Of a stretch of DNA of 64,000 nt, positions 1-64,000 are shown piece by piece. The notes below the pieces were generated by a model. The model had not been told where the DNA came from, searched no databases, and was given only the letters and a program-made list of their open reading frames with translations. The position numbers were made by a program, and so were the translations under genes. Numbering within the stretch: position 1 is the stretch's first letter; every line of letters begins with the position of its first letter. This stretch comes from Magnetococcales bacterium (GTDB lineage Bacteria; Pseudomonadota; Magnetococcia; Magnetococcales; UBA8363), in assembly GCA_015228925.1 (NCBI GenBank), contig JADGCQ010000005.1, positions 3,394 through 67,393 on the forward strand. The letters are read 5' to 3'.

Positions 1-75
1 TACATGCGTGCTGGCGGTATCATGACGCTGTTATTCCTTGTGGTTCTTCTTGTTATGCTGAATATCGTATTCTGA
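1..75 (+). CDS. 3' end of an ORF truncated by the window edge; hydrophobic membrane-protein C-terminus
   Basis: Frame 1 is open from base 1 to TGA at 73-75 (...AGGIMTLLFLVVLLVMLNIVF*). Confidence 0.3.
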   Translation, partial: YMRAGGIMTLLFLVVLLVMLNIVF

Positions 76-81
76 GGCACG

Positions 82-115
82 ATGACCATGGCCGGAATCT
101 TCTGGCCATGGTCAT
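82..115 (+). terminator. Perfect 12-bp stem hairpin (atgaccatggcc / ggccatggtcat, 10-nt loop) just after the stop codon
   Basis: Inverted repeat read directly. There is no long T-run, so terminator function is tentative. Confidence 0.35.
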
Positions 116-324
116 TTCCCAGCATGAATGAATAGGAATGTCAATACACCCTAGGGCGTGTTGACATTTGATAATTTGTTCGCCCCCCTGAAAAAGTGCC
201 AATACAATCTCAGAAAAATCAATCATACCCCGTTGCGATCCGTCGCCATATCCATTGGGATGGTGTTAAATAGGCGACAGACGTTCATCCCAATCACTTA
301 TCCTATGCTAAGGGCCACCCCACC

Positions 325-1464
325 ATGAAACCCATTGTCATCATCGGTTCCGGTCTCGCGGGCTATGGTCTGCTCAGAGAACTGAAAAATCGCCAGTGCC
401 CATCTCCACGACTCCTGATTACCGCCGACGGGGGGGAGTCTTATTATAAGCCGAACCTCTCATCGAGCTTAGCCAAAAAAAAGTCGGCATCGGATCTCGT
501 CATGTCCCAAGCCACCACCATAGCCCAGGAAATGAGTGCCGAAATCCTCACCCATACCCGTGTTGTCGCAGTGGATGCCACCCAACACAAACTATTCTTG
601 AACAACGGCCAGGAGCGCGTTTACAGTCAACTGGTCCTCGCCGTCGGTTCCAACCCCATCCGTCTCCCACTGACCGGCGACGGAGCCGGGGAAGTCCTCT
701 CCGTCAACAATCTGGACGATTATGCCCTGTTCCAGAAAAAACTGGTCCACGCCCAACGCATCGCCATCATTGGACCCGGCCTTATCGGATCGGAATTCGC
801 CAATGATCTCATTCTGTCAGGACGCCAAGTCACCATCATCGGCCCCGACCCCTGGCCCATCAGCACCCTCGTGCCACAAACAGCAGGATTGGCCGTGCAA
901 CAGGCCATGGCCGACAAGGGGGCCATCTGGCACCTGGAAACGTTCAATGGTCCCATAGAAAAAACATCCTCTGGTTATGCCACCACCCTGAAAAATGGTG
1001 TCACCGTCGCAGCCGATCTCATCCTCTCCGCCGTAGGAATCCGCGCCGAAACCCAGCTAGCCTCCCAAAGCGGCCTGAAAACCAACCGTGGCATCGTTAC
1101 GGATGCGTTCCTGCAAACCAGTTCACCCAATATTTTTGCCCTGGGCGATTGCGCCGAGGTCGATGGGAGAAGCCTTCCGTTCGTCCAACCCTTGATGATC
1201 GGCACCAGGGCCTTGGCCGCCACCCTCATGGGGCAACCTCAAAAGGTGCAGTATCCCCCCATGCCGGTACAGATCAAGACCACTTTGCACCCGGTCATCA
1301 CACTGCCGCCACAAACCAAAGAGGGCCGATGGATTTTTGAAGGGACACCCACAGCGGGTATTTCTGGAAAATTCTTGACCGGCGATGACAAACTGGCGGG
1401 GTTCGTTCTGACTGGAGACCGGATCGCAGAGAAAACAACGCTCATGGAAACATTGGCCCCATGA
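325..1464 (+). CDS. FAD-dependent pyridine nucleotide-disulfide oxidoreductase, rubredoxin-reductase / NorW-like
   Basis: N-terminal dinucleotide-binding motif IVIIGSGLAGY, second Rossmann motif IAIIGPGLIGSEFA, and the GDCA motif near the C-terminal third. Length is 379 aa. Confidence 0.8.
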   Translation: MKPIVIIGSGLAGYGLLRELKNRQCPSPRLLITADGGESYYKPNLSSSLAKKKSASDLVMSQATTIAQEMSAEILTHTRVVAVDATQHKLFLNNGQERVYSQLVLAVGSNPIRLPLTGDGAGEVLSVNNLDDYALFQKKLVHAQRIAIIGPGLIGSEFANDLILSGRQVTIIGPDPWPISTLVPQTAGLAVQQAMADKGAIWHLETFNGPIEKTSSGYATTLKNGVTVAADLILSAVGIRAETQLASQSGLKTNRGIVTDAFLQTSSPNIFALGDCAEVDGRSLPFVQPLMIGTRALAATLMGQPQKVQYPPMPVQIKTTLHPVITLPPQTKEGRWIFEGTPTAGISGKFLTGDDKLAGFVLTGDRIAEKTTLMETLAP

Positions 1465-1530
1465 GCGCACACTTAAACCGATATTCCATGGAATGAATAC
1501 TTTTTCTTGACGTTCCCTGCGGCATCATCG

Positions 1531-1561
1531 GGAAGGGGGAGAGGGAAACCTCCCCCCCCCC
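1531..1561. terminator. G-rich/C-rich hairpin ending in a C10 run, between convergent genes
   Basis: gggaagggggagaggg-aaa-cctcccccccccc read directly. It lies between the stops of the 325..1464 (+) and 1587..1820 (-) genes. Confidence 0.3.
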
Positions 1562-1586
1562 GGCACTTCAATCCAAGTCCGACGGC

Positions 1587-1820
1587 TCACATCATCGACA
1601 TTCTACGATCCTGGCCGCTGATCCGCTCCAACAGGCGTTCCAGTTCACACGCCAGTTGAGAATTCATATCAATATGGCGGGTATAGACCTGCTGCATCAG
1701 GAATTCAGCCTTCGACCTGTTGTCGATGTATTCGCTGTAAAGTCCCTCACGTATATCGCTGTTCATCGGTCCAGACTCCCAAAAGTTCCGTGGTGCTGCT
1801 TCGTTGATTTTTGTGTTCAT
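1587..1820 (-). CDS. Small hypothetical protein (77 aa)
   Basis: ORF with ATG at 1820 preceded by aaaggtgagg (SD-like). No recognisable domain. Confidence 0.45.
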   Translation of the reverse strand: MNTKINEAAPRNFWESGPMNSDIREGLYSEYIDNRSKAEFLMQQVYTRHIDMNSQLACELERLLERISGQDRRMSMM

Positions 1821-2377
1821 TTTCCTCACCTTTCAACATCACTTGTCCAATTCAATGGATCTTTACCCCATGCCCAATAACAAGCATAAAACAGGCCATA
1901 TTGACGAACATCAAACCGTCATCCACTTTGGCCCGAACAAGGGGTGAAAACACTCAGGTTCCCGGGCACGCCGTCCCAAATGGCTCCGTGGGAAATCCGA
2001 TCAAACCGTACCAAGAATGCTTTGATACCGTCAAAAATTTACCCTATGTCTAAATTCTGACACTGGCCACCCATGCCAACCGGCACCATGTCGGGATCTG
2101 CCCGAATGCCCAACAGGTTGCCTTTATTTTAATCATTTTGGATTGATGGTTCGGTATTCTGGTCGTTGAGTCGCAAAAGCATCATTGTCCCATTTAACCC
2201 GCCACGCAAAACACCCGATACAACGGCTAAAGATCATCAACTTGGCAAAAGACTATCGACATGATAGTTTGTCACGATGATCGTCCACCAGACACATATG
2301 AATGTTGTTTTTTTTATTGGGAAGATTCCTCTCCACAACAAAACAATCCTGAAGGATCTATAAAGGGATACCTTTGA

Positions 2378-4924
2378 TTGGAACTGCTCTACACCATTGC
2401 GGATATCATCAGAAATGACGATGGATTGACAATCCTGTGCATTGTCGTTGCGTTCCTCGCCGTATTTCTGACACTGGAAATCACAGCCCGCTTATCCAAT
2501 AACCATGATGCCAATCGGAAACGTAAAACACGTTATCTGGGCTCCTTGGTTTTGGGGCTGGGGTTATGGATCATCCACCAAGTTGCGCTCTCTCTACAAA
2601 TCCCCACCGGATCATACACCACCCATCTCCACCATTTTGAACACCCTATAGACATCGCTCTCCCCCTGGGAACATCCCTGATACTCGCGCTGTGCGTCGC
2701 GAATACCCTCCTCTCCTTCCCCAGGAAAACAAGCCATCTGCTCTGGGCCAGCTTTTGTCTGGGGCTGGGGTTGCCTGGCGTCGTCGCTGTCGGACTGTTC
2801 TCACATCACGCCAGCGGACTCTGGTTCTTCAATGTCATGGAAACGGCATTCGCTTTCGTCTGCACCACCGCCGCCATTTTCAGTGCTTTTTATCTGGTTT
2901 TAAAGCTTCCAGCCCACTATGCCCTCTCCACCTCCGCACGCTACCTGCTTGCGACCAATCTTCTAACCTTTAGCCTGTTCCTCGGCAATATCCTCTTCAT
3001 CAACGCCTTTTACACCCTCGCCCCGGCGATGCAAACCGAGGAGAATGCGGCTATCGGACATAGCATATTGAGCTTTATAGTCATTATAATTCTTTTTATC
3101 GTTGTTTTATCTCACTATTGGCATCTCGACCAAGAGCGCGTCTCTTTGGAGAAGAGCGTCCATGACCTGCAATTGTCGCAGGAAATCGCCCATATGGGCC
3201 ACTGGGAATGGGATCTGGTAACCGACGACATCACTTGGTCAAACCGATTGGCCGTCATCTTTTCAATGCCATCGGATAGAAATCGTGCCGATCTTTTTTC
3301 AAACACCATTCATCCCAATGATCGTGTGGATGTGATGCAATGCCGCAGGCAAGCACGTCTGGACCCCCTTGGCCAATGGTCCATCCGCTATCGCATCATC
3401 TGTCCCAACGGTGAAATACGGATGATTCGCGAACATGGACGCACCTTAACCAACCTACACGGCACACCAACCCGGCTGTTGGCGACTGTCGCCAATGTGA
3501 CCCATATTTATGATATGGAAAAACGGGAGGAACGGGTGATGCAGTCCCAGATTGCCCTGAGCGCGTTATTGGAAACGGGGCTGGAACCCTTGGACTTGGA
3601 AAAACAGCTTAATGTTGCACTCCATATCATTCTTACCGTCCCTTGGCTGTCGATCAAATATCAGGGATCCATCTTTCTCGTCGATCCCGATTCGGGCGAT
3701 TTGCGACTGGCCTCCCATATCGGCCTGTCGGAGCAGCAAGTGCGTTTGTGCAGCCACGTCAAGCGCGGCCATTGTCTTTGCGGAAAAGCACTAGCACAAC
3801 AAAAAATTGTCTTCACCTCACATCTCGATGAAAATCACCCGATCACCTATCCTGGCATAGTCCCTCATGGGCACTATTGTGTCCCCATCGTTTCCCGCAG
3901 CCGGGTCGTCGGAGTACTCAATCTCTATGTTCCCCACGGCTATGAAAAAAATTCCGAGGAGGACGCCTTTTTAACCACCATTTCCAACACCCTGGCGGGG
4001 TTAATCGATTTACGCCATACCCAGGCCCGGTTGGCCAACAAACAGGAATTCATTACCACCATTCTGCGCACCGCACCATCCCTGGTCCTCGTATTAGACC
4101 AAGATGGACGGGTTATCCTGTTCAACCATGCCTGTCAAACACTGACGGGATACACGGAAGAGGAGGTGGTAGGACGCGAAATTTGGAAGTTTTTGATTCC
4201 CCCTTCCGAAGTCGTCGAATTAAAGGAAAAACTTCAAGGTCTTTACCCGGGAGGGAGGCCGCTCGACCACGAAGGGCACTGGTTGACCATCCATGGGGAT
4301 GCCCCCCTGATTGCCTGGTCGAGTACCGCCATCGCCACCACCGAAAATACCCAACGCCATATCGTCGGCACTGGCGTGGATATTTCGCAAAAGCGGCGCG
4401 CAGAACAACAACTGCGCTTTTTGGCCAGTCATGATTCACTCACCGGGTTGCCCAACCGATCCCAATTTATGGAACATTTGATCGTCAGCCTAGCCCAAGC
4501 CAAAAGAAGTGGACGCCATCTGGCGGTGTTATTTTTGGATTTGGATCGTTTTAAAACGGTCAACGACACCCTCGGACACGAAATTGGTGATCGACTGCTC
4601 ACCGCAGCCGCCTCGCGCATCCGCAGCAGCGTCCGAGAAATGGATGTAGTCGCCCGCATTGGTGGTGATGAATTTACCGTCCTTATGACGGGGCTTGTGG
4701 ATATCGACCCCATCGCCACCATCGCCAAGAAAATTATCACCAACATTGATAAAATTTTTGAAATCGATCAACACCCCTGTCACATCGGTGTCAGCGTCGG
4801 CATCGGTCTGTTCCCCGAACATGGCGACGATCCCCAGACCCTGCTGAAAAAAGCGGACCAGGCTATGTATGCCGTCAAAGAGTCCGGTCGCAACAGCTTT
4901 AAAATTTGGGATGAAACGTGTTGA
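2378..4924 (+). CDS. Membrane sensor diguanylate cyclase: multi-TM N-terminus, PAS, GAF, PAS, GGDEF
   Basis: About 7 hydrophobic segments at the N-terminus. GAF-like CxC-containing middle region. Intact GGDEF (RIGGDEFTVLM) with RxxD I-site (REMD) five residues upstream. TTG start as given by the ORF track. Confidence 0.85.
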   Translation: MELLYTIADIIRNDDGLTILCIVVAFLAVFLTLEITARLSNNHDANRKRKTRYLGSLVLGLGLWIIHQVALSLQIPTGSYTTHLHHFEHPIDIALPLGTSLILALCVANTLLSFPRKTSHLLWASFCLGLGLPGVVAVGLFSHHASGLWFFNVMETAFAFVCTTAAIFSAFYLVLKLPAHYALSTSARYLLATNLLTFSLFLGNILFINAFYTLAPAMQTEENAAIGHSILSFIVIIILFIVVLSHYWHLDQERVSLEKSVHDLQLSQEIAHMGHWEWDLVTDDITWSNRLAVIFSMPSDRNRADLFSNTIHPNDRVDVMQCRRQARLDPLGQWSIRYRIICPNGEIRMIREHGRTLTNLHGTPTRLLATVANVTHIYDMEKREERVMQSQIALSALLETGLEPLDLEKQLNVALHIILTVPWLSIKYQGSIFLVDPDSGDLRLASHIGLSEQQVRLCSHVKRGHCLCGKALAQQKIVFTSHLDENHPITYPGIVPHGHYCVPIVSRSRVVGVLNLYVPHGYEKNSEEDAFLTTISNTLAGLIDLRHTQARLANKQEFITTILRTAPSLVLVLDQDGRVILFNHACQTLTGYTEEEVVGREIWKFLIPPSEVVELKEKLQGLYPGGRPLDHEGHWLTIHGDAPLIAWSSTAIATTENTQRHIVGTGVDISQKRRAEQQLRFLASHDSLTGLPNRSQFMEHLIVSLAQAKRSGRHLAVLFLDLDRFKTVNDTLGHEIGDRLLTAAASRIRSSVREMDVVARIGGDEFTVLMTGLVDIDPIATIAKKIITNIDKIFEIDQHPCHIGVSVGIGLFPEHGDDPQTLLKKADQAMYAVKESGRNSFKIWDETC

Positions 4925-4962
4925 TATGTGATTGAAGACATTTTCCCAATGAGGAGTAGAAT

Positions 4963-5163
4963 ATGGAACAACTGGATCGCATTACCCAGCAACCCGACGT
5001 GATGGGTGGCAAAGCGTGTATCCGTGGGATGCGCGTTACGGTCGGTATGGTTGTCGGCCAAATCGGTGCTGGCCATAGCATCGAGGAAATCCTTCTCGAC
5101 TATCCTTATATTGAGCGCGAAGACATTCTCCAGGCGTTACGTTACGCCGCATGGCGGACATAA
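4963..5163 (+). CDS. DUF433-family small protein (antitoxin-like HTH)
   Basis: 66 aa. PDVMGGKACIRGMRVTV ... ILLDYPYIEREDILQALRYA is the typical DUF433 pattern. Confidence 0.75.
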   Translation: MEQLDRITQQPDVMGGKACIRGMRVTVGMVVGQIGAGHSIEEILLDYPYIEREDILQALRYAAWRT

Positions 5164-5323
5164 CCGTTCATCCCCCCTTTCAGACTTTTGATTCAAATAT
5201 CAAAAAAAAAGATTCAAAAGCAAAAAATTGGAGCTTTTGATTTAAAGTCAAAACCCTGGGGAAAGAATTCCCCAGACCCCTTCTTTCTTTTCAATAGTTT
5301 TTTAGGGGAGGTCTGAACGGTTA
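5161..5323. repeat. MITE-like non-coding element, copy A (10-bp perfect terminal inverted repeats taaccgttca / tgaacggtta)
   Basis: The core agcttttgatttaaagtcaaaaccctgggg...ccccagacccct recurs at 53267-53330. The internal ctgggg/ccccag hairpin and the TIRs were read directly. Confidence 0.6.
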
Positions 5324-5345
5324 CGGAGAAACCTGCCACGATCCC

Positions 5346-6728
5346 TTAACCCTTGACCGATTCATTCTGAGTGATGAACGTATGATAGGGAAGATCCAGA
5401 ATATGGTGAAAGGTGATGATGATGGCTACCATGAAGGTGATCAGACAGGCGGCGAAATATCCAAAACCATAATAGGGAAAGCCAAGATTCATCGATAACA
5501 GCGAGAAGACAAAGTTGGATAGCAGGAAGATGAAACTAACCTGTAATGCCTTGCGGCGACAATCAAAATAGGACAAAAGAATATTCATGAACAAAATACA
5601 GACGTGGTAAAATGCCCCCAACACCCCCAGCCGATACATCCCCATCTGTTTAAAGTTGATGCCAAACCAGGTAAACAGATGCGGTGCCATCAAAATAGCC
5701 AACAGGCTGATCCCCCCCTGGAGAATCAAAAAATTACGCCCGCTCACATGCACCGCTTCGATCAGTTGTTTATGATTGTCCCGGATGACCTGAAAATTGG
5801 CGTGTTTTTGAATGTCTCGGTAAAATTTTAAATAATGTTCATAAAATCGAGTCTCCATGCTCAACACAAAGGAGGCCATGGAGGGGACGATGGAAAGATA
5901 GGCGAGAAACATGGCACTATCATAGTTGGAATAGGAGAGAAATCCCCCGGCCACCACATCTCTTTCTGGACAAAACCACATGATCCATTTGTCCACCCAA
6001 GCGGCCAAATTAAACGTCAAACCGACCAGGGCCAAATCCCAATACCGCCTGAAATAGGGGAGAAATCCGAAAAAGTTTTTGGCTTCATAGGGATATTCGG
6101 CAAAGACCCGGGCGATGATCCCAAACAGGATGATGGCCAACCCCGCATTGAAACCAAAAAACATCCCCACCACCCCCAGATCCTTGGCCAAAAAAGGGTT
6201 GGAAATGCCACCAAACGCCATGCCGATAAGAAAAATACGGATAACCATTTTATAATCTTTGAGTGCGGTGATAAAAATGGTCACCAACCAGACACCATTG
6301 ATCAAAAAATAATTGATGAAGGCACTGAGTGCCGTCATAAACTCAATATCGACATAGAAAAAATAAAATAAAAAAGCCAGCGGAAACTGTATCGCATAGA
6401 TCAAAATCAATCCCCCCAGGAGGGCACCGGGGGCTTTTTCCACCTCTTTCAGAAAAATCAAATCGGAGATATACCGGGTAAGCACCATCACAATGGGGCC
6501 GGATATCACCAAAGAAAATGAAAAATTATAAATGATAGCAATGCGAAAGGTAATCTGTTGCTCGACGGTGGTAAAATACGATCCCAGAGCCACAATCCCC
6601 GTGAGGGCCAGGATGGTGAACAACCAGGGGCCGGTCGCCACCAATGCCGAATAACCAAATCCGCTCAAAAGGCCAATCAGATTGTCCTTGGTCGTCAGAT
6701 TACGCAATACAAAACCGATACCGGCCAT
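5346..6728 (-). CDS. pelG: Pel polysaccharide biosynthesis membrane protein PelG
   Basis: 460 aa polytopic membrane protein starting MAGIGFVLRNL, typical of PelG. It is the last gene of the pel-ordered operon. Confidence 0.8.
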   Translation of the reverse strand: MAGIGFVLRNLTTKDNLIGLLSGFGYSALVATGPWLFTILALTGIVALGSYFTTVEQQITFRIAIIYNFSFSLVISGPIVMVLTRYISDLIFLKEVEKAPGALLGGLILIYAIQFPLAFLFYFFYVDIEFMTALSAFINYFLINGVWLVTIFITALKDYKMVIRIFLIGMAFGGISNPFLAKDLGVVGMFFGFNAGLAIILFGIIARVFAEYPYEAKNFFGFLPYFRRYWDLALVGLTFNLAAWVDKWIMWFCPERDVVAGGFLSYSNYDSAMFLAYLSIVPSMASFVLSMETRFYEHYLKFYRDIQKHANFQVIRDNHKQLIEAVHVSGRNFLILQGGISLLAILMAPHLFTWFGINFKQMGMYRLGVLGAFYHVCILFMNILLSYFDCRRKALQVSFIFLLSNFVFSLLSMNLGFPYYGFGYFAACLITFMVAIIITFHHILDLPYHTFITQNESVKG

Positions 6729-6731
6729 GCT

Positions 6732-8309
6732 TTAAACCTCGTCGAGACGGCTGGTGGGACATTGGCATAAGCCGGTATAAATCTCCCGGTAGGTCTGTGT
6801 CAGGGTATCCTGGTCATAATAGGTTTTGACCCGTTGGCGAATCGCCTGGGAACATTGTTGCCACCAGGAGGGTTGCGTCAACAGACGTGCCAACTCCTGG
6901 GCCGTCTCGGATGGATTGGAAACCCGTGTCACCGCCCCCCCCGGCCCCAATGGGGGATCCTCCGTCGCCATCCCCAAGATCATCTCACGACAGGCCCCCA
7001 CATCGGTCGCCACCGTCGGAACACCGGCAGCCCCCGCCTCCAAAATCACCAAAGGTTGCCCCTCACTGATGCTGGTCAATACCAACACATCAATCTTGCC
7101 CAAATAGTCCACCAAGTTGACCCGACCCGTGAATACAACCATCTCCTGCAACCGAAAATGATGGATCAACCCCATGCACTCTTCATAATAGCCTTCATCC
7201 TCTTCCGTCGGTCCCATCACCAGAGCCATGGCTGTGGGAACCGCATGGCGCAGAATGGCGCACGCCTGAATGAATCCTTTGATATCTTTGATGGGGACCA
7301 CCCGGCCAATCAAGGCGATGGTGGGGGGTCTGCTCCCCTTGTCGGAGACCAAATTTTCAAACCGACGCCAAGCAATCCCATTGGGAATCACCCGCATTTT
7401 CTCAGGGTCAGCCCCATCCGCCTTCTGGAAATCCTGATTACCCCCATAGATGGTGATGATCTGATCACACGCCTGGTAGCAAGCTTTGGAATAAGCCTGG
7501 AACGCATGAATCCACAGTTTGCGGCAATCATTGCGATGCCCTTCCAACTGCAAACCGGCATGGGGATCCTCATAAAGCCAGTCGGCCATGGTGATTTCGA
7601 TACGACGTTCATTGGTGTAGATACCGTGTTCACAGACAATCACCGGACGATGGGTTTCCAGACGGGCACGGGCGAGAAAAAGACCAGCATAGCCCGTGGA
7701 CAGGGAATGATAGGTCTTGGCCTTGGGGAGGTCGGCAAGGAGAATGGTGAACAGATTTCCGGCAAGATAACGCCAAGTCCAAAAAAAGTCCAAAAACGGC
7801 CCCCCCGGCAACAACCGCTCATAAAGTTTCAACAAAAGCTCCCAGGCAGGTTTGGAATTCAATAACCACCCTGGATCCAGACGCCGTTCATAGGGTGCCA
7901 ACGTTGCAATGATCTGCCGCAACGCCGGCAGCCCCCCCTCCTCCTGAAATTGATACAACCCCTGTTCCAAAGCGGCAAACAAGGCGACCGGAAGTTCCCG
8001 ATACCCCAACTTCCCCTGGGGTGGGGCCAGGGTGACATGGGTGATCCCATGGACGTTGGCGGGAATCTCATAACGGGTCTGAAGTTTTTGATTGGGTGCC
8101 AAAAGGGTCAGAAGGTGAAAACGAAATTCGGGGAGACTCTGGATCAGTTCATGAACCCAACCCGAAACGCCACCCGCCACGTAAGGATATGTCCCCTCGA
8201 CAATCAGACAGATATCGATATCTTCCACACCCGACGCCGAAGCCTTGGATCTGCCGATCAAGGATTTGGACCATTTCCAAGCACCCGGATTCCATAAGCG
8301 GGTCATCAT
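6732..8309 (-). CDS. pelF: Pel glycosyltransferase PelF (GT4 family)
   Basis: DICLIVEGTYPYVAGGVSGWVHELI N-terminal motif and the C-terminal GT4 E-x7-E region (SEGQPLVILEAGAAGVP). The start was chosen at ATG 8309, which overlaps the pelE stop (ATGA). Confidence 0.9.
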   Translation of the reverse strand: MMTRLWNPGAWKWSKSLIGRSKASASGVEDIDICLIVEGTYPYVAGGVSGWVHELIQSLPEFRFHLLTLLAPNQKLQTRYEIPANVHGITHVTLAPPQGKLGYRELPVALFAALEQGLYQFQEEGGLPALRQIIATLAPYERRLDPGWLLNSKPAWELLLKLYERLLPGGPFLDFFWTWRYLAGNLFTILLADLPKAKTYHSLSTGYAGLFLARARLETHRPVIVCEHGIYTNERRIEITMADWLYEDPHAGLQLEGHRNDCRKLWIHAFQAYSKACYQACDQIITIYGGNQDFQKADGADPEKMRVIPNGIAWRRFENLVSDKGSRPPTIALIGRVVPIKDIKGFIQACAILRHAVPTAMALVMGPTEEDEGYYEECMGLIHHFRLQEMVVFTGRVNLVDYLGKIDVLVLTSISEGQPLVILEAGAAGVPTVATDVGACREMILGMATEDPPLGPGGAVTRVSNPSETAQELARLLTQPSWWQQCSQAIRQRVKTYYDQDTLTQTYREIYTGLCQCPTSRLDEV

Positions 8310-9910
8310 GACACAGCCAGATGCGTTTGAATTTGCGCTTCGATGCGCGCCGCCCATTGCGCCAGATTTTGAGAATCCATATCGACAAATTGCACTTTGG
8401 TTTTGGCTTCGGTTTTCAACTGCCTTTGGGCCATATCGGTGGCCAGCGCGGTCAGAATATCGGGCTTGCCACGAATGATGGGGATAAAATCTTGGATCGA
8501 AATTTCCAGCAGCCGACATTTTTCAGTCAATGCCAAGCAATTGGCATTTCGTTTGGCCCCGGTCAACAAAGACATCTCACCAAAATAATTCCCCTCACCC
8601 AGTCGCGCCACCTCCATCGATCCTTGGCCAGGGGTATCCAAGGTCACCACAACCATACCGGAAACAATCAAGTAAAAAGAGTCCCCCGTTTCACCCTGAC
8701 GAACAATGGTTTCCCCCTCCTTGTACTCAAGAACCTTCCCCGCCTTGACCAAGGAGGTCCGTTCAGGAACACTGAAGAATTGGAAAATCGGCACATGATG
8801 CAGACCATCGCCATTATACCATCCCGACCATAAATCCACCGTATCTCGGATACGGACCATCCAATCTTCGTCACCCAAAAACAGCTTTCGGTGGTGCTGG
8901 GACAACGCCGCCAGTTGATCAAACCGTTTCAGCTTGAACAAAGTCTCCATGGCCCAAAGGACCATTGGGTGGGTCGCCTCCCCGTGACGCAGGGTCGCCT
9001 CAAAAAATTCCGCAGCCTCCTCCAGTGCCCCGGAACGGACCAAAGTTCGTCCCAAAGCGATGGCGATCCCGTGGTCCCCAGGTCGCCCCGCCAGACAGGC
9101 ACGATATCCAGCGATGGCCTTTTGGCGATTTTCCCCCTCCCGGACCGGATCCAACAACCCTGTAAAGGCAAAATCATCATAATGCCGAGCGACCGTCAAA
9201 ACCAGTTCCATATCCTCAGGATGATGTTCCAGTTGTTGCTCAAACGCCATGGTACGACGCATGAAACTGTTTTCAACATGAGAAATGGCCGTCGCCGCTT
9301 GAACCCGGACCGCATTGTCGGCATTGTTCACCGCTTCCCGCAGTACCGGTGCAAACGCAGGTTTAAAATGGCGTGACATTTTGGCAATCATGGTTTGTTT
9401 TTGTTCCTGCGTCCCATAGGCCAAAATATCCATGAACGGCGTCAAAGCTGCGTTGGCATTGGCCCCCTGGCTTTCAATCCGGGACATGAGTTCCATGGAG
9501 GCATGGATAAAATCGGCGGGAAACAAACTTTCATACCATTCCTCAAAGGAGGTCGCCGTTTTACGATATTCCCAAAACAGCCCAAAGGCCAACATAACAC
9601 CGATAATCCCCACAAACCCCATCATGCCGGTCGCCAGGGGGAGAAGATAATAAAATCCGTTGAGGCACGGAGATGGCCTGTTTCTTCCGCGATACCACGC
9701 CCAGAAAAACAGCACCAAAGCCAAGACACTGTGCCATCCGATCAAATAGACCGGGGTTTTCAGGGGATCCAACCCATACTCCCAAAACATGCCCCACAAC
9801 AGCGCAATCTGGAGGAGACACACCAGCAGACACAGCAGCATAAACCAAAAAGCGCAAGAAAAATCCCGTTCATCCGCCAACGGTTCCATGGAAATGGGAG
9901 AACCGGACAT
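8306..9910 (-). CDS. pelE: PelE-like TM/TPR protein fused to a C-terminal cyclic-nucleotide-binding (CAP_ED) domain
   Basis: Sits at the position of pelE in the operon. N-terminal TM helices, then a helical TPR-like middle region. The C-terminus reads FFSVPERTSLVKAGKVLEYKEGETIVRQGETGDSFYLIVSGMVVV...YFGEMSLLTGAKRNAN. Confidence 0.7.
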   Translation of the reverse strand: MSGSPISMEPLADERDFSCAFWFMLLCLLVCLLQIALLWGMFWEYGLDPLKTPVYLIGWHSVLALVLFFWAWYRGRNRPSPCLNGFYYLLPLATGMMGFVGIIGVMLAFGLFWEYRKTATSFEEWYESLFPADFIHASMELMSRIESQGANANAALTPFMDILAYGTQEQKQTMIAKMSRHFKPAFAPVLREAVNNADNAVRVQAATAISHVENSFMRRTMAFEQQLEHHPEDMELVLTVARHYDDFAFTGLLDPVREGENRQKAIAGYRACLAGRPGDHGIAIALGRTLVRSGALEEAAEFFEATLRHGEATHPMVLWAMETLFKLKRFDQLAALSQHHRKLFLGDEDWMVRIRDTVDLWSGWYNGDGLHHVPIFQFFSVPERTSLVKAGKVLEYKEGETIVRQGETGDSFYLIVSGMVVVTLDTPGQGSMEVARLGEGNYFGEMSLLTGAKRNANCLALTEKCRLLEISIQDFIPIIRGKPDILTALATDMAQRQLKTEAKTKVQFVDMDSQNLAQWAARIEAQIQTHLAVS

Positions 9911-9916
9911 GTCGCG

Positions 9917-11368
9917 CTAGTCCTCTTTGGGCTTTTTGGCCTTGTACAACGTTTGCGTCGTCGTAGAGAACCGCGCCCTGGGGACCACGGAGTAGACGTG
10001 TTGTTCCAGGGCCTGATCAAATTTTTTCAACACGACACTCATATTTTCCGAGGGGGTTGCCGGCAGCAACAGGGCAAACTCAAACCCTGGGGTTTCATAG
10101 TCAAAGGCCATATCGGTATTACGCATGACCACACGGGTGGCATCATTGATCAAGATGGGAATTTTCCGTTGCTCATCCAGGTTCAAGGCATCGGGATTTT
10201 CCAGTCGCACGATCATCAGGCTGACTTCAAAGTTCAATCGTCTCCCCAGATTGGTCATGAGGGCCACCTGTCGTGGGAAAAAACCATAGGAAAACAAGTT
10301 ACTGTCCTGATTGACGACGCTATCGGCCCGTGCCGACTGTAACCGATTGGCCAAATCGTAGGAAGCCCCAGCCCACTCACACAACGCCTTGAAATTTTCC
10401 ACCGAAGAGACGTTAAAATCCATGAAACCCAGGCTTTCAATCTTGATCATTCCGCTGACATCACCGTTTTCCCGGTTGATCATCGGACCCGCCATCACCC
10501 CCTCCCCGTCCAGGATATCCCTGTCCTCACGATTGTTGATCGTCAGGAACCGTTTTTCACCCACGATGGCCTGATACAGGGAATCCCGAACACCGAAAGA
10601 TTCCTTGACGGGTTGCTCCTCCTTCCAACCCGATTTCACCATGACCGTCAGATTTTGTTCCTCCAAGACAAAGATAGAAAACATTTCTGGACTGATCACC
10701 GACCGGATCATATCCCGCGTCCCCGAAAGCACCATGGCAGGGTCTTCATGTTCCAGATCCTTGGCCGCTTTGAAGGAGGAAACCACTGTTTTTAGTTGCC
10801 CTGAAACCTGAATTTCCAGGCGTTCCTTAGCCTTATTGACCTGCTCATAAGCGCGGGTGATCACCTGTTCTCGCGCCTCGGCAGCGGTCATATCCTTCCA
10901 CAGGGTACTCCGCTCCACCCGATGTCGATCCTGCAACAAGCCTAAAACAACCGCTCCGACAACCCATAAGAGCGGTACAATGGCGACGGAATACAGCAGT
11001 TCAAAGGAATCCTGGCCATACTGCGCCTGGGGAATCGTACCGGAAAGCAACAAAAGACTGGAGAAAAAAGCGGCCAAAAGGCCATGACTGGTACCGTACT
11101 GCACACTCATAAGGATCACGGCGATCCAGAAAGGATGGGGACACACATCGGCGAAACGATCCGAAGCACCCTGCGTCAGATCATACGCCATAAGCACCGA
11201 AAAAAACAGGAGTAATTCCCCCCAGGCCGCCGCCCGGATTCCGAGAAAGAATACTGTTTTTCTGCGGGCAGCGTTGGGTTTTACAGGGGCCTCTGCAACC
11301 GCATCCGGCAGCCCCGGCGAGGGGGATGTTTTCGATTTTGGAGAAGTTTTCGGGCCATGCGTCGTCAC
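9917..11368 (-). CDS. pelD: PelD-like c-di-GMP receptor (TM, GAF, degenerate GGDEF)
   Basis: Four N-terminal TM segments and the operon position match PelD. The degenerate GGDEF region retains an RxxD motif (RNTD) five residues before ETPGFEF. Confidence 0.75.
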   Translation of the reverse strand: MTTHGPKTSPKSKTSPSPGLPDAVAEAPVKPNAARRKTVFFLGIRAAAWGELLLFFSVLMAYDLTQGASDRFADVCPHPFWIAVILMSVQYGTSHGLLAAFFSSLLLLSGTIPQAQYGQDSFELLYSVAIVPLLWVVGAVVLGLLQDRHRVERSTLWKDMTAAEAREQVITRAYEQVNKAKERLEIQVSGQLKTVVSSFKAAKDLEHEDPAMVLSGTRDMIRSVISPEMFSIFVLEEQNLTVMVKSGWKEEQPVKESFGVRDSLYQAIVGEKRFLTINNREDRDILDGEGVMAGPMINRENGDVSGMIKIESLGFMDFNVSSVENFKALCEWAGASYDLANRLQSARADSVVNQDSNLFSYGFFPRQVALMTNLGRRLNFEVSLMIVRLENPDALNLDEQRKIPILINDATRVVMRNTDMAFDYETPGFEFALLLPATPSENMSVVLKKFDQALEQHVYSVVPRARFSTTTQTLYKAKKPKED

Positions 11369-11390
11369 TGTCTTCTTCTATCATAAAGGA

Positions 11391-12302
11391 TTATTTGGGA
11401 GGTAACGACAACTCCAGAATATCAACATCAATGGTGTTCTCTTTCTTTGGTTTTTCGTCGTTTTTGGCCAAAGCTTTTTCCTTGGCCCGCCTTTCCTCCT
11501 CCCCTTTTTTCATCAACAGGCTACGTTGTTCAAAAAGTTTGGCGCAGGCTTCATCCAGTTCACCCAATACCGGATCGCCCTGTTGATGATGCATTGTCCC
11601 CGCATCATTGCCCGGACTTTGCCGCCCCACACCACGAACTCTTCCCACCGTAACCTGGCCAGAAGGGGGTGCCGTTGCCACTGTTTCCTCCTTCGGCATA
11701 GATTCTTTCTTGGCATCAACCGCTTTGGACAATTTGCCAACGGTATTGTGAACCGCTTTCTGGGCGGTGTAATAAATACTTTCCCGACTTAAAAAACCCG
11801 AACCCATCAACGATTGACTGGCACGCCACAATACGACACCATCGCGAATACGCACCAATTGCACATTAAAACCGACTGCCGGCTCTTCTCGTAACCCATG
11901 CTGGTAGGAAAACTCCGACACGCTCCCCGTCAAAACCGCATCCACAAACAACCCCGTCCCCACATCCCGCGCGATGGAAACATCGGCCAATCGATCCATA
12001 TCGACTTTGAGTCCAATCAACTGCCGCCGCATTTCACTTTCCTCCAACAAGCAAAACTGCTTGCTGGCCATCAATTCGGTGGCAAACAATTGGGCCACGG
12101 ACAATCCAGCGGTAGGACTGTTGCTCAGATTTTCAAATGGCAAAACCGCGACAGTCAGTGGCGAATTTTTTTCCAGTTCTTCATGGACAAATGAGCGATT
12201 GACCCCCATGGCGCAACCAAACAAACCGAGAGCCACCAAACCTATCGCTATTTTGACACGCGATATTGGCCCTGTACAACCGGAAAGCGAACGTTCATTC
12301 AT
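11391..12302 (-). CDS. pelC: PelC-like outer-membrane lipoprotein with a roughly 130-aa charged C-terminal extension
   Basis: Lipobox LGLFGC. VAVLPFENLSNSPTAGLSVAQLFATEL is PelC-like. The Lys/Glu-rich tail is absent from the roughly 170-aa canonical PelC. Confidence 0.65.
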   Translation of the reverse strand: MNERSLSGCTGPISRVKIAIGLVALGLFGCAMGVNRSFVHEELEKNSPLTVAVLPFENLSNSPTAGLSVAQLFATELMASKQFCLLEESEMRRQLIGLKVDMDRLADVSIARDVGTGLFVDAVLTGSVSEFSYQHGLREEPAVGFNVQLVRIRDGVVLWRASQSLMGSGFLSRESIYYTAQKAVHNTVGKLSKAVDAKKESMPKEETVATAPPSGQVTVGRVRGVGRQSPGNDAGTMHHQQGDPVLGELDEACAKLFEQRSLLMKKGEEERRAKEKALAKNDEKPKKENTIDVDILELSLPPK

Positions 12303-12317
12303 AATTGATCAACCACT

Positions 12318-13958
12318 TCAGAATAGAAGTTTCAATGAGTAATCGACCTGGTCGGTTACCACCCATTCACCCGCCTGTCGGGAATACCCCCTTTGCAAAC
12401 TGAGGGCCGATTTTACATCGGCCATGGGTTCATAGATCAAGGAAGCTGCCAGTGAAGGGCCGTGCTGATAAGTCAACCGATCATAGGAATATCCCAAAAC
12501 AGAACTATAGGTTAGATAGTCATTCCAGAGGTCAAACCAAGCGGCACTGGCCAGATGGGTTTCCTTATCGGGCATGGGAAGGAGGGTGTACGTAACGCCG
12601 TCGGTATTGAGACGTTGCGCCTCATGAAACACCATCTCTTTATCCAAATTATAGGAAAGTTCCAGATTGTTGCGGCTGAGAAAAGCATGACGCAAAGATC
12701 CCAAAAGGGCCAAACTCTCCGTGGCATTTTCATCATCCGACACGCCATACCGATTGACCGCCCCCGTCAGCGATGTGCGCAATCGATCACCATGCCAAGC
12801 ATCATCCCGTTGGAATTCCAACCGATCACGCCAACCACCGTCCACCAAACTGTTGGTGGTCGCCCCATAAGGGCGGTGCCAATCGGCGAGGAAACGGGTC
12901 GAGGCTGTGGGGTGAAAAAAATCATGACCGACAGTGACCCCCAGATGATCCTCCCCGGCGAGGATACCCACACGGGAAATGTCGCCATCGGCCCAGGACA
13001 TGGCCAATTCAGCGGCCCCCGACAACCATTCGACGACTTGGTTGGCGGTGATCCCCTCGGCGTTGGTCACATTATCGATTTCCAAATCGACCCGACGTAA
13101 ATCAAGGTTCAGGTTGAGTCCCTGGGAACCCACCAGGAGCAATTCAACATCCTGGCCAAGCTGAACTTCATTGTTTTTGGGTGAATGTTTGTAGGAAGCA
13201 CTTGTCTGTAAATAGGGGCCTTGATTATGGTGCAACAAAGCCTTGGCAAAAATAATATTGGGTTCGCCAATGGCCTGGGTCAATCCTCGGTCGTACAGGG
13301 CCACCGCAGACCGCCACCGCCCCAGTTGATCCTCCAATGTTCCCAATTCACCGAGAAATTCCACATTCTCCGGCGACTCCTCCACCAAGCCGCGCATCCG
13401 CTCCCGGGCACCATACAGGGTACGGGTCGATACCATGGTCTTGGTCTTGAGAAACCGCAGTCGGGCATCCTCAACTTTCCGTTGTTCCAGCAGCTCCGGT
13501 GTTGGCGGTGGCAGGGTCATGGTCACCACCACATCGTTTCCCGTCGCCGTGACATGAAACCCAGTCCCCGCCTGATTAGCCCGCAACAACAAGGAATCAT
13601 AGCCGTAGCGCACATCGCCCAACCATGCAAAAAGTTCCTGGGTCGCCTCCTCCATCCCCTGGGGGATAAAAGGTTTTTCAAACACCAAGACCAACTCGCG
13701 TCCCTCGATCCGTTTGGTAAAGTTGACCCCTTGATTCCAGGTCAGGATCAATCGCGCCTCCTCACCACCATGCTCGGAACGGACAACCACGGTCGTCCCA
13801 ATCACCGCCTCAGGTTCTGCATCCCCCCCGGAAGCGGGGGCCTTACCGGGAGAAACCTGAAAAATATCGACATCGACCGACGCGGGAACGCCGGTTTCGG
13901 CCCATAAACCCAACGGAATCAAGGTTAACAAAAGACAGAAAACAAAAAACACACGCAT
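12318..13958 (-). CDS. Secreted outer-membrane protein at the PelB position (short TPR-like segment plus putative beta-barrel)
   Basis: Signal peptide MRVFFVFCLLLTLIPLGLWA. Alternating beta-strand-like C-terminal half ending in ...YSLKLLF (aromatic terminus). It is only 546 aa, against about 1200 aa for PelB. Confidence 0.5.
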   Translation of the reverse strand: MRVFFVFCLLLTLIPLGLWAETGVPASVDVDIFQVSPGKAPASGGDAEPEAVIGTTVVVRSEHGGEEARLILTWNQGVNFTKRIEGRELVLVFEKPFIPQGMEEATQELFAWLGDVRYGYDSLLLRANQAGTGFHVTATGNDVVVTMTLPPPTPELLEQRKVEDARLRFLKTKTMVSTRTLYGARERMRGLVEESPENVEFLGELGTLEDQLGRWRSAVALYDRGLTQAIGEPNIIFAKALLHHNQGPYLQTSASYKHSPKNNEVQLGQDVELLLVGSQGLNLNLDLRRVDLEIDNVTNAEGITANQVVEWLSGAAELAMSWADGDISRVGILAGEDHLGVTVGHDFFHPTASTRFLADWHRPYGATTNSLVDGGWRDRLEFQRDDAWHGDRLRTSLTGAVNRYGVSDDENATESLALLGSLRHAFLSRNNLELSYNLDKEMVFHEAQRLNTDGVTYTLLPMPDKETHLASAAWFDLWNDYLTYSSVLGYSYDRLTYQHGPSLAASLIYEPMADVKSALSLQRGYSRQAGEWVVTDQVDYSLKLLF

Positions 13959-14111
13959 GATCCATCCTCAACGCTTTCGCCACCCCAAAAGAGCGTAAAG
14001 CAAGCATCATGCCGAACAAATATAAAGCATTTTTCTTGACATTTCGACACCATTCAAAGAGGCTCACCCCGAAGTGGTATCCAGAAATAACGTAAGAGTC
14101 AGGCAACCGTC

Positions 14112-16697
14112 ATGTCCATTTGGAAATCCCTTACCATCTACTTCCTGGTCTGGACCACGATCATCGGTGGATCCTTGCTGGCCAACTTCTACCACCACCG
14201 GGAGATGGCCCAGGATAATGCCATGTATGAGAGCATACCCATACAATCTTTTTTGGATCAACAAGATAAACATATTATAATCCTTCAATTTTCTCACGTC
14301 CTGGTTTGGTTTCTGGGATTGGGGCTGATCACTTTTTTCACCAGACGGCGTTTTCTCGACATTTCAGCACAGAACCAATCCCTGAAAGCACTCCAGTCCA
14401 GCAATGCCCTATTGGAAAGGGCACAGGAAATCGCCCATGTCGGCAACTGGGTCCGGGATCTTGAATCGGGCACCCTGATATGGTCCCAAGAACTCTATCG
14501 CATTCTCGGCCTTGATCATAACCAGTTTAATACTTCGTTCGAAAATTTTCTAAACTGTATTCATCCCGATGACCGGAACACAGTACTCGAAGCGTTAAAA
14601 GCGTCCATTAAAAGTCAGGACGATACCTTTCAAGTCGAATATCGCATCATCCGGCCCAGCGGAGAGGAACGGATCGTCCGTGCGCGGGGTCACATAGAAC
14701 GCAGCCATGACGGCACCCCGCGACAAACCATCGGAACCGTGCAGGACATCACCGATGCCCGACGCGCCAATCAGACCATACAGAATCAACAGATACTTCT
14801 CCGATCCATGTTCGACAAAGCACTGGACGCCATCATCTCCATTGACCGTAATGGAAATGTCGTCGATTTCAATCCATCCGCTGAAGCGATATTCGGTTAT
14901 TCCAGACAGGAAATACTTGGCAAGCAACTGGTCGATTACATCATCCCTGATGAACTGAAAGAAAGGCACAACAAAGCCCTGGAAAAACGACTGGCCTCTG
15001 GGGGTACGCCGACAGAATTGGGAAAACGCTTTGAGCTGCCAGGACTAAGGTCGGACGGCACGCGCATCGACCTTGAGATGGCCCTCACCATGATCGAAAC
15101 GAACGCGGGCGTACTCTACACCGGCTTCATCCATGATGTCACCGAGAAGAAACAATTATTCCAATCCCTGCGCGACACCCTACAGACTGCCGAAGCGGCC
15201 AACCAGGCCAAAAGTGAATTCTTGGCTACGATGAGCCATGAGATCCGCAGTCCCATGAATGCCATCCTCGGCATGACCGATTTGGTATTGAATACCAATC
15301 TGACGGAAAGTCAGAGGGATCACCTGAACATTGTCCAGAGTTCCGCATCCAACCTGCTGGAAATCATCAACAACATCCTTGATTTTTCAAAAATTGAGGC
15401 GGGAAAGATCACGCTGGAACAAATCCCCTTTGATCTTCGTGGTCAGATTGAAGAAGTCTGCGAAACCCTTGCAGTTCGGGCACATCAAAAAGGACTTGAA
15501 CTGTTGTGCGACATTCCGCCAGATCTCCCGGAAGTCGTTGGAGACCCATACCGACTGCATCAGATTCTGATGAATCTGGTCGATAATGCGATCAAATTCA
15601 CCTCTCAGGGAGAGGTCGTCGTCCGTGTTACCTGCGGTCCCAGTGCCATGAATGATGAAAAGATGGGAGAGATTCATATTGGGGTGGCGGATACAGGGAT
15701 CGGTATCGCCACGGAACATATCGAGCAACTGTTTGAACAGTTCACCCAGGCGGATGGCTCCACAACCCGCAAGTATGGCGGAACAGGGCTTGGTTTGACG
15801 ATTTCCAAACGGTTGGTGGCATTAATGGATGGCAAGATTTGGGTAGACAGTGAACCAGACCAAGGAAGCACTTTTCATGTTTTGCTTCATCTTCCGATCA
15901 ACCAGGAAAGTCGCTCCGCCCCAAAATCGTCCAACCATCTTTCCGGGGTTCGTCTGCTCCTCGGTATCGGCAACGACAAGGGACGCAACATTCTCAAAAG
16001 GACACTGACCCATTTCGGTGCGCAGATCACAGAGGCGAAAGATAGTTCCAGCCTATTGGAATCTTTCAAATCATCGCGACAAGAAGGTCAACCCTTCCAG
16101 ATCATCATTCTGGACACAGAAATGCCGGAATCGGAATCTTTCTGGCAGGAAGTTGGAGCCGATGAAAAAATTTTAATTCTGACTTCCACCAACCCCAGCC
16201 AGGGAAATCCCATCACAAACGCAATCTTCTCAAAAGCAGCCCGACTGAGAAAACCAATTAAACTCAACAGTCTGTTCAAAAAGATGAATATCTTACTGGA
16301 TCGAAATCGGGTGAACGATCAAAAACCGACACCCAACATCCCAGAAAAAGCCGGTCATACAGTCAAGAAAGAGGCTCCGGTTTTATTCCCCATCACGACG
16401 GACCTTGCCACCTTCGAGGCGGCTAGCCGGGATTTTCTCGACAACGGCCCCGACCATCACCAGCAGTTGCATGGGGCATTCCAAGCACACGAGGTCAAAC
16501 AAGCCTTGGCGGAACTTCAATGGATGCAAGAGGCAGCCACAAAACTGGGTGCCAATCGTTTGAAAATCCTTTCCACACGCCTCAAAGGGGTAGCAGAGTT
16601 GAAAGATTGGGAAGAAACCGCCAAACGATTTGAAGATTTGGACCAGGAATTTCAGAAAGTCCTGGCCACACTGCCCCAGACAAGGGGCTTATCTTAA
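14112..16697 (+). CDS. Sensor histidine kinase: 2 TM, 2 PAS, HisKA, HATPase_c, atypical receiver-like and HPt-like C-terminal regions
   Basis: H-box [17 protein letters not shown]-boxes DTGIGI and [14 protein letters not shown]. Receiver-like [10 protein letters not shown]. HPt-like segment with Gln at the expected His position ([16 protein letters not shown]). Confidence 0.85.
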
Positions 16698-16734
16698 ACA
16701 ACCCAAGCCATTTCAAGGCACTTGATCCGACACC

Positions 16735-17160
16735 TCAGAGCAGCTTCACCAGAGCCGCCACGACCCCAACCGCCACAACCATCAGGCTCCCAAGCTTGAT
16801 CACCATGCGTTGCTCCAACTCCTTAATATCCCGCTTCAACTCCGACCGGATCGACTCGATCTTGACATCCAGTTCCTTGATATCCCGTTTCAACTCTAAC
16901 CGAAACGACTCAATCTTGACATCCAGTTCCTTGATATCCCGTTTCAACTCTAACCGAAACGACTCAATCTTGACATCCAGTTCCTTAATATCCCGCCGCA
17001 AAGAGGATTCTGCCCCAGCCAGATCCTGTTTGGTGGTCAACCGGTCCTCTACCAGATTGACAAGGGCCTCAGCCTGGATAGCAGCCTGCCGCTCATCGAC
17101 GCCAGCATCCCGCAATTTCTTGACGTAGGCATAGGTATCGAACGCAATAGCTTGGCTCAT
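16735..17160 (-). CDS. DUF1640-like coiled-coil protein with a C-terminal TM anchor and internal 18-aa repeats
   Basis: MSQAIAFDTYAYVKKLRDAGVDERQAAIQAEAL is a DUF1640-type N-terminus. The RDIKELDVKIESFRLELK repeats and the hydrophobic tail were read directly. Confidence 0.7.
   Translation of the reverse strand: MSQAIAFDTYAYVKKLRDAGVDERQAAIQAEALVNLVEDRLTTKQDLAGAESSLRRDIKELDVKIESFRLELKRDIKELDVKIESFRLELKRDIKELDVKIESIRSELKRDIKELEQRMVIKLGSLMVVAVGVVAALVKLL
16807..16996 (-). repeat. In-frame 54-bp tandem repeat, about 3.5 units (16861-16914 and 16915-16968 are identical)
   Basis: Read directly from the sequence. It encodes the repeated 18-aa heptad-like unit of the DUF1640-like protein. Confidence 0.9.
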
Positions 17161-17248
17161 CGTACCCCCTTTTTAAAAAACCTACCGACCCGCCCTTCTC
17201 TCCCTGATACTATACCTTGGAAAAGAAATCGCAACAACGCCGATTCAC

Positions 17249-17530
17249 TTATGCATACGTGCAAAGATAGGCGGTGGCCACGGCCACTTTCAGTTGAAAT
17301 TTTTGATTGGCAGCCACCTCAAACGATTGGTTGGGAGAAAAGGTCTTCCATGCCACCTCCCCCGGCAATCTGACCGTCAAAGCACCACTCACCACGGTCA
17401 TCGTCTCTTTCTGCGATGTACCAAACTCGTATTCTCCCGGCATCATCACCCCAACTGTCGCCGGAAGGGTCTCGGTCTGAAAACCGATCGATTTCACTTG
17501 GCCATTAAAATACTCATTCACTTTCAACAT
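17249..17530 (-). CDS. ppnP: Pyrimidine/purine nucleoside phosphorylase PpnP (YaiE/DUF1255)
   Basis: 93 aa. [13 protein letters not shown]...[20 protein letters not shown]...YLCTY is collinear with E. coli YaiE. Confidence 0.85.
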
Positions 17531-17767
17531 GATTCATGCGACTCCCTAGAATTAGCGATGGACACTATCGTGATTTTCCTCTGAAAATTGCAAAAAATCC
17601 AGGTAGACAAACAATCCAGAAAAAGAAACAGGATTTGCACATATTTTCTTACTGGTATTTTTTTCTACACGGATGTATATTGGAATTTTTTATCAGTGCA
17701 TAAAAATATTCTTGCCTTGATAAGGTGTTTTTATTGTTCCCTTAAATTTTCCTTAGAAGGTATCGTC

Positions 17768-19402
17768 ATGATTCGTTATCGATTCCTACGACAAAGTTTT
17801 TTGGTTTCTCTTCTCATCGCCGTTGCCATACCGCTGTATACCATTTTTTTCCTATTACCATCATTGACTGCGCAATTGGTGAATACCTTTGAAGAAAACG
17901 CCATCAGCGTCGCCCATCACCTCTCCGCCATGTTACGCGAACACCATCTGTTGCAAGATGGCCAGATTGCTATCTCCCAGGATTTTATGGATGAAGTCAA
18001 AAAAATTTCCCGCGACTTCCACGTCTCCAAACACCGTATTTTTTCCCGTACTGGAAAAATCATCGCCGCCTCCGAAGAAAAAGATATTGGCACAGTCAAT
18101 AAAAATGATTATTTCCACCAAAAGGTCGCCGCAGGACAGATCTTTACCAAGGTGATCGAAAAAGACGAAAAAACCATGGATGGCGAAACGATTCAAAAGG
18201 ATGTGGTAGAAACCTATGTCCCCATGATGGATAATGGACAGTTCTTGGGAGCCTTTGAAATTTATTTCGACATTACAAAACAAAAACACAATCTGAACCG
18301 CTTGACATTTCAATCTTCAGCAATACTGATCTCCATTGGTTTTGGGTTTTTTGGACTATTATTGTTTGTCCGGCATAGCGTCGTCCGCCCCATTTCCGCC
18401 GTTACGGATGCCATGGTCAGGATGGCCCAGGGAGATTTGGAACAACGCGCTCCGGTGAACGGCAAAGATGAGATCAGCACAATGGCCAGCATTTTCAACC
18501 ATATGTGTGAACAATTGCAGGAAAGCCACCGGGGATTGAAACGTGAAAAGAACAAGCTGACCACCATCCTTCTGGGGGCCAGGGAAGGGATTGTGGCCAC
18601 CAACGCCGATGGTGAAATTTCTTTGGTCAATCCTGCGGCGCAAAGACTGTTGGGAAAATCGGAGGAAAGCATTATCGCTGATGGATTTTTACAAATGTTC
18701 GATGATCCCGATTTTATGAAGCATTGCCTAGAAGGGGCCGGAACCGGTATGCCCGACACCATCGTGTATAACAACCATGTTTTAAAGATTTACGCCTCCA
18801 CCATTGTCGCCCCGGATGCTGGAACCATCGGATCGGCGGCATTGATTCGGGATATCACCGATGAAAAAAAACTGGAAGAAAAACTCAGAAAACTTTCCCA
18901 CACCGATGGTCTGACCGGACTATTGAACAGAAGGCGGATGGACGAACTTCTCACCGACGAGATCAACCGCGCCATCCGTTATCATTTGGAGTTTGGTGTT
19001 CTGCTCTTCGATGTGGACCATTTTAAACAGTTTAATGATCGCCATGGCCATGCACAGGGTGATCGGATATTGCAGGGGATCGCAGCCGCCATGACGGGTC
19101 ATTTTCGAAATGTTGATTTTTGTTGCCGCTATGGCGGTGAAGAATTTCTTGTCATCATGCCCAGCACCATCCACCCTGGCATCATGGAAGCTGCGGAACG
19201 GTTCCGCATCCGCATTGAGGAGATGACCATCGATGGATTGAAAGTCACCATCAGCATTGGCGTCGCGGTATACCCACAATCGGGACACTTCAAATCATCG
19301 GAAGAGATTCTCAAAGCGGCGGATGCCGCACTGTATGAAGCCAAAAGTGCCGGTAGGAATTGCGTAAGGCTACCCTCCCCCACTGAGTCCCCCATGCGAT
19401 GA
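17768..19402 (+). CDS. Membrane diguanylate cyclase: periplasmic sensor domain, HAMP, PAS, GGDEF
   Basis: The start was moved to ATG 17768 (MIRYRFLRQSF followed by a TM segment). GGEEF active site (RYGGEEFLVIM) with an RNVD I-site. Confidence 0.85.
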   Translation: MIRYRFLRQSFLVSLLIAVAIPLYTIFFLLPSLTAQLVNTFEENAISVAHHLSAMLREHHLLQDGQIAISQDFMDEVKKISRDFHVSKHRIFSRTGKIIAASEEKDIGTVNKNDYFHQKVAAGQIFTKVIEKDEKTMDGETIQKDVVETYVPMMDNGQFLGAFEIYFDITKQKHNLNRLTFQSSAILISIGFGFFGLLLFVRHSVVRPISAVTDAMVRMAQGDLEQRAPVNGKDEISTMASIFNHMCEQLQESHRGLKREKNKLTTILLGAREGIVATNADGEISLVNPAAQRLLGKSEESIIADGFLQMFDDPDFMKHCLEGAGTGMPDTIVYNNHVLKIYASTIVAPDAGTIGSAALIRDITDEKKLEEKLRKLSHTDGLTGLLNRRRMDELLTDEINRAIRYHLEFGVLLFDVDHFKQFNDRHGHAQGDRILQGIAAAMTGHFRNVDFCCRYGGEEFLVIMPSTIHPGIMEAAERFRIRIEEMTIDGLKVTISIGVAVYPQSGHFKSSEEILKAADAALYEAKSAGRNCVRLPSPTESPMR

Positions 19403-20516
19403 CATACATCAAGAAAACAAAAGCGACCGCATGAAGAAATGAAGCCATCCAGGGATCGAAAAAGGGGAGAAAAAGATGGCGGAAATAAAACGTTTTAAAA
19501 GATACCAGTTGATTGTTCACATCCACGACCTTGTAAAGGTGGATGGATCGTCCAATCAGCCCTGAGATAAAATAAAGCAGCAGTGTATCGGTCCCCAAAG
19601 TCACCCATGGCCGCGTCCACCGTTGCCATCCCCGGATATCCACCAGCCCAAAACATCCCGCAAACATCACAAGGGCCAAACCGGCCATGAGAAGTACATA
19701 AGAACTGGTCCAAAGTCCTTTGTTGATCGGCAACCAATGATCCCAAAGGAGACCGGAACCAATTAAAAAAATCCCCGCCGCAAACAACCCAAAAACAATC
19801 GCTTTCGGTGTTCGCTGGATTTTCAAAAAATGACCCGTCAAGACACCAAACAGACAGGTTGCCATCGCAGGTAATGTACTAAATAGACCTTCCGGGTCAA
19901 AACCCGCTGCGGGAGCCGCAGTCCACGTATGCCCTGCCAGCACCATGGCGTCGATAAAGCGGGCCAGATTCCCCTCTGGCGTTAAATCACCCGCACCAAA
20001 ACCGGGTACCGGGACCAACACCAACAGCAGCCAGGAGAGGATCACAATCAGCCAAGTCAGAATCCACTGCGTGCGAACCGATGTGGTAAGAACCAGTAAA
20101 CCCACGACCCCATAGCAAATCGCAATCCTCTGCAAAACGCCGGGAATACGCATCGTCGCCCAAGAAAAATGATGGTCAAACGCAAGTCCGAATGGAAACC
20201 CCGACAAAAACAATCCCAGCCCAAAAATAAGCAGGCTGCGGGCCAGCAAATGGCGGCAGACCTCCCCCACCGTAGCCCCCTGATGACGCCGCCTGGACAA
20301 TGATAGCGTCAAAGACAGCCCGACAATCCACAAAAAAAAGGGGAAAACCATGTCGGCCAACGTCCACCCATGCCAAGCCGCATGTCTCAAGGGGGAATAA
20401 AAATAATTCCAATCGCCCGCATTGTTGACCAGCATCATCCCCGCAAAGGTGATCCCACGCAACACATCCAACGCAAGCAATCGACCGCCAACGGTATGAT
20501 TCGGAAAAATATTCAT
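19311..20516 (-). CDS. Polytopic acyltransferase-family membrane protein (DUF1624/DUF5009, heparan-alpha-glucosaminide N-acetyltransferase-like)
   Basis: RLLALDVLRGITFAGMMLVNNAGDW...AWHGWTLADMVFPFFLWIVG motif and about 10 TM segments. Confidence 0.7.
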   Translation of the reverse strand: MNIFPNHTVGGRLLALDVLRGITFAGMMLVNNAGDWNYFYSPLRHAAWHGWTLADMVFPFFLWIVGLSLTLSLSRRRHQGATVGEVCRHLLARSLLIFGLGLFLSGFPFGLAFDHHFSWATMRIPGVLQRIAICYGVVGLLVLTTSVRTQWILTWLIVILSWLLLVLVPVPGFGAGDLTPEGNLARFIDAMVLAGHTWTAAPAAGFDPEGLFSTLPAMATCLFGVLTGHFLKIQRTPKAIVFGLFAAGIFLIGSGLLWDHWLPINKGLWTSSYVLLMAGLALVMFAGCFGLVDIRGWQRWTRPWVTLGTDTLLLYFISGLIGRSIHLYKVVDVNNQLVSFKTFYFRHLFLPFFDPWMASFLHAVAFVFLMYVIAWGTQWGRVALRNSYRHFWLHTVRHPPL

Positions 20517-20558
20517 CCGGGATTATTTTGTATGACACAGCATGATACGAACGAGCAA

Positions 20559-20744
20559 TCATTTCCCTTCGGGAAACAAATTGCGATTAATACCAAGGAG
20601 GACAGAAGCAATTTGCACAACAGTACCACCGATCAGAGCCATGATCACGTTTTCAGTAATAATACGAGGGGGCGGAGATGCAAACAGAAAAACATTCGCA
20701 ACATCCGTAAGGAAAATGAGGAACACCAACACCAGCACACCCAT
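20559..20744 (-). CDS. Small two-TM hypothetical protein (61 aa)
   Basis: Two hydrophobic helices. Its ATG lies 1 nt after the stop of the preceding small ORF. Confidence 0.35.
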   Translation of the reverse strand: MGVLVLVFLIFLTDVANVFLFASPPPRIITENVIMALIGGTVVQIASVLLGINRNLFPEGK

Positions 20745-20745
20745 G

Positions 20746-20904
20746 TTAATCGTCTTGGTGAGACCTTAGGACATGATCTAACAAATCCCGACGCATTTCG
20801 ATATTCGCTTCAACTTCTCTTGTGCGCAGTTCTGCTAGTTTATTTTCACTCTCTTGAAGATCTAACGAACCTGCGTCATCGTCTTTATTTTCATTTTTTT
20901 CCAC
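20746..20904 (-). CDS. Small acidic coiled-coil ORF (52 aa, GTG start), absent from the supplied ORF track
   Basis: Hand translation gives VEKNENKDDDAGSLDLQESENKLAELRTREVEANIEMRRDLLDHVLRSHQDD*. It is tightly packed against the next ORF. Confidence 0.25.
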   Translation of the reverse strand: MEKNENKDDDAGSLDLQESENKLAELRTREVEANIEMRRDLLDHVLRSHQDD

Positions 20905-20939
20905 AACCCAACGAACTCCGTATCAGAACCGAACCAAGA

Positions 20940-21170
20940 TTACTCCCGAAACATAGTAATCTTCTTCATTTTTTCCCCATTTCCCAAAAACAAGGCCCCA
21001 GAACCATCCACAAATTGCCCGGCGACATCCAAAAGGGCGAGAGCCTTTCTAATGACTTCAACATCCGACTCCACCCCATAAATATTTTTCAACCGCGCAA
21101 AAACCTCCACCGACTGCCCATTCAATTCCAAATTCAACGTCCTGGAACCGCATCTATTGGTCGAAGTCAT
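20940..21170 (-). CDS. Small hypothetical protein (76 aa), possibly ribbon-helix-helix-like
   Basis: gggaga SD-like sequence 7 nt upstream of the ATG. The LNLELNGQSVEVFARLKNIYGVESDVEVIRKALALL pattern resembles a strand-helix-helix fold. Confidence 0.4.
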   Translation of the reverse strand: MTSTNRCGSRTLNLELNGQSVEVFARLKNIYGVESDVEVIRKALALLDVAGQFVDGSGALFLGNGEKMKKITMFRE

Positions 21171-21363
21171 GGATTATCTCCCACAATATCACCCTTCCTC
21201 GCATCCGCCATTGACATATTTTTCATACAAATTCCCACAACTCCAGCCAACTGTGTCGCACCCAACATCCATTGTCAAGTCCGCTCTTCCGAATTTTTCT
21301 ACAGCGAAAAAGAGACGGGGATTTAATATTTGTCATCTAATTATTATAAAATAATTTAACTCA

Positions 21364-23247
21364 TCAGTTTAATATCTTTTGTAACATGTTGGGTTTGTTG
21401 AGTCTTGTCCTCATTTTGGAAATGGGGGTGAACTGCGCTTCCTGATCCAATTCCTTATTCCTGTGCCACCCTAAATAATTTTCAGCATTTTTGGATGCCG
21501 TATAATAAAAATAATCGGGAGACCAAACGATCCATTCTCCACTGTCGGCATTGATAAAAAATGAAAGAACAGGTTTCCCTGCGGTTACAGAAAACCAGTT
21601 GATCGTACCGTTGCTCAATGCCACCAAGATGAATTTTCCATTCTCCGTAATATTGAGTGCCCTAATGGAACTTTCCACGACGGCACGCCAGCGTAACACC
21701 CCCGACCCATCGTACAGGTACAAGGCACTGTTGGTACTGGCCACAAAAAACCGTTCATCATTGGCAATGGCAAAACAGGAAATTTCTTCATTGCCCGGAA
21801 CATCAATATCCCTGCCGTCAAGATTCAGGCGAAGGTAATCATTTTGCATTCTGGCCTTCAAGTTGAGGCGCGAAGCCCGCCTCTTGGGCACCATCAACGA
21901 AGAGGATTGTGACGGATTGATGGAAAACTGCATATGACCCAAAGAAAAGGAACCATTCACGGTATTCTCTGGATTCATTGGAAAAGAGACGGTGCCACCC
22001 GATGGGGAAATCTGCAAAAATCCCAGGCACTTCGGAAACAAAACATTGGGATATTTGCGCACGGTCCCCAAAAACCCCTGCGCATCAACCTGCCCCAAAG
22101 CACTGGAAAGAGAGGTAAACAAAAGCCCCCCTTCCTTGAGAGGAAGAATCGCTTGTACAGGGGCAACGGAAACAGGAATATCGACAAATTCTCCTTTGCC
22201 AGCATTGTCGGTTTGACCTCCCTGGCTCCACCAGCGCAACATCCGCTTAAATTTCGCTGTATGTTTTCCCGCACCATACAGTGCCTTGCCATCCAACGAC
22301 CAAGCCAACGTAACGATCTCCCCGGAAACTCCCGTCATGTCAGGCAGATATAAAATCTCAAGATCTCGAGCCGACAACACCGAAACCATGGGCTTACCCA
22401 AAAAAGAAACGGCGATCTTACTGCTATCGGGAGAAAAAAATGCACCCTGGGGTGTGATGCCTGAGGGTATTTGCTTGATTTGTTCTATCCGAAAAGAAGC
22501 ATCGTAAAGCCGAACTTTCCCATCCTGGCTGGTGGAGACCACCTTTCCAGATGGAGAAAACCGTACCGAATTGGCAGGACCGCCATAACGACTATCCTGT
22601 GCCGCCAGTTGTCCATTGCTGATGCGAAAAACACGCATCCCGCCACGATTGGCCATGACAGCCGCCAAATATTGGCCATCCGGGGAAAAAGCCATGTCGG
22701 TAACCTGCTCAGGAAGCCCGGCAATCTTATAACGTACACGACCGCTCTGGGTATTGAATACGTAGATGCAATAGGACAAATTCCAAGATCGACACGTATC
22801 TCCCGCCGTCGCAATGATCCCTCCCGATGGAGATACCGCCAGGGCGTTCAGCCGACCTTCACCGCCGGAAATCATCGGAACCCGAAGCGTTTTCCATAAT
22901 TGAAAATTGGGAAGTTGCCAAATGCGAACAGTCTTGTCCAAAGAAATGGTCGCAAGGATCCGTTCATCCCGGTCCATGGCCATTTTTTGGATAGGATCCA
23001 GATGCATACCAGGATCCAGTACCAACATCGGTGAATCAAACGCACTCGCAGCCAAAGCAGAATGCAGATATGGCAACAAAAATATGGAAATAATAGCAAA
23101 AGGTAAAACAAAAAAAAACTTGAACCCATGCTGCGGTCTGTACAAAAAAACCATGATCAATCCGCTCCATGGAAAGATTAAAACGGCCACCATCACGAGA
23201 AGATAAAAACCGGATCCATTATAGATCGGAGAAGGGAATATTAACAA
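21364..23247 (-). CDS. Membrane-anchored WD40 / beta-propeller repeat protein
   Basis: Two N-terminal TM helices followed by repeated WD-like units (TISLDKTVRIWQL, STSQDGKVRLYD and others). Confidence 0.75.
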   Translation of the reverse strand: MLIFPSPIYNGSGFYLLVMVAVLIFPWSGLIMVFLYRPQHGFKFFFVLPFAIISIFLLPYLHSALAASAFDSPMLVLDPGMHLDPIQKMAMDRDERILATISLDKTVRIWQLPNFQLWKTLRVPMISGGEGRLNALAVSPSGGIIATAGDTCRSWNLSYCIYVFNTQSGRVRYKIAGLPEQVTDMAFSPDGQYLAAVMANRGGMRVFRISNGQLAAQDSRYGGPANSVRFSPSGKVVSTSQDGKVRLYDASFRIEQIKQIPSGITPQGAFFSPDSSKIAVSFLGKPMVSVLSARDLEILYLPDMTGVSGEIVTLAWSLDGKALYGAGKHTAKFKRMLRWWSQGGQTDNAGKGEFVDIPVSVAPVQAILPLKEGGLLFTSLSSALGQVDAQGFLGTVRKYPNVLFPKCLGFLQISPSGGTVSFPMNPENTVNGSFSLGHMQFSINPSQSSSLMVPKRRASRLNLKARMQNDYLRLNLDGRDIDVPGNEEISCFAIANDERFFVASTNSALYLYDGSGVLRWRAVVESSIRALNITENGKFILVALSNGTINWFSVTAGKPVLSFFINADSGEWIVWSPDYFYYTASKNAENYLGWHRNKELDQEAQFTPISKMRTRLNKPNMLQKILN

Positions 23248-23273
23248 CCATTCATCTTAGCAAGCAAGGGTCG

Positions 23274-23924
23274 CTAAACGGCAAGTTTATCGAAAGCGTG
23301 GGAGCCTTCGCCGCGCATGGCCAAAAATATCTCGCGACTGATCCACGCATCCGTGGCGGCATAGGTGATCTGAAATGGTTTGAGAACCGGGCTATCCCAA
23401 TTGGAACACTGCGCCCGTTTGGAGATTCTAAAATTAAAAAAGCGGGCCGCCATGGTACGCAACCCATGGCTTTCGATCCCCATGGCACGGGCCATGTCAC
23501 CCAAATCATGGCATTGGACAGGGTTGAAGGAAAAAATCGCCCTGAGCTGATCCATATCCTGGGCAATACCAACCCCCACCTTGGCCACACGGTGATCTTC
23601 CATCAATTCCTGCAAAGGAGCAAAGAGCGTCAGCCGATTCAGTTGAAACAGATAAACAAACTCTTCTCCCGCCAGTTGCAGCAAAGAAGGAAGATGAGAA
23701 ATCCCCTTACGAAACACAGGCTTGGTTTCCGTATCAAAACCAAGCAACGTTTCATTTCGCAGCTTATCCACCGCCAGCAAAACCTGATCGTCATCCCTGA
23801 CCAGATGAATGGGACCCTCCCATCTCCGAATGGGGAGACTGTTGATCTCATCCTTGGTGAGTTTTTTACAATGATCAGCAACCAAACGGGGTGTGGCAGA
23901 GGTAGTCTTTTCCTGCATGTTCAT
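23274..23924 (-). CDS. 3'-5' exonuclease domain protein (DEDDy, RNase D / WRN-exo-like)
   Basis: ExoI GFDTETKP, ExoII-like region, and ExoIII YAATDAWISREIF. The start was chosen at MNMQEK. Confidence 0.8.
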   Translation of the reverse strand: MNMQEKTTSATPRLVADHCKKLTKDEINSLPIRRWEGPIHLVRDDDQVLLAVDKLRNETLLGFDTETKPVFRKGISHLPSLLQLAGEEFVYLFQLNRLTLFAPLQELMEDHRVAKVGVGIAQDMDQLRAIFSFNPVQCHDLGDMARAMGIESHGLRTMAARFFNFRISKRAQCSNWDSPVLKPFQITYAATDAWISREIFLAMRGEGSHAFDKLAV

Positions 23925-24066
23925 TCGATGGCTTTCAGGTACACGACCGCAATGGCAAGCTTGATGTCCGGTCAAGTGAGTATCGCACATTCAAGGGACT
24001 TTCTACAACATCCCGAAGCAACAAACAATCACTGCCTGCGCAAACGCGCCGCTTTTTGCCAAACGC

Positions 24067-25806
24067 TCACAATCGTTTGCCTTCCCGGAGCATCTTGGTC
24101 AACTCTTCGGCAGGCACAGGCGCACTGAACAAAAAACCCTGCATCTGGTTGCAATTGAGCGCACGCAGAATGGCCAGTTGTTCCTCGGTTTCCAACCCTT
24201 CGACAATCACCTTCTGGTCCAGGCTGTGGGCCATGGCGATAATGGCATTGACAATGGCCTTGTCGCCACTGTTCTCGGTGATGGAACTCACGAAAGAGCG
24301 ATCAATTTTCAATGTTTTAAATGGAAAATGCCGCAGTTGGCTCAAAGAGGAATAGCCGGTACCAAAATCATCAATAGAGAGATGAACGCCCAACTCGCTA
24401 ATTTCTCGAAGCATGATTACGGCTTTTTCCACATCTTCCATGATCGCGCTTTCGGTAATTTCCAGGTCAAGGAGGGAAGGTTCAACCCCTGTTTGCATCA
24501 AAGCATCCTTGATGATAAACACCAGATTTTGACGCTGAAACTGTAGGGCGGAAAGATTGACTCCCACACGAATGGGAGGCAGATCCATAGCTTTCCACTG
24601 GGCAATCTGTTTGCATGCGGTACGAATCACCCACTCCCCAATGGGGAGGATCAAACCGGTCTCTTCGGCGACCGGAATAAATTCGGCGGGAGAAACCATC
24701 CCCCGTTCCGGGTGAATCCAGCGAATCAAAGCTTCGGCACCAAATACTTGGCCCGTTTTCAAGTCTACCTGGGGTTGATAGTACAACCGCAGTTCATCCC
24801 CCTCCAGGGCATGTCGTAAACTCGATTCCAGAGCAAAACGCTGGCGTGCCGCTTCAGCCATGTCTGCGGAGAAGAATTGATAGTTATTACGACCACGACG
24901 ACGGGCATGATCCAATGCGGTTTCAGCATTCTTCAACAAGCTTGCGGCATCCGTGGCATCCTGGGGAAAAAGGGTAATGCCAATGGCCACGGAAATTTCC
25001 ACATCCTGAGAACCCAACCGAGTCGGTTCAGCCAGGGCTTCGTAGATTTTTCGGGCAACAAAACCGGAATTACGTACCGCACCGGTCCCTTCATCGATAT
25101 CGGTCAACAACAAGCCAAATTCATCGGCACCGATGCGGGCCACACTGTCACTGGTACGCAGGCATCGCGTCAGACGAACGGCCACCTCCTTGAGCATTTC
25201 ATCACCCAACTGGGTTCCCAGAGAATCGTTGATCAAGCGAAACCGATCAAGATCCAATATCAACACCCCAAGCGAATAATTATGACGTTTCGCTCCGGCA
25301 ATCGCCTGTTCCAATCGGTCGAAAAACAAAGCGCGGGTCGCCAGTTGCGTCAAAGGATCCTTAGCATTATCACGGATACTTTCATCATTTTTATCCAATA
25401 ATTGGGTATTTGAAAGTTGGCAGAGGAAAAAACGAACTTTGCCCTGCGATGGCAAAATAGCACTAATTTTCAGGAATTTTTCACATTTTTCCTGTTTGCC
25501 CACGCATTTCAGATGGACACTGCCAGACCAATAACCGTCCTGCCACAACGTTTCCACGATTTCATCAAGCAATATCCTATCCGCCGATTCGGGGAACAAA
25601 CGGGCAATATTTTTTCCTTCCAAAGCTTCATGGGGTCTATGCGTCATCCGGGAGAAGGCGCGATTGATTCGGCGCACGTTGCCACGCCAATCCACCAGGG
25701 CCACCCCCTCACTGCTATTTTCCAGGAGTACCTTGAGCAGTTTTTCCTCGAAGGCAGACCCGCCCAAAAACTGCGATAAATGATCCGTTCGGTTTTGAGA
25801 TTCCAT
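24067..25806 (-). CDS. PAS, degenerate GGDEF (GADEF), EAL phosphodiesterase
   Basis: RIGADEFGLLL in place of GGDEF. Intact EAL motifs EALIRW and DDFGTGYSSL. The start was chosen at MESQNR. Confidence 0.85.
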   Translation of the reverse strand: MESQNRTDHLSQFLGGSAFEEKLLKVLLENSSEGVALVDWRGNVRRINRAFSRMTHRPHEALEGKNIARLFPESADRILLDEIVETLWQDGYWSGSVHLKCVGKQEKCEKFLKISAILPSQGKVRFFLCQLSNTQLLDKNDESIRDNAKDPLTQLATRALFFDRLEQAIAGAKRHNYSLGVLILDLDRFRLINDSLGTQLGDEMLKEVAVRLTRCLRTSDSVARIGADEFGLLLTDIDEGTGAVRNSGFVARKIYEALAEPTRLGSQDVEISVAIGITLFPQDATDAASLLKNAETALDHARRRGRNNYQFFSADMAEAARQRFALESSLRHALEGDELRLYYQPQVDLKTGQVFGAEALIRWIHPERGMVSPAEFIPVAEETGLILPIGEWVIRTACKQIAQWKAMDLPPIRVGVNLSALQFQRQNLVFIIKDALMQTGVEPSLLDLEITESAIMEDVEKAVIMLREISELGVHLSIDDFGTGYSSLSQLRHFPFKTLKIDRSFVSSITENSGDKAIVNAIIAMAHSLDQKVIVEGLETEEQLAILRALNCNQMQGFLFSAPVPAEELTKMLREGKRL

Positions 25807-26031
25807 AGATATTCCCAGATTAACCCAACACGCTGCGGCAAGGGGAACCGTGAACAAACACAAGCGGCATCCCTCGCATCCATCATCTTAGGCCAAGCAA
25901 GGAAACATGTCTATCGAAGCAGTAAAAACCCAACGCCCCTGGCGATTATTTTTACAAACAGCCAGATCGATCACCTGGAAAAATAACACCCTGAGCCAGG
26001 AAAAGGAAACATAGTCCACAACGCCTGTGGG

Positions 26032-28647
26032 CTAAGATACCCCCTTGGCATGCAAAAATGATCCATAACTCCGATCTTCCTTGAGGAGATGTTGGACCAG
26101 CCACGTTTGAAGAAATGAGAGAAAATCAAGGTAATTGACATATTTACCTTCAAAGACCGTTTCCTGAAGTGCCTGCACCTGTCGCGCCATGGTTCGATGA
26201 ACATCCCGGTGATGATCCACATTGGGAAAGCCATGCTGAACCAACAATTGTTCCTCAGCATCAAAATGATACTGAGTGTACACCACCAGACTTTCCATGG
26301 CCGCTATCAGCTCATCCCGCCGTTGACCGAAACGGATGATATTCAAAATATTATTCGCGATTCCAAATAATTCCTTGTGGTGCGCATCCATGCTGGCGAT
26401 TCCGGTACCAAACTCGTCACGCCAATAAAAAACCTTGCTGGAATCGCTACTGTAGATGGATTGCATCGCCCTGGTCTTATACATTTCAAACAACTTCCAC
26501 CGTACAATCGGGATGTCCGCGAGCAGGTCGCCACGAATTTGTAAAATTTCCGTCTCCTCCTCGGCCATGACATGGTACAGGCACGGAACACCAAAAATAG
26601 CCCCCTCCTCACCAAAAAAATGACCCACTTCCAAGACATCCAAACTATCGGTACCAATTAATCGCCGCATTTTTCCCCGACGAATCACATGGAGAAACCC
26701 CGAATCCTGACAAGGAACCGTACTGCCAGAGGCAATCGTTTTATAAACCAGATTGTCGATAATCCCCGCCATCACCGGATGGGACAACCCCTCACAAAGA
26801 AGATCAATAGATTCAAGAAATGCACGAATGGTCGCCGTGCGCTCAATCTTACCCATCAGATCATTTTTTTGAATGATCTGCCGGTAAAGACCTGCGGAAA
26901 TCTTGAGTGCGCTGACATAACTGGCTGCCCTGAAAGTCCACGGAGAAGGGGTCTGTTTGAGTGCAGAATCCTCCCCCAACAAGGTACCAGCCATCAGGCG
27001 ACTCAACCGATTTTCACCGGAAAATATTTTTTCCACCAACCCCGTTAAAATCAACAGGACATCCTCACAACAATCCCCCTCCTTTAAAATGATCGCTCCC
27101 GGATTGATGGCAACCACCTCGTTGTTCAGCAGCATACGCAGATGATGGAACGGAACCCTGGAAAAATGGCTTTGTAAAAATTGAAAAGCCAGACGTCGGG
27201 CAAAATCGTTCTGTCCCGAAATCAAAACATCACTGATACCAAAAGGTGCCGATGACCCAATCGCTTTTTCACTGGGGGTCAGATTGACCGAAGTATGTGC
27301 CAAAACAATGCGTTCGGACTTGTCGTTACGAAAATCTTCAGCCGCCCCGTGGATCATTCCACCGCCAACGTCAAGCTTCTTCAAATTCAATGGGACAAGA
27401 TACTCTTTCTTGACCTTCTCAAAAAATGCCCGTTTGACTCCAGGGACATCATCATCCTCGGTGACCATCCCTTCCAGAACATTCAGAGAAACAATGTCGG
27501 CAAAATGGCCGTATGTTTTATATCCCGAAGACCATAGAGTTCTGAACAAAAAATTTGTTGTTTCCAAAGGGTGCGGGGAAAACACCGGCATGACTTCCAA
27601 CCCCTGGATATCGGTCCACTGGTCCATGGGCAGGTCATGACAATCGAAGAAATCCTGAAATTGATTTTCCTCCATGGAGAGCAGTGCCGCCAATTTCTTT
27701 TCGACCGTCAGTCGGACCAAGGCTGCGGCATAGTATTTGATCTTGTGCCCGGAACGCATCAGGGAGGTGATGCCGGCGAAATGATCATCATGGGCATGGG
27801 TATGGAAAATCCCTTCGATTTCGTTGATGCCGACGCCAAGTGCCGTCAGATTAAAAAAAAGATTCGGTCCCGCATCGATCAAATAGATTTTACCTTGAAA
27901 CAACACAATACTCGACATGGAGGGGCGATTGACATCCCACCCATCACCGTCTCCTGAGTGGATCACGGAAAAATAATCCCTGGGAATGCTCTGGAATCCC
28001 AGGGGATAAGGGGGGTCATAATGGTCTTCCCCCTGAAGGTTCAGATCGACGGTTACGGTGTCCCCGTGATAAGAGATTTCAAACTGATTGACGGCGATGC
28101 GTTCGATGGTGACACCGTTACGAATTTCCCTTTTTTCCATCCCCAGAACACAACTGTCCAACAAAAGACTGGACGGTTTGATCTGCCCAAAAGCAAACCG
28201 CTTTTTCAAGCGCATCATTTGCTTGGCCGTTTCTTCGTCAACACCACCCTGTCGGATTTCCTCAAGGGAGACCAATCCATAATTACCCCGGAAAATGTAC
28301 TGCATCTGTGCCTGGACTTGCTCACCCAATCCGATGAGCAAGGGCTTCTGCCCAGTATTATTGGGGTGTTTGGGGATGATCAACCCCTGCTTGTAGAGCA
28401 TTTGCAGGACGGGAAACTCCGCCAAGTTGGAAAATTCTCCGTTTTGAATCATGACATCGGAGAGGAGAATGGCATTGGGTCCGGTTTCGCACAGAACCCC
28501 TTCAACCTCACGTTGAATGATCAATCCGCGTTTCATCAGATGCTTCACGCAATCCGCAGGACATCCGCAGATGATCTGCAATTTAGCATCAGGGATTTCA
28601 ACCCAAAAAACGCCTTTAATAACTGGAACCTTAATGATCTTGTCCAT
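26032..28647 (-). CDS. Multidomain protein: unknown N-terminal domain, MBL-fold hydrolase, 2 cNMP-binding domains, hemerythrin
   Basis: HxHxDH motif in IFHTHAHDDHFAG. Two CAP_ED-like segments (ILKEGDCCEDVLLILTG...LLGEDSAL and GHFFGEEGAIFG). C-terminal hemerythrin ligand pattern MDAHHKELF / YHFDAEEQLL / HHRDVHRTM / WLVQHLLKEDRSY. Confidence 0.8.
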   Translation of the reverse strand: MDKIIKVPVIKGVFWVEIPDAKLQIICGCPADCVKHLMKRGLIIQREVEGVLCETGPNAILLSDVMIQNGEFSNLAEFPVLQMLYKQGLIIPKHPNNTGQKPLLIGLGEQVQAQMQYIFRGNYGLVSLEEIRQGGVDEETAKQMMRLKKRFAFGQIKPSSLLLDSCVLGMEKREIRNGVTIERIAVNQFEISYHGDTVTVDLNLQGEDHYDPPYPLGFQSIPRDYFSVIHSGDGDGWDVNRPSMSSIVLFQGKIYLIDAGPNLFFNLTALGVGINEIEGIFHTHAHDDHFAGITSLMRSGHKIKYYAAALVRLTVEKKLAALLSMEENQFQDFFDCHDLPMDQWTDIQGLEVMPVFSPHPLETTNFLFRTLWSSGYKTYGHFADIVSLNVLEGMVTEDDDVPGVKRAFFEKVKKEYLVPLNLKKLDVGGGMIHGAAEDFRNDKSERIVLAHTSVNLTPSEKAIGSSAPFGISDVLISGQNDFARRLAFQFLQSHFSRVPFHHLRMLLNNEVVAINPGAIILKEGDCCEDVLLILTGLVEKIFSGENRLSRLMAGTLLGEDSALKQTPSPWTFRAASYVSALKISAGLYRQIIQKNDLMGKIERTATIRAFLESIDLLCEGLSHPVMAGIIDNLVYKTIASGSTVPCQDSGFLHVIRRGKMRRLIGTDSLDVLEVGHFFGEEGAIFGVPCLYHVMAEEETEILQIRGDLLADIPIVRWKLFEMYKTRAMQSIYSSDSSKVFYWRDEFGTGIASMDAHHKELFGIANNILNIIRFGQRRDELIAAMESLVVYTQYHFDAEEQLLVQHGFPNVDHHRDVHRTMARQVQALQETVFEGKYVNYLDFLSFLQTWLVQHLLKEDRSYGSFLHAKGVS

Positions 28648-28988
28648 CCTCAGTTCCTTATTGAGATACGAACCAGCCGCCTGTGATTGATTATTAATTT
28701 ACCATAAAATGCCAGATTCTAGCAGATGATCACGCACCAACGCACGATATTTCATCAAGTTCGTCGCCATGCCAAAAAAAACAGGCCCATGGCTCATTCA
28801 TGACACATCAACTCGATGAATAACACAATAGGCCAAAATGGAGCATCGTGAAAAATTCAGGCTTCTTCCTTTTGGAAATTTTGGTAATGAACATTGGAAA
28901 ATCGTCGTTTAAAATCACCGACTGTCAAGAAAAAAAATGGTGGCAAATTTCTGCGATGAATTCACCTGTTTTTTTCTTGGAAAAAAGG

Positions 28989-29017
28989 TTGCACAATCAA
29001 AATGATTATGTATAAAT
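28989..29017 (+). promoter_or_regulatory. Sigma-70-like promoter (TTGCAC, 17 nt spacer, ATAAAT)
   Basis: Hexamers and spacing read directly in an AT-rich intergenic region. Confidence 0.35.
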
Positions 29018-29023
29018 ATTTGA

Positions 29024-29270
29024 TATTTTTTAATTTTAACCCATGCACTTTTTTTTATCACACACCCTTGTATCCGGTCGATGATTGGCGTAAAAAAGCC
29101 CAATCTGAAGAGGTCGTCCCCAAGCTACATGATCGAAGTCCCAAACGTTCCACCTGGGCCTTGTCCAGGAGAATCGCGCAACTGGGAAGTGTAGTTTCAG
29201 GGCAGATGGCCTTGCTTCACTTAAGGTTCGGGTCAGCCGAGACATGGTGTCTGTGAGGGCTGTTTTTTTT
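29024..29270 (+). ncRNA. Candidate leader or small RNA of about 245 nt, bounded by the promoter above and an intrinsic terminator
   Basis: There is no credible ORF between the predicted start and the terminator, which ends 22 nt before the DUF488 start codon. Confidence 0.3.
29234..29270 (+). terminator. Rho-independent terminator (cagccgagaca-tgg-tgtctgtgagggctg followed by T8)
   Basis: GC-rich stem-loop plus an 8-T run, read directly. Confidence 0.65.
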
Positions 29271-29292
29271 CGTTGTGAAGGGGTCCGAATTT

Positions 29293-29859
29293 ATGAATTC
29301 CAGGTGGCAAACGATCTATACTATCGGCCATGGCAGTGCGCCGTTGGAATCTTTCGTCGAAATTCTCACCTACGTCGATGCGCAAACCTTGATCGACATC
29401 CGTTCCAATCCCAATAGCCCGGATTATCCATACTGGTTCCATGAAACCAACCTCAGGCCAGTCCTCAACGATATGGAGATCATCTATCACCTGGGTGGTC
29501 AGCACCTGGGTGAACGGGCACCCATGCACATCGACCGCCACTGGGGATTGCAAACCCCGGATAAAATGGCCTACGCACACCATATGGAATCGGGTACCTT
29601 CGCCACCGGAATCAAACTGTTACTGAACCTTTCCTTCCGCTTTGGAACCGTGATCATGGGTGCCCCCGTCCACCCGTCTCAGTGCCACCGCTCCCTGATC
29701 TCCGATTATCTGACCATGCAGGGCCACCGCCTTATCCACTTGGTGGAAGAACACGGATTCATCGAACATCAACCCCATCCCACCCTCAGGAGAAGCAGCC
29801 AGGGGCTGATTTACGATCAGCAACCTTCGTCCGCGCAACCCTATATGCCGTTGCACTAA
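29293..29859 (+). CDS. DUF488 domain protein
   Basis: IYTIGHGSAPLESFVEIL...LIDIRSNP N-terminal signature. ATG 29293 is preceded by gaagggg. Confidence 0.75.
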   Translation: MNSRWQTIYTIGHGSAPLESFVEILTYVDAQTLIDIRSNPNSPDYPYWFHETNLRPVLNDMEIIYHLGGQHLGERAPMHIDRHWGLQTPDKMAYAHHMESGTFATGIKLLLNLSFRFGTVIMGAPVHPSQCHRSLISDYLTMQGHRLIHLVEEHGFIEHQPHPTLRRSSQGLIYDQQPSSAQPYMPLH

Positions 29860-29922
29860 ACACGAACCCTACCAGGCTTGTCTTAAGGAAACTGTCATAC
29901 CGGCTATTCTATTGGACTGACC

Positions 29923-30669
29923 ATGAGACCGATCATCCCCCTTGAAGAACGGATTATTTTTGCCCTGGATGTAGACAGCCCCGACGATGCTAGGCGATGG
30001 ATGGATCGCCTGGGAGGGCATGTTGGTTTCTACAAGATCGGTTTGCAACTGTTTTTGGCTGGCGGCCTTGGATTGATCGAAGAATTGGCCCTCCGTGGCC
30101 ATAAGGTGATGGTAGACCTTAAGCTGTTTGATATCGACAAAACGGTGGAGTTGGCGATTCGTGAATTGGCCAAACATCCCATCGCTTATACGACGGTGCA
30201 TGGTCCAGAATCCATCATACGGGCCGCCGTCGCAGCACGGGGAAACATGCGCATCCTCGCAGTCACGGTACTCACATCCTTCGACCGCCATGATCTGGAA
30301 GATCTTGGACTGGTAGGGGTCGATGTGGAACAGGTGGTATTGAGCCGGGCAAAACGGGCCATGGCGGCAGGTTGTGACGGCGTCGTGGCTTCTGGATTGG
30401 AAGTCGCCAAAATGCGACAGCAGGTTGGCGATGGATTTTTGATCGTCACACCGGGCATTCGTCCTGGTTCCTTTGCTGATCGCGATGGCGGCGATGAACA
30501 AAAACGGGCAACCACCGCACGGGCTGCCATCCTGGCAGGGGCCGATCACGTCGTGGTAGGACGACCCATCAAAAACGCCGCTGACCCCCTGGCAGTGGTA
30601 AAAACGCTGCAACAAGAGATTCTAGCAGGACTGCAAGGGGGCGGTTCTCCCAACCTTACCCTCCCTTGA
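29923..30669 (+). CDS. pyrF: Orotidine 5'-phosphate decarboxylase
   Basis: IFALDV...FYKIGLQLF...DLKLFDIDKTV...TPGIR motifs. Confidence 0.9.
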   Translation: MRPIIPLEERIIFALDVDSPDDARRWMDRLGGHVGFYKIGLQLFLAGGLGLIEELALRGHKVMVDLKLFDIDKTVELAIRELAKHPIAYTTVHGPESIIRAAVAARGNMRILAVTVLTSFDRHDLEDLGLVGVDVEQVVLSRAKRAMAAGCDGVVASGLEVAKMRQQVGDGFLIVTPGIRPGSFADRDGGDEQKRATTARAAILAGADHVVVGRPIKNAADPLAVVKTLQQEILAGLQGGGSPNLTLP

Positions 30670-33600
30670 ACCTTTCACCCAAATAAATTTCAGTATGCAG
30701 CGCAGACTCCTGGAGTTCATCCATGAGGGGAGCGATAGTATCGGTATTCCCCGTTTTTGCCATCTTTTCCAAACGCTGACACAGATCAGCCAGCCGCAAC
30801 GCCCCAAGAGTGCGCGCCCCACCTTTCAGCCGATGGGCATTGTTGGCCAAAGTCACAGGGTCTTCGGAAGATGCAAGAATGTCGCGAATACGTTCTGGCA
30901 AAACGTGCAAAAACGTCTTGATAATCAGTCCAATCTCATCCCCAACCTCACTTTGAAGACGCGATAATTCCTCAGGATCAACAATGGGCAACAATGCAGC
31001 ATCCTTTTCCATGGCCACCGCAACAGGCTGAGAAGATCCCTCTGGAATCACAACCGGGGGACTCTGCTGTGACCGAGCCTGGCTCACTTTGGTCCCCCAA
31101 AGGTTCAGTATCCGAATCAGATCCCGTGATCGGAAAGGCTTGGCGATGTAATCATCCAATCCCGCAGCCAAACATTTTTCCCGATCACCCGACATGGCAT
31201 CGGCAGTGATGGCAATAATGGGAATATGGGGATGATTGGGTTCCAAACCCTCCTGTTGACGAATGTGAGCAGTAGCGGTAAACCCATCCATTTCCGGCAT
31301 ATGCATATCCATGAGAATCAGATCATAAGGAAAAGCCGCCGCCATCTCCACCGCCTTACGACCGTGTTCCGCCCAATGGGCATGGCATCCCAATCGCCCC
31401 AACATTCCCATGATCACGTCACGATTGACCTCAAAATCCTCCGCCACGAGGATGCGCAGGCCAGAAAAATTATGATTTTGCAAATGGGTTTCAGAAATAT
31501 GCCTTTTTTCCTGATCTTTACTCGCGGCCCCTGCGTGTACGGTGTGATCCAATTCCAAAGTCACTTCAAACCAAAACGTACTCCCCTGACCCGGAACACT
31601 GTCCAACCCAACCTTACCCCCCATCAATTCCACCAGTTTACGCACAATGGACAGCCCCAAACCACTGCCACCATAGCGTCGCGTCGTCGTACCATCAGCC
31701 TGGACAAACGGTTGGAATAACCGTTTTTGCGCCTCGCCATCGATGCCGATGCCGGTATCGGTCACCTCAAAACGGAAAAGGTTTCCCACCGGTGATTCGG
31801 ACAAACAGATGATATGCAACAATACCCCACCGTCATGGGTGAATTTGACCGCGTTACCAGCAAGGTTAATCATGATCTGGCGTAACCGGACCGGATCACC
31901 CAATACCGATGTATTCATCGCCTCTGGGGTCAGCTTGATGGATAACGGCAATGATTTACTGTGGGCCAACGGTGAAAAAACATCGGCAACATCAGCCAAT
32001 AATTCCTTCAAATCAAAAGATATATGTTCCAGTACAATCTGGCTGGTCTCAATTTTTGAAAAATCCAAAATATCGTTGAGCAAATTGAGCAACGATTCCC
32101 CAGAACGATAAACTGTTTGTGCATAGTGATATTGTTGTTGATTCAGAGGACCATCCAACAATAACTCCACCATTCCCAGAATACCATTCATCGGAGTACG
32201 AATTTCATGGCTCATGGTCGCCAGAAATTCACTCTTGGCCCGACTGGCGGCATCCGCTTTTTGCCTAGCTTCCCGTAACGCCGCATCGTAAACCTTTTTT
32301 TCGGTAATATCCTCTTTGATTGCCAAATAATGCTGAATCTTACCCTTATCGTTGAATATGGGTGCTATCAACGTCGATTCCCAGAAGGAATCACCGCTTT
32401 TCTTCCGATTCAGCAACTCCCCCCGCCAGGTGTTACCCGATGCAATGGTTTGCCACATGTCGGAATACACCAACTCTGGCGTTAATTCAGTTTTCAACAT
32501 TCTTGGATTATTGCCAATCACTTCGTGTTGCGCATAGCCAGTCACACGGCAAAATTGCGGATTGACATACTCGATCACCCCTCTAGGATCGGTAATCACT
32601 GTCGTGACGGGACTTTGCTCCACCGCCAGCCAAAAACGGTTCCGTTCGTTTTCAATCTGTTTTTTATCGGTAATATCCTGCTGAATGGCGATAAAATACC
32701 GAATTTTACCCGACTCGTCGCACACCGGCGTGATCACCGATTCTTGAATATACAGTGCGCCATCTTTTTTCTTGTTGACGACTTCATGATGCCAGACTTC
32801 TCCAGCAAGGATCGTATCCCACATCGATTTATAGAATGCCGAATCGTGTTCCCCCGATTTGAGGATGCTGGTTTTTTGGCCAATCACCTCCTCGGCGGGA
32901 AACCCGGTCAATTTCGTAAAGGCAGGATTAATCCACTGGATAACCGATTGCACATCGGTAATGACAATGGGGTTGGCTGCCGCTTCCAAGGCCGCCGCTT
33001 GGAGTCGGAGCTTTCCCTCATCGGCTTTTTTCTGGGAGATATCCCGCAAGAAAGCGGTGAAGAACACATCTTCTGCGATGGAAACAACCGTAATGGCCAA
33101 TTCAATGTCCAAGCGGCGACCATCCTTGTGCATGGCGGGCAATTCGACACGACGGCTGAGAAAATGGCTCTGTCCCGATGAGAAATAGCGTCTGATTGCC
33201 GCGTCGTGTTTATCGCGCAGCTCATGCGGGATGATGGAGTCGGAGAATCTGGTTCCCATCATTTCCTGGCGGGAAAACCCAAAAGTGGTCTCCGCCGCCC
33301 GGTTATACTCCAGGACCATGCCGTCTTGATCGATGCTGATGATGGCATCCATGGCGGTATCGAGGATGGCACTGTACCTGGCCTCACTCTTTCGGAGACT
33401 GCTGACGGAACAGGCAATCGTCTGATCAACAGCCATCAAACGACGATTGAATACGATGATCATGAAAGCGGTAACACTCAGGATAGCCAACGTGATCAAC
33501 AATAAATTTTTCCCCTGGACGGAATCGAATTGCGTATCATCCGCAATAATACCAATCCACCCCAAGGCAACACCGGAATGATCCTGAAGATTGATTTTTT

Positions 33601-34417
33601 CGAAATGTTCATGCTCTTCCAGCCAATAGAGCAACGACTCATTCGCCTGGGGAGAAAACGTACTCTCGCCCCCCAAAAAATCATCATCAAGCCAAGCTGG
33701 AATGGATAAATGCGACATCGGCATCATGACGACATCGGCAAACCGGTTCCATGGCACATCCAACGATTTTATCTTGGCCAATCGTTCCCATTGTTCCTTG
33801 ATGATCCATTTTTTCTCGATAAAGACAAGAAATCTGGCCTGGAACTCCTGTTCAAGTGATTGAAGCAGCGAATGGATTGCCAGATCCACTGCGACATACC
33901 CCATGAGTTTGCCCATGGGGTCCCGCCATGGCACGACAACACACAACAGCAAATCCCCCGATGACGTCACTCTCAACCCCTGGGAGCGGACACCCGTTTT
34001 CTCACTGTTTAAAAGAATCTCATGCGCCAGCAAATCGTCAAACGCTTCCGAACGGTGGACCCGTAAAAGGACATGTCGATCCGGGTTCAGAAAAGATAAT
34101 CCGACAATTCCCTGAAATTTCTCAAATTGTCGGTAGAAAGGGAGAACCTGTTGCAACAGTTGCCCACGATCTCTTGCGACAAAAGCCTGGGATAGATCCT
34201 CTTGCATTTGAAGGATTGCGACCAGCCCCTCCAATTGGTGCCCCGCCTCCTGCTGCATCCCCTGCAACCGCAATGATGAAATCGATTGGACCTCCTGAAG
34301 AAAAACATTTTCCAAAGTTCGGTGCATCCATTGGACAGCAACACCGACAATGACCACCAACAAAATAATGGCAGCAACGAACGTCATGAGAATGGGTTTT
34401 CGAATGGATGCGATCAT
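30656..34417 (-). CDS. Hybrid sensor histidine kinase: periplasmic domain, multiple PAS, HisKA, HATPase_c, REC, HPt
   Basis: [33 protein letters not shown] segment [10 protein letters not shown]...[14 protein letters not shown]. HPt segment [15 protein letters not shown]. Start tentatively at MIASIRKP (34417); the ORF is open up to 34537. Confidence 0.85.
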
Positions 34418-34541
34418 ACGCACAGGGTAGCAGTCCTCCACAATAATAGAAAGAACTCTCTCCTCCTTGCGGGTGGAGTGACTCATAGGGCATAATACCG
34501 ATGGGGAGGGGAATGTTCTTATAGAGAAAGGAAACACCCCC

Positions 34542-35504
34542 TTGAAATATATTCATAAATGGGTCGTTTTGTGCGTGGGCTTGGTCGTGCTGACCTGTAC
34601 GGGAATGGCTTTCCTGGTCACGATTTATACCAGTAAGACGGTGCTGTCCGAGGTCAAAGAGCGTTTTCGTGATCGCGCTACCAATAGAATGCTGGCTGTG
34701 GACAGCTTTCTACACTATAACCTTACCAATGTTCAGGTCATCGCCGGTGATCCGTTATTGTGTACCCCAGAACCATCGACGCAACAAATAGCCTCCCGCC
34801 TGATCACCTACCGCAATCTGTTCAAAGTTTATCTGAGTCTGAGCTATTTTAACCCAGATGGCATCGGAATCGCCGATACGTCGGGCCTGGGCATTGGGCA
34901 ACCCGTGGATCCTGGATCCCCCCCCGGAAAACACTGGTCCCAAATCCTGGAGAGAACCTTTACCCACGGCGTTGGTCATTCCTCCCTTTTAAATGCCGAC
35001 ATCATCACCATCGCCCAACCCGTGCAATGCGGTGATGAACCGCATATACGCGGCGTGGTCGTCGCCAGAGTCAACGTATGGCGGCTACACTCTCTGTTTC
35101 CCATGGCACCGCCCGGACAGGAAGAAAAACCCGATCCATCCGTCCAAATTGACCTGATCGATGGAGAAGGGATCTTGCTCTATTCCAACCATGACCGGGC
35201 GGGTATCATGCAACCCTTTGCTTCACGCCAAGCCTATCATCCAGAAAACAAATACCTTGATCGCGCCTTGCCCTGGCTGGAAAAAAATGCCGTCCGTTCC
35301 GGCGACCGTTATCTCGTATTCCTCGCACAAAGCACAGGAACGATCGATTTCAAGGGGAGCAACTGGCTCCTACAGCTTTCCATCCCCAGGGATACCGCTT
35401 TGGAGCCGGTCTATGAACTGCGCCGTCGTCTCATCGTGATCTCCCTGATGCTCACAGTCCTGGCCGCACTCATCATCATGTTTTTCACCCGTCGATGGTC
35501 CTGA
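34542..35504 (+). CDS. Membrane protein made only of TM, periplasmic Cache-like sensor domain and TM, with no output domain
   Basis: N-terminal and C-terminal hydrophobic helices flank about 270 aa. The protein ends 6 aa after the second TM. TTG start per the ORF track. Confidence 0.55.
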   Translation: MKYIHKWVVLCVGLVVLTCTGMAFLVTIYTSKTVLSEVKERFRDRATNRMLAVDSFLHYNLTNVQVIAGDPLLCTPEPSTQQIASRLITYRNLFKVYLSLSYFNPDGIGIADTSGLGIGQPVDPGSPPGKHWSQILERTFTHGVGHSSLLNADIITIAQPVQCGDEPHIRGVVVARVNVWRLHSLFPMAPPGQEEKPDPSVQIDLIDGEGILLYSNHDRAGIMQPFASRQAYHPENKYLDRALPWLEKNAVRSGDRYLVFLAQSTGTIDFKGSNWLLQLSIPRDTALEPVYELRRRLIVISLMLTVLAALIIMFFTRRWS

Positions 35505-35600
35505 CCCATGGGTCGGACCGGAGATTGGAACAAAATATTCTCGACAAAACAGGATGCTATCGATATATTTGAATGACATTCGTAGCACAGGAGAATAACC

Positions 35601-35828
35601 ATGACCCTCGTCGATATACAAGAAGCAAACGGTCACCTCGTCGAATTGATCAAAAAAGCACTGTCGGGAGAGGATGTGATACTCTCGGAAGGCGATAAAC
35701 CACTGGCAAGGCTCGTCCCGCTGACCGCACGCAAACCTTCCAGACAACCGGGAAGTGCCAAGGGGGATATTTTATATGTCGCGCCCGATTTTGATGCGCC
35801 GCTGGAGGACTTCAAGGACTACATGTGA
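35601..35828 (+). CDS. Phd/YefM-family antitoxin
   Basis: 75 aa. MTLVDIQEANGHLVELIKKALSGEDVILSEGDKPLARLVPL. It overlaps the PIN gene by 4 nt. Confidence 0.8.
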   Translation: MTLVDIQEANGHLVELIKKALSGEDVILSEGDKPLARLVPLTARKPSRQPGSAKGDILYVAPDFDAPLEDFKDYM

Positions 35829-36214
35829 TGAAGATCGTGATGGATACCCATGTGTTTCTCTGGTGGATCTGGAACAGTGAAAGTCTTTCGAACAAAAGTC
35901 GGGAGATTCTTCTGGACGAGGATTGCGAATGTTACCTGAGCGTGGCAAGCATGTGGGAGTTGTCCATCAAGGTTGGATTAGGCAAACTCACTCTGGCCAA
36001 ACCATTGGACCGTTTCCTCTCCGATCATATGGCGAACAACGGGTTTTGTCGTCTGGATATTACCCTTCCACATGTGGCTGGCGTCTCAACCCTGCCCTTT
36101 CATCATCGGGATCCCTTTGACCGCCTGCTTATCTCGCAAGCCATGTTGGAAAGGATGCCAATTCTGGGGGCCGACAAAATCTTTGATGCCTATGGCGTGG
36201 AACGGCTATGGTAG
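35825..36214 (+). CDS. vapC: PIN-domain toxin VapC
   Basis: The IVMDTHVFLWW start and conserved acidic residues match PIN. The gene overlaps the upstream antitoxin gene. Confidence 0.85.
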   Translation: MMKIVMDTHVFLWWIWNSESLSNKSREILLDEDCECYLSVASMWELSIKVGLGKLTLAKPLDRFLSDHMANNGFCRLDITLPHVAGVSTLPFHHRDPFDRLLISQAMLERMPILGADKIFDAYGVERLW

Positions 36215-36409
36215 ATTCGGCAGACCATCCCCCCGGGCGAAGCGACAGATTTCCATCCCCAGAGATACCGTGATCGTTCGCTCTTTATTATATGCGCAAC
36301 TTTTTTGTTGTTTCCTTGAGGTTTCCAATGTATTCTGCTGGTGGATTGCGCTAGGTTCCTTGAGGACTGGTGCGGTTTCTGGGCGTCTCTTGCGGGCAAA
36401 GGAGGTTCC

Positions 36410-36610
36410 ATGAAAACTCGTGTTCAGAATGTTCTCAAAGGTGTGGGCAGTGTATTTTGCCTGTGGCCGGTGACGGACTATACCCGCTTTGTTCCGGCCT
36501 CCCCGGAAGAATTGATTTCCAAAGCTTGGTCCACGACTGGCCACGCACTCGGAAAAGCAATGGGCCAATTTGAAAATGAACAAAAGGCAGCACCGAAAAA
36601 GAACTCCTGA
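36410..36610 (+). CDS. Small hypothetical protein (66 aa)
   Basis: ATG 36410 is preceded by a strong SD (aaggagg). No domain was recognised. Confidence 0.5.
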   Translation: MKTRVQNVLKGVGSVFCLWPVTDYTRFVPASPEELISKAWSTTGHALGKAMGQFENEQKAAPKKNS

Positions 36611-37034
36611 CCGCGATCTTTCCCAAAGTGATCGGCACATAACCCGGTCACCCTCGCCGCAGGTCCAAGCGGTCGTGCATCACAGCCGCTTTGAAGGGCC
36701 TCTGCCGCATCCATTGATCATGGAGGGGTATGACAAAGTGATCCCCGGGGCGGCTGAGCGCATCCTCCACATGGCTGAAGAATCTGTCGCATTCCAACAA
36801 AAAATTTCCATGGCGGCCCTGTCGGCCCAATCCAACGACACCCGAAGGGGCCAATGGTTTGCCTTCCTGGTAGCACTGTGTGCCCTCATCACGGGCGGGG
36901 TTGCCATCTTAACTGGAAACCCTGTTGCAGGAGCGACCATCATATCCACAACATTGGCCGGAGGTGTTGGAACATTTGTATTCGTCAGAAGAAAAAGCGA
37001 AACATCACCCACATCGGACCATGAACATCTCTGA
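36570..37034 (+). CDS. DUF2335-family membrane protein
   Basis: FEGPLPHPLIMEGYDKVIPGAAERILHMAEE followed by two TM helices, the typical DUF2335 layout. The exact start is uncertain. Confidence 0.65.
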   Translation: MKMNKRQHRKRTPDRDLSQSDRHITRSPSPQVQAVVHHSRFEGPLPHPLIMEGYDKVIPGAAERILHMAEESVAFQQKISMAALSAQSNDTRRGQWFAFLVALCALITGGVAILTGNPVAGATIISTTLAGGVGTFVFVRRKSETSPTSDHEHL

Positions 37035-37048
37035 CACAAGACAGATCC

Positions 37049-40000
37049 TCAATAATCCCTATTCCACATAATACCAATGTCGGTGTTGGACTTGGCATCG
37101 ACACCCGTTTGCAGGGAAATCTCCGGCGTCAGGTCATATTCAAGATTGATGCGGTCCGAGTCGGCCTTCATCCCCTTTTGCACTTCCAGATACATCTTGT
37201 CCGAAAGATGTTTCCCGGCGTTGATGGTACCAGTCTGCATGGAATCCCCATTGAAATCCAATTGATCTACCCCCAGACTTTGCCCAATTTCCTCCACAAT
37301 CCCCATTTCACCGCTACGCAGGGATTGCACCGTGGACGCCAGCTTGATCGCCTGCGCCGGTGTGATGTCATCTACCGATCGGCCAAATAACAGATTGGCC
37401 AAAACCTCATCTTCAGGCATGGATGGAACACTGGAAAACCTCAACCGTGGACTTGTGACCGACCCCTCCAGATTGGCGGTCACCTCCAGGTCGTGACTCT
37501 TGGTCACCGCTTCGACATCCATGGTTGGATTGGGGGGATATTGCCCGGAAAACCGAATGATCCCTTTATTTAACGCATAACGCCGATTCAAAAAATTCAA
37601 ATATCCGCGCCGTACCTCAAGCTTCCCGCCAATACGCGGTTCCCCAAAAGACCCCTGTACATGCAAATTTCCTTGCCATTGGGAATCCAATCCACGACCA
37701 CGAACAAACGTCTGACCGGGAAAGGCAATTTGAATGTCCAAACGAGAATCCTTGTCCCTTGAGACGGCCTGTCCAACCGGCATCGTTTGGCCTGCTTCCC
37801 GGAAGTCAACAACGCGCAGTTGTGTTCTGCCGTGTAAATCTTTCAATTGATAATGGGCACGGTTGACTGTCAACGTCCCCCGAAGATCCATGGCCGCCGC
37901 AGTCCCATCCAAGGACAGGGTACCACTCAGATTGGCGTTGGCATCCTCGCGGTGTAACACCTTGGCCTTATCCAACACCAGGGTACCATGAAAAGGAAAG
38001 TGTTGTGCAGAGTCCAACATCCATTGACCCTGAGCATGAATCTGACCGGTCCCCCCATCCGATGCGGTCATGCTGTCGATAGTGACCTGATTGTCGCTGG
38101 CCCTGGCCCGCAATTGGATCTTTCGGAACACCATGCCAAGGTCAGCATTTTCATAATCCCCCTCCGCCATCGTCAAAGTACCCGCAAGGCGTGGCGTTTC
38201 AAGAGAACCCGTCGCCGCAAGCAATGCCTGTATCTTTCCCCGAACGCGGTGATCCTCCCCCAAACCCAACCACAGTGCCAGATCGGCTAGGTTGACCATC
38301 CCCTCCATGGAGATATTCAGCGGATCCTGCGGCACAAGTCGGGCCGTTAAGGGCGCGGCACTCAAGAGCATAGGGACCGTTCCCGTCACCTGCGCCGGTG
38401 ACGTTCCCAAACCGGATACCGTCACCGCAATCCGAGCATTTTTTCCTTTCTCAACACGCAACCGTCCCGAAAGATCCAGTGGCGGCAATGACGCCAAACG
38501 GCTATCCTGATGTTTCAACCGTGTTGCCCGCAGGGTCATCACCAGTTCGGGGGCGGCAGCAGAACCGGTCATCGCTCCGGTTAACGCAACATCGCCACCC
38601 ACGGGCAACCATTCCAATCGATTGAATGCCGCCAATCGGCCCTGAAAGCGCAGTTGGCCATCCACACGGCCATTCTTCTGTTCATAAGTGCCACGCAAAC
38701 GGGATTGGGCCAAAGTGACATCCAAATCGCCAACGGATAATCGCCCTGCCGTTGCCGTAATCACCCAGGGTTTTTGTAAATGCAGCGGTTCACGATCCAA
38801 CAGACCGTCAAAACTTGCCAAGCGCATGCGGACACCATCGCCAACGACCATCCATTCACCTTGGCTATTCCAAGAAAACGGTTTTTTCATGGCCCGTCCC
38901 GTTCCCGAAAGCGAAAAAAGAATTTTTTCCTGATCGCCATTTCCACGCCAATCGATCGTCTTGAACACAATTCCCGATGATTCCAGATCATTGGCCAGCA
39001 CATGTGCCGTCACCCCCCCCTCACGAATATCCACCGGAGCGTCCCACGTCACCTTGCCTTGGCGCAAGATACCAAACGGCCCTCGAAGTCCCGCTATCTG
39101 CAACGTCCCTTGACCCCGCCCTTTCGCCACATCGAGATGCCCCTCAATCCGACCGTCCCATGCCTGACCATGCCATGGTTTCAGGGCCGACAACGATTCG
39201 ATGGTCACATCCAACCGCCCCTGGGGCAAAAAACTGGATAACGATATTTTCATCTCGCCAGTGATTTTCGATTTTGGCCCTGTGACCACGAGATGATCCC
39301 ATTGCAGGGTATCTTTATCGCGCAACCATGTGATTCCGCTCTCCAAGGTTAATTTTTCCTTTTTCGCCCGCACACTGGCACGTACATGTCCCTGGGGGGC
39401 GGAAACCAAATTTTTTCCGCGCAAAGTTCCATCCATAGATTCCACGTCGATGCCGGGAATTTGTATGCGGTCACCACGAATCTCCAGATCAACCCATGGA
39501 TCCAACCACGGCCCACCGGCTTTGGCAAGAATCTGCAACCGACCCGCAATCTCACGATCCACAACCTGAGACAAGGGGGCCAAACGCCTCACCTTGGCTC
39601 GTAACAAAGAAGAAAAAGTTCCCCGTTCCAGATCCACATCCCCATGAGCAGCCCCCTCCAGATCGGTCCCCTCCAGATGGGCGGCACGAAACACCACATC
39701 TCCCGTGGGATTCAGGATGCCGTTGACCACAATCCGAGGATGATCCCCCAGCAGCGGTGAAAGAACATCCCCCAAACCCGTCAATTCCCGCCCCTTAGCG
39801 CGAAGGCGGAAATCAACAACCTTTCCCCCCTGCATGACATCCGCCACCCCCGAAAGTGTCAAGTCACCGGCAAGACCCAGGTGACGGGTCTCCGGCAGAC
39901 GTGACGGATCAATCGGGTCTGTCTGAAATTCCATCCGCCCGGAGGCGGCAGTCTGGTTCCACACACCCAAAAGGTTGATACCCCGCCCCTGAGCATCGGC

Positions 40001-40915
40001 CAGATGACAGTGTTTGATACGCCAAGTATCGGCCTCCAAAACCAGATTGGCAGACACCTTAGGGTGATCCGACAGGAAATTTTCCGGGAGATGATCCATT
40101 TTTATCTGGTTGGCCGTCCCGTTCAGAAAGAATTCCCAACCCATGCGTCCTTCAAGGGGCGGCTCCACCTGCAACCGAAGCTGAAGCCCTTCCATGGTGT
40201 TGTTGGCGACGGTCATGGCAGGACTGTGCGTTTGAATGATCGCCTGGGGTGAATGGGAAGTCCCTGAAAGTGTCGCTGTCAACGCCAAGGATCCTGTCAG
40301 GGGAACCCCCGCCAGATGAGACAAGGGCGCGAGAGTGGGTAATTGAACCTGGATTTCTCCCAACAGTTGACCGTCACCCAGACCGATGGTCCCATGGACA
40401 TTCAATTCCACCCCTCCAGCCACCAGATCCTCTCCTAAAACCAGAGATTTTATCTCCAATTTTCGGATGATCCATGGCCAAAGGGGAAAAGAATTCGGTG
40501 TATTGACCGCAGCGGGGTCTTTCTTGGGGAGGCGATGCACCACCACATTTTCGACTTCCAAACGCCGGGTATCCAAGCGTCCCGCAAGCACCCCCTCGGG
40601 CAATCCATCCCATTGCACCCCCGAAACCTCAAGCCAGGGGCCATCAGCATCCGATAGAACCCATTTTTCCAGGGAAATTTGGAATGGCCATGCCCCCCCC
40701 AGGCGGGTGATCTTCCCCCCAGGAGCCATGAACCGATTGATAACGGTCGTGATGGCATCCTGGAACACACCCCAACGCAGGCACAAGGCAAAACTACCCG
40801 ATACCATCAGGAAAACGATGGGAACTCCGACGATCCATCGCAACCATGGATGCCTGCTTCTTTGAGGCGTGGGGTGATTGGAGGGTTCTTGGAAGGATGC
40901 AGAGGCGTCTGTCAT
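37049..40915 (-). CDS. tamB: Translocation and assembly module protein TamB (DUF490 C-terminus)
   Basis: About 1290 aa. N-terminal signal anchor, a long beta-rich repetitive body, and a C-terminal DUF490-like region (...GKHLSDKMYLEVQKG...). Start chosen at MTDASAS; the ORF is open up to 41032. Confidence 0.75.
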   Translation of the reverse strand: MTDASASFQEPSNHPTPQRSRHPWLRWIVGVPIVFLMVSGSFALCLRWGVFQDAITTVINRFMAPGGKITRLGGAWPFQISLEKWVLSDADGPWLEVSGVQWDGLPEGVLAGRLDTRRLEVENVVVHRLPKKDPAAVNTPNSFPLWPWIIRKLEIKSLVLGEDLVAGGVELNVHGTIGLGDGQLLGEIQVQLPTLAPLSHLAGVPLTGSLALTATLSGTSHSPQAIIQTHSPAMTVANNTMEGLQLRLQVEPPLEGRMGWEFFLNGTANQIKMDHLPENFLSDHPKVSANLVLEADTWRIKHCHLADAQGRGINLLGVWNQTAASGRMEFQTDPIDPSRLPETRHLGLAGDLTLSGVADVMQGGKVVDFRLRAKGRELTGLGDVLSPLLGDHPRIVVNGILNPTGDVVFRAAHLEGTDLEGAAHGDVDLERGTFSSLLRAKVRRLAPLSQVVDREIAGRLQILAKAGGPWLDPWVDLEIRGDRIQIPGIDVESMDGTLRGKNLVSAPQGHVRASVRAKKEKLTLESGITWLRDKDTLQWDHLVVTGPKSKITGEMKISLSSFLPQGRLDVTIESLSALKPWHGQAWDGRIEGHLDVAKGRGQGTLQIAGLRGPFGILRQGKVTWDAPVDIREGGVTAHVLANDLESSGIVFKTIDWRGNGDQEKILFSLSGTGRAMKKPFSWNSQGEWMVVGDGVRMRLASFDGLLDREPLHLQKPWVITATAGRLSVGDLDVTLAQSRLRGTYEQKNGRVDGQLRFQGRLAAFNRLEWLPVGGDVALTGAMTGSAAAPELVMTLRATRLKHQDSRLASLPPLDLSGRLRVEKGKNARIAVTVSGLGTSPAQVTGTVPMLLSAAPLTARLVPQDPLNISMEGMVNLADLALWLGLGEDHRVRGKIQALLAATGSLETPRLAGTLTMAEGDYENADLGMVFRKIQLRARASDNQVTIDSMTASDGGTGQIHAQGQWMLDSAQHFPFHGTLVLDKAKVLHREDANANLSGTLSLDGTAAAMDLRGTLTVNRAHYQLKDLHGRTQLRVVDFREAGQTMPVGQAVSRDKDSRLDIQIAFPGQTFVRGRGLDSQWQGNLHVQGSFGEPRIGGKLEVRRGYLNFLNRRYALNKGIIRFSGQYPPNPTMDVEAVTKSHDLEVTANLEGSVTSPRLRFSSVPSMPEDEVLANLLFGRSVDDITPAQAIKLASTVQSLRSGEMGIVEEIGQSLGVDQLDFNGDSMQTGTINAGKHLSDKMYLEVQKGMKADSDRINLEYDLTPEISLQTGVDAKSNTDIGIMWNRDY

Positions 40916-41056
40916 AGGCTTCAAGACACTCCCGTAAAGGACGGCCACCCAGAGCGGTGGAAAATCATCCATGGGAGGCCCGAGGAAAAGGGCGATCAAA
41001 CAGTTTGAGTGATCCGCCCCAAACCCCTGCAATTTTTTTGATCAACAGATAGGATC

Positions 41057-42961
41057 TTACACCTTTTTCGTGGGATTGAAACGAAAGAATTTACAAATGC
41101 CCGATGCGAGTCCTTCCGCAACGGCATCCTGGTAATCGCTGTTGACCATACGTCGTTCATCCTGGCGGTTGGATAAAAAAGCCATTTCCACCAACGAAGA
41201 GGGGATACCGGGGTTTTTCAGCACCAGGAAATTAACACGTTTAACCCGTGGATAATGGATATTGATACCGGGTTGGCTACCGAGGGCTTGAATCAACCGG
41301 CTGCCAAATTTAACGCTGTCGGCGATGGCTAGGCGTTTGATGGCATCCAGTTGTAACAGTTCCATCAAAGTTTCCTGATCATCCGAAGAGACGGCGGAAG
41401 CTTGAATGGTACCGGAGGCATTCTCCCGGTGCGCCAATTGTTGATCTTTTTCGTCAAGGGTAATCTGAACACCATCGGCAAGACAAAAAACCGAAGCTCC
41501 ATGGATATTGGGATCCCGATAGGCATCGGCGTGCAGGCTCAGGAACAGGTCGGCCCGCGCCCTATGCGCGATGGCAATCCGATTCCTCAACGTCAAGAAA
41601 CGATCATCATGCCGCGTGAGAACCACACGGCAGTTTTGAACGCCGTCCATCTTGTCAAACAACCGTTTGGCAACCGCGAGAGTCACATCTTTTTCGCGTG
41701 TCCCTTCACGACCACACGCCCCCGGATCAATCCCACCGTGACCAGGATCAATCACAATTACCGTCTGCGATTTTGTCCGATACCCCGGATGCACACGACT
41801 GGCCAGCACAGGGGGTTCCGGCTTTTTCTTGGGGACAACCAGGTCGAGTTGATCATAAGGGATCTCTTGCCGGGTTGCCTCATGGAGTGCTTCATCCCGT
41901 ACCGACGCCGTGGCCTCGACCGAAGCGGAGCGATTTCTTAACCGGACCGGTATCTCTGGGATTGGTCGGGTTGGTGCGACGGCATCCATTGAAGAGGGCG
42001 TCGGTATCGATGAAACACTTTTTTCAGGTCCACTCTGGGGGGGAGAATCAAGTTTTTCAGCGACAGGCTGTTGCACCAGAGATTGGCCACCCTTGTTCAG
42101 ACGCAGCACCAACTCCTGCCCCCCATCCTCGGTCCGTGTAACCAGTTTTAAATCCATATCTACCCGTGATCGGGAATCAAAAACCACACGGACACCGTGG
42201 GGAATGGGGTGTCCAAAGCGGATCCCCTTGATCCATTCATTGCTAAATTTCCTATGGGCATCCGCATTTCCAATATCGGTCTCAAAGAAGTCCAGAACCA
42301 CCCGGTCCGGGTTGTTCAGGAGATATCCTCGATGATTGATGGTTCCCGGTGAAGAAAAGACCACACGCAGCATCTCCCCTTCTTGCATCGGATCCTGCAT
42401 CGTCACCGCATCACTGCCACCCGTTCTCGGAGTATTTACCTCCTGCACTTGGTTTTCTGCGACCAGATTTGCCGTCCCCGCCTCCTCCCCCTTGGTAGTG
42501 GTCCCCTCTTCTTGACCAGCCACGGGCGTCCTGGAACCCTCCACCGGCCTCAGGCGGACGATCCATTCGCGTTCTCCCATGATGCCGCGTTCATCGGATA
42601 ATTCCATTCTGGCCGGTTGCAGCAGATCCAATACCAAGCGACTGTTGAAGGCACTCTGTTCACCAAAACGGATCCTTCGCACCAAAGGGCTATTGAACGC
42701 AACCAGTTCCTGATAGCTCAGCAAAGGGGCACCGACAAAATCCAACACCGCCCTGTCGGGCTTATCCAGGATGAACCCTTTGGTCGTCATCGCACCGATG
42801 ATGGAAAACACCAGACGCAAACCATCCATCTCCGATGCAACGGCTTTGACCCGCGCCGATCCCATATCCTCTGAAACCGCAAAGGAAAATGGGAACATCA
42901 CGCCCCCTGCCGACACCGCCAGAACTTGTAATAGGCTTCGACGTTTCATAAGTACCCGCAT
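41057..42961 (-). CDS. amiC: N-acetylmuramoyl-L-alanine amidase (AmiC-type) with two N-terminal AMIN domains
   Basis: Tat-like signal KRRSLLQV. Two repeats of the LRLVFS/LRVVFS ... VLDF ... IRFG pattern. Amidase_3 core VIVIDPGHGGIDPGA...EKDVTLAVAKRL. Confidence 0.85.
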   Translation of the reverse strand: MRVLMKRRSLLQVLAVSAGGVMFPFSFAVSEDMGSARVKAVASEMDGLRLVFSIIGAMTTKGFILDKPDRAVLDFVGAPLLSYQELVAFNSPLVRRIRFGEQSAFNSRLVLDLLQPARMELSDERGIMGEREWIVRLRPVEGSRTPVAGQEEGTTTKGEEAGTANLVAENQVQEVNTPRTGGSDAVTMQDPMQEGEMLRVVFSSPGTINHRGYLLNNPDRVVLDFFETDIGNADAHRKFSNEWIKGIRFGHPIPHGVRVVFDSRSRVDMDLKLVTRTEDGGQELVLRLNKGGQSLVQQPVAEKLDSPPQSGPEKSVSSIPTPSSMDAVAPTRPIPEIPVRLRNRSASVEATASVRDEALHEATRQEIPYDQLDLVVPKKKPEPPVLASRVHPGYRTKSQTVIVIDPGHGGIDPGACGREGTREKDVTLAVAKRLFDKMDGVQNCRVVLTRHDDRFLTLRNRIAIAHRARADLFLSLHADAYRDPNIHGASVFCLADGVQITLDEKDQQLAHRENASGTIQASAVSSDDQETLMELLQLDAIKRLAIADSVKFGSRLIQALGSQPGINIHYPRVKRVNFLVLKNPGIPSSLVEMAFLSNRQDERRMVNSDYQDAVAEGLASGICKFFRFNPTKKV

Positions 42962-43115
42962 TCAAAGGCCCGTCAAACGAAACACCAGAAAACTTGTAAA
43001 AAATCTCATCCGCCAACCCAGCACACTTGATAACGCACCGAAACTCATGTTAGTAGAGGGGCGGGTGTTCTTCAATTAAACATGAACCTCAAACCGGTTC
43101 GATGGTATCGTGCCT

Positions 43116-43382
43116 CTATTCAAAAACCTCCAGCAAAGTCACCGCACGTCCCTTCTGGAACTGCGCAACCGCACGACCTACCTCTGGCCGGAAATCCTTC
43201 GGACGTGCCGGAACGCAGGGACGACCTTGACTTGCAGCATCCGGGCAAAAACACTCCTCGAAGTGGAGGGTGCCTTGCTTGAATTGCAAGATGCAGGTTT
43301 TTTCATCTTTCACAAATCCACCGACGGCCAGTCGGATCCTCCAAAGCTTTACCGCCTTCAAATCCAGGGAATTACCGACCAT
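43116..43382 (-). CDS. Hypothetical protein (88 aa); strand and extent uncertain
   Basis: Its codon usage looks more gene-like than that of the overlapping + strand ORF. No SD and no domain were found. Confidence 0.2.
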   Translation of the reverse strand: MVGNSLDLKAVKLWRIRLAVGGFVKDEKTCILQFKQGTLHFEECFCPDAASQGRPCVPARPKDFRPEVGRAVAQFQKGRAVTLLEVFE

Positions 43383-43449
43383 TTCAAACAGGTCATCAAT
43401 TCGATGGAACCCGCCCCCCTGCCCCGCCCCAAAGGGCTGGTACAGAAAA

Positions 43450-43638
43450 TCAAGTCACGTCTTCTCGGCGCATAATCCGAGCAAAGTCTTTGACGGATTG
43501 GACTCTTGCTTTTGTTACCGTCATGTCTTTGGCAGCCAATAAAGCCTTTTCCAGGTAAAACCGGCCCAAAACGTCACATCCAGGCACCAGATACCCGAAA
43601 GTGCTACCTTTTTTAAGCTCCATTACGGTGTTAAGCAA
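43450..43638 (-). CDS. Hypothetical protein (62 aa); may be the 5' part of a frameshifted gene continuing into 43116..43454
   Basis: This ORF ends exactly where the downstream ORF's frame opens. Confidence 0.2.
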   Translation of the reverse strand: MLNTVMELKKGSTFGYLVPGCDVLGRFYLEKALLAAKDMTVTKARVQSVKDFARIMRREDVT

Positions 43639-43692
43639 TTATCGGACCATAACAACGCAAAGACCGAAACTGATCGACAACACATCAAGAGT

Positions 43693-44793
43693 TCAGATAA
43701 AATTCATGTGGGGAACGGACTGCGTTTCAATGTGATGCAGATATCGATTGATTTCGTCCATACGGCAGTTGACACGGCACTCGGAAATATCCAATTCTTT
43801 CATCACAAATTCAAATCCTCTGCGCCGCCCTTCCCCTTCCCAAATCTCTTGAAAAGAATTTTCATTGATATTGCCATATTCAAATCGTTGATCAAGCAGG
43901 AACGCACTACACCCGGATACGGTGCCGTTGGCCATGATAAAGGCCCATAGGAACGGTGTGGCGTAACACCGTTGATAACGATTCTCGTCCGTGAATTTTT
44001 GCATGGTATGGTCCCGAAATACGAGAAAGAAATCTTTCGTATTCAAATGCGACAGCGAATCACCGTATCCGATAAACTTCTGGTAATCCAATTGTTTATA
44101 CCGTTGCGTCTTGCTGAACAAATGCTGAGAGTAGGGCTTGACGACAAGATAATCCAGCCCAATGTCATCACGACATCGTTTCGCCAACATTTCTATTTCA
44201 TGATAATTTTCTTCCAACAACAATATTTGCGCACCCAGCGTACAGGTAAGATGATGGTCTCGTTTATGACGCACCATGGCCGTCATGTTGGCAATGGCCT
44301 TATCAAAATCACCCGGCTTTGTTTGATGCAATGCGGCATAGGTCTCAGCGGTTCCGGCATTGATGGAAACCTTAAGGCATGAAAGGTGTTGCAAGGCGTG
44401 ATCAATAAAATCAGGGGGCATGACGGTCGCGTTTGTCGTGATAGCCACATCGATACCCGCCGCTTTGGTCATGGCGACAATGCGTGCCATCTCCTTATGT
44501 AACAAAGGTTCTCCTTCTCCGGCATACATGATGCTCTTGACCCCAAGCCGCCCCATCTCTGGAATGCGTGTCGCCAGAAGTTCGACATCCAATCGGGCCG
44601 ATTGATAACCGATATAATCGACAGCACAAAAAACGCATCGATGATTACAGGCACCGACCGGGGCGATTTCAACATAAATCGGATAAACCGTCCGCGCTCG
44701 TTCCCACCCGCCCTGGACCGCCAGAACACGGGCGACCCTGTCGGGATGATAAATCATTTTATGGTCATCGATACGATAAGGATCACGGCTCAC
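43693..44793 (-). CDS. Radical SAM enzyme with a Cys-containing C-terminal auxiliary region
   Basis: CxxxCxxC motif in APVGACNHRCVFCAV and the GEGEPLL motif. C-terminal cysteines occur in GCSAF...ECRVNCR. GTG 44793 has a gggaga SD; the ORF is open up to 44868. Confidence 0.8.
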   Translation of the reverse strand: MSRDPYRIDDHKMIYHPDRVARVLAVQGGWERARTVYPIYVEIAPVGACNHRCVFCAVDYIGYQSARLDVELLATRIPEMGRLGVKSIMYAGEGEPLLHKEMARIVAMTKAAGIDVAITTNATVMPPDFIDHALQHLSCLKVSINAGTAETYAALHQTKPGDFDKAIANMTAMVRHKRDHHLTCTLGAQILLLEENYHEIEMLAKRCRDDIGLDYLVVKPYSQHLFSKTQRYKQLDYQKFIGYGDSLSHLNTKDFFLVFRDHTMQKFTDENRYQRCYATPFLWAFIMANGTVSGCSAFLLDQRFEYGNINENSFQEIWEGEGRRRGFEFVMKELDISECRVNCRMDEINRYLHHIETQSVPHMNFI

Positions 44794-45031
44794 GGCACTA
44801 TCTCCCGTTTTAACGGTTAATGAAGCCCCCCAATCCAAGCTTCGTTTGGAACAAAGAGAGATTTCCAAAAAAATCTTGGTTTGTAAACTGGCGCAAGGTG
44901 AATGGTTATTCTAATGCAAAAAACATATCACTTTTAAAATAATCCATTGAACTATTTAATGATAACTGATATTTTACGTACCATGCTCATAAGATTATGA
45001 CATTCCACAATTTTCTGATTGGGAGTTTACC

Positions 45032-46393
45032 ATGGACCGATTTTTGTTTCGCTGCACCCGATGGTTTCTCTTGGCACTGTTGGGCCTGTCATTATTTTTT
45101 TCCGGGGTTGGCGGTGCCCAGGCGGGCAACGGACTCACCCTGGCCCTCTACCCCTATGTTCCCCGCCTTGACCAGTTCACCACCACCATCCAGGCGGCCT
45201 GGTCTGCGGCCTATCCCGATATTCCCCTGACAATCATCGCGGATGACAAGGTCTGGGATGGCGGCTACAGCATGGATCCGCCGGATGATGTGGATGTATT
45301 TGTTTTCGACGCCACGTTTCTTGCTTACTTCCAAAGTAAAAATAATCTGTCTTCCCTGAGTGCCAGCGAGGTCAACAACGCCGATGATTTTCTCCCCTTT
45401 GCCATCGATGGTGTCAAACAAAGCGACAATACTTACGCCGCCATCCCCCTGCTAGGATGCACCAATGTACTCTTTTACTGGAACACCGACACCGGTATAG
45501 CCCAGGCTTCAACCCTGAACGACCTCGACCAAGTTCTTCACGAGTGTACCTACACCAGCGACATTCCGCCCGACATCCGCGGTCTGATGGTCAAAGGGAG
45601 TGCCTCCAGCAACAGCTATCGTTATAGTGAACTTTACTACGCTCAATATGGCACCCTGCCCTCCCTCAGTGGCACGGCCCTCGATCCAACCGTGGTGGCC
45701 AACGGCAACACCCTGCTCTCCATGGGCAGTTATCTCAACAGCAACTATAAATCCTCCGACAGCTATATCATGTCAACATGGTTCAGCAAAAAATATGGCG
45801 AGGCCATGGTAGGCTATACCGAATCCCTTTCCGCCATGACCCAATCCATGCGCGATTCGGTAGCCATGAAACTGTTACCCATGGGCAACAAGGGCTATCG
45901 GCCCACATTTTATGCCGATGTCATCGGCATCAACAGCACAACCCAAGGGCGTGGTACACGAAACGCCGCAGTGGCTTTGGCCAATCTTCTGGCCTCCACC
46001 GATGTCGTGGTAGACAGCATCAAGGCAACCAGTTCCGCGCCGGCTCAATACCTGATGCCCACCCGATCCAGTGCCTTCACCGCCCTGAAAAACAACGACA
46101 CTCTTTATCAAGCCATCGACCAGATGGTCACTAGCTCCAATCCCGTATTGTTTGCCCTGGATAAAAATGTTCGGACCTGGATGGATACCATGGAAACCAC
46201 GGTGAACCATGCTTTCTGGTCGGGATACCCTTGTGGATGCGATGTGGATGCTACAGGGATCTTTAACTATGCCCAAGCCCAGAGTACCTGTCCTTCCCTT
46301 TGCACAAGCCAGGGCGGCTGGAGCGGCCAATGGACCAACACCATTCCCGGCCATTCTTCGGTGTGTGGCTGCAATACCTGCCCTTTGCCCTAA
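45032..46393 (+). CDS. Secreted thiaminase-I-like (thiamine pyridinylase, periplasmic-binding-protein fold) protein with a Cys-rich C-terminal domain
   Basis: Signal peptide present. LALYPYVP, DPPDDVDVFVFDATFLAYF, LPFAIDG and PLLGCTNVLFY are collinear with Paenibacillus thiaminase I as I recall it. The last roughly 60 aa contain 7 Cys and a GGW motif. Confidence 0.65.
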   Translation: MDRFLFRCTRWFLLALLGLSLFFSGVGGAQAGNGLTLALYPYVPRLDQFTTTIQAAWSAAYPDIPLTIIADDKVWDGGYSMDPPDDVDVFVFDATFLAYFQSKNNLSSLSASEVNNADDFLPFAIDGVKQSDNTYAAIPLLGCTNVLFYWNTDTGIAQASTLNDLDQVLHECTYTSDIPPDIRGLMVKGSASSNSYRYSELYYAQYGTLPSLSGTALDPTVVANGNTLLSMGSYLNSNYKSSDSYIMSTWFSKKYGEAMVGYTESLSAMTQSMRDSVAMKLLPMGNKGYRPTFYADVIGINSTTQGRGTRNAAVALANLLASTDVVVDSIKATSSAPAQYLMPTRSSAFTALKNNDTLYQAIDQMVTSSNPVLFALDKNVRTWMDTMETTVNHAFWSGYPCGCDVDATGIFNYAQAQSTCPSLCTSQGGWSGQWTNTIPGHSSVCGCNTCPLP

Positions 46394-46579
46394 TCACCAT
46401 GACGAGGGCACATCACCACCACCCAGGGGGGAACTTTTGTTCCCCCCTTTTTTTCATTCCGTATCAAGCCTCCCCCTTCCAAAGAACCTTTTCATGTATG
46501 GCGCGTTTATTGCTTAAACCAATTAACGAAAACAGCAATAACGAAATCTTGACGATACAACATCAAGGGAGCGTCTACC

Positions 46580-46708
46580 GTGAAAACAAGCAACCATTCC
46601 GCTGAACTGGCCATCCTCCAAGAACTTGAAGATTATGAAGAATGGCTTGAATTCTTTATTGAAATTGGTGAAATCAGCGTCAGCGAAGAGTCCGACGGTG
46701 CCCTATAG
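46580..46708 (+). CDS. Small acidic ORF (42 aa, GTG start), absent from the supplied track
   Basis: Hand translation gives VKTSNHSAELAILQELEDYEEWLEFFIEIGEISVSEESDGAL*. An aagggag SD lies 9 nt upstream. Confidence 0.2.
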   Translation: MKTSNHSAELAILQELEDYEEWLEFFIEIGEISVSEESDGAL

Positions 46709-46847
46709 TTTTTGTGGTGCCAATATTCCGTCATAACGGCGTGGTACCTTTCTATACGATACATAACGCTTGCGAATCACCCCCAACGGGTGTAACTTTC
46801 ACATTAACGCATGTAAGTGTAAAATTAACGTCAATCTTTGGGGAAAC

Positions 46848-47930
46848 ATGGCTGCTATCCGAAAACCCTTATGGATTGCCTACATGTTGGCCGCCAGTTG
46901 CCTCTCCTGCTTGGTTTATGCGGGAGCGAACAACGCGCTTGTCATGCTCAATTGGCCGGAATATATCGATTTTGATGTTGTCAAAAAATTTGAACAACAA
47001 ACCGGCAGTTTGTTTCGGATGGTGCTGTTTGAAACCGACGAAGCGCGGGATGAACTGTTGGCAGAAACCGACGGTCATGGGTATGATATCTCACAAATCA
47101 CCTGTGATCGGGTTAATGGTTACGCAAAACAAGGTTGGTTGGCCCCGATGAGTGTCCATCTTGTACCCAACATAAACCATATCGGTCAACGTTGGCTCAC
47201 GGAATTTCCTGGGATTGCCAACTACGCCGTCCCCTTCCATTGGGGTACTCTGGGAATCGCCTACCGCCCCGATCTGCTTGGAGAAAAAATCACCCGGTGG
47301 CTGGATCTCTTCAAACCCTCCGAACGCCTCCGTCAAAAAATTTTGATGGAAAAAGATTCCAGAAATCTGGCGGGAATGGCTTTGAAGGCCAACGGCTACT
47401 CCTGGAACGCCCATGATAAAAAAGCGGTCAAAGCCGCTACCGACACCTTGATCGCCCAACGCCCCTACGTCAAAGCCTATGGCTATCCCTCCATGGACAA
47501 AAACTCTGGATTGGTTACCGGTGAAATCTGGGCGGCCACACTGTACAATGGCGATGTCCGTTCTTTGCAAGCATTTGAACCCAGAATTGCCTACGTTGTC
47601 CCCGATGAGGGGGCATTGTTGTGGATGGATTGTCTGGCGGTCCTGGCGCAATCCCAAAAAAAAGAACAAGCCTACGCCTTCATTAATTTCCTGCACACAC
47701 CCGACAATGCTGCACAAACCGCCAATACCCTGCATTATGCACCAACCAATCAGGCCGCCATCGCCCTCCTTCCCCCTGATTTCCTGAACGATCAGATGAT
47801 CAATCCCCCAGCGGATGTGTTGCGTCGGTCGGAATTCTTTACCGAGCAATGGCCACTCCGCGTTGAAAGAGACTATAAAAATTTACTGAACGGCTTGATC
47901 AATACCGTCAGTGAACCACCAACACATTGA
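46848..47930 (+). CDS. PotD/PotF-family polyamine-type periplasmic substrate-binding protein
   Basis: Signal peptide MAAIRKPLWIAYMLAASCLSCLVYA. LVMLNWPEYID...FEQQTG...YDI... is the typical spermidine/putrescine SBP pattern. No ABC permease or ATPase gene is adjacent. Confidence 0.75.
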   Translation: MAAIRKPLWIAYMLAASCLSCLVYAGANNALVMLNWPEYIDFDVVKKFEQQTGSLFRMVLFETDEARDELLAETDGHGYDISQITCDRVNGYAKQGWLAPMSVHLVPNINHIGQRWLTEFPGIANYAVPFHWGTLGIAYRPDLLGEKITRWLDLFKPSERLRQKILMEKDSRNLAGMALKANGYSWNAHDKKAVKAATDTLIAQRPYVKAYGYPSMDKNSGLVTGEIWAATLYNGDVRSLQAFEPRIAYVVPDEGALLWMDCLAVLAQSQKKEQAYAFINFLHTPDNAAQTANTLHYAPTNQAAIALLPPDFLNDQMINPPADVLRRSEFFTEQWPLRVERDYKNLLNGLINTVSEPPTH

Positions 47931-47954
47931 ACAGATTTCAGCCAAAAAGGGACA

Positions 47955-50900
47955 ATGTGCGCCGTGGTCATCAACCCCAGGAGCCTCAAGTTCTACCTTT
48001 TCCTGCTTTTATTGCCTCTGGTCACCCTGCCATTGGTCGTCGTCGGTTGGATTGCCAAAGAGCATGTCATAAAAACACAACGTTTACAGGCTTTGGGTGA
48101 AGAAAAAAACCTGTTGCAGCTTGTCCATTCCGGCTACATGAACCAGATCGCCAGTGCCAAGTCCAATCTTGAACTCCTCTCCAACGCGCAATTGGTCAAG
48201 GACTACATGGCCAACGACAACGAAGGAAGTCGCTACGGCATATTGCAACTTCCGTTACTCAATCTATTCGCCAGCTATGCCTCCGCCTATCCTGAATATT
48301 ATGAAATTCGTGTTTTAATGCCCGATGGGGAAGAAGATGCCCGCTTTGCCCGCCTTTCTCTGGCCAACAAGACGGAAAATGAGATGAAAAGTCCCTATTT
48401 CCAAAAACTTATTGCCGATAAAGATAATGGTGGGATCGTATTCTTTAAAAATCCAGATAATGAAGAATGGGCATTTGTGGTCGCTAAAAAAATTTATTTG
48501 CGGCGTGTTGGCGAAGATCCCTCCCAACCAGAAATTTTCCGAGGTTATCTTGCCATCACCATGCGTCCGCAATGGTTGCAGGATGAAATTGAAACCATGC
48601 ATATGGGATCCGGTGGTCATTTGATGGTCGCCGACCGCGAAGGGACCATCATCTTCAGCCCCTCCTGGAGCATACTACCGCCAAAATTATCGGCAGACCT
48701 GTTGGACACGATGACTAGGCCGGAATTCCACAATACCGGTCAACACCTGTTAATCCAAACAGACACCTTCTCCAAGCCAGCCTTTATACAGAGTTTACCC
48801 CTCAATGATTCTCTTCATTTAATCGCCTTGCTTTGGGATGATGATCTGCAAGCACAATCCCGTTTTCTGGGTTGGATGGTGGCTGGGATTACGACCACCA
48901 GCATCCTATTTCTGATCCTCGTGATCTACAGCACCCTGAAAAAAACCATCATCGACCCTGTGACCCATCTTGCCCAGGCATTGCAACAAGTTGGTTCAGG
49001 AACCATGAAATGCCATGTCGATCTTGGAAGAATCGAAGAATTTTCCTCATTGGCAAACCACTTCAACACCATGGTCGCAACATTATTTCAGTCGCAAGAA
49101 GATTTAAAATCTTCTTACGAAGAAATTTCCCATCAAAATGAAGAACTTATACAATTGGCGCGAATGAAAGATTATTTTTTCGCCAATGATAAAGCAAAAA
49201 GCGAATTTTTGGCCCTCATGAGTCATGAAATCCGCACCCCCATGAATGCCATCATCGGCTTAAGTCACTTGACATTAAAATCCGAGTTGACCGATAAGCA
49301 ACGTGAATGGATTGGCAGGATTCAGTTATCAGCCCACAACCTTATGGGCATCATCAACGATATTTTGGACTTTTCCAAAATTGAGGCGGGCAAACTTACA
49401 CTGGAGTCGATCCCATTTTCCTTACCTGACGTGATCAATGGCATCACCAACATGATGGAGGAAAAGATCGTCGAAAAAGCTTTGGAATGCCAAGTCAGTC
49501 TCCAAGACAGTGTTCCGATCCGGTTGCGCGGTGACCCCCTGCGGTTGGGACAGGTTTTTACCAATCTTCTGGGCAACGCGATCAAGTTCTCCAACCATGG
49601 CGGACTCATCGTTGTCACAATCACCTTGGAAGAGGAGACTGCGGCCAAGATTAAAATTCAGTGTTCGGTTCAAGATACCGGCATTGGCATCACCGACGAA
49701 CAGGTGGCAAAATTGTTTCAACCCTTCAGTCAGGCCGATACCTCCATTACACGCAAACATGGCGGTACTGGTCTTGGTTTGACCATCTGCAAACGCATTG
49801 TATCCATGATGGATGGTCGCATCTGGGTGGAAAGCCAACCACATCAAGGAAGTATTTTCTATTTTACGGCAACTTTCGAAAAAGGCTTAGAAAATACCAA
49901 TGACCATCCTGGGCATGATTCCGAGTCCCATCCAACCATTGAGGAAGATCATGCCATTGTTGGAGCAAAAATTCTTGTGGTCGATGATAACGTCATTAAC
50001 CAAGTGGTCGCACTGGAAACTCTCAAGGCAGCGGGGTTAATCGGTGAGGTTGCCAGTAACGGCACTGAAGCCATTCACCAAGTGAAAAGCACTTTCTATG
50101 ATGCCGTCCTGATGGATTTGCAAATGCCAGAGATGGATGGGATGGAAGCGACCCGTCAGATTCGCCGCGATGTTCGGTTCCAGAAATTACCCATCATCGC
50201 CATGACTGCCCATGCCATGGCGGAAGATCGTCAACAATGTCTGGCAGCGGGAATGAATGATCATATCGCCAAACCGTTCGACCCCCAACAGCTTTTCGGG
50301 GTGCTACGCAGGTGGATTGTCCCACGGGAGGGTTTGGGCATCGTGATCCCAACCACACAAGATCACCCCGCCATGGATCGCCCAGAGCAATCCGTGCCGC
50401 CATCACTTCCTGGGTTGGATACGGCATCCGCCCTCAATCGTTTAGGCAACAATGAACGATTGTATTTTTCTCTATTGCAAGATTTCAGAAAACAGTTCAA
50501 CAATTATCCCCAAGCAATCAAGGCCATCCTTGATCGGGATGACCAGGATCAGAAAAAATCGGCGCGCGATATGGTTCATGCCATTCGCGGTTCCGCCGGT
50601 AATCTTGGTGCCAATGCATTGTCTGCTGCCGCCCATCGGCTTGAAATCGTGTTGTCAGATTCCTCTGAAGCGTCATGGCAATCATCCTGGGACCACTTTG
50701 AACAATCCTTGACCATGGTTTTGAGAACCATCACACAGTTAGACGACACACATGAAGACCAGGAAGACGATCGGGAAGTTGTTCCAAAGACAACCATCGT
50801 CGATCTTGAAAAAGCCGGTCCCTTGATCACGGATCTCCATCAACTCTTGAAGAGAAATAATATCAAGGCGGAAGAACAGGTGGACGCACTTGAAACGTTG

Positions 50901-51035
50901 CTCCAAACAACTTTCTTGCACAAAGAAATGGCCGTATTGTCGGATCAGGTTCGCAATTTTGACTTCGCGGAGGCACTCGTCAGCTTGAACGCAATCGCGC
51001 AAGCGGTCAACCTTCCATTGGGTGGAGATCGTTAA
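47955..51035 (+). CDS. Hybrid sensor histidine kinase: periplasmic domain, HAMP, HisKA, HATPase_c, REC, HPt
   Basis: [33 protein letters not shown] segment ILVVDDNVIN...DAVLMDLQMPEMDG. HPt segment MVHAIRGSAGNLGA. Confidence 0.85.
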   Translation: MCAVVINPRSLKFYLFLLLLPLVTLPLVVVGWIAKEHVIKTQRLQALGEEKNLLQLVHSGYMNQIASAKSNLELLSNAQLVKDYMANDNEGSRYGILQLPLLNLFASYASAYPEYYEIRVLMPDGEEDARFARLSLANKTENEMKSPYFQKLIADKDNGGIVFFKNPDNEEWAFVVAKKIYLRRVGEDPSQPEIFRGYLAITMRPQWLQDEIETMHMGSGGHLMVADREGTIIFSPSWSILPPKLSADLLDTMTRPEFHNTGQHLLIQTDTFSKPAFIQSLPLNDSLHLIALLWDDDLQAQSRFLGWMVAGITTTSILFLILVIYSTLKKTIIDPVTHLAQALQQVGSGTMKCHVDLGRIEEFSSLANHFNTMVATLFQSQEDLKSSYEEISHQNEELIQLARMKDYFFANDKAKSEFLALMSHEIRTPMNAIIGLSHLTLKSELTDKQREWIGRIQLSAHNLMGIINDILDFSKIEAGKLTLESIPFSLPDVINGITNMMEEKIVEKALECQVSLQDSVPIRLRGDPLRLGQVFTNLLGNAIKFSNHGGLIVVTITLEEETAAKIKIQCSVQDTGIGITDEQVAKLFQPFSQADTSITRKHGGTGLGLTICKRIVSMMDGRIWVESQPHQGSIFYFTATFEKGLENTNDHPGHDSESHPTIEEDHAIVGAKILVVDDNVINQVVALETLKAAGLIGEVASNGTEAIHQVKSTFYDAVLMDLQMPEMDGMEATRQIRRDVRFQKLPIIAMTAHAMAEDRQQCLAAGMNDHIAKPFDPQQLFGVLRRWIVPREGLGIVIPTTQDHPAMDRPEQSVPPSLPGLDTASALNRLGNNERLYFSLLQDFRKQFNNYPQAIKAILDRDDQDQKKSARDMVHAIRGSAGNLGANALSAAAHRLEIVLSDSSEASWQSSWDHFEQSLTMVLRTITQLDDTHEDQEDDREVVPKTTIVDLEKAGPLITDLHQLLKRNNIKAEEQVDALETLLQTTFLHKEMAVLSDQVRNFDFAEALVSLNAIAQAVNLPLGGDR

Positions 51036-53023
51036 TGTTATCCATGGAAAAGGGTCGCATACTGATTGTTGATGATATTCGCATCAATGTAAAATTTTTG
51101 GTTCAATCTCTCAAACCTGATTATGAACTATTTGTCGCCGATAATGGCCTGCGTGCTTTGGAACTGGCCGCCTTGGAACGACCTGACTTGGTGCTGTTGG
51201 ACATCATGATGCCAGGGATGGATGGTTATGAGGTTTGTCGGCGTTTGCAAGCCGACGAAAAAACGCAAAATATCGGTATCCTATTCATGACCGCCAAAGA
51301 TGGCGACCATGACGAAGCGAAATGTTTTGAAGCCGGGGCGGTGGATGTGATCACCAAGCCCTATCACAACGCCGTGGTTCGGGCTAAGGTTAAAAATCAC
51401 ATCGAGTTGAAACGATACCGTGATTTTACTGTCCTGGAACAAAAAAAATATACGGAAAAATCCAAAAAATTTAAACAAGCGTCAGAGATTGCAACATCCT
51501 TGGAAGGGGTGGAATTTCCCGATATACCTGGGATAGCCTTCCGGGATGGTTTGCAACAATGGGGTGATCTTGAAGTCTATAAGATGGCCATCGCCGATTT
51601 TATCCATGACCATGCCGCTGATGGTACGGCCATTCGTTTGGCGATCCTTGCGGGTCATCGTGATAAAACTGTAGCGATGACTCATGCGTTAAAAGGGGGG
51701 GCGGGTACGATACGGGCTTTGGAACTGGCAAAGGCCGCTGCCACATTGGAACGTGCCCTCCTGAACAACGAAACCATCCCGGAATCGCTCCTTCAGGCAT
51801 TGGATACCTCCTTGCTGATGCTTGCGCATGGGGAAAAACTTCTCAGAGTCGAAAAAAATCAAACCCATCAACAACGTCAACTCCCCCCCCCGACGGAACA
51901 TCGTTCTGCACAATATAAATTACTTGTAGTCGATGATGAATCGGTCAATCTCAAACTACTCCGGGAAATATTGCATGACGAATACGAACTAATCTTTGCG
52001 AAAAGTGGCCAGGAGATGTTGCAACATGTTTTGGATGGTCCCGATCTCATTCTTTTGGACATCATGATGCCGGGCATGGATGGTTATGAATGTTGCATTC
52101 AGCTAAAGGCCAACCCGGAAACCCGTGACATTCCTGTGATTTTCATCAGCTCCATGACGGATGTAATGGAAGAGGTCAGAGGTTTTGCATCGGGGGCGAT
52201 CGATTATATTAGCAAACCTGTCAAGGCAGCCGTTGTTCGGGCACGCATTAAAACGCACCTGACGTTGAAAGAATCGCTGAAAACCATCGTGCATCAAAAC
52301 TTGGAGATTAAGAAAAAAAATGAAGAACTTCTGGAAGCCAACCGCATTCGGGAAGATATCGACCAGATTGTCCGCCACGATTTAAAAGGACCATTAAATT
52401 TTATCATTGGCGCACCAAGTTTGCTGATCGAAGATTTACATCCGGGATCCGATCAACTGAAACTGTTTCGTGAAATTGAGGCATCGGGTTTTCGTATGTT
52501 GGCCATGATCAATCGTTCCCATGATCTTTACAAGATGGAGCGCGGTTTATATAAACTGAACCCGATCCCCGTTGACATGATTGCAGTCATCAATCGGGTA
52601 ACCAACGAATTACAGAGTATTTTGGCGCAAAAAGGGCTGACCCTGACGATTTCCATAGATAACCGAAGGATCCAGGGTGACGAAACATTTTTTATATTGG
52701 GGGAAGAGCTTTTATGTCACGCCATGTTCTCCAATATCATCAAAAATGCCATGGAAGCCTCACCCGAGAAGGAATCGGTGGAAATTTTTCTACGCCGATC
52801 CGATCAAGCGCACATCGGTATTACCAATAAAGGGGAAATCCCACCGGAAATTCGGGAGACTTTCTTTCATAAATATGTCACAGCGGGCAAAAGTCATGGT
52901 ACGGGACTTGGAACCTACTCAGCCCAGTTGAGTGCCAAAACGATGGCTGGGGATATCCGGGTGGATTTCAGTCAAGAGGGAAAAACCACCATTGCGATTT
53001 GCCTACCTCTTAAAAAAGGATAA
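51035..53023 (+). CDS. REC, HPt-like, REC, histidine-kinase fusion protein
   Basis: Two receiver domains (DLVLLDIMMPGMDG and DLILLDIMMPGMDG). HPt-like MTHALKGGAGTIRA. C-terminal kinase core (IVRHDLKGPLN ... GTGLGTYSAQL). The start overlaps the upstream stop (TAATG). Confidence 0.8.
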   Translation: MLSMEKGRILIVDDIRINVKFLVQSLKPDYELFVADNGLRALELAALERPDLVLLDIMMPGMDGYEVCRRLQADEKTQNIGILFMTAKDGDHDEAKCFEAGAVDVITKPYHNAVVRAKVKNHIELKRYRDFTVLEQKKYTEKSKKFKQASEIATSLEGVEFPDIPGIAFRDGLQQWGDLEVYKMAIADFIHDHAADGTAIRLAILAGHRDKTVAMTHALKGGAGTIRALELAKAAATLERALLNNETIPESLLQALDTSLLMLAHGEKLLRVEKNQTHQQRQLPPPTEHRSAQYKLLVVDDESVNLKLLREILHDEYELIFAKSGQEMLQHVLDGPDLILLDIMMPGMDGYECCIQLKANPETRDIPVIFISSMTDVMEEVRGFASGAIDYISKPVKAAVVRARIKTHLTLKESLKTIVHQNLEIKKKNEELLEANRIREDIDQIVRHDLKGPLNFIIGAPSLLIEDLHPGSDQLKLFREIEASGFRMLAMINRSHDLYKMERGLYKLNPIPVDMIAVINRVTNELQSILAQKGLTLTISIDNRRIQGDETFFILGEELLCHAMFSNIIKNAMEASPEKESVEIFLRRSDQAHIGITNKGEIPPEIRETFFHKYVTAGKSHGTGLGTYSAQLSAKTMAGDIRVDFSQEGKTTIAICLPLKKG

Positions 53024-53030
53024 AACAAGA

Positions 53031-53388
53031 AAGGATCAATTTGGATTAAAGGGGGCTTGTCCAACCAAAGAATACGTTCAGATCGCCCCCACCTTAAAAC
53101 TTTTGAAAGAAAAGAAGGGGTCTCTAGGAATTCTTTCCCCAGGGTTCTGATTTTAAAAAAAAAGATCCATTCTTCGCTTTTGAATTTGCTTTTGAATTTA
53201 AACAAGAAGGTTTCCAGCTTTAAGCTTTTGATTTAAAGTCAAAAACAAATTCAAAAGCAGAAAATTGAAGCTTTTGATTTAAAGTCAAAACCCTGGGGGC
53301 AATCCCCCAGACCCCTTTTTTCTTTTAATAATTTTCTAGGGGGGTGAAAGGTTACGCATCAAGCCCCCTTCAATCCAAATTGATCCTT
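53031..53388. repeat. MITE-like element copy B: composite palindromic element bounded by 29-bp inverted repeats (28/29 match)
   Basis: aaggatcaatttggattaaagggggcttg (53031-53059) pairs with caagcccccttcaatccaaattgatcctt (53360-53388). The interior carries the copy-A core in both orientations, and agcttttgatttaaagtcaaaa occurs twice. Confidence 0.65.
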
Positions 53389-53512
53389 ATTTAAAATATC
53401 TGGGAACCATCTACCTTCCAAGAAGTCTTAACAGCACCGCAATCGGCGGGTGCTTGATACACGACGTATTGTCGTGAACCTTTGGCCGTGTGGACTTTTT
53501 GGAGACCGATGA

Positions 53513-53845
53513 ATGGAAGAAAATATATTCGCAGTCCGATTACGTTCCGCACGGGAAAGAATGGGACTCACACAAAGTAGACTGGGTATTCTCATCGGTC
53601 TGACGACATCGGCAGCCTCTCCACGCATCAACAGATATGAGCGAGAATCAAGGCGGCCCAGCATCGCGACGGTTGCCCGTTTGTCCAAAGTGCTGGAAGT
53701 CTCACCATCCTATTTCTATGAACCCGACAACTTGATTGCCGAGGTGATTTTGCGTCTAAGTCATATGACCAGAAGCGAAATTGAGACCATTCTATCCAAG
53801 ATTCCCCTTTCCCACCCATTGGACCAGCACAACCACTCTCCATGA
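53513..53845 (+). CDS. XRE-family helix-turn-helix transcriptional regulator
   Basis: LRSARERMGLTQSRLGILIGLTTSAASPRINRYERESRRPSIATVARLSKVLEV is a classic Cro/C1 HTH pattern. Confidence 0.75.
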   Translation: MEENIFAVRLRSARERMGLTQSRLGILIGLTTSAASPRINRYERESRRPSIATVARLSKVLEVSPSYFYEPDNLIAEVILRLSHMTRSEIETILSKIPLSHPLDQHNHSP

Positions 53846-53953
53846 CGGAGATAACGCAATCGGTGTTCCCCAAATATCGTGTCACTCCCCAACAAACCCA
53901 ATGCCTCCGCAAGGGAGGCACTGGGGAACAGATGGGTCAAACAAAACAAGGTG

Positions 53954-54781
53954 TCAGTGAACAGCCGCCCAAATACGACGCTTGACGGCGTAAAGAAGGA
54001 CGGTCAGGATAAAGAGATAACCCAATACCCAGAAACCCAAAGATTTTCTCTCGGCGACCGTAGGCTCAGCCGCCCACGACAGAAAGGTTACCACATCGTG
54101 GGAGAGCTGCTTGAGGGAGTTCTCCGTTCCATCGGTATAGCTGACCTGGCCATTGTTCAATGGCTGCGGCATAGCCAAGAAATTGCCGGGGAAATACTTG
54201 TTAAAACTGGCACCACCAATCAATCTCTCCAATGTCGCCTTGACATGATCTTTATCATGAGTATTTATCAAAAGGGCAGACTGGAGTTCAAGGGCTTCCT
54301 GATCGGAAACGCTACCATCGGCCATAACCTTATTGACCAGTTCCCTTTCCGCATCACTCAAATAGCCATTCAGGATAGCATAGGTGTAATCTTCATACCC
54401 CTTTCGCGCCTTGGTAATCAAGGAGAGGTCTGGGGGAACGACGCCGAACGCATCCTTGGCACTGGTCTCGTCCAAAGCCCCGTTCATACGATCCGTCTTA
54501 GTACGCCCCTGAACCTCGGCAAGACTTTTGACCTCCGCCTCGGTAAAACCCAACTGGCGCAGTTGATCAAACTTGACCAAGCTGATGGAATGGCAGGCCA
54601 TACACACCTCGACCGCCACCTGGGCACCGCGCTTGGCTGCGGCTTTGTCCAAAGATCCGAAAATTCCATCCTGGGACCACTTTTGCGCCGGAGGGATCGG
54701 TGTCCCCGACGAAGCATGGAGGACGGCGGGTACCATGCCTACCGCAAAACACACGGCCATAATTGTTTTGATGAGTCTCAT
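53954..54781 (-). CDS. petC: Cytochrome c1 of the bc1 complex
   Basis: Signal peptide, haem motif CMACHS and a C-terminal TM anchor. It is the third gene after Rieske and cytochrome b. Start chosen at MRLIKT with a ggag SD. Confidence 0.85.
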   Translation of the reverse strand: MRLIKTIMAVCFAVGMVPAVLHASSGTPIPPAQKWSQDGIFGSLDKAAAKRGAQVAVEVCMACHSISLVKFDQLRQLGFTEAEVKSLAEVQGRTKTDRMNGALDETSAKDAFGVVPPDLSLITKARKGYEDYTYAILNGYLSDAERELVNKVMADGSVSDQEALELQSALLINTHDKDHVKATLERLIGGASFNKYFPGNFLAMPQPLNNGQVSYTDGTENSLKQLSHDVVTFLSWAAEPTVAERKSLGFWVLGYLFILTVLLYAVKRRIWAAVH

Positions 54782-54798
54782 GATCCTAACACCTCTCC

Positions 54799-56010
54799 TC
54801 ACAGGCTTTTGGGCACAGGCCGGGGTTTTTCGATGTTCAACGCGGTGATGAGCCACAGAAGTACAAAATAGCCGAAATAGATGGCAGTACAGGTCCGTCC
54901 AATCAGGATCAGCGGAATGGCACCATGAAAGAGGCTTGCATCCGGCGGATTATACCCAACCCAACCCAGGATAATGGCATTGACAACAAACAGCCAGAAC
55001 AACTGCTTGCTCAAGGGGCGGTAACGGAACGAACGCACGGGTGACCGATCAAGGAATGGGAGTATGAACAAAATGGCGATGGAAGCCACCATGGCGATGA
55101 CGCCAGCCAGTTTGCTGAATGCCCCAAGAAAATCGATGGAACGCAAAATGGCATAGAAAGGGAGGAAATACCACTCCGGGACGATATGCGCCGGAGTTTT
55201 CATGGGGTCGGCGGGGATATAGTTGTCGGCCTCCAAGAAGGCATTGGGGGCAAAAAAGACAAAGTAACAATAGATGATCAAAAACACCCCCATGCCATAG
55301 AGATCTTTGATGGTAAAATAGGGGTGGAACGGAAGGGTATCCTTACCTTCATGAACATCGATGCCCACGGGATTGTTGGAATGGACGGCGTGGAGTGCCC
55401 AAAGGTGAACCACAACCACCCCAACAACCAGAAGTGGCAGGAGAAAATGGAGTACAAAAAACCGATTGAGCGTCGGGTCAGCGACCGAAAAACCACCCCA
55501 GATCCAGACTACCAAATCTTCCCCAACCACCGGGATGGCACTCATCAGATTGGTGATCACTGCCGCCCCCCAGTAAGACATCTGGCCCCAGGGGAGGACG
55601 TAGCCCATGAAGGCGGTCCCCATAAGCATGAAGAAAATGACGATCCCGATCCACCAGAGGATTTCCCTTGGTGCGCGGTAGGAGCCATAATACATCCCCC
55701 GCAGGATGTGAATATAGACGGCAATAAAGAAGAACGTAGCACCGTTGGCGTGCATGTAGCGCAACAGCCAGCCATAGTTCACATCACGCATGATGTGTTC
55801 TACAGAGTTAAAGGCCAACAAGGCATCGGGTTTGTAGTGCATGGCCAAAAACAGGCCAGTGGCGATCATGATGATGAGAACCATCAGTGCCAAAGATCCG
55901 AAATTCCACCAATAATTAAGGTTTTTGGGGGTCGGGTACTCGGTTGCCTGACTTTTGATTAGCTCAGTTACGGGTAGACGGGCGTCTATCCATTCCATGA
56001 TTTTTGACAC
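54799..56010 (-). CDS. petB: Cytochrome b
   Basis: [23 protein letters not shown] and [14 protein letters not shown] motifs. Confidence 0.95.
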
Positions 56011-56062
56011 GTCGAAAACTCCTATCTATTTGGCAGAAGCCAAGTGCCGCCATGATTGACAA

Positions 56063-56590
56063 TCAGCCCAATGCCTTGCCAATGACCAAGGTGGTTGGAT
56101 TCTTGAAATCATAATAGGGGACTTCAAGATTTCTCGGTGCCGGTCCCTGGCGAATTCGTCCCGAAGTGTCATAATGGGAGCCATGGCACGGACAGAGAAA
56201 ACCACCGTAGCTACCGGTCCCGATAGGCTGGGGGACGCACCCCAAATGGGTACATATCGCCAGCAACACGAGAAGTTCGGGTCGTTTAACCCGATCAGCG
56301 TCTTTGGCTGGATCGGGGAGGGATTCGCCATCACCTTTCAAGGCCATGGCGATCATCTCCGGGGTCCGGTGCAGGATAAACACAGGCTTGCCCTGCCAAG
56401 GCACGGTGATCATCTGCCCCTTCTGGAGGGTGCTGATATCAACTTCCGTGGTGGCCTGGGCCAGAACGTCAGCCGACGGACTCCATGAGCGGATGAACGG
56501 CCATGCCGCAGCGGCAACACCCGCCACTCCGAAGGCACTGGTGGTCAGGATGAGGAAATCCCGTCGATTTTCTTCTACCTCGATAGCCAT
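56063..56590 (-). CDS. petA: Ubiquinol-cytochrome c reductase Rieske iron-sulfur subunit
   Basis: Tat motif RRDFL. 2Fe-2S ligand boxes CTHLGC and CPCHGS. Start chosen at MAIEVEE. Confidence 0.9.
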   Translation of the reverse strand: MAIEVEENRRDFLILTTSAFGVAGVAAAAWPFIRSWSPSADVLAQATTEVDISTLQKGQMITVPWQGKPVFILHRTPEMIAMALKGDGESLPDPAKDADRVKRPELLVLLAICTHLGCVPQPIGTGSYGGFLCPCHGSHYDTSGRIRQGPAPRNLEVPYYDFKNPTTLVIGKALG

Positions 56591-56756
56591 GGACAATTTT
56601 GACCTCCAAGGGGTATTCGTGAAAACAGTTACCGTTTTGTGGTCCAGCGAGAACCCACAGAACGATTCCAGACCATGCAATTCTCATCAGAGTGCGCCAT
56701 GTTCCAGTCTGGCGCAGTATTTGTCAAGCCACCACTAAGAAAAAAAGGTTGGTAAA

Positions 56757-57287
56757 ATGCATTTTCTTGATTCAATCGAAGCCGAAACGGTAAAGCAACC
56801 CAAGGGACTGTTTCACATCGTCCTCTACCAACCGGAAATCCCCCCCAACACCGGAACCATCATCCGTCTCTGTGCCGCTGCCGCCTGTCCGTTGCATCTG
56901 ATTGGCCCTTTGGGATTTCGGCTGGATGCTTCCGGGTTACGGCGGGCGGGGATGGATTATCGCGACATGGCACAAACCTGCCGCTGGCGGGATTGGGACC
57001 ACTATCTGGAGGCTTATCCAGCGGCGGAAAGGCGCATTGTCGTCTCCACCAAAGGAAATGTATCGTATGATCAATGGTCCTATCGTGCGGGAGATCACCT
57101 GCTGTTTGGTTCCGAGGGGGGGGGATTACCAGCCGACATCATGCACCAGCACCGCGCAAACCTAGTCCGTATCCCCATGGCTCAGGGATGCCGCAGTCTC
57201 AATCTGGCTATAAGTACCGGCATTGTTCTCTACGAGGCGTTGCGTCAAAATCGGTTCGTAGGGCTGGTAAAGGACACATTGCGTTGA
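56757..57287 (+). CDS. trmL: tRNA (cytidine/uridine-34 2'-O)-methyltransferase TrmL (SpoU family)
   Basis: IVLYQPEIPPNTGTIIRLCAA...LRRAGMDY...SLNLAISTGIVLYEALRQ is collinear with E. coli TrmL. Confidence 0.85.
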   Translation: MHFLDSIEAETVKQPKGLFHIVLYQPEIPPNTGTIIRLCAAAACPLHLIGPLGFRLDASGLRRAGMDYRDMAQTCRWRDWDHYLEAYPAAERRIVVSTKGNVSYDQWSYRAGDHLLFGSEGGGLPADIMHQHRANLVRIPMAQGCRSLNLAISTGIVLYEALRQNRFVGLVKDTLR

Positions 57288-57289
57288 GG

Positions 57290-57856
57290 TCACGCCGCCA
57301 AGTTGGTGCTGGTGGATTGCACGTTGTTGGCTGTGAGAGGGGCTAGGTTGTGGCGTTCGATATCAAACAGGATGGTCGAAAAGAGAAACAGGTCAAAAGG
57401 TGGACGAGGACCGCCTGTTGGCAGGCTGGGGAGGCAATGGCGTTGGATATGACATTGGCGTAAGGCACGAAAAATGTGAAATTCATAGCCCCAACCATCT
57501 TCCTGGGACGGAGGATAGGAAAACCCGAAGTTTTCAAGGATTTCCAAGCGGGTTGCGTCGATGGAATTTGGATTTTTCTTAACGATAACACGGAGAAAGG
57601 CAATAAGGGTATTGATGGCACATTGGAACGCAAGAATTTCGTTGGAGAAAAAAGCATATTTTGACCATTCGTCTCCAGTTATCGATTGCACACGTTGGAA
57701 AACACCCTTGTGGAGAAAGGCCCCGGCGACGCAGGCTCCTAATTTGTGCCGATCCAGATATTTGGGATGCAGGGAATCGTCACCAGTGGCGGCGGCGATT
57801 TTTTGCATTTGGGTTTGCATGTGAGAGCGCAAATGCACAAAGGTGTTTGCCACCAT
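57290..57856 (-). CDS. Hypothetical protein (188 aa). The same frame continues upstream through one TAA to an ATG at 58000
   Basis: ORF from the track. Hand translation of 57857-58000 gives MTKTALVANVTDPKEWFHNYWD*SFSHEVQLVLARGSGEIALVDNARD in frame. Confidence 0.4.
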   Translation of the reverse strand: MVANTFVHLRSHMQTQMQKIAAATGDDSLHPKYLDRHKLGACVAGAFLHKGVFQRVQSITGDEWSKYAFFSNEILAFQCAINTLIAFLRVIVKKNPNSIDATRLEILENFGFSYPPSQEDGWGYEFHIFRALRQCHIQRHCLPSLPTGGPRPPFDLFLFSTILFDIERHNLAPLTANNVQSTSTNLAA

Positions 57857-58233
57857 GTCCCGTGCATTATCAACAAGGGCAATCTCGCCGGAACCCCTGG
57901 CAAGAACGAGCTGAACCTCATGGGAAAAACTTTAATCCCAATAGTTATGGAACCACTCTTTAGGATCGGTCACATTGGCGACTAATGCCGTCTTGGTCAT
58001 GCGATGACACCTTTGCGTTGCTATGGTGGGGATCCGATAAAAGCGCGGGAGGCTAAACCAAAACAACCCTGCTGTCAACCATCAGAGTACGAACGTAAGC
58101 GAGGCTGCGACGGAAATCTCGATAAGAGGAAAAACGCCAGAGCCGCAACGGAGCGGCTCCTGGGTTCGTGCGATGAACGGCTAGCAAGAGAACAACGGGA
58201 CCAACGATCTGCTACCGATCAAACGTGCAGTGA

Positions 58234-58455
58234 TCAGGCGGGGGGACGGATTTTGGCTCGCGCTGGAGGAACCTCATACATGTCCACCTCCGTATTATCG
58301 AAGGGGAGTACCTTTTCATAAAATTCCTTTTCCGTGACTTTCTCATCCCACATCGGTGAAGAGGCTACCTTATGCGACCACTCTGGATTAGACCTGGGAT
58401 TAGACTTGGCACTAGGAAGTGCCACGGGGTTGGATTCTGAGTGATTGTGATTCAT
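58234..58455 (-). CDS. Small hypothetical protein (73 aa; His/Ser/Pro-rich N-terminus, acidic C-terminus)
   Basis: A strong SD (gggaggagg) lies immediately upstream of the ATG. No domain was recognised. Confidence 0.5.
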   Translation of the reverse strand: MNHNHSESNPVALPSAKSNPRSNPEWSHKVASSPMWDEKVTEKEFYEKVLPFDNTEVDMYEVPPARAKIRPPA

Positions 58456-58970
58456 AACCTCCTCCCTTTGTGATGTGAACCTTATTGCCCCACGTCCCGT
58501 GATACGTCGGCAAAATGTTCCTTATTGTCTCACCCTTGACGCCGCCGTCACAGACCGTTGCGTGACGCATGGCACCACCTGACTGTTGCATCAATATATT
58601 GATCTAACTAACAAAAAACACAAACCCCTGAATGATACCGCCTTTAGAACTCAACGATAAAGGTACCATATGTGCCTCATTGTGCAAGGATCAAACCAGC
58701 GTCCCAAAAATTGGCCAAAGCTTTTCCGAACGTGCCGTGGCATCTGTGAGTGAGACCACAACAAACTCACCCAACATCCATGCTACTCTCATTGAACCGC
58801 AAAATCGATGGGTAAGTGTGTGTTTGTTCATTTCGATAAAATATATGAAAATTATCTTTTAAAATAGCCTATTAGTAGTGTATATAGAATAATTTATGAA
58901 CATTGGTGCCTAAATTGAGGTACTCTGACTGGCTTAAGGTTTGATAGTATTTCTAACTGGAGAGGTTCAT

Positions 58971-59885
58971 ATGATTGGCAATTCTCAAGGCTCGGTTTCC
59001 TACAGACTGAGGTTGTTCCTTGCGGTTGACCTTCAAAACTCAACGGCATTGAAATTCCGGTTCTTCTGCGAAGGGATGTCCTATTGGCGATCATTTCTCG
59101 CAGGCTTCTATCGAGAGTTTGCGACCGTTTTTCTCGAATCTTTGGATGGTATCGGAAAAAAGCCTGGGGTGGGTTCATTGGTCCCGGTTCAGATATGGAA
59201 AAGCAGTGGTGATGAGGTGGTCATGGTGGTTGATCTCAGGCATCGAAGACATCTGAAATATTATCTCAAGGCGTTTCGCGATGGTGTACGGCGTTATAAC
59301 GCGACACTGGCTGAAAAAGACCCAGAGATTTTTCGAGTGGGTGGTGAGACATTGCGGATGCGGTTGAAACCCAGGGCATGGTTGGCCGATTTTCCCATCA
59401 ACAATATGGAATTCTCCACACCGCATGGTACGTTGGAACGCAGTGATGACAATAAAATGCCGTGGAGTTTGGAAATTCCCGATTATTTTGGACCTGCAAT
59501 GGATGTGGGATTTCGTCTGGGATCCCTGGCCACGAGCCGCAAGTTTGTATTGTCGGTGGAGACGGTGTGGGCCTTGGTGGGAGAAGAGGATGAGACAATC
59601 AAAGATTTTCGTCTTTTCATGGAAGGGCGTGTCCCCTTGAAGGGGGTCCGTGGTGGTGAATCCTACCCGGTTTTTTGGCTTGATCTGGAAAAAGAGATAC
59701 CGGATGAAGATGCCTGGACGGGGTTGCGTCCTTTTGCGTCGAATACGGATTATGAAAAAATAGAGAAATTGTGTCGCGGTTTTATTGGGATGGACAAAAA
59801 TCCATTGCTCAGGCCAATATTTATCGATGATGAAAAATTGCCTCCTGCATTTTCTGATACCATGTATCGTATACAGGAGGTGTAG
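58971..59885 (+). CDS. Stand-alone divergent class III nucleotidyl-cyclase-homology (palm) domain protein with an unknown C-terminal region of about 100 aa
   Basis: ATG 58971 follows a ggagagg SD. LRLFLAVDLQNSTALKF resembles vLFaDIvGFTal. IWKSSGDEVVMVV resembles KtiGDavMavF. DYFGPAMDVGFRLGSLA resembles dyfGdtVNlAaRleS.A. Confidence 0.55.
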   Translation: MIGNSQGSVSYRLRLFLAVDLQNSTALKFRFFCEGMSYWRSFLAGFYREFATVFLESLDGIGKKPGVGSLVPVQIWKSSGDEVVMVVDLRHRRHLKYYLKAFRDGVRRYNATLAEKDPEIFRVGGETLRMRLKPRAWLADFPINNMEFSTPHGTLERSDDNKMPWSLEIPDYFGPAMDVGFRLGSLATSRKFVLSVETVWALVGEEDETIKDFRLFMEGRVPLKGVRGGESYPVFWLDLEKEIPDEDAWTGLRPFASNTDYEKIEKLCRGFIGMDKNPLLRPIFIDDEKLPPAFSDTMYRIQEV

Positions 59886-59904
59886 TATCCGAGACCGCAT
59901 TCCT

Positions 59905-60447
59905 TTAGGAAATGGTACTGACTTCGGGCAGACGACTTCCAAGCCGACAGGGTGTACAAACAACGATGCATTCGCTGTCAAACAAAGCCATTTTTCCGCG
60001 CAAGACATCCCGGAACCGTGTTCTTAACGTCGCAAAATGTTGCCGTTTGAACCAGTCTGGAACATCCAACACGATCACGATGCAGATCGGACAAATGGGT
60101 GTGTGGAATTCCTCCGGCAGATCGGCACGGAATTTTGTTCCTTTATCGGTTGGGAGCCAACAGGCCGAAAACATGAGCAGAGAGTCCCATACCTTGGGGG
60201 CCGTTTTATCAACCAGATACTCTACGAACTGCTCAGCAGTGACGTTTTTCTCTTTGGCCTGTTCCCTCTCATCCGAATAAGCTTTGGCCTCCAGCATGAA
60301 TAACTTGCCGTCACGCAACCAACAAAAATCCATCTCTTTGACATGCTGACCTGAAATTTTCTTATAGGCAGCCAAATTCTGAAAACGGAAATGGGGTATG
60401 CCGGTCAAATCGACCCGAACGTTCGATTCCTCATAAATGGCCACCAC
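59905..60447 (-). CDS. Putative PD-(D/E)xK-fold nuclease (180 aa)
   Basis: E6/E7 ... D40 ... E53-A-K55 (KEMDFCWLRDGKLFMLEAKAY) has the spacing typical of restriction-endonuclease-like cores. Its start abuts the ATPase stop. Confidence 0.45.
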   Translation of the reverse strand: MVAIYEESNVRVDLTGIPHFRFQNLAAYKKISGQHVKEMDFCWLRDGKLFMLEAKAYSDEREQAKEKNVTAEQFVEYLVDKTAPKVWDSLLMFSACWLPTDKGTKFRADLPEEFHTPICPICIVIVLDVPDWFKRQHFATLRTRFRDVLRGKMALFDSECIVVCTPCRLGSRLPEVSTIS

Positions 60448-61548
60448 CTATTCTCCCCAATCCAGCCGGATGTCTTCGTTGAGCAGATATTCCGATTGAG
60501 TAAGTATGGGGTTGTCAGGCATCTCATTGCGTAAATCGTGGAAGGTGGCAGTAACCCCCGTTGGAGATTTCCGCAGGTCCACCAAAGACGTTTTTGTTTG
60601 TGTACGGCGAGCCAGTTGTTCAATGCGTTTAAGAAAAAAATAACTGTGGGTGGCGGCGTAGACCTGAATGCCCGCTTGGCTCAGGGCAAAAAGAATGTCC
60701 GCCAACGCAATGATCGCTTGCGGATGCAGATTGACCTCCGGTTCGTCAACCAGGAGGACGCTCCCCTGGGTCAAGCTACGGTTTAAAATCAAACGACTCA
60801 GGATACCAATTTTCTTAAATCCCTCCGATGTCAGTGACATGGAGTAGGTTTTGCCTTCTCTTTGATAGACAAATTTGGATCCGACTTCGGCTATCTCTCC
60901 GTTATGTAATGTTTTTTTAATTGTAGTGAGAATATTCTCCAGTTTTGGTTCAATTTTCCCGTAGGTGGGGGCGGCACGAAAATCATCGATCAAATCCAGG
61001 TAGGTGTCATCAAAACCCGCAATTTCCATCCTTCTTCGGGTTGCCTCAATGGCGTGCATGGCGGTAAGAATTTCTTTGGGTGGAAAAAAAACAACCGGTC
61101 CGATCGGATTAACCGCAAATGAGATCTCATTAAAAGTTTCTGGTATAACCGATACGGAAAAGGAGAATTCACCGCCTCCCACACATGCCTTCATTTTCAA
61201 GGATTCTTGGCCACCACGGATCAAGTGTGCATGATTGAAATCTTTCGGTTGCATCGTCCATGACAACTTGTTGCGGAAACAATCCACCCATGCTTCTGGT
61301 TGTGGTCCGTCTCTTTTCTGAACGAACAGGTTAATACTACGCCCTACGGAATAGAGCATTTTCAGCAGATGCGTTTTGCCCGTATCATTTTCGCCGATGA
61401 TGACGTTCATGGCGGAATGGTCCAGCCAGTCCAGTTGGGCAAACGATGTAAAATTGGTCAGTTCCAAGCTGGAAAACACGCATCCGCTCCCTCGATTGCC
61501 ACCCCTGTCCGACGGGTTGCACGGCGTCGGAAGGGGTGGGTCGATCAT
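60448..61548 (-). CDS. ABC/SMC-like AAA ATPase (AAA_15/AAA_21 type)
   Basis: Walker A GENDTGKT. Signature-like LTSEG. Walker B VLLVDEPEVNLHP. H-loop ATHS. An alternative GTG start at 61479 has a gagggag SD. Confidence 0.75.
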   Translation of the reverse strand: MIDPPLPTPCNPSDRGGNRGSGCVFSSLELTNFTSFAQLDWLDHSAMNVIIGENDTGKTHLLKMLYSVGRSINLFVQKRDGPQPEAWVDCFRNKLSWTMQPKDFNHAHLIRGGQESLKMKACVGGGEFSFSVSVIPETFNEISFAVNPIGPVVFFPPKEILTAMHAIEATRRRMEIAGFDDTYLDLIDDFRAAPTYGKIEPKLENILTTIKKTLHNGEIAEVGSKFVYQREGKTYSMSLTSEGFKKIGILSRLILNRSLTQGSVLLVDEPEVNLHPQAIIALADILFALSQAGIQVYAATHSYFFLKRIEQLARRTQTKTSLVDLRKSPTGVTATFHDLRNEMPDNPILTQSEYLLNEDIRLDWGE

Positions 61549-62522
61549 TATTTCGACTTCTCTTTGATCTCTTTATCGAGGACTTCCTTAAAGGCGTCCA
61601 AAGGCACCGCCCCGACCAGCTTCAATCCGTTGATGAAAAACGTTGGGGTTCCCGTGATTCCCAATTGTTGTCCTTCGGCGGAGTCCGAAGCAATGCGAGA
61701 GGCGTGACGACCACTGGTGAGGCACTCATCAAATTTGGCGGTATCCAATTTCAGTTTTGTGGCCAATTCTTTCAAGGCATCCACGGCCAAAGATTGAGAA
61801 TCGGCAAACAATGCATCATGAAAATCCCAAAACTTGCTCTGCTCGTTGGCGCACATGGCCGCCTCCGAGGCTTTCGGGGCGAGCTTATGGAACGGCAGCG
61901 GATAGTGCCGGAATACAAATCGCAGTTTATCACCATAGGTTTCCTTCAATTTACCCAGTACCGCTTGCGCTTTGCGGCAATAGGGACACTCAAAATCGGA
62001 AAACTCAATGATGGTGACCGGGGCGTTGGCCGGACCGCGACTCAAATCTTGGGGGCCGGTGACGGTGTAGCGCGGCTCTTCCAATAAAATTTCTACCTTG
62101 TACCGGCTGGCCAAATCTTCATGGTACTTGGTCTTGGCCAATTTCAGTGCCTGATTTTCCAAAAATGAGTGAACCTTTTCCTTGATGCCGGGATCGTTGG
62201 CTGGAATCTTGGCCTTGTTGGCCTCCATAAACTGCTTGACCTGATCCTCGGTAACCGGTACCAAATATTTGGCCGCCATCTTGTCCACAACCTGATCCTT
62301 GGGAATGTTGTTGGCCTTGGATTCAAGTTCCAACAAATGGTCGAGGACTTCCGCTTCAATCTTTTCAATCCGAAGATCATGGACCTGCCCAGAAATCATG
62401 GTGTCCACCTTGCCAAGATCAAGGGTCCAATCCCCCACACGGGCTGCCGGTTCTCCCTGGACCTGAATGGGCAACAACAGTACAAACAAACTTGAAAGAA
62501 GCAAGCCTTTAATTTTACTCAT
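61548..62522 (-). CDS. DsbA-family thiol:disulfide oxidoreductase with an N-terminal chaperone-like extension
   Basis: Signal peptide MSKIKGLLLSSLFVLLLPIQVQG. Thioredoxin motif FSDFECPYCRKA. Start at ATG 62522 with an aagga SD. Confidence 0.8.
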   Translation of the reverse strand: MSKIKGLLLSSLFVLLLPIQVQGEPAARVGDWTLDLGKVDTMISGQVHDLRIEKIEAEVLDHLLELESKANNIPKDQVVDKMAAKYLVPVTEDQVKQFMEANKAKIPANDPGIKEKVHSFLENQALKLAKTKYHEDLASRYKVEILLEEPRYTVTGPQDLSRGPANAPVTIIEFSDFECPYCRKAQAVLGKLKETYGDKLRFVFRHYPLPFHKLAPKASEAAMCANEQSKFWDFHDALFADSQSLAVDALKELATKLKLDTAKFDECLTSGRHASRIASDSAEGQQLGITGTPTFFINGLKLVGAVPLDAFKEVLDKEIKEKSK

Positions 62523-62574
62523 AAAACGATCCTTGGATAAAGGGAGAAGGGGGGCAAATAAAAAACCATGCTGT

Positions 62575-63006
62575 TCATGAACCATAAATCTGCTCTGCTC
62601 TTTTGCAAAAAGATTCTACCATGGAATGGGATGCCTTGCTAAATACCGGACCCATGGCCAAATCAACCAGCTTTTTACTGAACGTGAAGTCGATGGAAAA
62701 CGCAACCTTCGAACCGTTGGGCATATCGATGAATTGCCACTCACTGTCGAGATGGCTAAAGGGGCCGGATAGATTGGAAATGGTAATGCGATGGGGAGGA
62801 TCCACCTCATCGTAGGTGCAAAAAGTCTCCCGTAACCCCTTAAAAGCAAAGGTCATCTCCGATTTAAATCCCTTTTCGGTGACTTCAAACTTGCGCGATT
62901 TGACCAGCCAGGGGATAAATTCTGGATAGCGATCCATATCGGCGACCAGTTCAAACATTTGCTGTGCCGAAAAAGGGACAAGAACACTGGTGCTACGTTT
63001 AGGCAT
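62575..63006 (-). CDS. SRPBCC/START-fold protein of the RatA / PasT / Coq10 family
   Basis: 143 aa. VPFSAQQMFELVADMDRYPEFIPW...FKGLRETF... is the typical pattern. Confidence 0.8.
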   Translation of the reverse strand: MPKRSTSVLVPFSAQQMFELVADMDRYPEFIPWLVKSRKFEVTEKGFKSEMTFAFKGLRETFCTYDEVDPPHRITISNLSGPFSHLDSEWQFIDMPNGSKVAFSIDFTFSKKLVDLAMGPVFSKASHSMVESFCKRAEQIYGS

Positions 63007-63447
63007 TTATCGACCTCCCTGTCCGTAAAGAGCCTGCGCCCGTTTGCGAAAGGCGCCAATCATCTGCTTGGATACCTGCGAAAAAACCGGCCCCATGATC
63101 ATCTCCTTCATGCGGCTGTCAAATTTAAAATCAATAAAAAAATCAACGCTTGTGACACCATTATTTTCTGTAAAAATCCAGGTGCTGACGAGATATTGGA
63201 ATGGACCTGATTTTAAATTGATCTCCACCTTCTTCCCAGGAACCACAACGTCCAACGTTTGGAAACTCTCACGCAACCCCTTGAATGAAACCGTCAACTC
63301 AGCCAAAAACTGACCTGGTTGCTGATCCCAGGCCCGCGCTTTGACACACCATGGAAGAAATTGCGGATATTTCTCCACGTCAATGACGAGATCATAAATC
63401 TGCATGGCGGAAAATGGCAGGGTTTCACTGACGCGGATTCTTGGCAT
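63007..63447 (-). CDS. Second, tandem RatA / Coq10-family SRPBCC paralogue
   Basis: LPFSAMQIYDLVIDVEKYPQFLPW...FKGLRESF. Its stop directly abuts the ATG of the downstream paralogue. Start chosen at ATG 63447; the track ORF begins at a TTG at 63486. Confidence 0.75.
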   Translation of the reverse strand: MPRIRVSETLPFSAMQIYDLVIDVEKYPQFLPWCVKARAWDQQPGQFLAELTVSFKGLRESFQTLDVVVPGKKVEINLKSGPFQYLVSTWIFTENNGVTSVDFFIDFKFDSRMKEMIMGPVFSQVSKQMIGAFRKRAQALYGQGGR

Positions 63448-63616
63448 AAAGGGATTCGTGATGTTTCGTGATGCGGTTGTTGTCAACGACGCTTCGTTGA
63501 AATATGCTCAGGGCCAAGCATATTGCAATGTGATGGATGGGTCCATGAATTCTGGTATTTTTTTCGCGGTTCTTTTATGGACGGGGCTGTCTTAATAAAA
63601 ATTCAAGGAAACCAAA

Positions 63617-64000
63617 GTGAAAGATCCTCTATCTACTTCCGGTACACCGTTACCGAAATCCTCTGCCCTCTCTGCCAACCTTGCCCAAACCAAGGTTGAA
63701 GCCGTTACCATCGATCCCGCCCATGAGGTGCTACGCGACGTTGTGCGCGATTATCAAGGCATTTTGGATACCTTGGACCGGTTACTCCTGGAACTCAATC
63801 ATCCTTTTCGCAATTGGACCGTCATCCTGCCAGAACTTAAAAGCTTCGTTCTGAAGCATGTTGGCATCTATCTCGGCCATGAACGGGGACCGGAATGTTT
63901 GACGTTGTTTTACCGTTTGTTTCGCCAAGCCCAAGGTGAAGGGGTACGCACCGACCTTTCCCGACCCGCTTGGGAGGCATTAAGTGCCTGTATGGTGCGT
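63617..64000 (+). CDS. 5' part of an ORF running off the window (hypothetical)
   Basis: GTG 63617 follows an aaggaa SD. The frame stays open for 128 codons to the window end. Confidence 0.4.
   Translation, partial: MKDPLSTSGTPLPKSSALSANLAQTKVEAVTIDPAHEVLRDVVRDYQGILDTLDRLLLELNHPFRNWTVILPELKSFVLKHVGIYLGHERGPECLTLFYRLFRQAQGEGVRTDLSRPAWEALSACMVR

Follow-up and report, generated by a model that had tools for sequence, protein, structure and literature searches.

The window, by which we mean the whole 64,000-nucleotide stretch of Magnetococcales DNA that was analyzed, carries a tightly packed pel operon (pelB-like, pelC, pelD, pelE, pelF, and pelG), with all genes on the minus strand and GGDEF/EAL genes on its flanks. 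The first gene of the operon (12318..13958) encodes a 546-aa protein, which was assigned by position only as a short PelB-like export protein. Its only Pfam match was a weak one to TPR_16, a PDB sequence search returned no match for it, and its position is kept in relatives. It is followed by a gene for a 303-aa lipoprotein homologous to PelC (11391..12302), which phmmer matched to P. aeruginosa PelC (9h80_C; E=5e-10) and also to 5t0z, 5t10, and 5t11. The next gene, in the PelD position (9917..11368), ends with a stop codon 6 nt before the ATG of the PelE gene. Downstream of the PelE gene lie the genes for the 525-aa glycosyltransferase PelF (6732..8309; NF038011, E=2.3e-131) and for PelG (5346..6728; full-length match to PF16933, E=5.2e-127). 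PelF probably starts with the ATG at 8309, in an ATGA overlap with the stop codon of PelE. A longer PelF ORF starting at 8519 was rejected as spurious because the NF038011 match starts only at its residue 102 and because of the PelF starts in relatives. The order PelD-like, PelE, PelF, and PelG is conserved in relatives.

The gene in the PelE position spans 8306..9910. According to the ORF, its translation, the Pfam matches, and homologues with the same architecture, it is a PelE gene fused to a cyclic-nucleotide-binding (CNB) domain. Its minus-strand frame is an uninterrupted 534-aa protein (plus stop codon) that includes both peptides quoted in the original prediction. The span and length given there were thus correct, but the strand had been omitted; a plus-strand reading is ruled out by many stop codons. 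An exact-sequence look-up of the 534-aa protein returned no matching record, and fused proteins of this kind are labeled in public databases as "cyclic nucleotide-binding domain-containing protein," with the PelE part unrecognized.

Four regions were delimited along the protein, all on the minus strand. Residues 1 to 118 (9557..9910) are the predicted membrane region, as judged from hydropathy, the AF2 model, and the charge distribution in 150 PelE homologues. This region comprises two transmembrane helices (14 to 44 and 51 to 77) and a 30-residue helical hairpin (84 to 97 and 99 to 118) with a GPxGxxG kink common to the family; hydropathy placed the hydrophobic segments at 15 to 46, 53 to 73, and 87 to 116. 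Residues 119 to 365 (8816..9556) form the TPR-like, all-helical PelE scaffold domain. It was recognized by alignments, which revealed the family motifs FEEWYxSLFP, RVQAATA, and ARHYDDxAFTGLLD, by the AF2 model, with helices up to residue 362 and pLDDT >90, and by a weak TPR_19 match (23.5 bits, under the Pfam cut-off of 25). A short linker and the CNB β-barrel follow (residues 366 to 480; 8471..8815), on the basis of PF00027, PDB matches, Foldseek, and dN/dS. Within them, translation and alignments with CRP, MscS-CNB, and PKG located the phosphate-binding cassette FGEMSLLTGAKRNA (residues 443 to 456; 8543..8584). Residues 481 to 534 (8309..8470), delimited by the AF2 model, alignment, and dN/dS, contain two predicted C-terminal helices (483 to 505 and 513 to 533). 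In an alignment with P0025 and CRP, they are the counterpart of the hinge/lid C-helix and of the terminal helix common to MscS-CNB channels.

The N-terminal 365 aa matched proteins of about 350 aa with a best E value of 1e-80. Among these matches, P0010 (E=7.7e-62) and P0022 (E=1.1e-37) bear the JGI name "polysaccharide biosynthesis protein PelE," and a cluster look-up found another JGI-named PelE homologue, P0105. In an exhaustive HMM search, the core profile matched 592 representatives at E≤1e-30, whereas two word-indexed searches with PelE-core profiles, the second built from 150 sequences, had added almost no proteins to those of the initial search. Furthermore, 26 invariant alignment columns are common to the N-terminal part of the fusion and 18 PelE-family proteins, and its build is that of PelE, an N-terminal membrane anchor followed by an all-helical TPR-like domain of about 230 to 240 aa. 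A species-genome scan with an 8-sequence PelE alignment returned no Pseudomonas locus, and there was no named PelE among the plasmid matches. We conclude from the alignments that residues 1 to 365 are a PelE-family core in the PelE position, in line with the original prediction, which had placed the protein there. Canonical PelE had also been described as about 330 aa long and devoid of a ligand-binding domain. Indeed, P. aeruginosa PelE has 329 aa (PMC10185581), 144 PelE-family representatives have 329 to 434 aa (median, 366.5), and the unfused PelE proteins examined carry no CNB-type domain.

The C-terminal part, predicted to be a clear CAP-effector-type domain, turned out to be one by every method applied. 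PF00027 (cNMP_binding) covers residues 394 to 479 with E=2.7e-21 and 75.8 bits, far above the curated cut-off of 27.5, and the match spans profile positions 2 to 86 of 89. NCBIfam CRP and related models match the same stretch. Among PDB sequences, phmmer found PKG, PKA-R, and CAP, with whole-sequence E values from 1e-13 to about 2e-29. The AF2 model of the CNB domain (pLDDT 90) contains an N-terminal helix (381 to 390), strands between 392 and 471, and a helix at 472 to 479. It has the CNB fold, with a helix (445 to 450) inside the barrel followed by the helices 472 to 479 and 483 to 505. Foldseek matched it to CNB-B of PKA RI-alpha (TM 0.74 to 0.76; rmsd, 2.6 to 3.7 Å), including 5kjx (TM 0.76; rmsd, 2.6 Å). 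On these profile and model matches, residues ~366 to 534 are a canonical CAP/PKA-type CNB module.

The cassette G-E-x(n)-R-x-A, whose inspection by alignment had been proposed, is intact (G444, E445, R454, and A456), and all 11 fused sequences share its G, E, and R. HMMER aligned these three residues to the cassettes of PKG cGMP-binding domains; presumably they also correspond to G71/E72/R82 of CRP. Directly behind the cassette Arg, S, T, or A is usual, with S in CRP, A in PKA, and T in PKG. Within the fused clade this residue is N, A, or Q and thus not conserved, and since it is Asn in the window protein, selectivity is not assignable from sequence. No class III nucleotide cyclase was detected among the 26 ORFs scanned in the window. 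The window also encodes a second CNB-containing protein, with a cassette that lacks the Arg.

No fewer than 8 independent assemblies contain the fusion ORF, uninterrupted and joined at the same point, with 55 to 96% identity. The fused sequences form one clade (neighbor-joining bootstrap, 200/200), and their hosts are uncultured magnetotactic bacteria. In the species-genome scan, full-length fusions occurred at 4 of 44 species-level loci, all in Magnetococcales MAGs. The domain survey of PelE homologues suggested by the original prediction detected a CNB domain in 1 of the best 150 of the 592 PelE-family representatives and in none of the other 149. The fusion is therefore a narrow variant of one Magnetococcales subclade and not a general PelE feature. 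No published description of a PelE-CNB fusion was found in the searchable literature, which bears out that such a control layer would be, as foreseen, undescribed.

The fused sequences are only 44 to 58% identical across the CNB module. Values of dN/dS were 0.11 and 0.10 for the CNB, and those of the PelE core were 0.11 and 0.07. Purifying selection on the CNB barrel is thus equal to that on the PelE core; residues 481 to 534 are under weaker constraint (0.35 to 0.40). The nearest non-PelE matches of the module were MscS+cNMP proteins, which are at most 49% identical and have the C-terminal helices in common with it. The fusions have a single origin, the module having been acquired once, in an ancestor of the Magnetococcales subclade. 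As a possible donor we weighed a stand-alone CNB protein of 273 aa, encoded near L003, a pel locus of Magnetococcales without the fusion. It is only 28% identical, under the tblastn threshold, and was rejected because the MscS-CNB modules are much closer. The soluble TPR+CNB proteins P0036 and P0024 were likewise rejected as independent PelE fusions; they match through the CNB only, and P0036 lies outside pel loci.

The position of the module also bears on the topology of PelE, on which the literature disagrees. Lee et al. 2007 described PelE as having a large cytosolic domain (PMC2170427), whereas a review placed its TPR module in the periplasm (PMC8892547). The positive-inside charge distribution over 150 PelE homologues predicts a cytoplasmic helical domain. 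Independently of this, the fusion of a CNB to the C terminus of PelE argues that the helical domain faces the cytoplasm.

The PelD-position protein has a transmembrane region, a GAF_3 domain (E=8e-13), and a degenerate GGDEF domain ("PGFEF"). Its assignment drew on Pfam, alignments, a profile match to 3ign, and the junction sequence. Neither phmmer at E≤0.01 nor profiles at E≤1 matched any P. aeruginosa PelD chain of the PDB, and we refer to the gene only as PelD-position, with a predicted PelD-like architecture. Its RxxD motif, R416-N-T-D419, precedes the degenerate GGDEF by 5 residues. Every examined Magnetococcales PelD sequence whose alignment covered this motif has RNTD unchanged, and a 10-sequence profile aligned it to RQSD, the diguanylate cyclase I-site, of the GGDEF structure 3ign (E=1.1e-4). 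Since this I-site-like motif is kept, a cyclic-mononucleotide input would add to c-di-GMP control and not replace it, as the original prediction had it. Furthermore, unfused sister loci carry the same PelD motif as the fused loci, suggesting that PelD was unchanged when the fusion arose.

We propose that the window protein is a genuine PelE orthologue with a C-terminal cytoplasmic CNB module of about 170 residues, which would bind a 3',5'-cyclic mononucleotide and thereby tune the Pel synthase; judging from sequence and models, we consider the chances for and against this to be about equal. PelE would act as the membrane-anchored scaffold of the PelD-E-F-G polysaccharide synthase complex. The putative ligand would by default be guessed to be cAMP, its specificity being unreadable from the sequence. 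Because the last PelE helix (349 to 362) and the first CNB helix (381 to 390) lie only about 18 residues apart, a ligand-driven movement of cassette, hinge, and lid would reach the PelE scaffold, which might alter its hold on PelD/PelG and the recruitment of PelF. As in PKA-R, Epac, HCN, and CRP, the CNB would probably be inhibitory in its apo form, and the ligand would lift the inhibition; the direction of regulation is proposed purely on this analogy. If so, Pel synthesis would need both c-di-GMP at PelD and a cyclic mononucleotide at PelE. That the Pel synthase of this Magnetococcales lineage is a two-messenger coincidence detector, which requires c-di-GMP via PelD together with cAMP/cGMP via PelE, is a more tentative proposal, which we would sooner doubt than accept.

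Several other readings of the locus were weighed against this proposal. The ORF could be an artefact of frameshift, misassembly, or accidental read-through, or its N-terminal part could be an unrelated TPR membrane protein, and it is true that Pfam and NCBIfam hold no PelE model for the protein to match and that TPR_19 stayed under its cut-off. However, an artefact would not recur with the same junction in independent assemblies at such divergence or show a dN/dS of about 0.1 on either side of that junction, and the columns shared with PelE-family proteins and the constant place between the PelD-like and PelF genes speak against an unrelated N-terminal part. We regard this reading as effectively refuted. 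The CNB domain could instead be real but no cAMP/cGMP sensor, serving as a ligand-independent oligomerization or docking module or binding another small molecule, as do CooA, NtcA, and CprK of the same superfamily. The variable residue after the cassette Arg and the lack of any cyclase match in the window would fit such a role, and the second CNB protein of the window indicates that noncanonical CNB domains exist in this genome. Moreover, the long C-terminal helices of the AF2 model could dimerize; in CRP, the C-helix mediates dimerization. Nevertheless, the Gly-Glu and Arg-x-Ala residues, which make the ribose 2'-OH and cyclic phosphate contacts, have remained invariant in a module of such low overall identity, the barrel is under as much purifying selection as the PelE core, and canonical cassettes are also present in the nearest relatives, e.g., FGEMSLLTGEPRSAT. 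On balance, a CNB domain that does not sense cAMP/cGMP appears unlikely, at something like one chance in four.

If the cyclic-mononucleotide domain had taken the place of c-di-GMP control, the PelD-position protein would no longer bind c-di-GMP. Its divergence, so large that even the 10-sequence profile missed the P. aeruginosa PelD chains, agrees with this, as does an invariant Lys (K449) where, by an estimate from spacing, P. aeruginosa has the secondary contact R402. In addition, RxxD is lost altogether in some PelD lineages. Such a replacement is nonetheless improbable given the invariant RNTD in front of the degenerate GGDEF and its alignment to the I-site, the same motif at the unfused sister loci, and the GGDEF/EAL genes that flank the operon.

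The preferred reading, a cyclic-mononucleotide-sensing PelE next to a c-di-GMP-binding PelD, implies that a Pel machine with PelE-CNB may read a second signal besides c-di-GMP. How c-di-GMP-bound PelD activates the Pel complex is still unknown (PMC8461298), and no subunit of the inner-membrane complex is less well understood than PelE. A natural, selectively maintained sensor fusion at the end of the PelE scaffold points to the conformation or accessibility of PelE as a place where the machine is controlled. Were this true, PelE would be a regulatory switch and not a passive scaffold, cAMP/cGMP and c-di-GMP signaling would converge directly and posttranslationally on one biofilm-matrix machine, and a cAMP/cGMP receptor would for the first time be found built into a synthase-dependent exopolysaccharide machine. 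The fusion also offers a tractable experimental handle through the isolated domain, truncations, and cassette mutants. Its reach is limited, since only a few magnetotactic cocci, all uncultured, have it and many bacterial proteins carry CNB fusions.

Among known systems, the PelE of P. aeruginosa pelABCDEFG (PA3060) occupies the same operon slot between pelD and pelF and is built alike, with an all-helical TPR-like domain of about 240 residues behind an N-terminal membrane anchor; residues 95 to 329 were described as its cytosolic fragment (PMC2170427). Within the PelDEFG complex, PelE is described as a hub for protein interactions (PMC12345266; PMC13254593); according to Whitfield 2020, as cited in PMC8461298, the P. 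aeruginosa protein contacts PelD/PelG and recruits PelF. The likeness of the window protein to P. aeruginosa PelE runs through family homologues, and the window protein differs from it by the additional C-terminal CNB module of about 170 residues.

For the module itself, the closest relatives over the CNB barrel are MscS-like channels (PF00924 plus PF00027), the "bCNG" family of the literature. Like the fusion, they have two helices trailing the barrel and a cassette of the type FGEMSLLTG(x)2R(x)A; their conserved terminal motif RIRxFFGL is only loosely kept in the fusion as ARIEAQIQTHL. In the channels as in the fusion, an inner-membrane protein carries the module at its C terminus, but the N-terminal partner is a channel in the former and a polysaccharide-synthase scaffold in the latter. 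The CAP_ED domains of CAP/CRP, PKA-R, and PKG share the fold, the ribose/phosphate cassette residues, and the post-barrel hinge/lid helices with the fusion, which, unlike them, lacks a DNA-binding or kinase-regulating partner. In principle, the arrangement resembles PelD and the PilZ domains of Alg44 and BcsA, in which a nucleotide-messenger receptor is built into an inner-membrane synthase subunit (PMC8461298; PMC8892547). The described examples all sense c-di-GMP, which P. aeruginosa PelE does not bind (PMC2170427), whereas the receptor added here is of the cAMP/cGMP type and is predicted to sit on PelE.

The ORF list places the fusion gene exactly at 8306-9910 on the minus strand; its 534-aa translation includes both peptides quoted in the original prediction, and the plus-strand reading of this interval is broken by stops. 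Pfam detected cNMP_binding (PF00027) at residues 394-479 (E=2.7e-21; 75.8 bits, cut-off 27.5), a CAP_ED profile match, and a TPR_19 match at residues 263-308 that is below threshold. Furthermore, NCBIfam models with cyclic-nucleotide-binding (CNB) domains (CRP, NtcA, and others) matched the same C-terminal stretch, and the C-terminal 174 residues matched PKG, PKA regulatory subunits, and CAP in the PDB (whole-sequence E values from 1e-13 to ~2e-29). At the sequence level, a CNB domain at the C terminus is confirmed, far beyond chance. The original prediction of a PelE-position protein ending in a CAP-effector-type domain is borne out by the Pfam and PDB matches, as is its length contrast with canonical PelE (~330 aa), since P. 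aeruginosa PelE has 329 aa (PMC10185581).

Residues 1-365 matched a family of ~330- to 430-aa proteins with E values down to 1e-80, and alignments revealed the PelE-family motifs FEEWYxSLFP, RVQAATA, and ARHYDDxAFTGLLD in this core. Three core homologues carry the JGI name "polysaccharide biosynthesis protein PelE," and in every locus inspected the homologue lies between a GAF protein and PelF/PelG. According to hydropathy and the AlphaFold2 model, a membrane anchor is followed by ~240 all-helical residues. In layout, this build agrees with P. aeruginosa PelE (PA3060), the cytosolic fragment of which comprises residues 95-329 (PMC2170427).

The fusion gene belongs to a tight minus-strand operon of six genes (5346-13958). 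The first gene (12318-13958) encodes a 546-aa protein with a weak TPR match only. It is accompanied by genes for a 303-aa lipoprotein homologous to P. aeruginosa PelC (9h80_C, E=5e-10), a 483-aa TM-GAF protein in the PelD position (9917-11368), the fusion protein, PelF (6732-8309; NF038011, E=2.3e-131), and PelG (5346-6728; PF16933, E=5.2e-127). The PelE ATG is located 6 nt past the stop codon of the PelD-position gene, and the PelF ATG (8309) shares bases with the PelE stop codon (ATGA), an arrangement that points to translational coupling. This ATG is the likely PelF start; because of the overlap, a longer PelF ORF from 8519 (6732-8519, minus strand), starting 210 nt inside the PelE gene, was rejected as spurious. 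The operon is without pelA, and no PelA, GH114, or deacetylase gene was found anywhere in the 64,000-nt window. Diguanylate cyclase and phosphodiesterase genes with PAS, GAF, GGDEF, and EAL domains flank the operon at 2378-4924 (plus strand), 17588-19402 (plus), and 24067-25863 (minus). The architectures around it are PAS-GAF-PAS-GGDEF, HAMP-PAS-GGDEF, PAS-GGDEF-EAL, and a PAS histidine kinase; the kinase gene (14112-16697, plus strand) is divergent from the pel operon, a position kept in locus L050, the PelE protein of which is 89% identical.

A Gly-Glu pair and an Arg in the phosphate-binding cassettes of CRP, PKA, and PKG bind the ligand at its ribose 2'-OH and cyclic phosphate. Cassette alignment, proposed along with the original prediction, showed that these residues are intact in the fusion protein (FGEMSLLTGAKRNA, residues 443-456), and in HMMER alignments its cassette pairs with cassettes of cGMP-binding domains from PKG. 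Gly, Glu, and Arg are invariant in 11 of 11 fused sequences, the modules of which are 44-58% identical overall. The position after the Arg is N in the fusion protein and A or Q in relatives, so selectivity for cAMP versus cGMP is not assignable from sequence. Measured against relatives whose synonymous sites are not saturated (dS 0.4-1.0), the dN/dS of the CNB barrel (0.11 and 0.10) is on a par with that of the PelE helical core (0.11 and 0.07); the last 54 residues are under weaker constraint (0.40 and 0.35). The AlphaFold2 model (62-sequence alignment; mean pLDDT 90) shows what a CNB domain should have: a barrel, a helix in the cassette, and helices behind the barrel. Foldseek aligned it to the CNB-B domain of PKA RI-alpha (TM 0.76, rmsd 2.6 Å) and also to PKG, PfPKA-R, and CNBD-bearing channels.

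When the full-length fusion was searched against 5.8 billion proteins, the 530- to 540-aa fused architecture was common to seven clusters, and all but one of the named clusters were labelled Magnetococcales. With a PelE-core profile, 1.84 billion representatives were searched exhaustively by HMM, giving 592 matches at E<=1e-30. In this survey of PelE architectures, among the best 150 of the 592, only P0006 (534 aa), which represents the fused clade, continues past the core; the others have 294-434 aa. Scanning one genome per GTDB species yielded 44 PelE loci with four full-length fusions, all in Magnetococcales MAGs, and the remaining Magnetococcales loci were unfused. The MAG Magnetococcales C5_bin.1 harbors both a fused and an unfused locus (L006 and L012; contigs JACSDG010000048 and JACSDG010000050), so this organism may have two pel systems, or two variants of PelE, side by side. 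The fused cores form one clade in a neighbor-joining tree (200/200 bootstrap), with 58-95% identity to each other and <=45% to the nearest unfused protein, also from Magnetococcales. Together, distribution and tree indicate a single fusion event, retained since. The L050 operon (GCA_015234035.1, JADFWV010000133.1) was deposited as "Nitrospirae bacterium," probably a binning or labelling error, because all other named fused relatives are labelled Magnetococcales.

The best non-PelE matches of the module were C-terminal modules of MscS-like channels (PF00924+PF00027; up to 49% identity), which have the same type of cassette and, behind the barrel, the same two helices. With the module as tblastn query, all fetched loci were searched; apart from the fused genes, a single hit came up, to an unrelated TPR-CNB protein. 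L003 is the closest Magnetococcales pel locus without the fusion; ~1.2 kb downstream of its pelG, a stand-alone CNB protein of 273 aa (14393-15214, plus strand) with an intact cassette (FGEVSFLTPRVRVTS) is encoded. As a module donor it was ruled out, being far more distant (28% identity) than the MscS-like modules; an unrelated regulator is one possibility, a counterpart of the fusion carried on its own gene the other. Two soluble proteins, P0036 (L005, 39-1379) and P0024, have TPR repeats at the N terminus and CNB domains in tandem, and neither belongs to a pel locus; thus, TPR-CNB combinations arise independently of PelE. The window also encodes an 871-aa protein (26032-28647, minus strand) of unusual architecture, unrelated to the PelE module: a metallo-beta-lactamase fold (245-359), cNMP_binding (514-595, E=1.7e-16) with a cassette (LGEDSALKQTPSPWTFRA) lacking the conserved Arg, and a C-terminal hemerythrin domain (748-861).

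The original prediction envisaged an additional, undescribed control layer beside c-di-GMP. Pfam assigned GAF_3 to the PelD-position protein. Its degenerate GGDEF ("PGFEF") is preceded, at a distance of five residues, by an invariant R416-N-T-D419. A 10-sequence profile matched 3ign, a diguanylate cyclase structure (E=1.1e-4), placing RNTD over its RQSD I-site. P. aeruginosa PelD binds c-di-GMP via the same kind of motif (R367/D370; PMC10185581, PMC8892547) and binds neither cAMP nor cGMP (PMC2170427). RNTD is identical in fused and unfused Magnetococcales loci. Since RxxD is kept, a putative cNMP input through PelE would add to c-di-GMP and not replace it. There is one reservation: neither sequence nor profile searches matched P. 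aeruginosa PelD chains from the PDB, which makes the protein PelD-like in architecture and position only. In Minwuia, Kordiimonadales, and one Pseudomonadota MAG (L016-L019, L022, L032, and L038), SPMV replaces RxxD, which suggests that their PelD no longer binds c-di-GMP canonically.

The literature is split on the PelE helical domain, described as a large cytosolic domain by Lee et al. in 2007 (PMC2170427) and placed among periplasmic TPR scaffolds in a 2021 review (PMC8892547). A charge count over 150 PelE homologues gave 2.87 K+R in ~10 residues for the loop that follows the second TM helix, a strongly basic stretch, versus 0.38 for the first loop. The next 30-residue hydrophobic segment has a family-wide GPxGxxG at its middle and is modeled by AlphaFold2 as two short helices (84-97 and 99-118). 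Folded as a hairpin, this segment would leave the helical domain cytoplasmic; a single membrane span would make the domain periplasmic. The fusion supports the cytosolic model, as a C-terminal cyclic-nucleotide sensor kept by purifying selection would be sensible only in the cytoplasm.

The last PelE helix of the model ends at 362 and the first CNB helix starts at 381, a short gap implying close coupling of the two domains. In PKA, Epac, HCN, and CRP, binding of ligand moves the cassette together with hinge and lid, and an inhibitory contact is lost. By analogy, the apo module would restrain the scaffold function of PelE and cNMP binding would free it; the sign of this effect is a guess. As a scaffold in P. 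aeruginosa, PelE is reported to hold PelD/PelG and to recruit PelF (cited in PMC8461298). Pel synthesis would then depend on c-di-GMP and cNMP together. No class III nucleotide cyclase gene turned up among the 26 window ORFs scanned.

Our literature search found no publication joining PelE, PelD, and cyclic nucleotide binding, nor did broader searches turn up an exopolysaccharide synthase that carries its own cNMP receptor; a systematic pel-operon survey does not mention the fusion (PMC7112194). Fused proteins are already in public databases, but annotated by the CNB domain alone, with the NCBI name "cyclic nucleotide-binding domain-containing protein." In summary, the fusion is a new version of the known Pel system: real, conserved, and mechanistically suggestive, with a narrow distribution. 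Compared with P. aeruginosa, the first gene product of the operon is shorter than PelB (546 versus 1193 aa), whereas PelC is longer (303 versus 172 aa) and carries a Lys/Glu-rich C-terminal extension.

What the first reader, a model, noticed from the sequence alone, without database searches (positions are those of the whole stretch)
26032..28647. 871-aa fusion of an MBL-fold hydrolase, two cNMP-binding domains and a hemerythrin
The central domain has the HxHxDH metal motif (HTHAHDDHFAG) shared by metallo-beta-lactamase-fold enzymes, a fold that includes class II 3',5'-cyclic-nucleotide phosphodiesterases. Two CAP_ED-type domains follow, then a C-terminal hemerythrin with the full His/Glu/Asp ligand pattern. 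About 230 N-terminal residues are unassigned. A plausible reading is an O2-, NO- or iron-responsive, substrate-gated cyclic-nucleotide phosphodiesterase. I do not recognise this architecture as characterised. Together with the PelE-CAP_ED fusion and the orphan cyclase-homology gene, the window shows an unusual concentration of cNMP-related domains.
Basis: partly seen in the sequence, partly recalled or inferred. Interest (0 to 1): 0.7.

Follow-up and report, generated by a model that had tools for sequence, protein, structure and literature searches.

The report
Oxygen-sensing cyclic-nucleotide phosphodiesterase, widespread and uncharacterised
This gene encodes one member of a large, strongly conserved and experimentally unstudied bacterial protein family that most likely destroys cyclic-nucleotide signals under the joint control of the nucleotide itself and of oxygen or redox state sensed by a di-iron domain; public databases label it only "bacteriohemerythrin".

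Summary
An 871-aa ORF lies at 26032-28647 on the minus strand. It contains an MBL domain with T283-HAHDDH-289, two cNMP-binding-fold domains, and a bacteriohemerythrin with all seven di-iron ligands.

It is not a one-off fusion. At least 551 species genomes encode a relative. The best 80 cover the full length at 47-76% identity across many phyla, mostly microaerophilic or anaerobic gradient bacteria.

The "unassigned" N-terminal 225 aa always accompanies the MBL domain as one ~480-aa core. It is the most conserved part of the protein, matches no known sequence family, and gives weak MBL-fold matches, so it may be a degenerate MBL half.

The core profile's best solved relatives are Apyc1 cyclic-mononucleotide phosphodiesterases (E 5.5e-11), followed by RNase Z. 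It carries the [T/S]HxHxDH signature of "atypical class-II PDEs". Other family members fuse the same core to REC, GAF, CHASE2 or SBP sensors.

The MBL-then-two-cNB layout is already characterised in Dictyostelium GbpA/GbpB, which are cNMP-activated PDEs. The hemerythrin input and the N-domain are the new features.

The best reading is a cNMP- and O2/redox-gated cNMP phosphodiesterase (about 0.55). Caveats: both CNB phosphate-binding cassettes are non-canonical, the substrate is untested, and homology to the Dictyostelium enzymes could not be tested.

The parts
26032..28647 (-). Whole gene: 871 codons plus stop codon (26032-26034)
   Evidence: ORF list and translation. A 100% identical protein is annotated 'bacteriohemerythrin' in a Magnetococcales MAG.
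27973..28647 (-). N-domain, aa 1-225. It is a family-specific domain and the most conserved part of the protein, and is possibly a degenerate (pseudo-) MBL half lacking metal motifs.
   Evidence: No Pfam, NCBIfam or PDB sequence match. It always co-aligns with the MBL domain as one unit. Conservation. The AF2 model (pLDDT 76.9) gives weak MBL-fold Foldseek hits: Apyc1 7u2r E 5e-4, TM 0.37-0.44. hhalign against the family's own MBL domain finds nothing.
27208..27972 (-). Catalytic MBL-fold domain, aa 226-480
   Evidence: Pfam Lactamase_B and Lactamase_B_2 above cut-off. Profile vs PDB: best hits Apyc1, then arylsulfatase and RNase Z. D258, H284, H286, D288, H289, H359, H381, D384, H433 and H451 are 98-100% conserved over ~250 sequences.
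27781..27801 (-). Metal-binding signature T283-H-A-H-D-D-H289, i.e. [T/S]HxHxDH
   Evidence: Translation. T 93% / S 6%, with H/H/D/H 99-100% in the family. The signature is defined for atypical class-II PDEs in PMC9293780.
26803..27159 (-). CNB-A, aa ~497-615. It has the cNMP-binding fold with G558-E559 ... R573-A-A-S576, i.e. a lengthened phosphate-binding cassette.
   Evidence: Pfam cNMP_binding best stretch 514-595. AF2 secondary structure. Foldseek matches to PKA-R/PKG tandem CNBs. PBC analysis.
26443..26802 (-). CNB-B, aa ~616-735. It has the cNMP-binding fold; FGEE is conserved but there is no conserved Arg at the canonical position (C689 in this protein).
   Evidence: Second Pfam stretch. 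phmmer alignment to PfPKG. Family frequencies.
26035..26430 (-). Bacteriohemerythrin domain, aa 740-871, with ligands H757, H794, E798, H813, H817, H853 and D858
   Evidence: NCBIfam NF033749 at 105.8 bits vs cut-off 84. DcrH hemerythrin 2avk E 5e-14. Ligand conservation. Translation.
29005..29061 (-). Two overlapping sigma-70-like promoter matches in the 628-bp upstream intergenic region (weak, consensus only)
   Evidence: 9 of 12 matches, not above what shuffles give. No Rfam element in the region.
25962..26030 (-). Cluster of three weak terminator-like hairpins right after the stop codon. They suggest a transcription unit separate from the downstream PAS-GGDEF-EAL gene (24067-25863).
   Evidence: consensus scan only.

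Best explanation
The gene encodes a cytoplasmic, multi-input signalling enzyme. It is a binuclear-metal MBL-fold phosphodiesterase that hydrolyses 3',5'-cyclic mononucleotides (cAMP and/or cGMP, possibly with broader specificity) to 5'-NMP.

The catalytic unit is the ~480-aa core, made of a family-specific N-domain packed against the active MBL domain. The N-domain is probably a degenerate MBL half, which would mimic the homodimer of Apyc1, YhfI and RNase Z within a single chain.

Two inputs modulate activity. (i) The tandem CNB domains, by analogy with Dictyostelium GbpA/GbpB, would bind the cyclic nucleotide and activate hydrolysis. CNB-A is the more likely ligand site. (ii) The C-terminal di-iron hemerythrin reports O2 or redox state (diferrous vs diferric), as in Bhr-DGC and Bhr-HD-GYP.

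Shown here: the domain identities, the conserved catalytic and di-iron ligands, the nearest relatives, the modular swapping of sensors, and the wide distribution. Inferred: the substrate, the activation by cNMP, and the direction of the O2/redox effect.
For: - **Catalytic competence:** every MBL metal ligand is 98-100% conserved over ~250 family sequences.
- **Nearest relatives:** the core profile hits Apyc1 cNMP phosphodiesterases best (7u2s E 5.5e-11 over 135 residues; 7t28 E 1.9e-9), followed by RNase Z/ELAC. 13 of 14 core proteins give sub-threshold Apyc1 Pfam hits.
- **Class signature:** [T/S]HxHxDH is the signature of atypical class-II cNMP PDEs (Rv1339, YhfI, CpdA), and it is present and conserved here. 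Apyc1 and YhfI hydrolyse cNMPs and are homodimers.
- **Signalling output module:** the same core is fused to REC, GAF, CHASE2 or SBP_bac_3 instead of hemerythrin. The REC-fused form lies directly downstream of a histidine kinase.
- **CNB domains:** the tandem CNB fold is confirmed. CNB-A keeps G-E ... R-A-A-S.
- **Precedent for the layout:** Dictyostelium GbpA/GbpB have an MBL catalytic domain followed by two cNBDs, and cNMP binding activates hydrolysis (PMC11988041).
- **Hemerythrin:** it passes the curated bacteriohemerythrin cut-off with all seven ligands. Hemerythrin domains regulate a diguanylate cyclase and an HD-GYP phosphodiesterase through their iron redox state (PMC8846402).
- **Distribution:** hosts are largely microaerophilic or anaerobic gradient organisms.
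Against: - No enzymatic data exist for any member (literature searches found none).
- Similarity to Apyc1 is below that family's cut-off (23 vs 50 bits). In NCBIfam the best neighbour is RNase Z. There is no match to typical class II PDE.
- When aligned with PfPKG, the canonical phosphate-binding Arg is S568 in CNB-A and C689 in CNB-B. R573 counts only if a 5-residue insertion is accepted, and it is lost in some Magnetococcales homologs.
- One member adds a third, canonical CNB, which hints that the built-in pair may not be ordinary cNMP sensors.
- No cyclase or other cNMP gene is a conserved neighbour.
- The function of the very conserved N-domain is unknown.
- Homology with GbpA/GbpB was not testable.
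Confidence: 0.55

Rival explanations
1. The architecture and regulation are the same, but the substrate is a different phosphodiester signal, such as 2',3'-cNMPs, cyclic pyrimidine nucleotides, or cyclic di-/oligonucleotides. In that case the CNB-like domains bind a ligand that is not the substrate, or is not a cNMP at all.
For: Apyc1 relatives have broad and variable nucleotide specificity, and Rv1339 also cleaves 2',3'-cNMPs. Both CNB cassettes are non-canonical. P0203 adds a canonical third CNB. The highly conserved N-domain could form a family-specific substrate pocket. The gene sits among many c-di-GMP genes.
Against: Rv1339 did not cleave c-di-AMP or c-di-GMP. The closest characterised relatives and the only characterised MBL+2xCNB enzymes act on 3',5'-cNMPs. 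The neighbourhood is not conserved, so the c-di-GMP genes nearby carry little weight.
Confidence: 0.22
2. It is an RNase Z-like or RNase J-like nuclease that processes RNA, or another MBL hydrolase such as an arylsulfatase, placed under cNMP and O2 control.
For: The RNase Z equivalog models are the best NCBIfam neighbours (34-53 bits). RNase Z, ELAC1/2, RNase J and arylsulfatase 8gyg appear among the PDB profile hits. A degenerate N-terminal MBL half followed by an active C-terminal half recalls long-form RNase Z (own knowledge).
Against: Scores are far below the RNase Z cut-offs (about 293 bits) and mostly cover only the first ~60-130 residues around HxHxDH. Apyc1 outranks RNase Z in the profile search. 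Fusion to CNB, REC, GAF and CHASE2 sensors is typical of second-messenger enzymes rather than tRNA-processing enzymes. The N-domain shows no detectable sequence relation to any MBL.
Confidence: 0.1
3. The protein is mainly an O2-binding, iron-storage or detoxifying hemerythrin, as its database name implies, and the other domains are accessory or inactive.
For: NCBI and IMG call it '(bacterio)hemerythrin'. The hemerythrin domain is intact.
Against: The hemerythrin is the least conserved part of the protein. Many family members lack it or have lost its ligands, while the core is kept intact. The catalytic residues are near-invariant. IMG even names hemerythrin-less members 'hemerythrin', which shows that the name is an annotation transfer.
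Confidence: 0.03

Closest known systems
Dictyostelium discoideum GbpA (PdeD/DdPDE5) and GbpB (PdeE/DdPDE6), 'class IIb' MBL phosphodiesterases
   Same: They have the same order of parts: an MBL-fold catalytic domain followed by two cNMP-binding domains in one cytosolic polypeptide. In the amoeba enzymes, cNMP binding to those domains activates cNMP hydrolysis (PMC11988041; PMC4758236).
   Different: They are eukaryotic and have no hemerythrin. Sequence homology to the bacterial family, and presence of the N-domain in them, could not be tested here. The bacterial CNB cassettes are non-canonical.
Apyc1 (phage anti-Pycsar nuclease) and 'atypical class-II PDEs' (B. subtilis YhfI, M. tuberculosis Rv1339, C. 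glutamicum CpdA)
   Same: They are the best solved sequence relatives of the catalytic domain. They share the [T/S]HxHxDH signature and the PF12706 match. They are binuclear-metal cNMP hydrolases.
   Different: They are ~245-aa single-domain homodimers without sensor domains. The query scores 23 bits against the Apyc1 cut-off of 50, so it is a separate family. Here a second, degenerate MBL-like half may replace the partner subunit.
Bacteriohemerythrin-regulated second-messenger enzymes: Vibrio cholerae Bhr-DGC, Ferrovum Bhr-HD-GYP, and the chemoreceptor DcrH
   Same: A di-iron hemerythrin domain is fused to a signalling output, and the redox/O2 state of the irons sets output activity (PMC8846402). 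DcrH-Hr is the best PDB match of the C-terminal domain.
   Different: Those act on c-di-GMP or chemotaxis and carry the hemerythrin at the N-terminus or as the only sensor. Here the output is an MBL phosphodiesterase with an additional CNB input.
Long-form RNase Z (ELAC2/Trz1)
   Same: It is a possible analogy for the core: a degenerate N-terminal MBL half fused to an active C-terminal MBL half (own knowledge). ELAC2 appears among the PDB profile hits.
   Different: The relation is weak. The N-domain has no sequence similarity to any MBL, structural TM-scores are only 0.32-0.44, and there is no evidence of tRNA binding.

Membership tests
Metallo-beta-lactamase fold superfamily (Pfam Lactamase_B / Lactamase_B_2) | Profile match above the gathering score, and the metal motifs HxHxDH plus downstream His, Asp and His | tested here: met
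   36.6 bits against a cut-off of 22.7, and 33.4 against 27. H284, H286, D288, H289, H359, D384 and H433/H451 are 98-100% conserved.
Atypical class-II PDE (Rv1339/YhfI/CpdA group, PMC9293780) | Signature [T/S]HxHxDH within a PF12706-type MBL domain | tested here: met
   T283-HAHDDH-289. T/S is 99% in the family. PF12706 is above cut-off. The definition is read.
Atypical class-II PDE (Rv1339/YhfI/CpdA group) | Demonstrated hydrolysis of cyclic mononucleotides | not testable with these tools
   This needs an enzyme assay. No literature on any member was found.
Apyc1 (Pfam PF23023) | Whole-protein score at or above the 50-bit gathering cut-off | tested here: not met
   23.0 bits, and 18-27 bits in other family members. 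It is the nearest solved relative but not a member.
Typical class II 3',5'-cNMP phosphodiesterase (Pfam PF02112; motif HxHLDH) | PF02112 match and the HxHLDH motif | tested here: not met
   No PF02112 hit even at E<=10. The motif is HAHDDH.
RNase Z (TIGR02651 equivalog) | Score at or above the 292.95-bit cut-off over the full-length model | tested here: not met
   34.5-53.5 bits, covering only model positions 15-74 or 15-150.
Dictyostelium class IIb PDE (GbpA/GbpB) | Architecture: MBL catalytic domain followed by two cNMP-binding domains | tested here: met
   MBL at 226-480, CNB-A at ~497-615, CNB-B at ~616-735.
Dictyostelium class IIb PDE (GbpA/GbpB) | Specific sequence or structural homology of the catalytic domain to GbpA/GbpB | not testable with these tools
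Dictyostelium class IIb PDE (GbpA/GbpB) | Activation of hydrolysis by cNMP binding to the CNB domains | not testable with these tools
   This needs a biochemical assay.
Cyclic nucleotide-binding domain (Pfam PF00027) | Profile match above the gathering score, with the tandem fold | tested here: met
   60.4 bits against 27.5, in two stretches. Foldseek E ~1e-13 to PKA-R/PKG tandem CNBs.
Cyclic nucleotide-binding domain (ligand-competent) | Canonical phosphate-binding cassette: G-E-x-A-L ... R-[ST]-A | tested here: inconclusive
   In the gapless alignment to PfPKG, S568 (CNB-A) and C689 (CNB-B) fall at the Arg position. CNB-A has G558-E559 and R573-A-A-S five residues later, with R 73% conserved. 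CNB-B keeps FGEE but has no conserved Arg.
Bacteriohemerythrin (NCBIfam NF033749) | Score at or above the 84-bit cut-off, and seven di-iron ligands H, HxxxE, HxxxH, HxxxxD | tested here: met
   105.8 bits. H757, H794/E798, H813/H817 and H853/D858 are invariant in A1 and 91-100% conserved in the wider set.

The most novel reading that the evidence does not exclude
The N-terminal 225-aa domain is the most conserved and least explicable part of the protein. It may be a previously undescribed pseudo-MBL ligand or substrate module. Together with two non-canonical CNB-like domains, it would make this family an O2/redox-gated hydrolase for a signalling nucleotide other than cAMP or cGMP. That nucleotide could be a pyrimidine or 2',3'-cyclic nucleotide, or a messenger not yet recognised in these microaerophiles. 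If so, the resemblance to Dictyostelium GbpA/B would be only architectural.
Probability: 0.15. Interest if true: 0.8.

Novelty: new variant of a known kind. Interest (0 to 1): 0.55.

Why it matters
Cyclic-AMP/GMP turnover in non-model bacteria is poorly mapped, and MBL-type ("atypical class II") phosphodiesterases were recognised only recently. If the prediction holds, this family would have three points of interest.

- It would be a widespread bacterial counterpart of the cNMP-activated MBL phosphodiesterases so far known only from amoebae.
- It would be the first link between a hemerythrin O2/redox sensor and cyclic-mononucleotide (rather than c-di-GMP) signalling.
- It would be a candidate for how magnetotactic, iron-oxidising, anammox and sulfate-reducing gradient organisms couple oxygen to cNMP-dependent behaviour.

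There is also an annotation problem. Hundreds of genomes label the protein "bacteriohemerythrin", and even hemerythrin-less members are labelled "hemerythrin", which hides a probable enzyme. Cultured, genetically tractable hosts (Magnetospirillum spp., Magnetococcus marinus MC-1) carry orthologues, so the hypothesis can be tested directly.

Tried and rejected
- **Full-length model vs PDB (Foldseek):** the list was saturated by PKA-R/PKG tandem CNBs and showed no MBL hits.
- **Full-length model vs viral structures:** uninformative.
- **Internal duplication test:** hhalign of the N-domain profile against the family's own MBL profile gave probability 0.1%. A profile of the N-domain alone against PDB sequences gave 0 hits at E<=10. 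The pseudo-MBL idea therefore rests only on weak Foldseek matches.
- **Conserved neighbours:** I looked for a cyclase, CNB effector or defence system next to the gene and found none in three full-length loci.
- **Eukaryotic-looking representatives:** I checked the divergent family representatives, and the AT-rich ones look bacterial.
- **Primary Dictyostelium papers:** PMC133600, PMC133599, PMC124474 and PMC1783984 are not held.
- **Literature searches:** seven searches for any characterisation of the bacterial family or for relevant Apyc1 literature found no paper on the family. The one Magnetospirillum transcriptome hit concerns other genes.
- **Upstream RNA element:** Rfam found nothing in the 628-bp upstream region.
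- **Rejected reading:** the protein is not simply a hemerythrin. The hemerythrin is the least conserved and a dispensable module.
Full report
**1. The observation**

The window holds an 871-codon ORF at 26032..28647, with an ATG start, on the minus strand. Its product is 100% identical to a protein annotated "bacteriohemerythrin" in a Magnetococcales MAG.

Four Pfam domains score above their gathering thresholds:
- Lactamase_B: 36.6 bits, aa 245-314.
- Lactamase_B_2: 33.4 bits.
- cNMP_binding: 60.4 bits in two stretches, best 514-595.
- Hemerythrin: 51.4 bits, aa 748-861.

The curated NCBIfam bacteriohemerythrin model scores 105.8 bits against a cut-off of 84. The seven di-iron ligands (H757, H794/E798, H813/H817, H853/D858) have the canonical 4/4/5 spacing. 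The first ~225 residues match nothing in Pfam, NCBIfam or PDB sequences.

**2. It is a large family, not a singular fusion**

Full-length ~870-aa homologs at more than 50% identity fill the top 120 hits of the protein search. A scan of one genome per species found at least 551 genomes with a relative. The best 80 all cover residues 1-870 at 47-76% identity. They come from:
- Magnetococcales, Magnetospirillum/Paramagnetospirillum (cultured strains) and Telmatospirillum;
- Gallionellaceae and Rhodocyclaceae;
- Desulfobacterota, Geobacter and Campylobacterota;
- anammox Planctomycetota, Nitrospinota and Poribacteria;
- others, including Anaerolineae and Actinomycetota MAGs.

About 50% identity over 870 residues between phyla indicates strong constraint. 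The gene neighbourhood is not conserved. In this window the gene appears to be a separate transcription unit. It has a 628-bp upstream region without any Rfam element, and weak hairpins after the stop codon.

**3. Anatomy of the core**

A search of 1.84 billion representative proteins with aa 1-500 found 202 representatives at E<1e-30. In these, the N-terminal region and the MBL domain always align together as one ~480-aa unit. This core occurs in several forms:
- alone (~480 aa);
- with the two CNB domains (~730 aa);
- with CNBs plus hemerythrin (~870 aa);
- with N-terminal REC, GAF, CHASE2 or SBP_bac_3 sensors, in which case the hemerythrin is absent.

Some 840-890-aa members carry a C-terminal helical extension that has lost the hemerythrin ligands. 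The REC-fused form lies 50 bp downstream of a histidine kinase. The core therefore behaves as a signalling output enzyme with interchangeable inputs, and hemerythrin is one of those inputs.

**4. The catalytic domain**

All MBL metal ligands (D258, H284, H286, D288, H289, H359, H381, D384, H433, H451) are 98-100% conserved over ~250 sequences, so an active enzyme is expected.

A profile of the core searched against PDB sequences gave these best hits:
- Apyc1: 7u2s E 5.5e-11 over 135 residues; 7t28 E 1.9e-9.
- An MBL arylsulfatase: E 2.4e-9.
- RNase Z/ELAC1: E ~1e-7.

Thirteen of 14 core proteins give sub-threshold hits to Pfam's Apyc1 family. Apyc1 and its relative YhfI are homodimeric, di-zinc MBL enzymes that hydrolyse cyclic mononucleotides (PMC9117128). 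Rv1339, YhfI and CpdA define "atypical class-II PDEs" by the signature [T/S]HxHxDH, and are said to be close to RNase Z (PMC9293780). The family has T/S at 99% followed by HxHxDH.

The protein fails the membership tests for three related families:
- Apyc1: 23 bits against a cut-off of 50.
- Typical class II PDE: no PF02112 hit, and the motif is HAHDDH rather than HxHLDH.

The domain lies in the RNase Z/Apyc1/atypical-PDE branch, with the cNMP PDEs as the closest solved relatives.

**5. The N-domain**

This is the most conserved part of the protein. The mean majority fraction is 0.81-0.88 for residues 61-120, against 0.41-0.65 in the hemerythrin. About 50 positions are at least 90% conserved over 270 sequences.

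A separate AF2 model (pLDDT 76.9) gives weak but consistent Foldseek matches. The 16 best PDB hits are all MBL-fold proteins, led by Apyc1 (E 5e-4) with TM 0.32-0.44. No sequence-level relation is detectable: hhalign against the family's own MBL domain gives probability 0.1%, and a PDB profile search gives nothing.

The core is about twice the size of an Apyc1 or YhfI monomer, and those enzymes are dimers. I therefore propose, as an inference, that the N-domain is a degenerate MBL half forming an intramolecular pseudo-dimer. This is reminiscent of long-form RNase Z (own knowledge). Why it is so strongly conserved remains unexplained. It may contribute to the substrate pocket.

**6. The CNB domains**

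The fold is clear. The full-length model (pLDDT 87.1, pTM 0.90) aligns with the tandem CNBs of PKA regulatory subunits and PKG at E ~1e-13. The ligand cassette is not canonical.

- In the gapless phmmer alignment to PfPKG, the phosphate-binding Arg corresponds to S568 in CNB-A and C689 in CNB-B.
- CNB-A does have G558-E559 and, five residues further on, R573-A-A-S. This resembles PKA's R-A-A-T, and R573 is 73% conserved. It is replaced by Ser in some Magnetococcales homologs.
- CNB-B keeps FGEE (77-87%) but has no conserved Arg.
- One family member adds a third, fully canonical CNB.

cNMP binding, most likely by CNB-A, is plausible but unproven.

**7. Comparison with what is known**

Hemerythrin domains are known to regulate a diguanylate cyclase (V. 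cholerae Bhr-DGC) and an HD-GYP phosphodiesterase (Ferrovum) through the redox state of the di-iron site (PMC8846402). DcrH-Hr is the best PDB match of the C-terminal domain. Searches of the held literature found no paper on the bacterial MBL-CNB-hemerythrin family. Database names are uninformative, and IMG even labels hemerythrin-less members "hemerythrin".

**8. Mechanism proposed (confidence about 0.55)**

- A binuclear-metal MBL phosphodiesterase hydrolyses 3',5'-cNMP.
- The N-domain completes the catalytic unit.
- The CNB tandem provides substrate or ligand gating, as in GbpA/B.
- The hemerythrin superimposes O2/redox control.

The direction of the O2 effect is unknown. In the two studied Bhr enzymes the reduced form is the more active one.

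The rivals are a different phosphodiester substrate (0.22), an RNase Z-like nuclease or other hydrolase (0.10), and "just a hemerythrin" (0.03).

**9. Verdict**

The finding is real and the domain reading is correct. This is a new variant of known kinds: an MBL cNMP phosphodiesterase, CNB gating and a hemerythrin sensor.

It is made more interesting by three things:
- its very wide distribution and strong conservation;
- its misleading annotation;
- an undescribed, highly conserved N-terminal domain.

The side claim about cNMP-related neighbours is only partly supported. The PelE-like TPR+CNB fusion exists, but no cyclase was found.

Noticed in passing
A CNB domain on a Pel component suggests cNMP input into a pathway normally controlled by c-di-GMP.
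   Followed up: partly
window 24067-25863 (minus strand): A PAS-GGDEF-EAL protein lies 168 bp downstream of the target gene on the same strand. The window is dense in c-di-GMP and two-component genes (2378-4924, 14112-16697, 17588-19402, 30656-34537, 47955-53023). This adjacency is not conserved in homologous loci.
   Followed up: partly
L086 5386-7452; L089 3083-5085: The stand-alone 480-aa core proteins (P0150 and P0180, 43-48% identical to the query core) both have a TerB-domain gene immediately upstream on the same strand and an EPSP synthase gene downstream. This may be a conserved TerB-core pair.
   Followed up: no
P0203 (1167 aa family member): After the two family-type CNB domains, it carries a third CNB with a fully canonical cassette (FGEVGILEHKPRSATVAA), followed by a ~300-aa C-terminal extension with no Pfam hit.
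   Followed up: no
P0134, P0272, P0278, P0279: JGI/IMG names 733-736-aa family members that lack a hemerythrin domain 'hemerythrin'. NCBI names the full-length ones 'bacteriohemerythrin'. The annotation transfer hides the enzyme core.
   Followed up: yes
window 28648-29274: The 628-bp intergenic region upstream of the gene is unusually long and AT-rich, with several poly-A/T tracts. Rfam finds nothing at E<=0.1, and the promoter-like matches are only weak.
   Followed up: partly
window 19311-21326, 23169-24128, 34542-35504, 53879-54871, 57290-57856, 58941-60447: Several ORFs of 180-400 aa have no Pfam match at E<=0.01. Some overlap each other on opposite strands, so gene calls there are uncertain.
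   Followed up: partly
window 60448-61548 (minus strand): An AAA_21/AAA_15 ATPase of the AbiEii/OLD-like family sits next to a 180-aa ORF (59905-60447) with no Pfam hit. This may be a small defence or toxin-antitoxin module.
   Followed up: no
window 21364-23247 (minus strand): A 627-aa WD40 beta-propeller protein (many WD40-family hits) lies two genes downstream of the target. Its function is unknown.
   Followed up: no

Follow-up and report, generated by a model that had tools for sequence, protein, structure and literature searches.

Thiaminase I is an enigmatic and sparsely distributed enzyme whose purpose is debated: salvage, competition and support of bacimethrin, an antivitamin, have all been considered (PMC5627462, PMC10499793). 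The closest described enzymes are those of Clostridium botulinum (thiaminase I/BcmE; 4KYS) and Paenibacillus thiaminolyticus (2THI/3THI/4THI). The genes for the known enzymes reside in a bacimethrin operon, in the company of genes for thymidylate-synthase-like, deoxyribosyltransferase-like, methyltransferase and ThiD proteins (PMC5627462). A Gram-negative thiaminase I, CcThi1, has been described in the myxobacterium Corallococcus sp. EGB. It shares about 18–19% identity with the thiaminases in the PDB, bears a type II lipoprotein anchor, is delivered by outer-membrane vesicles and is retained at the surface rather than freely released; its ecological role is the thiamine depletion of a competitor (PMC10499793). 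In this homolog, mutagenesis has verified that the Cys and Glu residues are catalytic (PMC10499793). A second described system proved relevant to the present protein: the mannan-binding lectin of Microcystis viridis (MVL; 1ZHQ/1ZHS; PF12151). Each MVL chain consists of two repeats and contains no Cys, and two chains associate into a homodimer that offers four glycan sites (PMC3407925).

The gene studied here lies in a 64-kb stretch of DNA from a Magnetococcales bacterium (“the window” hereafter), and its features are collected in the table. The protein sequence is identical to that of the NCBI entry “thiamine pyridinylase [Magnetococcales bacterium]” (from a Magnetococcales MAG); the gene is already correctly named there, and it is otherwise ordinary within the window. 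Its setting differs from that of the known enzymes: the gene is monocistronic, and no thiamine genes were found among the approximately 35 ORFs scanned within the 64 kb. Nor are there genes of a bcmABCD(E) cluster in the window, and the protein thus does not qualify as BcmE in the strict sense. A Shine-Dalgarno sequence (GGGAG) is located 6 nt 5' of the ATG. A search of the whole window against Rfam returned no match at the gathering score, including no TPP riboswitch; at E <= 1, positions 43000–47000 yielded nothing relevant and no riboswitch upstream of the thiaminase gene. The sole match in that interval (ylbH-leader, E 0.13) overlay the terminator on the other strand and was taken as chance. 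Because a terminator-like hairpin follows the gene, and because no neighbor family is conserved across 56 homologous loci (called by regex) whose products share the C-terminal tail described below, the thiaminase gene is considered to be a stand-alone gene.

Features of the thiaminase I locus, with positions numbered from the first nucleotide of the window.
Feature	Position	Strand	Remarks
Thiaminase I (thiamine pyridinylase) gene	45032..46393	+	ATG start; 453 aa + stop codon; monocistronic
Predicted Sec signal peptide, residues 1–31	45032..45124	+	Read from sequence: basic n-region, hydrophobic core, AQA|G, without lipobox
Catalytic domain, residues 32–400	45125..46231	+	Type II periplasmic-binding-protein fold; AF2, Foldseek and homolog alignments
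Cys143, predicted catalytic nucleophile	45458-45460	+	Present in 111/111 homologs
Cys172, inferred disulfide partner of Cys401 (inter-domain staple)	45545..45547	+	Covariation
Glu264, predicted catalytic base	45821-45823	+	Present in 110/111 homologs
Asp296	45917-45919	+	Invariant in a 19-sequence alignment
Cys-rich MVL-type lectin module (predicted), residues 401–453 (~55 aa)	46232..46390	+	Pfam, profile and fold
Intrinsic-terminator-like hairpin, then T-run	46425..46458	+	10 bp, 7 GC pairs; 32 nt after stop codon
Divergent intergenic region, likely radical SAM start to thiaminase start	44794..45031	.	AT-rich, 35% GC
Radical SAM/SPASM gene	43693..44793	-	GTG start at 44793; 366 aa; Radical_SAM and SPASM domains

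The initial annotation of this DNA had likened the first part of the protein to thiaminase I on the strength of shared motifs. Indeed, curated models, structures in the PDB and the predicted fold all agree with that identification. The protein scored 308.1 bits against the NCBIfam equivalog model TIGR04541 (cut-off 175; E 7.7e-92; residues 22–384) and 113.3 bits against Pfam PF22141 (cut-off 27), and its sequence matched 4kys and 2thi with E values of 2e-50 and 2e-49, respectively. With E values of ~1e-50 for the PDB thiaminases and 7.7e-92 for the NCBIfam model, a chance match is excluded. The AF2 model of the protein (pLDDT ~94 (94.2), pTM 0.90) found its best Foldseek matches in 4kys and 3thi (TM 0.91–0.92, rmsd 2.0 Å, E 1e-35), i.e., the fold is common to the clostridial and Paenibacillus enzymes (TM 0.92) at a sequence identity of ~30%.

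The motifs singled out in that annotation (ALYPYVP, DPPDD-DVFV-D--FL--F and LPFA--G) are all present and align with those of solved thiaminase I: LALYPYVP with VAIYPYVP, DPPDDVDVFVFDATFLAYF with DPPDDLDVFVLDSIFLSHF, and LPFAIDG with LPFALQG. The segment LGCTNVLFY, which had been assigned to the catalytic-Cys region, aligns with ILCTNLLFY, such that Cys143 falls on the CTN motif of 2thi; Glu264 falls on GYSES. Tyr40 is invariant in the 19-sequence alignment, and the position of Tyr42 is occupied by Tyr or Trp in a YP[YW]VP motif. Following the Paenibacillus structure, we take Asp296 to be the pyrimidine-binding Asp and Tyr40/Tyr42 to belong to the Tyr-rich pocket. Judged by sequence and modeled structure, then, the protein is a predicted thiaminase I (EC 2.5.1.2) with a complete active site: Cys143, Glu264, Asp296 and the Tyr-rich YPYVP. 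By the enzymology of the Paenibacillus and Clostridium proteins, Cys143, activated by Glu264, would attack thiamine at its pyrimidine ring, with expulsion of the thiazole, whose place an external nucleophile would then take.

Thiaminase I has a type II periplasmic-binding-protein fold, which raises a question: could the protein be a thiamine-binding or other solute-binding protein of the same fold, and not an enzyme? The precomputed Pfam matches of many homologs include SBP_bac_1, and a PotD-like binding protein is encoded downstream. However, the score exceeds a curated equivalog cut-off, the nucleophile and the base are conserved (with a single exception, for the Glu) in the 111 homologs examined, and no ABC permease or ATPase genes adjoin the gene. 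The structural comparison is also unfavorable to this idea: generic (sugar-binding) proteins appeared in Foldseek at E ~1e-15 and TM ~0.65, and the thiaminases were thus 20 orders of magnitude ahead. The best matches are therefore not generic binding proteins that lack the catalytic Cys, and we regard a non-enzymatic role as highly improbable.

The protein had also been described as secreted, and an export signal is indeed predicted from its sequence. In the AF2 model, residues 1–31 have low pLDDT values (54–65) and contain a lone helix (residues 6–21), while the mature fold begins at approximately residue 34; alignments to the mature chains in the PDB begin at residues 34–35. A Sec signal by itself would carry the protein no farther than the periplasm in a Gram-negative host. 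Export, the motifs and the catalytic Cys and Glu are shared with the 4KYS and 2THI enzymes. Those proteins, by contrast, lack the C-terminal module, Cys172 and the C-terminal Cys residues. CcThi1 is likewise a Gram-negative thiaminase I, but it carries a lipoprotein anchor, whereas the present protein has no lipobox and has a lectin-type tail instead. A lipobox accompanies the tail in 8 of 58 tailed relatives, as judged by a rough regex.

The C-terminal module of seven Cys residues was found as described, at positions 401, 403, 420, 424, 445, 447 and 450. It had been compared to small secreted Cys-knot or lectin-like modules, and only the second comparison stood. Pfam PF12151 matched the full protein at 42.8 bits and the tail alone at 49 bits (cut-off 25), and it matched all 24 tails that were tested. 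A profile of the tails, searched against the PDB, hit the MVL structure 1zhq at 2.3e-9, with both MVL repeats matched. Corroborating the profile search, the top match of the modeled tail in a fold search was again 1zhq (probability 1.0, TMq 0.66), and all else had E > 1.6. Defensin and scorpion-toxin folds appeared only as noise (E > 1.6 by fold, 4.6 by sequence), and the Cys-knot reading was rejected. The tail is modeled with confidence (pLDDT 93–97) as beta-alpha-beta-beta, giving the three-stranded sheet and one helix of an MVL repeat, and residues 430–435 form a WSGQWT motif (GQW at 432–434) that corresponds to the G-Q-W-T of MVL. From profile and model together, the tail is a predicted single copy of the MVL mannan-binding-lectin repeat (PF12151).

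The tail nonetheless departs from MVL in its architecture: MVL is a homodimer of tandem two-repeat chains, but here a lone repeat terminates an enzyme, and it would have three internal disulfides and be stapled to the enzyme, whereas MVL is free of Cys. These disulfides were deduced from covariation. Cys172, in the catalytic domain, and Cys401 are always both present or both absent among 111 sequences, and this all-or-none pattern also holds in 80 genome loci. For Cys403 and Cys450, both residues were present in 93 sequences and both absent in 6, with no mixed cases. The commonest number of Cys residues in the mature protein is nine, i.e., one free catalytic Cys and four pairs. We thus infer Cys172–Cys401 and Cys403–Cys450 disulfides, with residues 420, 424, 445 and 447 pairing among themselves. 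Such chemistry would need an oxidizing compartment: the periplasm or the outside of the cell. The enzymes of Xenorhabdus and Photorhabdus keep both staple Cys residues and have no tail, suggesting that the staple is valuable by itself.

An exhaustive profile search showed that the PF12151-type module occurs in 645 protein clusters, mostly small secreted proteins with 2–5 tandem copies; it is also fused to subtilase, ricin-B lectin, 3-keto-disaccharide hydrolase and CEL-III domains. The most similar of these are uncharacterized small secreted MVL-repeat proteins and MVL-tagged hydrolases (e.g., P0234, P0248, P0288, P0327), which have the CP..C ... C.C pairs and W.GQW in common with the thiaminase tail. 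These proteins have 2–10 tandem copies or a subtilase, ricin-B or 3-keto-disaccharide hydrolase partner, with four Cys per repeat; to this arrangement, the thiaminase version of the module adds the Cys403–Cys450 pair and the Cys401 staple.

To place the protein among its relatives, we surveyed 81 sequences: this protein and 80 genome loci found by an alignment-based genome scan. The tailed architecture occurs in 58 of the 81; a substantial fraction of the thiaminase I genes from the environment thus falls into an architectural class of its own. The hosts include Alphaproteobacteria, Cyanobacteria, Acidobacteriota, Nitrospirales, Desulfovibrio, Sulfurimonas, Phycisphaerae and others; the cyanobacterial hosts include the bloom- and mat-forming Moorena, Microseira, Symploca and Okeania, and aquatic Alphaproteobacteria are also represented. 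The tailed enzymes are not strictly monophyletic: the group that descends from their common ancestor in a simple NJ tree takes in the five Xenorhabdus/Photorhabdus enzymes that have the staple only, as well as one frameshifted gene. Genomic context separates the two types. Bacimethrin-operon genes were present at 13 of 24 tail-less loci, those of Clostridium and Paenibacillus among them, and at no tailed locus. TPP riboswitches were found in none of 17 homolog loci; the two bacimethrin-operon loci scanned alongside (L083 and L087) had none either, and this negative result thus says little. A lone case concerns a Salidesulfovibrio homolog, which is adjoined by an ECF transporter that resembles a thiamine/HMP importer; the transporter belongs to the CD3073 family and is paired with a TudS-like desulfidase, and it is at most a tentative candidate for such an importer. 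We found no description of a lectin-tailed thiaminase I in the literature searched. Tailed thiaminases thus appear to be a widespread and separate architectural class (stand-alone, disulfide-stapled and bearing a lectin-type module) of which no member appears to have been characterized.

Does the module bind glycans? In MVL, the glycan-contact set presumably consists of Trp13, Asn15, Gln36, Trp37 and Thr38 (MVL numbering). The tail keeps the last three of these as Gln433, Trp434 and Thr435, and it has Phe411 at the Trp13 position and Tyr413 at the Asn15 position. Across the tailed sequences, W-x-G-Q-W-T shows hardly any variation (W430 and W434 in 58/58, Q433 in 49/58, T435 in 51/58). The Trp13 position, on the other hand, is occupied by Pro, Phe, Ala, Trp or Leu, and Asn is found at the Asn15 position in 37 of 58. 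Because the Trp13/Asn15 half of the MVL site is poorly kept, glycan binding by the tail, or its specificity, may differ or be lost. Further, a single repeat, compared with the four sites of the MVL dimer, would bind weakly unless the enzyme oligomerizes.

These same features could be explained if the tail were a structural cap only: an MVL-derived mini-domain that has lost sugar binding and stabilizes the C-terminus against proteases or unfolding. The variable Trp13 position, the Tyr that replaces Asn15 here, and the presence of one copy where an MVL chain has two would all be expected of such a cap; the rigid docking (pTM 0.90) and covalent stapling of the module fit it equally well, and Xenorhabdus and Photorhabdus dispense with the module while keeping the staple. 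However, the near-absolute conservation of W-x-G-Q-W-T across phyla exceeds the needs of a scaffold, and it is the signature held in common with the MVL lectin. Moreover, the module accompanies lectins and secreted hydrolases elsewhere, as is typical of a binding module. We therefore view a purely structural role as possible, but unlikely.

The tail could alternatively shape catalysis by docking near the active-site cleft and selecting the nucleophile or a thiamine analogue, or it could contribute a second, glycosidase-like activity. Its rigid docking and covalent attachment are compatible with the former, and the genomic context of the tailed enzymes, being unlike that of the bacimethrin-operon enzymes, suggests a different role. 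The latter draws on the title of a work cited in PMC10655256, which refers to “unprecedented glycosidase activity” at a carbohydrate site of MVL. Yet the catalytic-domain residues are the same as those of tail-less enzymes. In addition, we assume that Asp75, which is aligned to Ala16, provides the acidic side chain at the MVL site that is active; the corresponding position here is Ala414, and most members of the clade have Ala or Ser there, which speaks against glycosidase activity. Either form of this proposal seems improbable to us.

Most likely, then, the lectin module is a tether to a glycan surface, since the same module recurs in secreted tandem-repeat proteins and in fusions to lectins and hydrolases. 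Our preferred reading, which we consider probable, is that of an exported, two-domain thiaminase I whose disulfide-fastened MVL module tethers the enzyme to such a surface. The ligand of the module would be a glycan, probably a polymer of the beta-linked GlcNAc/Man type, and binding would hold the enzyme on a carbohydrate surface: the producer's own envelope or exopolysaccharide, or the wall of another organism. Local cleavage of thiamine might then allow the pyrimidine moiety to be salvaged, or it might deprive neighbors of vitamin B1; near the gene, neither genes for thiamine transport or salvage nor a TPP riboswitch were found that would point to one role or the other. A lectin tether of this kind would serve in place of the lipoprotein anchor seen in the myxobacterial thiaminase I.

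If the module binds glycans, it offers a testable handle on where tailed thiaminases act and for whose benefit, and it points to microbes that may be sources of thiaminase activity in aquatic systems. As a tentative extension, one that we hold to be rather less probable than its alternatives, the lectin-tagged thiaminases could form a widespread class of their own that degrades vitamin B1 in a glycan-targeted manner. The targets of the MVL module would in that event be the producer's matrix or else, in algae, fungi, protists or animal mucus, walls or N-glycan-like cores, and thiamine would be destroyed, or its pyrimidine captured, right at the glycan interface. Given its members in bloom- and mat-forming cyanobacteria and aquatic Alphaproteobacteria, the clade could account for thiaminase I activity in the environment that has so far gone unnoticed, which would be of relevance to thiamine-deficiency syndromes in aquatic food webs.

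Finally, we scrutinized the radical SAM gene that neighbors the thiaminase gene. The initial annotation placed it across a shared, AT-rich spacer of about 160 bp and suggested a functional link, either to thiamine or pyrimidine salvage or to modification of the tail. The divergent arrangement is as described: measured from the longest radical SAM ORF (43693..44868, minus strand), the gap is 163 bp (30% GC). The likely start, however, is the GTG at 44793, which is preceded by a GGGAG Shine-Dalgarno sequence and gives a protein of the same length as its orthologs (365–366 aa), resulting in a gap of 238 bp. SPASM enzymes often act on Cys-containing peptides, and the weak NCBIfam matches of this protein include peptide maturases; together with the shared spacer, these observations would suit an enzyme that modifies the tail with its many Cys residues, or a partner of the thiaminase in the metabolism of thiamine or pyrimidine. 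The two genes nevertheless do not co-occur. A radical SAM homolog was found within 6 kb at 0 of 80 thiaminase I loci, a radical SAM gene adjoined the thiaminase gene in 0 of 6 metagenomic neighborhoods of close homologs, and thiaminase was near the radical SAM orthologs in 0 of 3 contexts. Further, the seven Cys residues of the tail would be fully accounted for by disulfides, and Sec export would take the tail away from a cytoplasmic Fe-S enzyme. The salvage link fares no better, with no thiamine genes among the approximately 35 ORFs scanned in the window and no TPP riboswitch found there. We consider participation of the radical SAM enzyme, the least probable of the ideas weighed here, to be effectively refuted; the adjacency is coincidental, and the gene is not part of the system. 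It belongs to a large family (>5000 members at ~60% identity or higher), and two of the three ortholog contexts are sugar-nucleotide clusters.

The initial annotation had placed a secreted, thiaminase-I-like protein in this window, and its open reading frame was borne out at identical coordinates. All of the motifs that it had quoted were found, and each aligns to solved thiaminase I sequences. A ribosome-binding site, GGGAG, precedes the start by 6 nt. Since a strong hairpin with a T-run follows the gene, it is very probably monocistronic. ORF domain scans of the window yielded no thiamine genes, and no TPP riboswitch was found there. Between the terminator and the next gene, which encodes a PotD-like protein, lies a candidate ORF whose product would be very acidic (VKTSNHSAELAILQELEDYEEWLEFFIEIGEISVSEESDGAL).

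Features of the window discussed in the text, in order of position
Feature	Position	Strand	Remarks
Pel-type exopolysaccharide genes	5349-8519	-	PelG, 425 bits; PelF-like DUF3492 and glycosyltransferase gene adjacent
Radical SAM/SPASM gene, likely form	43693-44793	-	GTG at 44793, good Shine-Dalgarno sequence, 366 aa
Thiaminase ORF	45032..46393	+	ATG start, 453 aa
Strong hairpin and T-run 3′ of thiaminase gene	46425-46458		Terminator
Acidic candidate ORF	46580-46708	+	GTG start, 42 aa; GGGAG Shine-Dalgarno sequence 8 nt upstream
PotD-like and kinase genes	46770-53023	+	PotD-like solute-binding protein at 46770-47930
DsbA-like gene	61551-62585	-	Thioredoxin-fold protein, 345 aa

The protein scored 308 bits over residues 22–384 against the NCBIfam equivalog TIGR04541, “thiamine pyridinylase” (cut-off, 175), and 113 bits against Pfam Thiaminase-1_dom. 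In the PDB it matched the thiaminases I of Clostridium botulinum (4kys, 2e-50) and Paenibacillus (2thi/3thi/4thi, ~2e-49). An AlphaFold2 model of the full protein, built with 97 homologs in the alignment, had a mean pLDDT of 94.2 and a pTM of 0.90. The folds closest to this model were again 4kys and 3thi (TM 0.91–0.92, rmsd 2.0 Å, E ~1e-35), with generic sugar-binding proteins ranking behind them (E ~1e-15, TM ~0.65). The nucleophile, Cys143, is kept in 111 of 111 homologs, and the activating Glu264 in 110, the sole exception being a fragment; Asp296 and Tyr40 are likewise invariant, as seen in a 19-sequence alignment. Cys and Glu are the family's established catalytic pair, and mutagenesis of a homolog from a myxobacterium has confirmed their role (PMC10499793). 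The result that would have refuted the proposal, best matches to ordinary binding proteins without the catalytic Cys, was not obtained, and the thiaminase I identity stands; the thiaminase scores, the fold ranking and the retention of Cys143 and Glu264 make a non-enzymatic reading of the ORF very improbable. NCBI already lists a protein of identical sequence under the name “MAG: thiamine pyridinylase [Magnetococcales bacterium]”. By homology to characterized enzymes, we have high confidence that Glu264 would activate Cys143, which would add to the pyrimidine of thiamine with expulsion of the thiazole, whereupon a second nucleophile would substitute.

The C-terminal tail (residues 401–453) had initially been described as Cys-knot or lectin-like. 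Pfam PF12151 (MVL, “mannan-binding protein”; cut-off, 25) matched it with 42.8 bits in the context of the full protein and 49 bits when the tail was searched alone. A profile made from 24 tails matched both repeats of the solved Microcystis viridis lectin MVL (1zhq/1zhs) at 2.3e-9. In the full-length model, the tail adopts a strand-helix-strand-strand arrangement (pLDDT 93–97). When it was modeled alone (pLDDT 84), its sole meaningful fold match was 1zhq (probability 1.0, TMq 0.66, E 0.022); all others, including defensins and scorpion toxins, had E > 1.6. Taken together, the Pfam score, the profile match and the fold match identify the tail, as judged from sequence and predicted structure, as an MVL-type lectin repeat. 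The lectin-like half of the earlier description was therefore apt, and the Cys-knot half is ruled out by the same MVL matches.

Seven cysteines were counted in the tail (401, 403, 420, 424, 445, 447 and 450), as first noted. In an alignment of the protein with 110 homologs, Cys401 covaries perfectly with Cys172, a residue of the catalytic domain located in the motif HECTYTS: 95 tailed proteins have both and five have neither. Tail-less proteins follow the same rule. Those with Cys172 keep a C-terminal Cys, and those without it have none. The pattern recurs in 80 genome-derived sequences, in which Xenorhabdus and Photorhabdus enzymes (C-terminus ...DFSCEVSP) carry Cys172 and those of Clostridium and Paenibacillus lack both cysteines. 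This covariation suggests a Cys172–Cys401 disulfide that would staple the catalytic domain to the tail. Because five Photorhabdus and Xenorhabdus enzymes (L067, L069, L073, L075 and L077) keep the pair without the lectin module, the staple would exist independently of the tail. The neighbors of these five loci include ThiF-family and NUDIX genes. Cys403 and Cys450 also covary perfectly (both, 93; neither, 6; mixed, 0) and presumably tie the module's two ends together. Cys420, 424, 445 and 447, which are those common to generic MVL-type repeats, would form two more disulfides, leaving Cys143 free for catalysis. The commonest Cys count among mature homologs, nine, agrees with this map.

How widespread is the architecture? 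Of 111 database matches, about three quarters carry PF12151 and PF22141 together in precomputed annotation, and by alignment the tail is present in almost all of the 111. When each species was represented by a single genome, the tail was present in 58 of 81 sequences, which are the 80 loci and the protein studied here (a regular expression gave 56 of the 80 loci). They include Alphaproteobacteria (Aquibium, Breoghania, Terasakiella, Bradyrhizobium, Roseibium and Rhodothalassium), many filamentous cyanobacteria (Moorena producens, Microseira wollei, Symploca, Okeania and Baaleninema), and Paraburkholderia, Thermoanaerobaculia, Nitrospirales, Binatia, Desulfovibrio, Sulfurimonas, Phycisphaerae, KSB1 and Cellvibrio. 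In a Breoghania sp. MAG (L078, ~6001–7268), the tail frame breaks just past YQCGCDYDAT, so that the gene is a frameshifted pseudogene or the assembly is at fault here. A Nitrosopumilaceae archaeon MAG (L090, match 6001–7101) holds a tail-less homolog in which both catalytic residues, Cys and Glu, are retained.

MVL-type modules without thiaminase formed 645 protein clusters, mostly small secreted proteins with 2–5 tandem copies. Some are fused to subtilase, ricin-B lectin, 3-keto-disaccharide hydrolase or CEL-III domains, company typical of a carbohydrate-binding module. Among the large examples P0232 (1388 aa), P0288, P0327 and P0350, one has ten repeats and a CEL-III C-terminal domain; of the others, one joins a subtilase to two repeats, another a ricin-B lectin to MVL and DUF4476, and the last a 3-keto-disaccharide hydrolase domain to three repeats.

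We consider glycan tethering the likeliest role of the tail, at somewhat better than an even chance. It is favored because the W-x-G-Q-W-T signature is common to MVL and almost invariant across phyla (W430 and W434, 58/58; Q433, 49/58; T435, 51/58), and because in other proteins the module behaves like a mobile unit for binding. The Man-GlcNAc-GlcNAc core of oligomannosides is bound by MVL (PMC3407925), and a lipid anchor handles the same retention problem in the myxobacterial thiaminase (PMC10499793); both facts also argue for tethering. Against it, the tail has one repeat only, and conservation does not extend to the other half of the MVL site (Asn in 37 of 58 clade members, Trp position variable). 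We take that half to be Trp13 and Asn15, equivalent here to Phe411 and Tyr413. Further, the covalent staple would suit a purely structural cap equally well, a role that we nonetheless regard as rather unlikely. That the tail modulates catalysis is less probable still.

By inspection, residues 1–31 resemble a Sec signal, with basic residues, a hydrophobic core and AQA|G, and contain no lipobox; we read them as a predicted Sec signal. The full-length model is disordered over this segment, and the mature fold begins near residue 34. By a rough regular expression, lipobox-like signals (e.g., ...AASGC and ...TLSGC) occur in P0027, P0032 and P0047 and in 8 of 58 tailed sequences. In some tailed thiaminases, a lipid anchor and the lectin tail may occur together. 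The DsbA-like protein fits with disulfides being formed in the periplasm of this organism and has no specific tie to the thiaminase.

All ORFs within 6 kb of 80 thiaminase loci were clustered. Tailed genes had no conserved neighbor: the largest genuine neighbor families came from 4–7 closely related genomes, and a 38-locus cluster proved to be merely an antisense ORF within the thiaminase gene. The tail-less loci differ: in 13 of the 24, genes of the thymidylate-synthase-like, deoxyribosyltransferase-like and methyltransferase types lie upstream, and seven also have ThiD downstream, the gene set of the bacimethrin operon known from Paenibacillus and C. botulinum (PMC5627462). Thus, the bacimethrin-operon enzymes share operon neighbors, whereas the tailed enzymes stand alone. 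In Salidesulfovibrio onnuriiensis (L007, 7394–10971), the thiaminase gene has as neighbors a TudS-like desulfidase of the CD3072 family and an ECF transporter operon of the CD3073 family, with a c-di-GMP-I-GGC riboswitch further along (11719–11793; 65 bits vs. a gathering score of 59). A connection of these neighbors to thio-pyrimidine or thiamine-fragment uptake is speculative.

The name that NCBI already gives the gene is correct, and Pfam has families for both domains. In the literature searched, the coverage of which is incomplete such that an earlier description is possible, no paper treats thiaminase I and MVL together, thiaminase I and lectins share only incidental mentions, and the one paper found to cite PF12151, a cyanobacterial lectin survey, does not mention thiamine. 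The apparent novelty lies in recognizing a large clade of lectin-tagged thiaminases whose genes stand alone, the proposed disulfide map and the contrast to the bacimethrin-operon enzymes.

The radical SAM gene is indeed divergent from the thiaminase gene, as initially described. The AT-rich region of ~160 bp attributed to the pair, however, arises only from the longest ORF form, which ends at 44868 and leaves a 163-bp gap (30% GC). A spacer of 238 bp (35% GC) is more likely, because the GTG start has a good Shine-Dalgarno sequence and gives the ortholog length. The suggested functional link did not hold up. BLAST of the radical SAM protein against all 2212 ORFs surrounding the 80 thiaminase loci gave no match at E ≤ 1e-5; none of six metagenomic neighborhoods of thiaminase homologs had an adjoining radical SAM gene; and no thiaminase lay near three radical SAM orthologs on long contigs. 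The adjacency is coincidental, and partnership with the thiaminase or its tail is a very slim prospect. The radical SAM family is very large and tightly conserved (>5000 matches, the best 120 at ≥59% identity, many from Magnetococcales). The protein may act in sugar-nucleotide or polysaccharide modification, since two of the three ortholog contexts (L009 and L010) hold sugar-nucleotide genes: HldE-like (CTP_transf_like and PfkB), split transketolase, SIS and epimerase. The family is unnamed, and sources mislabel its members as MoaA or GTP 3′,8-cyclase.

Downstream of the thiaminase, the PotD-like gene is followed directly by those for a hybrid histidine kinase of 1026 aa and a response-regulator/kinase of 662 aa. 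The adjoining kinase genes and the lack of ABC permease or ATPase genes at this locus suggest a sensory binding protein, not a transporter. Elsewhere in the window, many GGDEF/EAL/PAS signaling proteins surround the Pel-type genes.

Follow-up and report, generated by a model that had tools for sequence, protein, structure and literature searches.

An accessory islet between dsbA and trmL in a Magnetococcales genome: a predicted HEC-02 ATPase-nuclease pair and a probably independently inserted cyclase cassette

We suggest that the 4.2-kb islet between a dsbA-like and a trmL-type gene in the window (the whole analysed stretch of 64,000 nucleotides) is likely a mosaic, in which a HEC-02 ATPase-nuclease pair (module B) is joined by an independently inserted cyclase cassette (module A) at a variable site downstream of ratA-ratA-dsbA. 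The HEC-02 pair is already known; the cyclase cassette is uncharacterised. The five ORFs, AT-rich spacer and 230-bp gap listed in an earlier note on this DNA were all recovered in place, as were the flanking genes that it named:

56757–57287, plus strand: trmL-type SpoU methyltransferase, left flank (Pfam SpoU_methylase 4.4e-30)
61548–62585, minus strand: DsbA-like thioredoxin-fold gene, right flank (Pfam Thioredoxin_4 5.7e-33, DSBA 5.5e-26)

Beyond the dsbA-like gene lies a tandem pair of START/Polyketide_cyc (RatA/Coq10-type) genes. The islet is genuinely inserted DNA that separates two housekeeping genes, and it is accessory, as proposed, because trmL adjoins the dsbA-like gene in six other Magnetococcales genomes from which the islet is absent. 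The distance there is 0–320 bp: the two genes are directly adjoining in four genomes (L010, L013, L025, L026) and ~300 bp apart (276–318 bp) in two (L017, L020). Base composition, suggested earlier as a further check on the islet, does not set it apart, since the islet genes (GC 0.475–0.50, GC3 0.50–0.55) overlap with the flanking genes (GC 0.465–0.557, GC3 0.52–0.64); the islet is delimited by synteny, not by composition. At the equivalent position by dsbA the relative L009 carries a true copy of Septu (PtuA 7e-119, PtuB 3e-81), and in L014 HEC-02 adjoins dsbA in inverted orientation. In many other Magnetococcales ordinary genes lie 3' of dsbA (JAB, PanD, TyrRS, M24 peptidase), and therefore the term "defence hotspot" is valid for one sub-lineage only.

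Module B consists of two genes, the first of which carries a variable region:

60448–61548, minus strand: HEC-02A, ABC-type ATPase, 366 aa (PADLOC PDLC04214 HEC-02A, 1.5e-89)
61112–61243, minus strand: hypervariable ATPase insert, about aa 103–146 (no alignment with L008; 12-aa indel included)
59905–60447, minus strand: HEC-02B, NERD-like PD-(D/E)xK nuclease, 180 aa (PADLOC PDLC04224 HEC-02B, 4.5e-40)

Judged by profile membership, the pair is the described anti-phage system HEC-02 (Hma-embedded candidate 02; PADLOC-DB v2), which as a system rests on one preprint (Payne et al., bioRxiv 2024, 10.1101/2024.01.29.577857). The islet does contain defence genes, and both an ABC-type ATPase and a PD-(D/E)xK-like nuclease had been called correctly; it was the belief that the pair was undescribed that failed. 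HEC-02 comprises an ABC ATPase and a NERD protein, and defence in E. coli requires both genes (Payne et al.). The window has the same two-gene operon, an ATPase gene followed by a NERD-like PD-(D/E)xK gene, abutting on the same strand (60447/60448). Both proteins match their profiles over nearly the full length (HEC-02A positions 2–336 of 338, beginning at ATPase residue 25; HEC-02B positions 2–163 of 182), and the ATPase ORF also matches AAA_21/AAA_15. Walker A (GENDTGKT), Walker B (LLVDEPE) and an ATHS motif are intact and invariant in the ATPase, and the (D/E)xK nuclease residues D40 and E53-x-K55 are invariant across the window, L008 and L014. Unlike the original HEC-02, the predicted system in the window is not Hma-embedded; it lies by itself, flanked by the dsbA and trmL genes of a magnetotactic bacterium, and has an ATPase insert strongly unlike even that of its nearest relative. 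In this closest relative (L008, DCbin2, about 91% nucleotide identity) the flanking proteins are 95–99% identical to those of the window and the HEC-02 proteins 78–85%, with the divergence concentrated in the insert. Following Payne et al., such variable inserts of the ATPase would sense an infection cue, and the ATPase might then license the nuclease to cut nucleic acid.

An ABC ATPase sensor combined with a nuclease is a general logic shared with Septu, Gabija, PARIS, AbiL and PD-T4-4, and the C-terminal half of the window ATPase matches AriA, AbiLi, PD-T4-4_A, PtuA and GajA at 1e-11 to 1e-18 (runners-up in PADLOC: AriA 1e-18, PtuA 5e-12, GajA 4e-11). However, the match to HEC-02A is far stronger than any of these, and the NERD-like partner differs from the HNH (PtuB), TOPRIM (AriB, or fused in GajA) and UvrD helicase (GajB) proteins of Septu, PARIS and Gabija. 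We find it barely credible that the pair serves housekeeping DNA repair (RecF/SbcC-like) and is co-transcribed with dsbA. The ATPase shows weak N-terminal matches to SMC_N and RecF, and ATG 61548 of its ORF overlaps the dsbA-like stop codon by 1 nt, as such a role would have it; yet translation probably begins at GTG 61479, which has its own SD (GAGGGAG) in front and is where the L014 homologue begins. Further to that, the HEC-02 profile matches exceed those to repair families by >80 orders of magnitude, the sensor insert is hypervariable, and the pair is missing from most relatives.

The remaining three genes form a cassette that is found only in Magnetococcales:

57268–59916, unstranded: three-gene cassette (module A), 2.65 kb; L008 has 62 bp instead (blastn, window vs L008)
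57290–58000, minus strand: p237, 237-codon all-helical gene with an in-frame stop (tblastn to the L002 homologue)
57932–57934, minus strand: in-frame TAA, codon 23 of p237 (Glu at the same position in L002)
58139–58160, minus strand: terminator-like hairpin and T-run, 3' of the p73 gene, within the 230-bp gap
58234–58455, minus strand: p73, small protein, 73 aa (strong SD; C-terminal half conserved)
58456–58970, unstranded: AT-rich divergent intergenic spacer between p73 and the cyclase-like gene (GC 0.42)
58971–59885, plus strand: stand-alone divergent class III nucleotidyl-cyclase-fold protein, 304 aa (AlphaFold2 and Foldseek)

The two modules are independent of each other. L008 has the order ratA2-ratA1-dsbA-HEC-02A-HEC-02B-trmL-petABC, with HEC-02 present and module A absent, and because of this the modules do not constitute one system. 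Conversely, four other Magnetococcales assemblies (L001+L007, L002, L006, L180) carry the trio, with no HEC-02, at loci that differ from this one and in their flanks. Homology to L008 runs only to 57267, the final 20 nt of trmL (57268–57287) being non-homologous; between copies of module A homology ends at the stop codons, and their comparison revealed no terminal repeats at the boundaries. It is therefore very improbable that all five genes are a single new defence system, as the earlier note had it, with a cyclase signal controlling the ATPase-nuclease pair, a reading favoured by their physical adjacency in the window and by ATPases, nucleases and cyclases being parts of known defence systems. 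Contradicted by this synteny, that proposal also sits badly with the cyclase-like gene being convergent with HEC-02B on the opposite strand and outside any shared operon, with HEC-02 functioning as a two-gene system (Payne et al., bioRxiv 10.1101/2024.01.29.577857), and with p237 being broken in the window. No result ties the cyclase to either HEC-02 protein. The PADLOC search proposed earlier recovered the HEC-02 pair and returned no match for module A, and neither did Pfam or NCBIfam.

Within module A, p73 and p237 run divergently from the cyclase-like gene. The 188-aa ORF (57290–57856, minus strand) had rightly been called interrupted, since the in-frame TAA splits a 237-codon gene, of which this ORF is the 3' portion and whose ATG lies at 58000. 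Against the intact 244-aa homologue of L002, p237 aligns in a single frame with 55% identity (tblastn); P0012 (237 aa) and P0013 (244 aa) are homologues in uninterrupted form. The ATG that follows, at 57856, has no convincing SD in front of it. A consensus error in the MAG could in principle also have produced the stop codon. Given this nonsense codon, the cassette is probably impaired in the window genome. The p237 protein is known only from Magnetococcales and gave zero matches in Pfam, PADLOC, NCBIfam, PHROG and PDB, and its AlphaFold2 model was unusable (pLDDT 45). The strong SD reported for the 73-aa ORF is present (AAGGGAGGAGGTT-ATG). The five members of the p73 family are all from Magnetococcales, each adjoining a cyclase-like gene; no domain is recognisable in p73, and an alignment of four copies shows a conserved C-terminal half (WDEK-TEK-FYE----F-N-E-DMYEV).

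The spacer between p73 and the cyclase-like gene is AT-rich as described, against a GC of 0.50 for the whole window, and presumably houses two divergent promoters. Its length is 497–782 bp across five loci, two short blocks alone are conserved relative to L006, and Rfam yielded no match in it. The gap on the other side of p73 (58001–58233), once taken to be featureless, holds a conserved TTGAC-N17-TAG(C/T)CT block 5' of p237 in addition to the hairpin, the sequence of which is also present in L006.

The ATG of the cyclase-like gene is preceded by GGAGAGG and backed by the NCBI protein HQL75_02365 (100% identity, full coverage). The earlier call of a cyclase-homology protein was confirmed by the AlphaFold2 model (pLDDT 81, pTM 0.86): its best 50 Foldseek matches in the PDB are class III adenylyl/guanylyl cyclases throughout (lowest E 2.4e-8, probability 1.0), pointing to a very divergent class III cyclase fold. 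Pfam, PADLOC and NCBIfam yielded no match to the sequence, a profile of 133 family members found no solved cyclase, and PHROG 18024 matched at 2.3e-23. The catalytic-type residues D20, K77, D81, D171, D178, R182 and K224 are kept in 90–100% of these 133 members. Both metal-binding aspartates are retained, and the canonical transition-state Asn appears to be replaced by Asp178, as far as motif position and the model allow residue equivalences with canonical cyclases to be drawn. As a second messenger the enzyme would synthesise a nucleotide, in all likelihood a 3',5'-cNMP; p73 and p237 may act as the enzyme's regulator and/or target. We infer that module A could serve in defence; the biochemical activities named here for both modules are putative.

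The 304-aa protein resembles PycC of Pycsar (PycC cyclase with PycTM or PycTIR) in its class III cyclase fold with a metal-binding Asp pair, and a PycTM effector gene adjoins a member of its wider family (2,110 clusters at 50% identity) at six loci, including L102, L122, L135 and L115, the last with the operon M78 - cyclase-like - PycTM. However, the PycC profiles and Pfam Guanylate_cyc both fail to match it, its partners p73 and p237 are without known domain, and the window lacks a cNMP-binding, TM or TIR effector. CapH/CapP (an HTH repressor and an M78 peptidase controlling CBASS, Pycsar, BREX and DISARM operons) offers a second parallel, as CapH/CapP-like genes beside "nucleotide cyclase" systems were listed by Lau et al. 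2022. At 55 of the 77 loci of the wider family with enough upstream sequence, a same-strand M78 peptidase gene immediately precedes the cyclase-like gene, mostly at ≤20 nt, and the top PADLOC match of these M78 proteins is CapP (1e-24 to 1e-27). Unlike CapP, they are of 166–190 aa and cover profile positions 4–153 of 242, the peptidase part, and an HTH partner was seen in one of 43 upstream neighbours. The window cassette has no M78 gene, and p237 showed no kinship to M78 relatives (hhalign probability 0.4%). As the clade of the window's cyclase is without both M78 and PycTM, and the relatives linked to them are distant (28–31% identity), any transfer of function from these is weak.

The M78 neighbours also match RmrA profiles (1e-13 to 1e-17), which bears on whether module A might be a toxin-antitoxin-like or addiction cassette, with a cyclase-fold toxin (which might, e.g., deplete NTPs or make a toxic nucleotide) curbed by p73 or p237 and, in the wider family, an M78 peptidase as antitoxin or regulator, cf. 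RosmerTA. Translational coupling of M78 to the cyclase-like gene (overlaps of 1–20 nt at about half of the loci), the absence of a separate effector gene at most family loci and the movement of the window cassette without a recombinase would all suit such a cassette. Nevertheless, the cyclase-like proteins match neither RmrT nor other PADLOC models, and it is p237, not the cyclase gene, that has been inactivated in the window; we regard this explanation as quite unlikely.

Class III cyclases are mostly regulatory. Module A could by the same token belong to a non-immune cyclic-nucleotide regulation of Magnetococcales (e.g. environmental or metabolic signalling), lying close to HEC-02 by chance, a possibility that we consider rather doubtful. 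The confinement of p73 and p237 to Magnetococcales, the lack of PADLOC matches in module A and the location of the trio near LuxC/LuxE, AMP-binding and Fe-ADH genes in two genomes are consistent with it. Against it stand the patchy distribution of module A, including its absence from L008, its varying location among genomes, and pseudogenisation of two of its five copies (the window and L180, the latter with an in-frame stop in the cyclase gene and an internal deletion in p237). The wider family, too, is found mainly in prophage or mobile-element settings with M78 peptidases and sometimes PycTM, its neighbours including integrases, transposases and one capsid gene; family members are also encoded on 12 viral contigs.

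The islet between trmL and the dsbA-like gene is real and accessory. It holds two independent units, a new representative of the known two-gene system HEC-02 and a cyclase cassette, rather than the single undescribed defence system that an earlier note had proposed. All five open reading frames claimed in that note were found, in the following setting (window coordinates).

53954-56680 (-): petCBA, Rieske domain confirmed
56757-57287 (+): trmL, SpoU_methylase 4e-30
57290-58000 (-): p237, a 237-codon gene with an in-frame TAA
58234-58455 (-): p73, a 73-aa ORF with the SD sequence AAGGGAGGAGG
58971-59885 (+): cyclase-like gene, predicted class III cyclase fold
59905-60447 (-): 180-aa protein (HEC-02B), matching the PADLOC HEC-02B profile
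60448-61548 (-): ABC-type ATPase (HEC-02A), AAA_21 6e-18 and AAA_15 3e-15
61548-62585 (-): dsbA-like gene, Thioredoxin_4 6e-33
62575-63486 (-): two START/Polyketide_cyc (RatA/Coq10-type) paralogues, by domain matches

The 188-aa ORF described as interrupted is the downstream part of p237, a single-frame gene that begins at ATG 58000 and carries one TAA (57932-57934) where the intact 244-aa homologue on contig L002 has Glu. The very strong SD of the 73-aa ORF and the AT-rich spacer were also borne out, the latter with a GC content of 0.42 at 58456-58970 against 0.50 for the window. A 230-bp gap said to lack any assignable feature, on the other hand, holds a terminator-like hairpin (58160-58139(-), found also at the related locus L006) and, directly upstream of p237, a conserved TTGAC-N17-TAG(C/T)CT block, so that it reads as a 3' end plus a promoter. 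No Rfam family matched between 56000 and 64000 (E<=1), and no tRNA or tmRNA was found in the whole window, hence no tRNA attachment site. Composition, which the earlier note had wished to see profiled, did not hold up as a sign that the islet is foreign: at gene level, GC and GC3 values inside the islet and in its flanks overlap and fail to set it apart. The cyclase-like protein is identical (100%) to NCBI protein HQL75_02365 of a Magnetococcales MAG; exact-protein look-ups for trmL and for protein P0005 returned no record.

The accessory nature of the islet emerges from the region downstream of dsbA in related genomes. Scanning the GTDB species genomes with the dsbA-like protein gave 23 Magnetococcales loci, which were compared by tblastn with the window proteins. 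In four of these (L010, L013, L025, L026) the islet is absent, and trmL(-) follows dsbA within 100 bp and is itself followed by petABC; in two others (L017, L020) trmL lies ~300 bp after dsbA. The closest relative, DCbin2 (L008, dsbA 96% identical), has the order ratA2-ratA1-dsbA-HEC-02A-HEC-02B-trmL-petABC, with HEC-02 present and the trio of cyclase-like gene, p73 and p237 absent. By blastn, window segments 53954-57267 and 59917-63999 are ~90-92% identical to this contig, and 57268-59916 stands where it has 62 bp. The edges of the cassette relative to DCbin2 (57268-57287 and 59905-59916) lie within the final codons of trmL and HEC-02B, and the C-termini of these two proteins therefore differ between the two genomes. 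Adjacent "defence-like" parts of an islet thus need not form one system, and here synteny draws a clean line between them.

Elsewhere the position is occupied in other ways. Magnetococcus sp. YQC-5 (L014) carries a HEC-02 pair, 62% identical, adjoining dsbA in the opposite orientation (HEC-02A 1.7e-88, HEC-02B 4.9e-40), and DCbin4 (L009) has a Septu pair (PtuB 3.4e-81, PtuA 7.3e-119) and a HEPN gene. The DCbin4 PtuA is a 1,210-aa protein with an N-terminal STAND NTPase and TPR fusion, and the HEPN-domain gene comes after it (L009 11058-16439). The remaining genomes have unrelated ordinary genes after dsbA (JAB, PanD, TyrRS, M24 peptidase). The idea that the site after dsbA is a "defence hotspot" in Magnetococcales as a whole is weakened by the many genomes with ordinary genes there, and the label fits this sub-lineage only.

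The ATPase and the 180-aa protein are best regarded as a new member of HEC-02, judging from profile matches and motifs. The ATPase matches PADLOC HEC-02A (PDLC04214) at 1.5e-89 and 298.6 bits over profile positions 2-336 of 338, and its partner matches HEC-02B (PDLC04224) at 4.5e-40 over positions 2-163 of 182. Every other PADLOC ATPase family scores far lower (AriA 1e-18, AbiLi 2e-18, PD-T4-4_A 3e-17, PtuA 4.7e-12, GajA 4e-11). This differs from Septu, Gabija and PARIS in that the ATPase lies outside the PtuA, GajA and AriA families and its partner is NERD-like and not an HNH nuclease, UvrD helicase or TOPRIM protein, even if the Pfam NERD model itself does not match the 180-aa protein. PADLOC thereby assigns to a known system two of the five genes whose combination the earlier note had not recognised; the other three, the cyclase-like gene, p73 and p237, match nothing in it. 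The two genes are co-oriented (-) with a 0-nt gap, in a pair seen also in DCbin2 and YQC-5, and across the three genomes the Walker A (GENDTGKT), Walker B (LLVDEPE) and H-loop (ATHS) motifs of the ATPase are invariant, as are D40 and E53-A-K55 of the nuclease, its (D/E/Q)xK motif. The discovery context of HEC-02 was embedding in an Hma (helicase-methylase-ATPase) system, which is no requirement. The window pair has no such embedding and no adjacent helicase or methylase; its flanks are the dsbA-like gene, trmL and the cyclase cassette.

The annotated ATPase start (ATG 61548) shares 1 nt with the dsbA stop codon (region 61477-61548). GTG 61479 is more likely to be the true start, because the HEC-02A profile alignment begins at residue 25, the YQC-5 orthologue starts there, and GAGGGAG precedes this codon.

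HEC-02, described as the pairing of an ABC ATPase and a NERD-type PD-(D/E)xK protein, reportedly cut plaquing of several coliphages in E. coli, with both genes required; it was proposed that the ATPase senses infection via variable inserts, which would set defence specificity, and that the sensing ATPase then activates the NERD nuclease (Payne et al., bioRxiv 10.1101/2024.01.29.577857). The same model may apply to the window pair, where what speaks for it are the intact motifs and a hypervariable insert. Identity between the window and DCbin2, two genomes that are ~91% identical, is 78% and 85% for the two HEC-02 proteins, compared with 95-99% for flanking proteins, and the divergence is concentrated in one ATPase segment (61112-61243(-), ~aa 103-146), which is unalignable and contains a 12-aa indel, the remaining protein being ~90% identical. 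This segment has the look of a sensor insert that is evolving fast or has recombined, and it is worth testing, given both the concentration of divergence there and the proposal of Payne et al. on inserts and specificity. With the window pair, the ABC-ATPase/NERD system, itself described only recently, is now known from magnetotactic bacteria too.

The cyclase-like gene, p73 and p237 form a cassette of their own, separate from HEC-02. Two homologues of the cyclase-like protein (P0002 and P0003, 63-65% identity, on contigs L001 and L002) each have as neighbours a divergent gene for a ~70-aa protein and, beyond it, a gene for a 237-244-aa protein; the same trio is present at L006, L007 (a contig of the L001 sample) has the 244-aa gene at its start, and L180 provides a fifth copy. 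The flanks are trmL and HEC-02B in the window, Ppnp and a peptidase S11 gene on L002, an AMP-binding gene and LuxC/LuxE on either side of the L001+L007 copy, and adjacent AMP-binding and LuxC/LuxE genes beside the L180 copy. No HEC-02 was found near the copies in other genomes (L001+L007, L002, L006, L180). Homology between copies stops at the stop codons, and no terminal direct or inverted repeats, shared flanks or recombinase were found among them. Between the divergently transcribed p73 and cyclase-like genes, every copy has a long spacer of 497-782 bp (window 58456-58970, L001, L002, L006, L180) with very little sequence conservation: against L006 only 58460-58522 and 58766-58815 align, and in the window spacer there is no conserved ORF, strong conservation or Rfam match.

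Decay of the cassette is recurrent. The nonsense codon in the window p237 suggests that the cassette is impaired in this genome. The decayed L180 copy (1126-3430) keeps an intact p73, but its cyclase gene is interrupted by an in-frame stop and only the first 28 and last 33 codons of p237 are left. Neither p73 nor p237 matches Pfam. As candidates for p237 we rejected a degenerate M78 peptidase ("ANELLAF" resembling "AHELGH"; hhalign probability 0.4%) and a PycTM-like effector (0.1%). Its hydropathy reaches at most 1.79 over 19 residues, a borderline value, in a segment containing Arg, and its AlphaFold2 model (3-sequence alignment, pLDDT 45) is unusable.

The cyclase-like protein is predicted to adopt a class III cyclase fold. 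It has no match in Pfam or NCBIfam, and matches PHROG 18024, a family of unknown function, at 2.3e-23. Its AlphaFold2 model, built with nine homologues, has a pLDDT of 81 and a pTM of 0.86; in Foldseek searches of the PDB the top 50 hits are all class III adenylyl/guanylyl cyclase catalytic domains (best E 2.4e-8, probability 1.0; target-normalised TM-scores 0.6-0.74). Seven residues are invariant or >=90% conserved among 133 family members: D20, at the end of strand 1 within F-x-x-D-x-x-(G/N)-S-T, K77 and D81 within a W-K-x-x-G-D-E hairpin, D171, D178, R182 and K224 (L-K-G-V). In terms of class III cyclases, we read these positions as the two aspartates that bind metal, the Lys/Asp pair that defines the substrate, the transition-state Arg and the Lys that binds phosphate. 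This mapping, in which the canonical Asn would be replaced by Asp178, can only be inferred, since even the deep profile reaches no cyclase of solved structure by sequence; searches of the PDB with p237, p73 and the cyclase family, including the 133-member profile, gave nothing meaningful. Among 50,697 isolated-phage records the sole homologue was Orf1 of Leptospira phage LE1 (NC_048892.1 72203-72781; 27% identity, E 2e-11).

The larger lead of the islet, and its main interest, is the family to which this protein belongs, a big class III-fold family that escapes Pfam, NCBIfam and PADLOC. Its profile recovers 2,110 clusters (50% identity), of which 894 reach E<=1e-30. We examined 94 family loci (L003, L005, L088-L179), comprising 12 viral contigs, 80 metagenome contigs and two exact look-ups. 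A same-strand M78 peptidase gene (166-190 aa) lies directly upstream in 59 of the 94, and in 55 of the 77 with >600 bp of upstream sequence; gaps are mostly -20 to +20 nt, and the stop codon of the one gene often overlaps the start of the next. Of these 59 peptidases 57 contain HExxH; their best PADLOC match is CapP (1e-24 to 1e-27), then RmrA, with coverage of the peptidase part only of the CapP profile; an HTH partner occurs in just one of 43 upstream neighbours. PycTM is the next gene in 4/44 loci and the second gene upstream in 2/43, these six being all distant members. At L115 (2485-5013), M78, a 426-aa cyclase-fold protein and PycTM (Pfam 5e-11, PADLOC 7e-19) form an operon, and the same three-gene order was seen at L122 and L135; the arrangement is Pycsar-like, yet neither PycC nor Pfam profiles detect its cyclase. 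Further neighbours include integrases, transposases, a resolvase and a capsid protein, and the contexts are mostly those of prophages and mobile elements.

CapH/CapP respond to DNA damage and control operons of CBASS, Pycsar, BREX and DISARM, and CapH/CapP-like genes occur beside "nucleotide cyclase" systems (Lau et al.). Together with the M78, PycTM and mobile-element neighbours, this makes the family look like a signalling module that is built on a cyclase and that mobile elements carry. The window clade, only 28-31% identical to the M78-coupled members, has p73 and p237 in place of the M78 peptidase. The cyclase-fold enzyme would synthesise a nucleotide messenger, with p73 and p237 as its regulator and/or target.

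Against known systems, the cassette is at most a variant of cyclase-based ones. The window protein is like Pycsar in its predicted class III fold, with D20 and D81 conserved, but unlike it in that neither this protein nor four other family members match any PADLOC family (PycC profiles included), that it has no Pfam Guanylate_cyc match, and that the cassette has no adjacent effector combining a cNMP sensor with a TM or TIR domain. From CBASS it differs in having this fold and not the CD-NTase fold, without a CBASS profile match, and from CapH/CapP-controlled operons in lacking an M78 or HTH gene. A defence role is plausible because of the contexts of the family and the patchy, decaying and mobile behaviour of the cassette; lineage-specific regulation is a serious rival, and the p73 (n=5) and p237 (n=4) families come entirely from Magnetococcales. 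That the trio is a new cyclic-nucleotide-based anti-phage or abortive-infection system, with p237 as a new kind of effector, we consider rather unlikely. Were it so, the ~2,100 clusters of M78-coupled, Pfam-invisible cyclase-fold proteins would amount to an unrecognised, widespread signalling defence family related to Pycsar and carried by prophages and mobile elements; and if the family makes signalling nucleotides, cyclase-based immunity or phage-host signalling would be broader than is now known.

Two minor observations were made along the way. One family member (L132 4965-6221) has at its C-terminus a PcrA/UvrD Tudor-like domain that narrowly misses the Pfam cut-off (7e-5), a hint of variable C-terminal modules in the family. 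Downstream of petC, an AT-rich gap contains a GC hairpin with a T-run (53297-53343, CTGGGGGCAATCCCCCAG), and its recurrence at both ends of the DCbin2 contig suggests a repeated terminator-like element that breaks assemblies.
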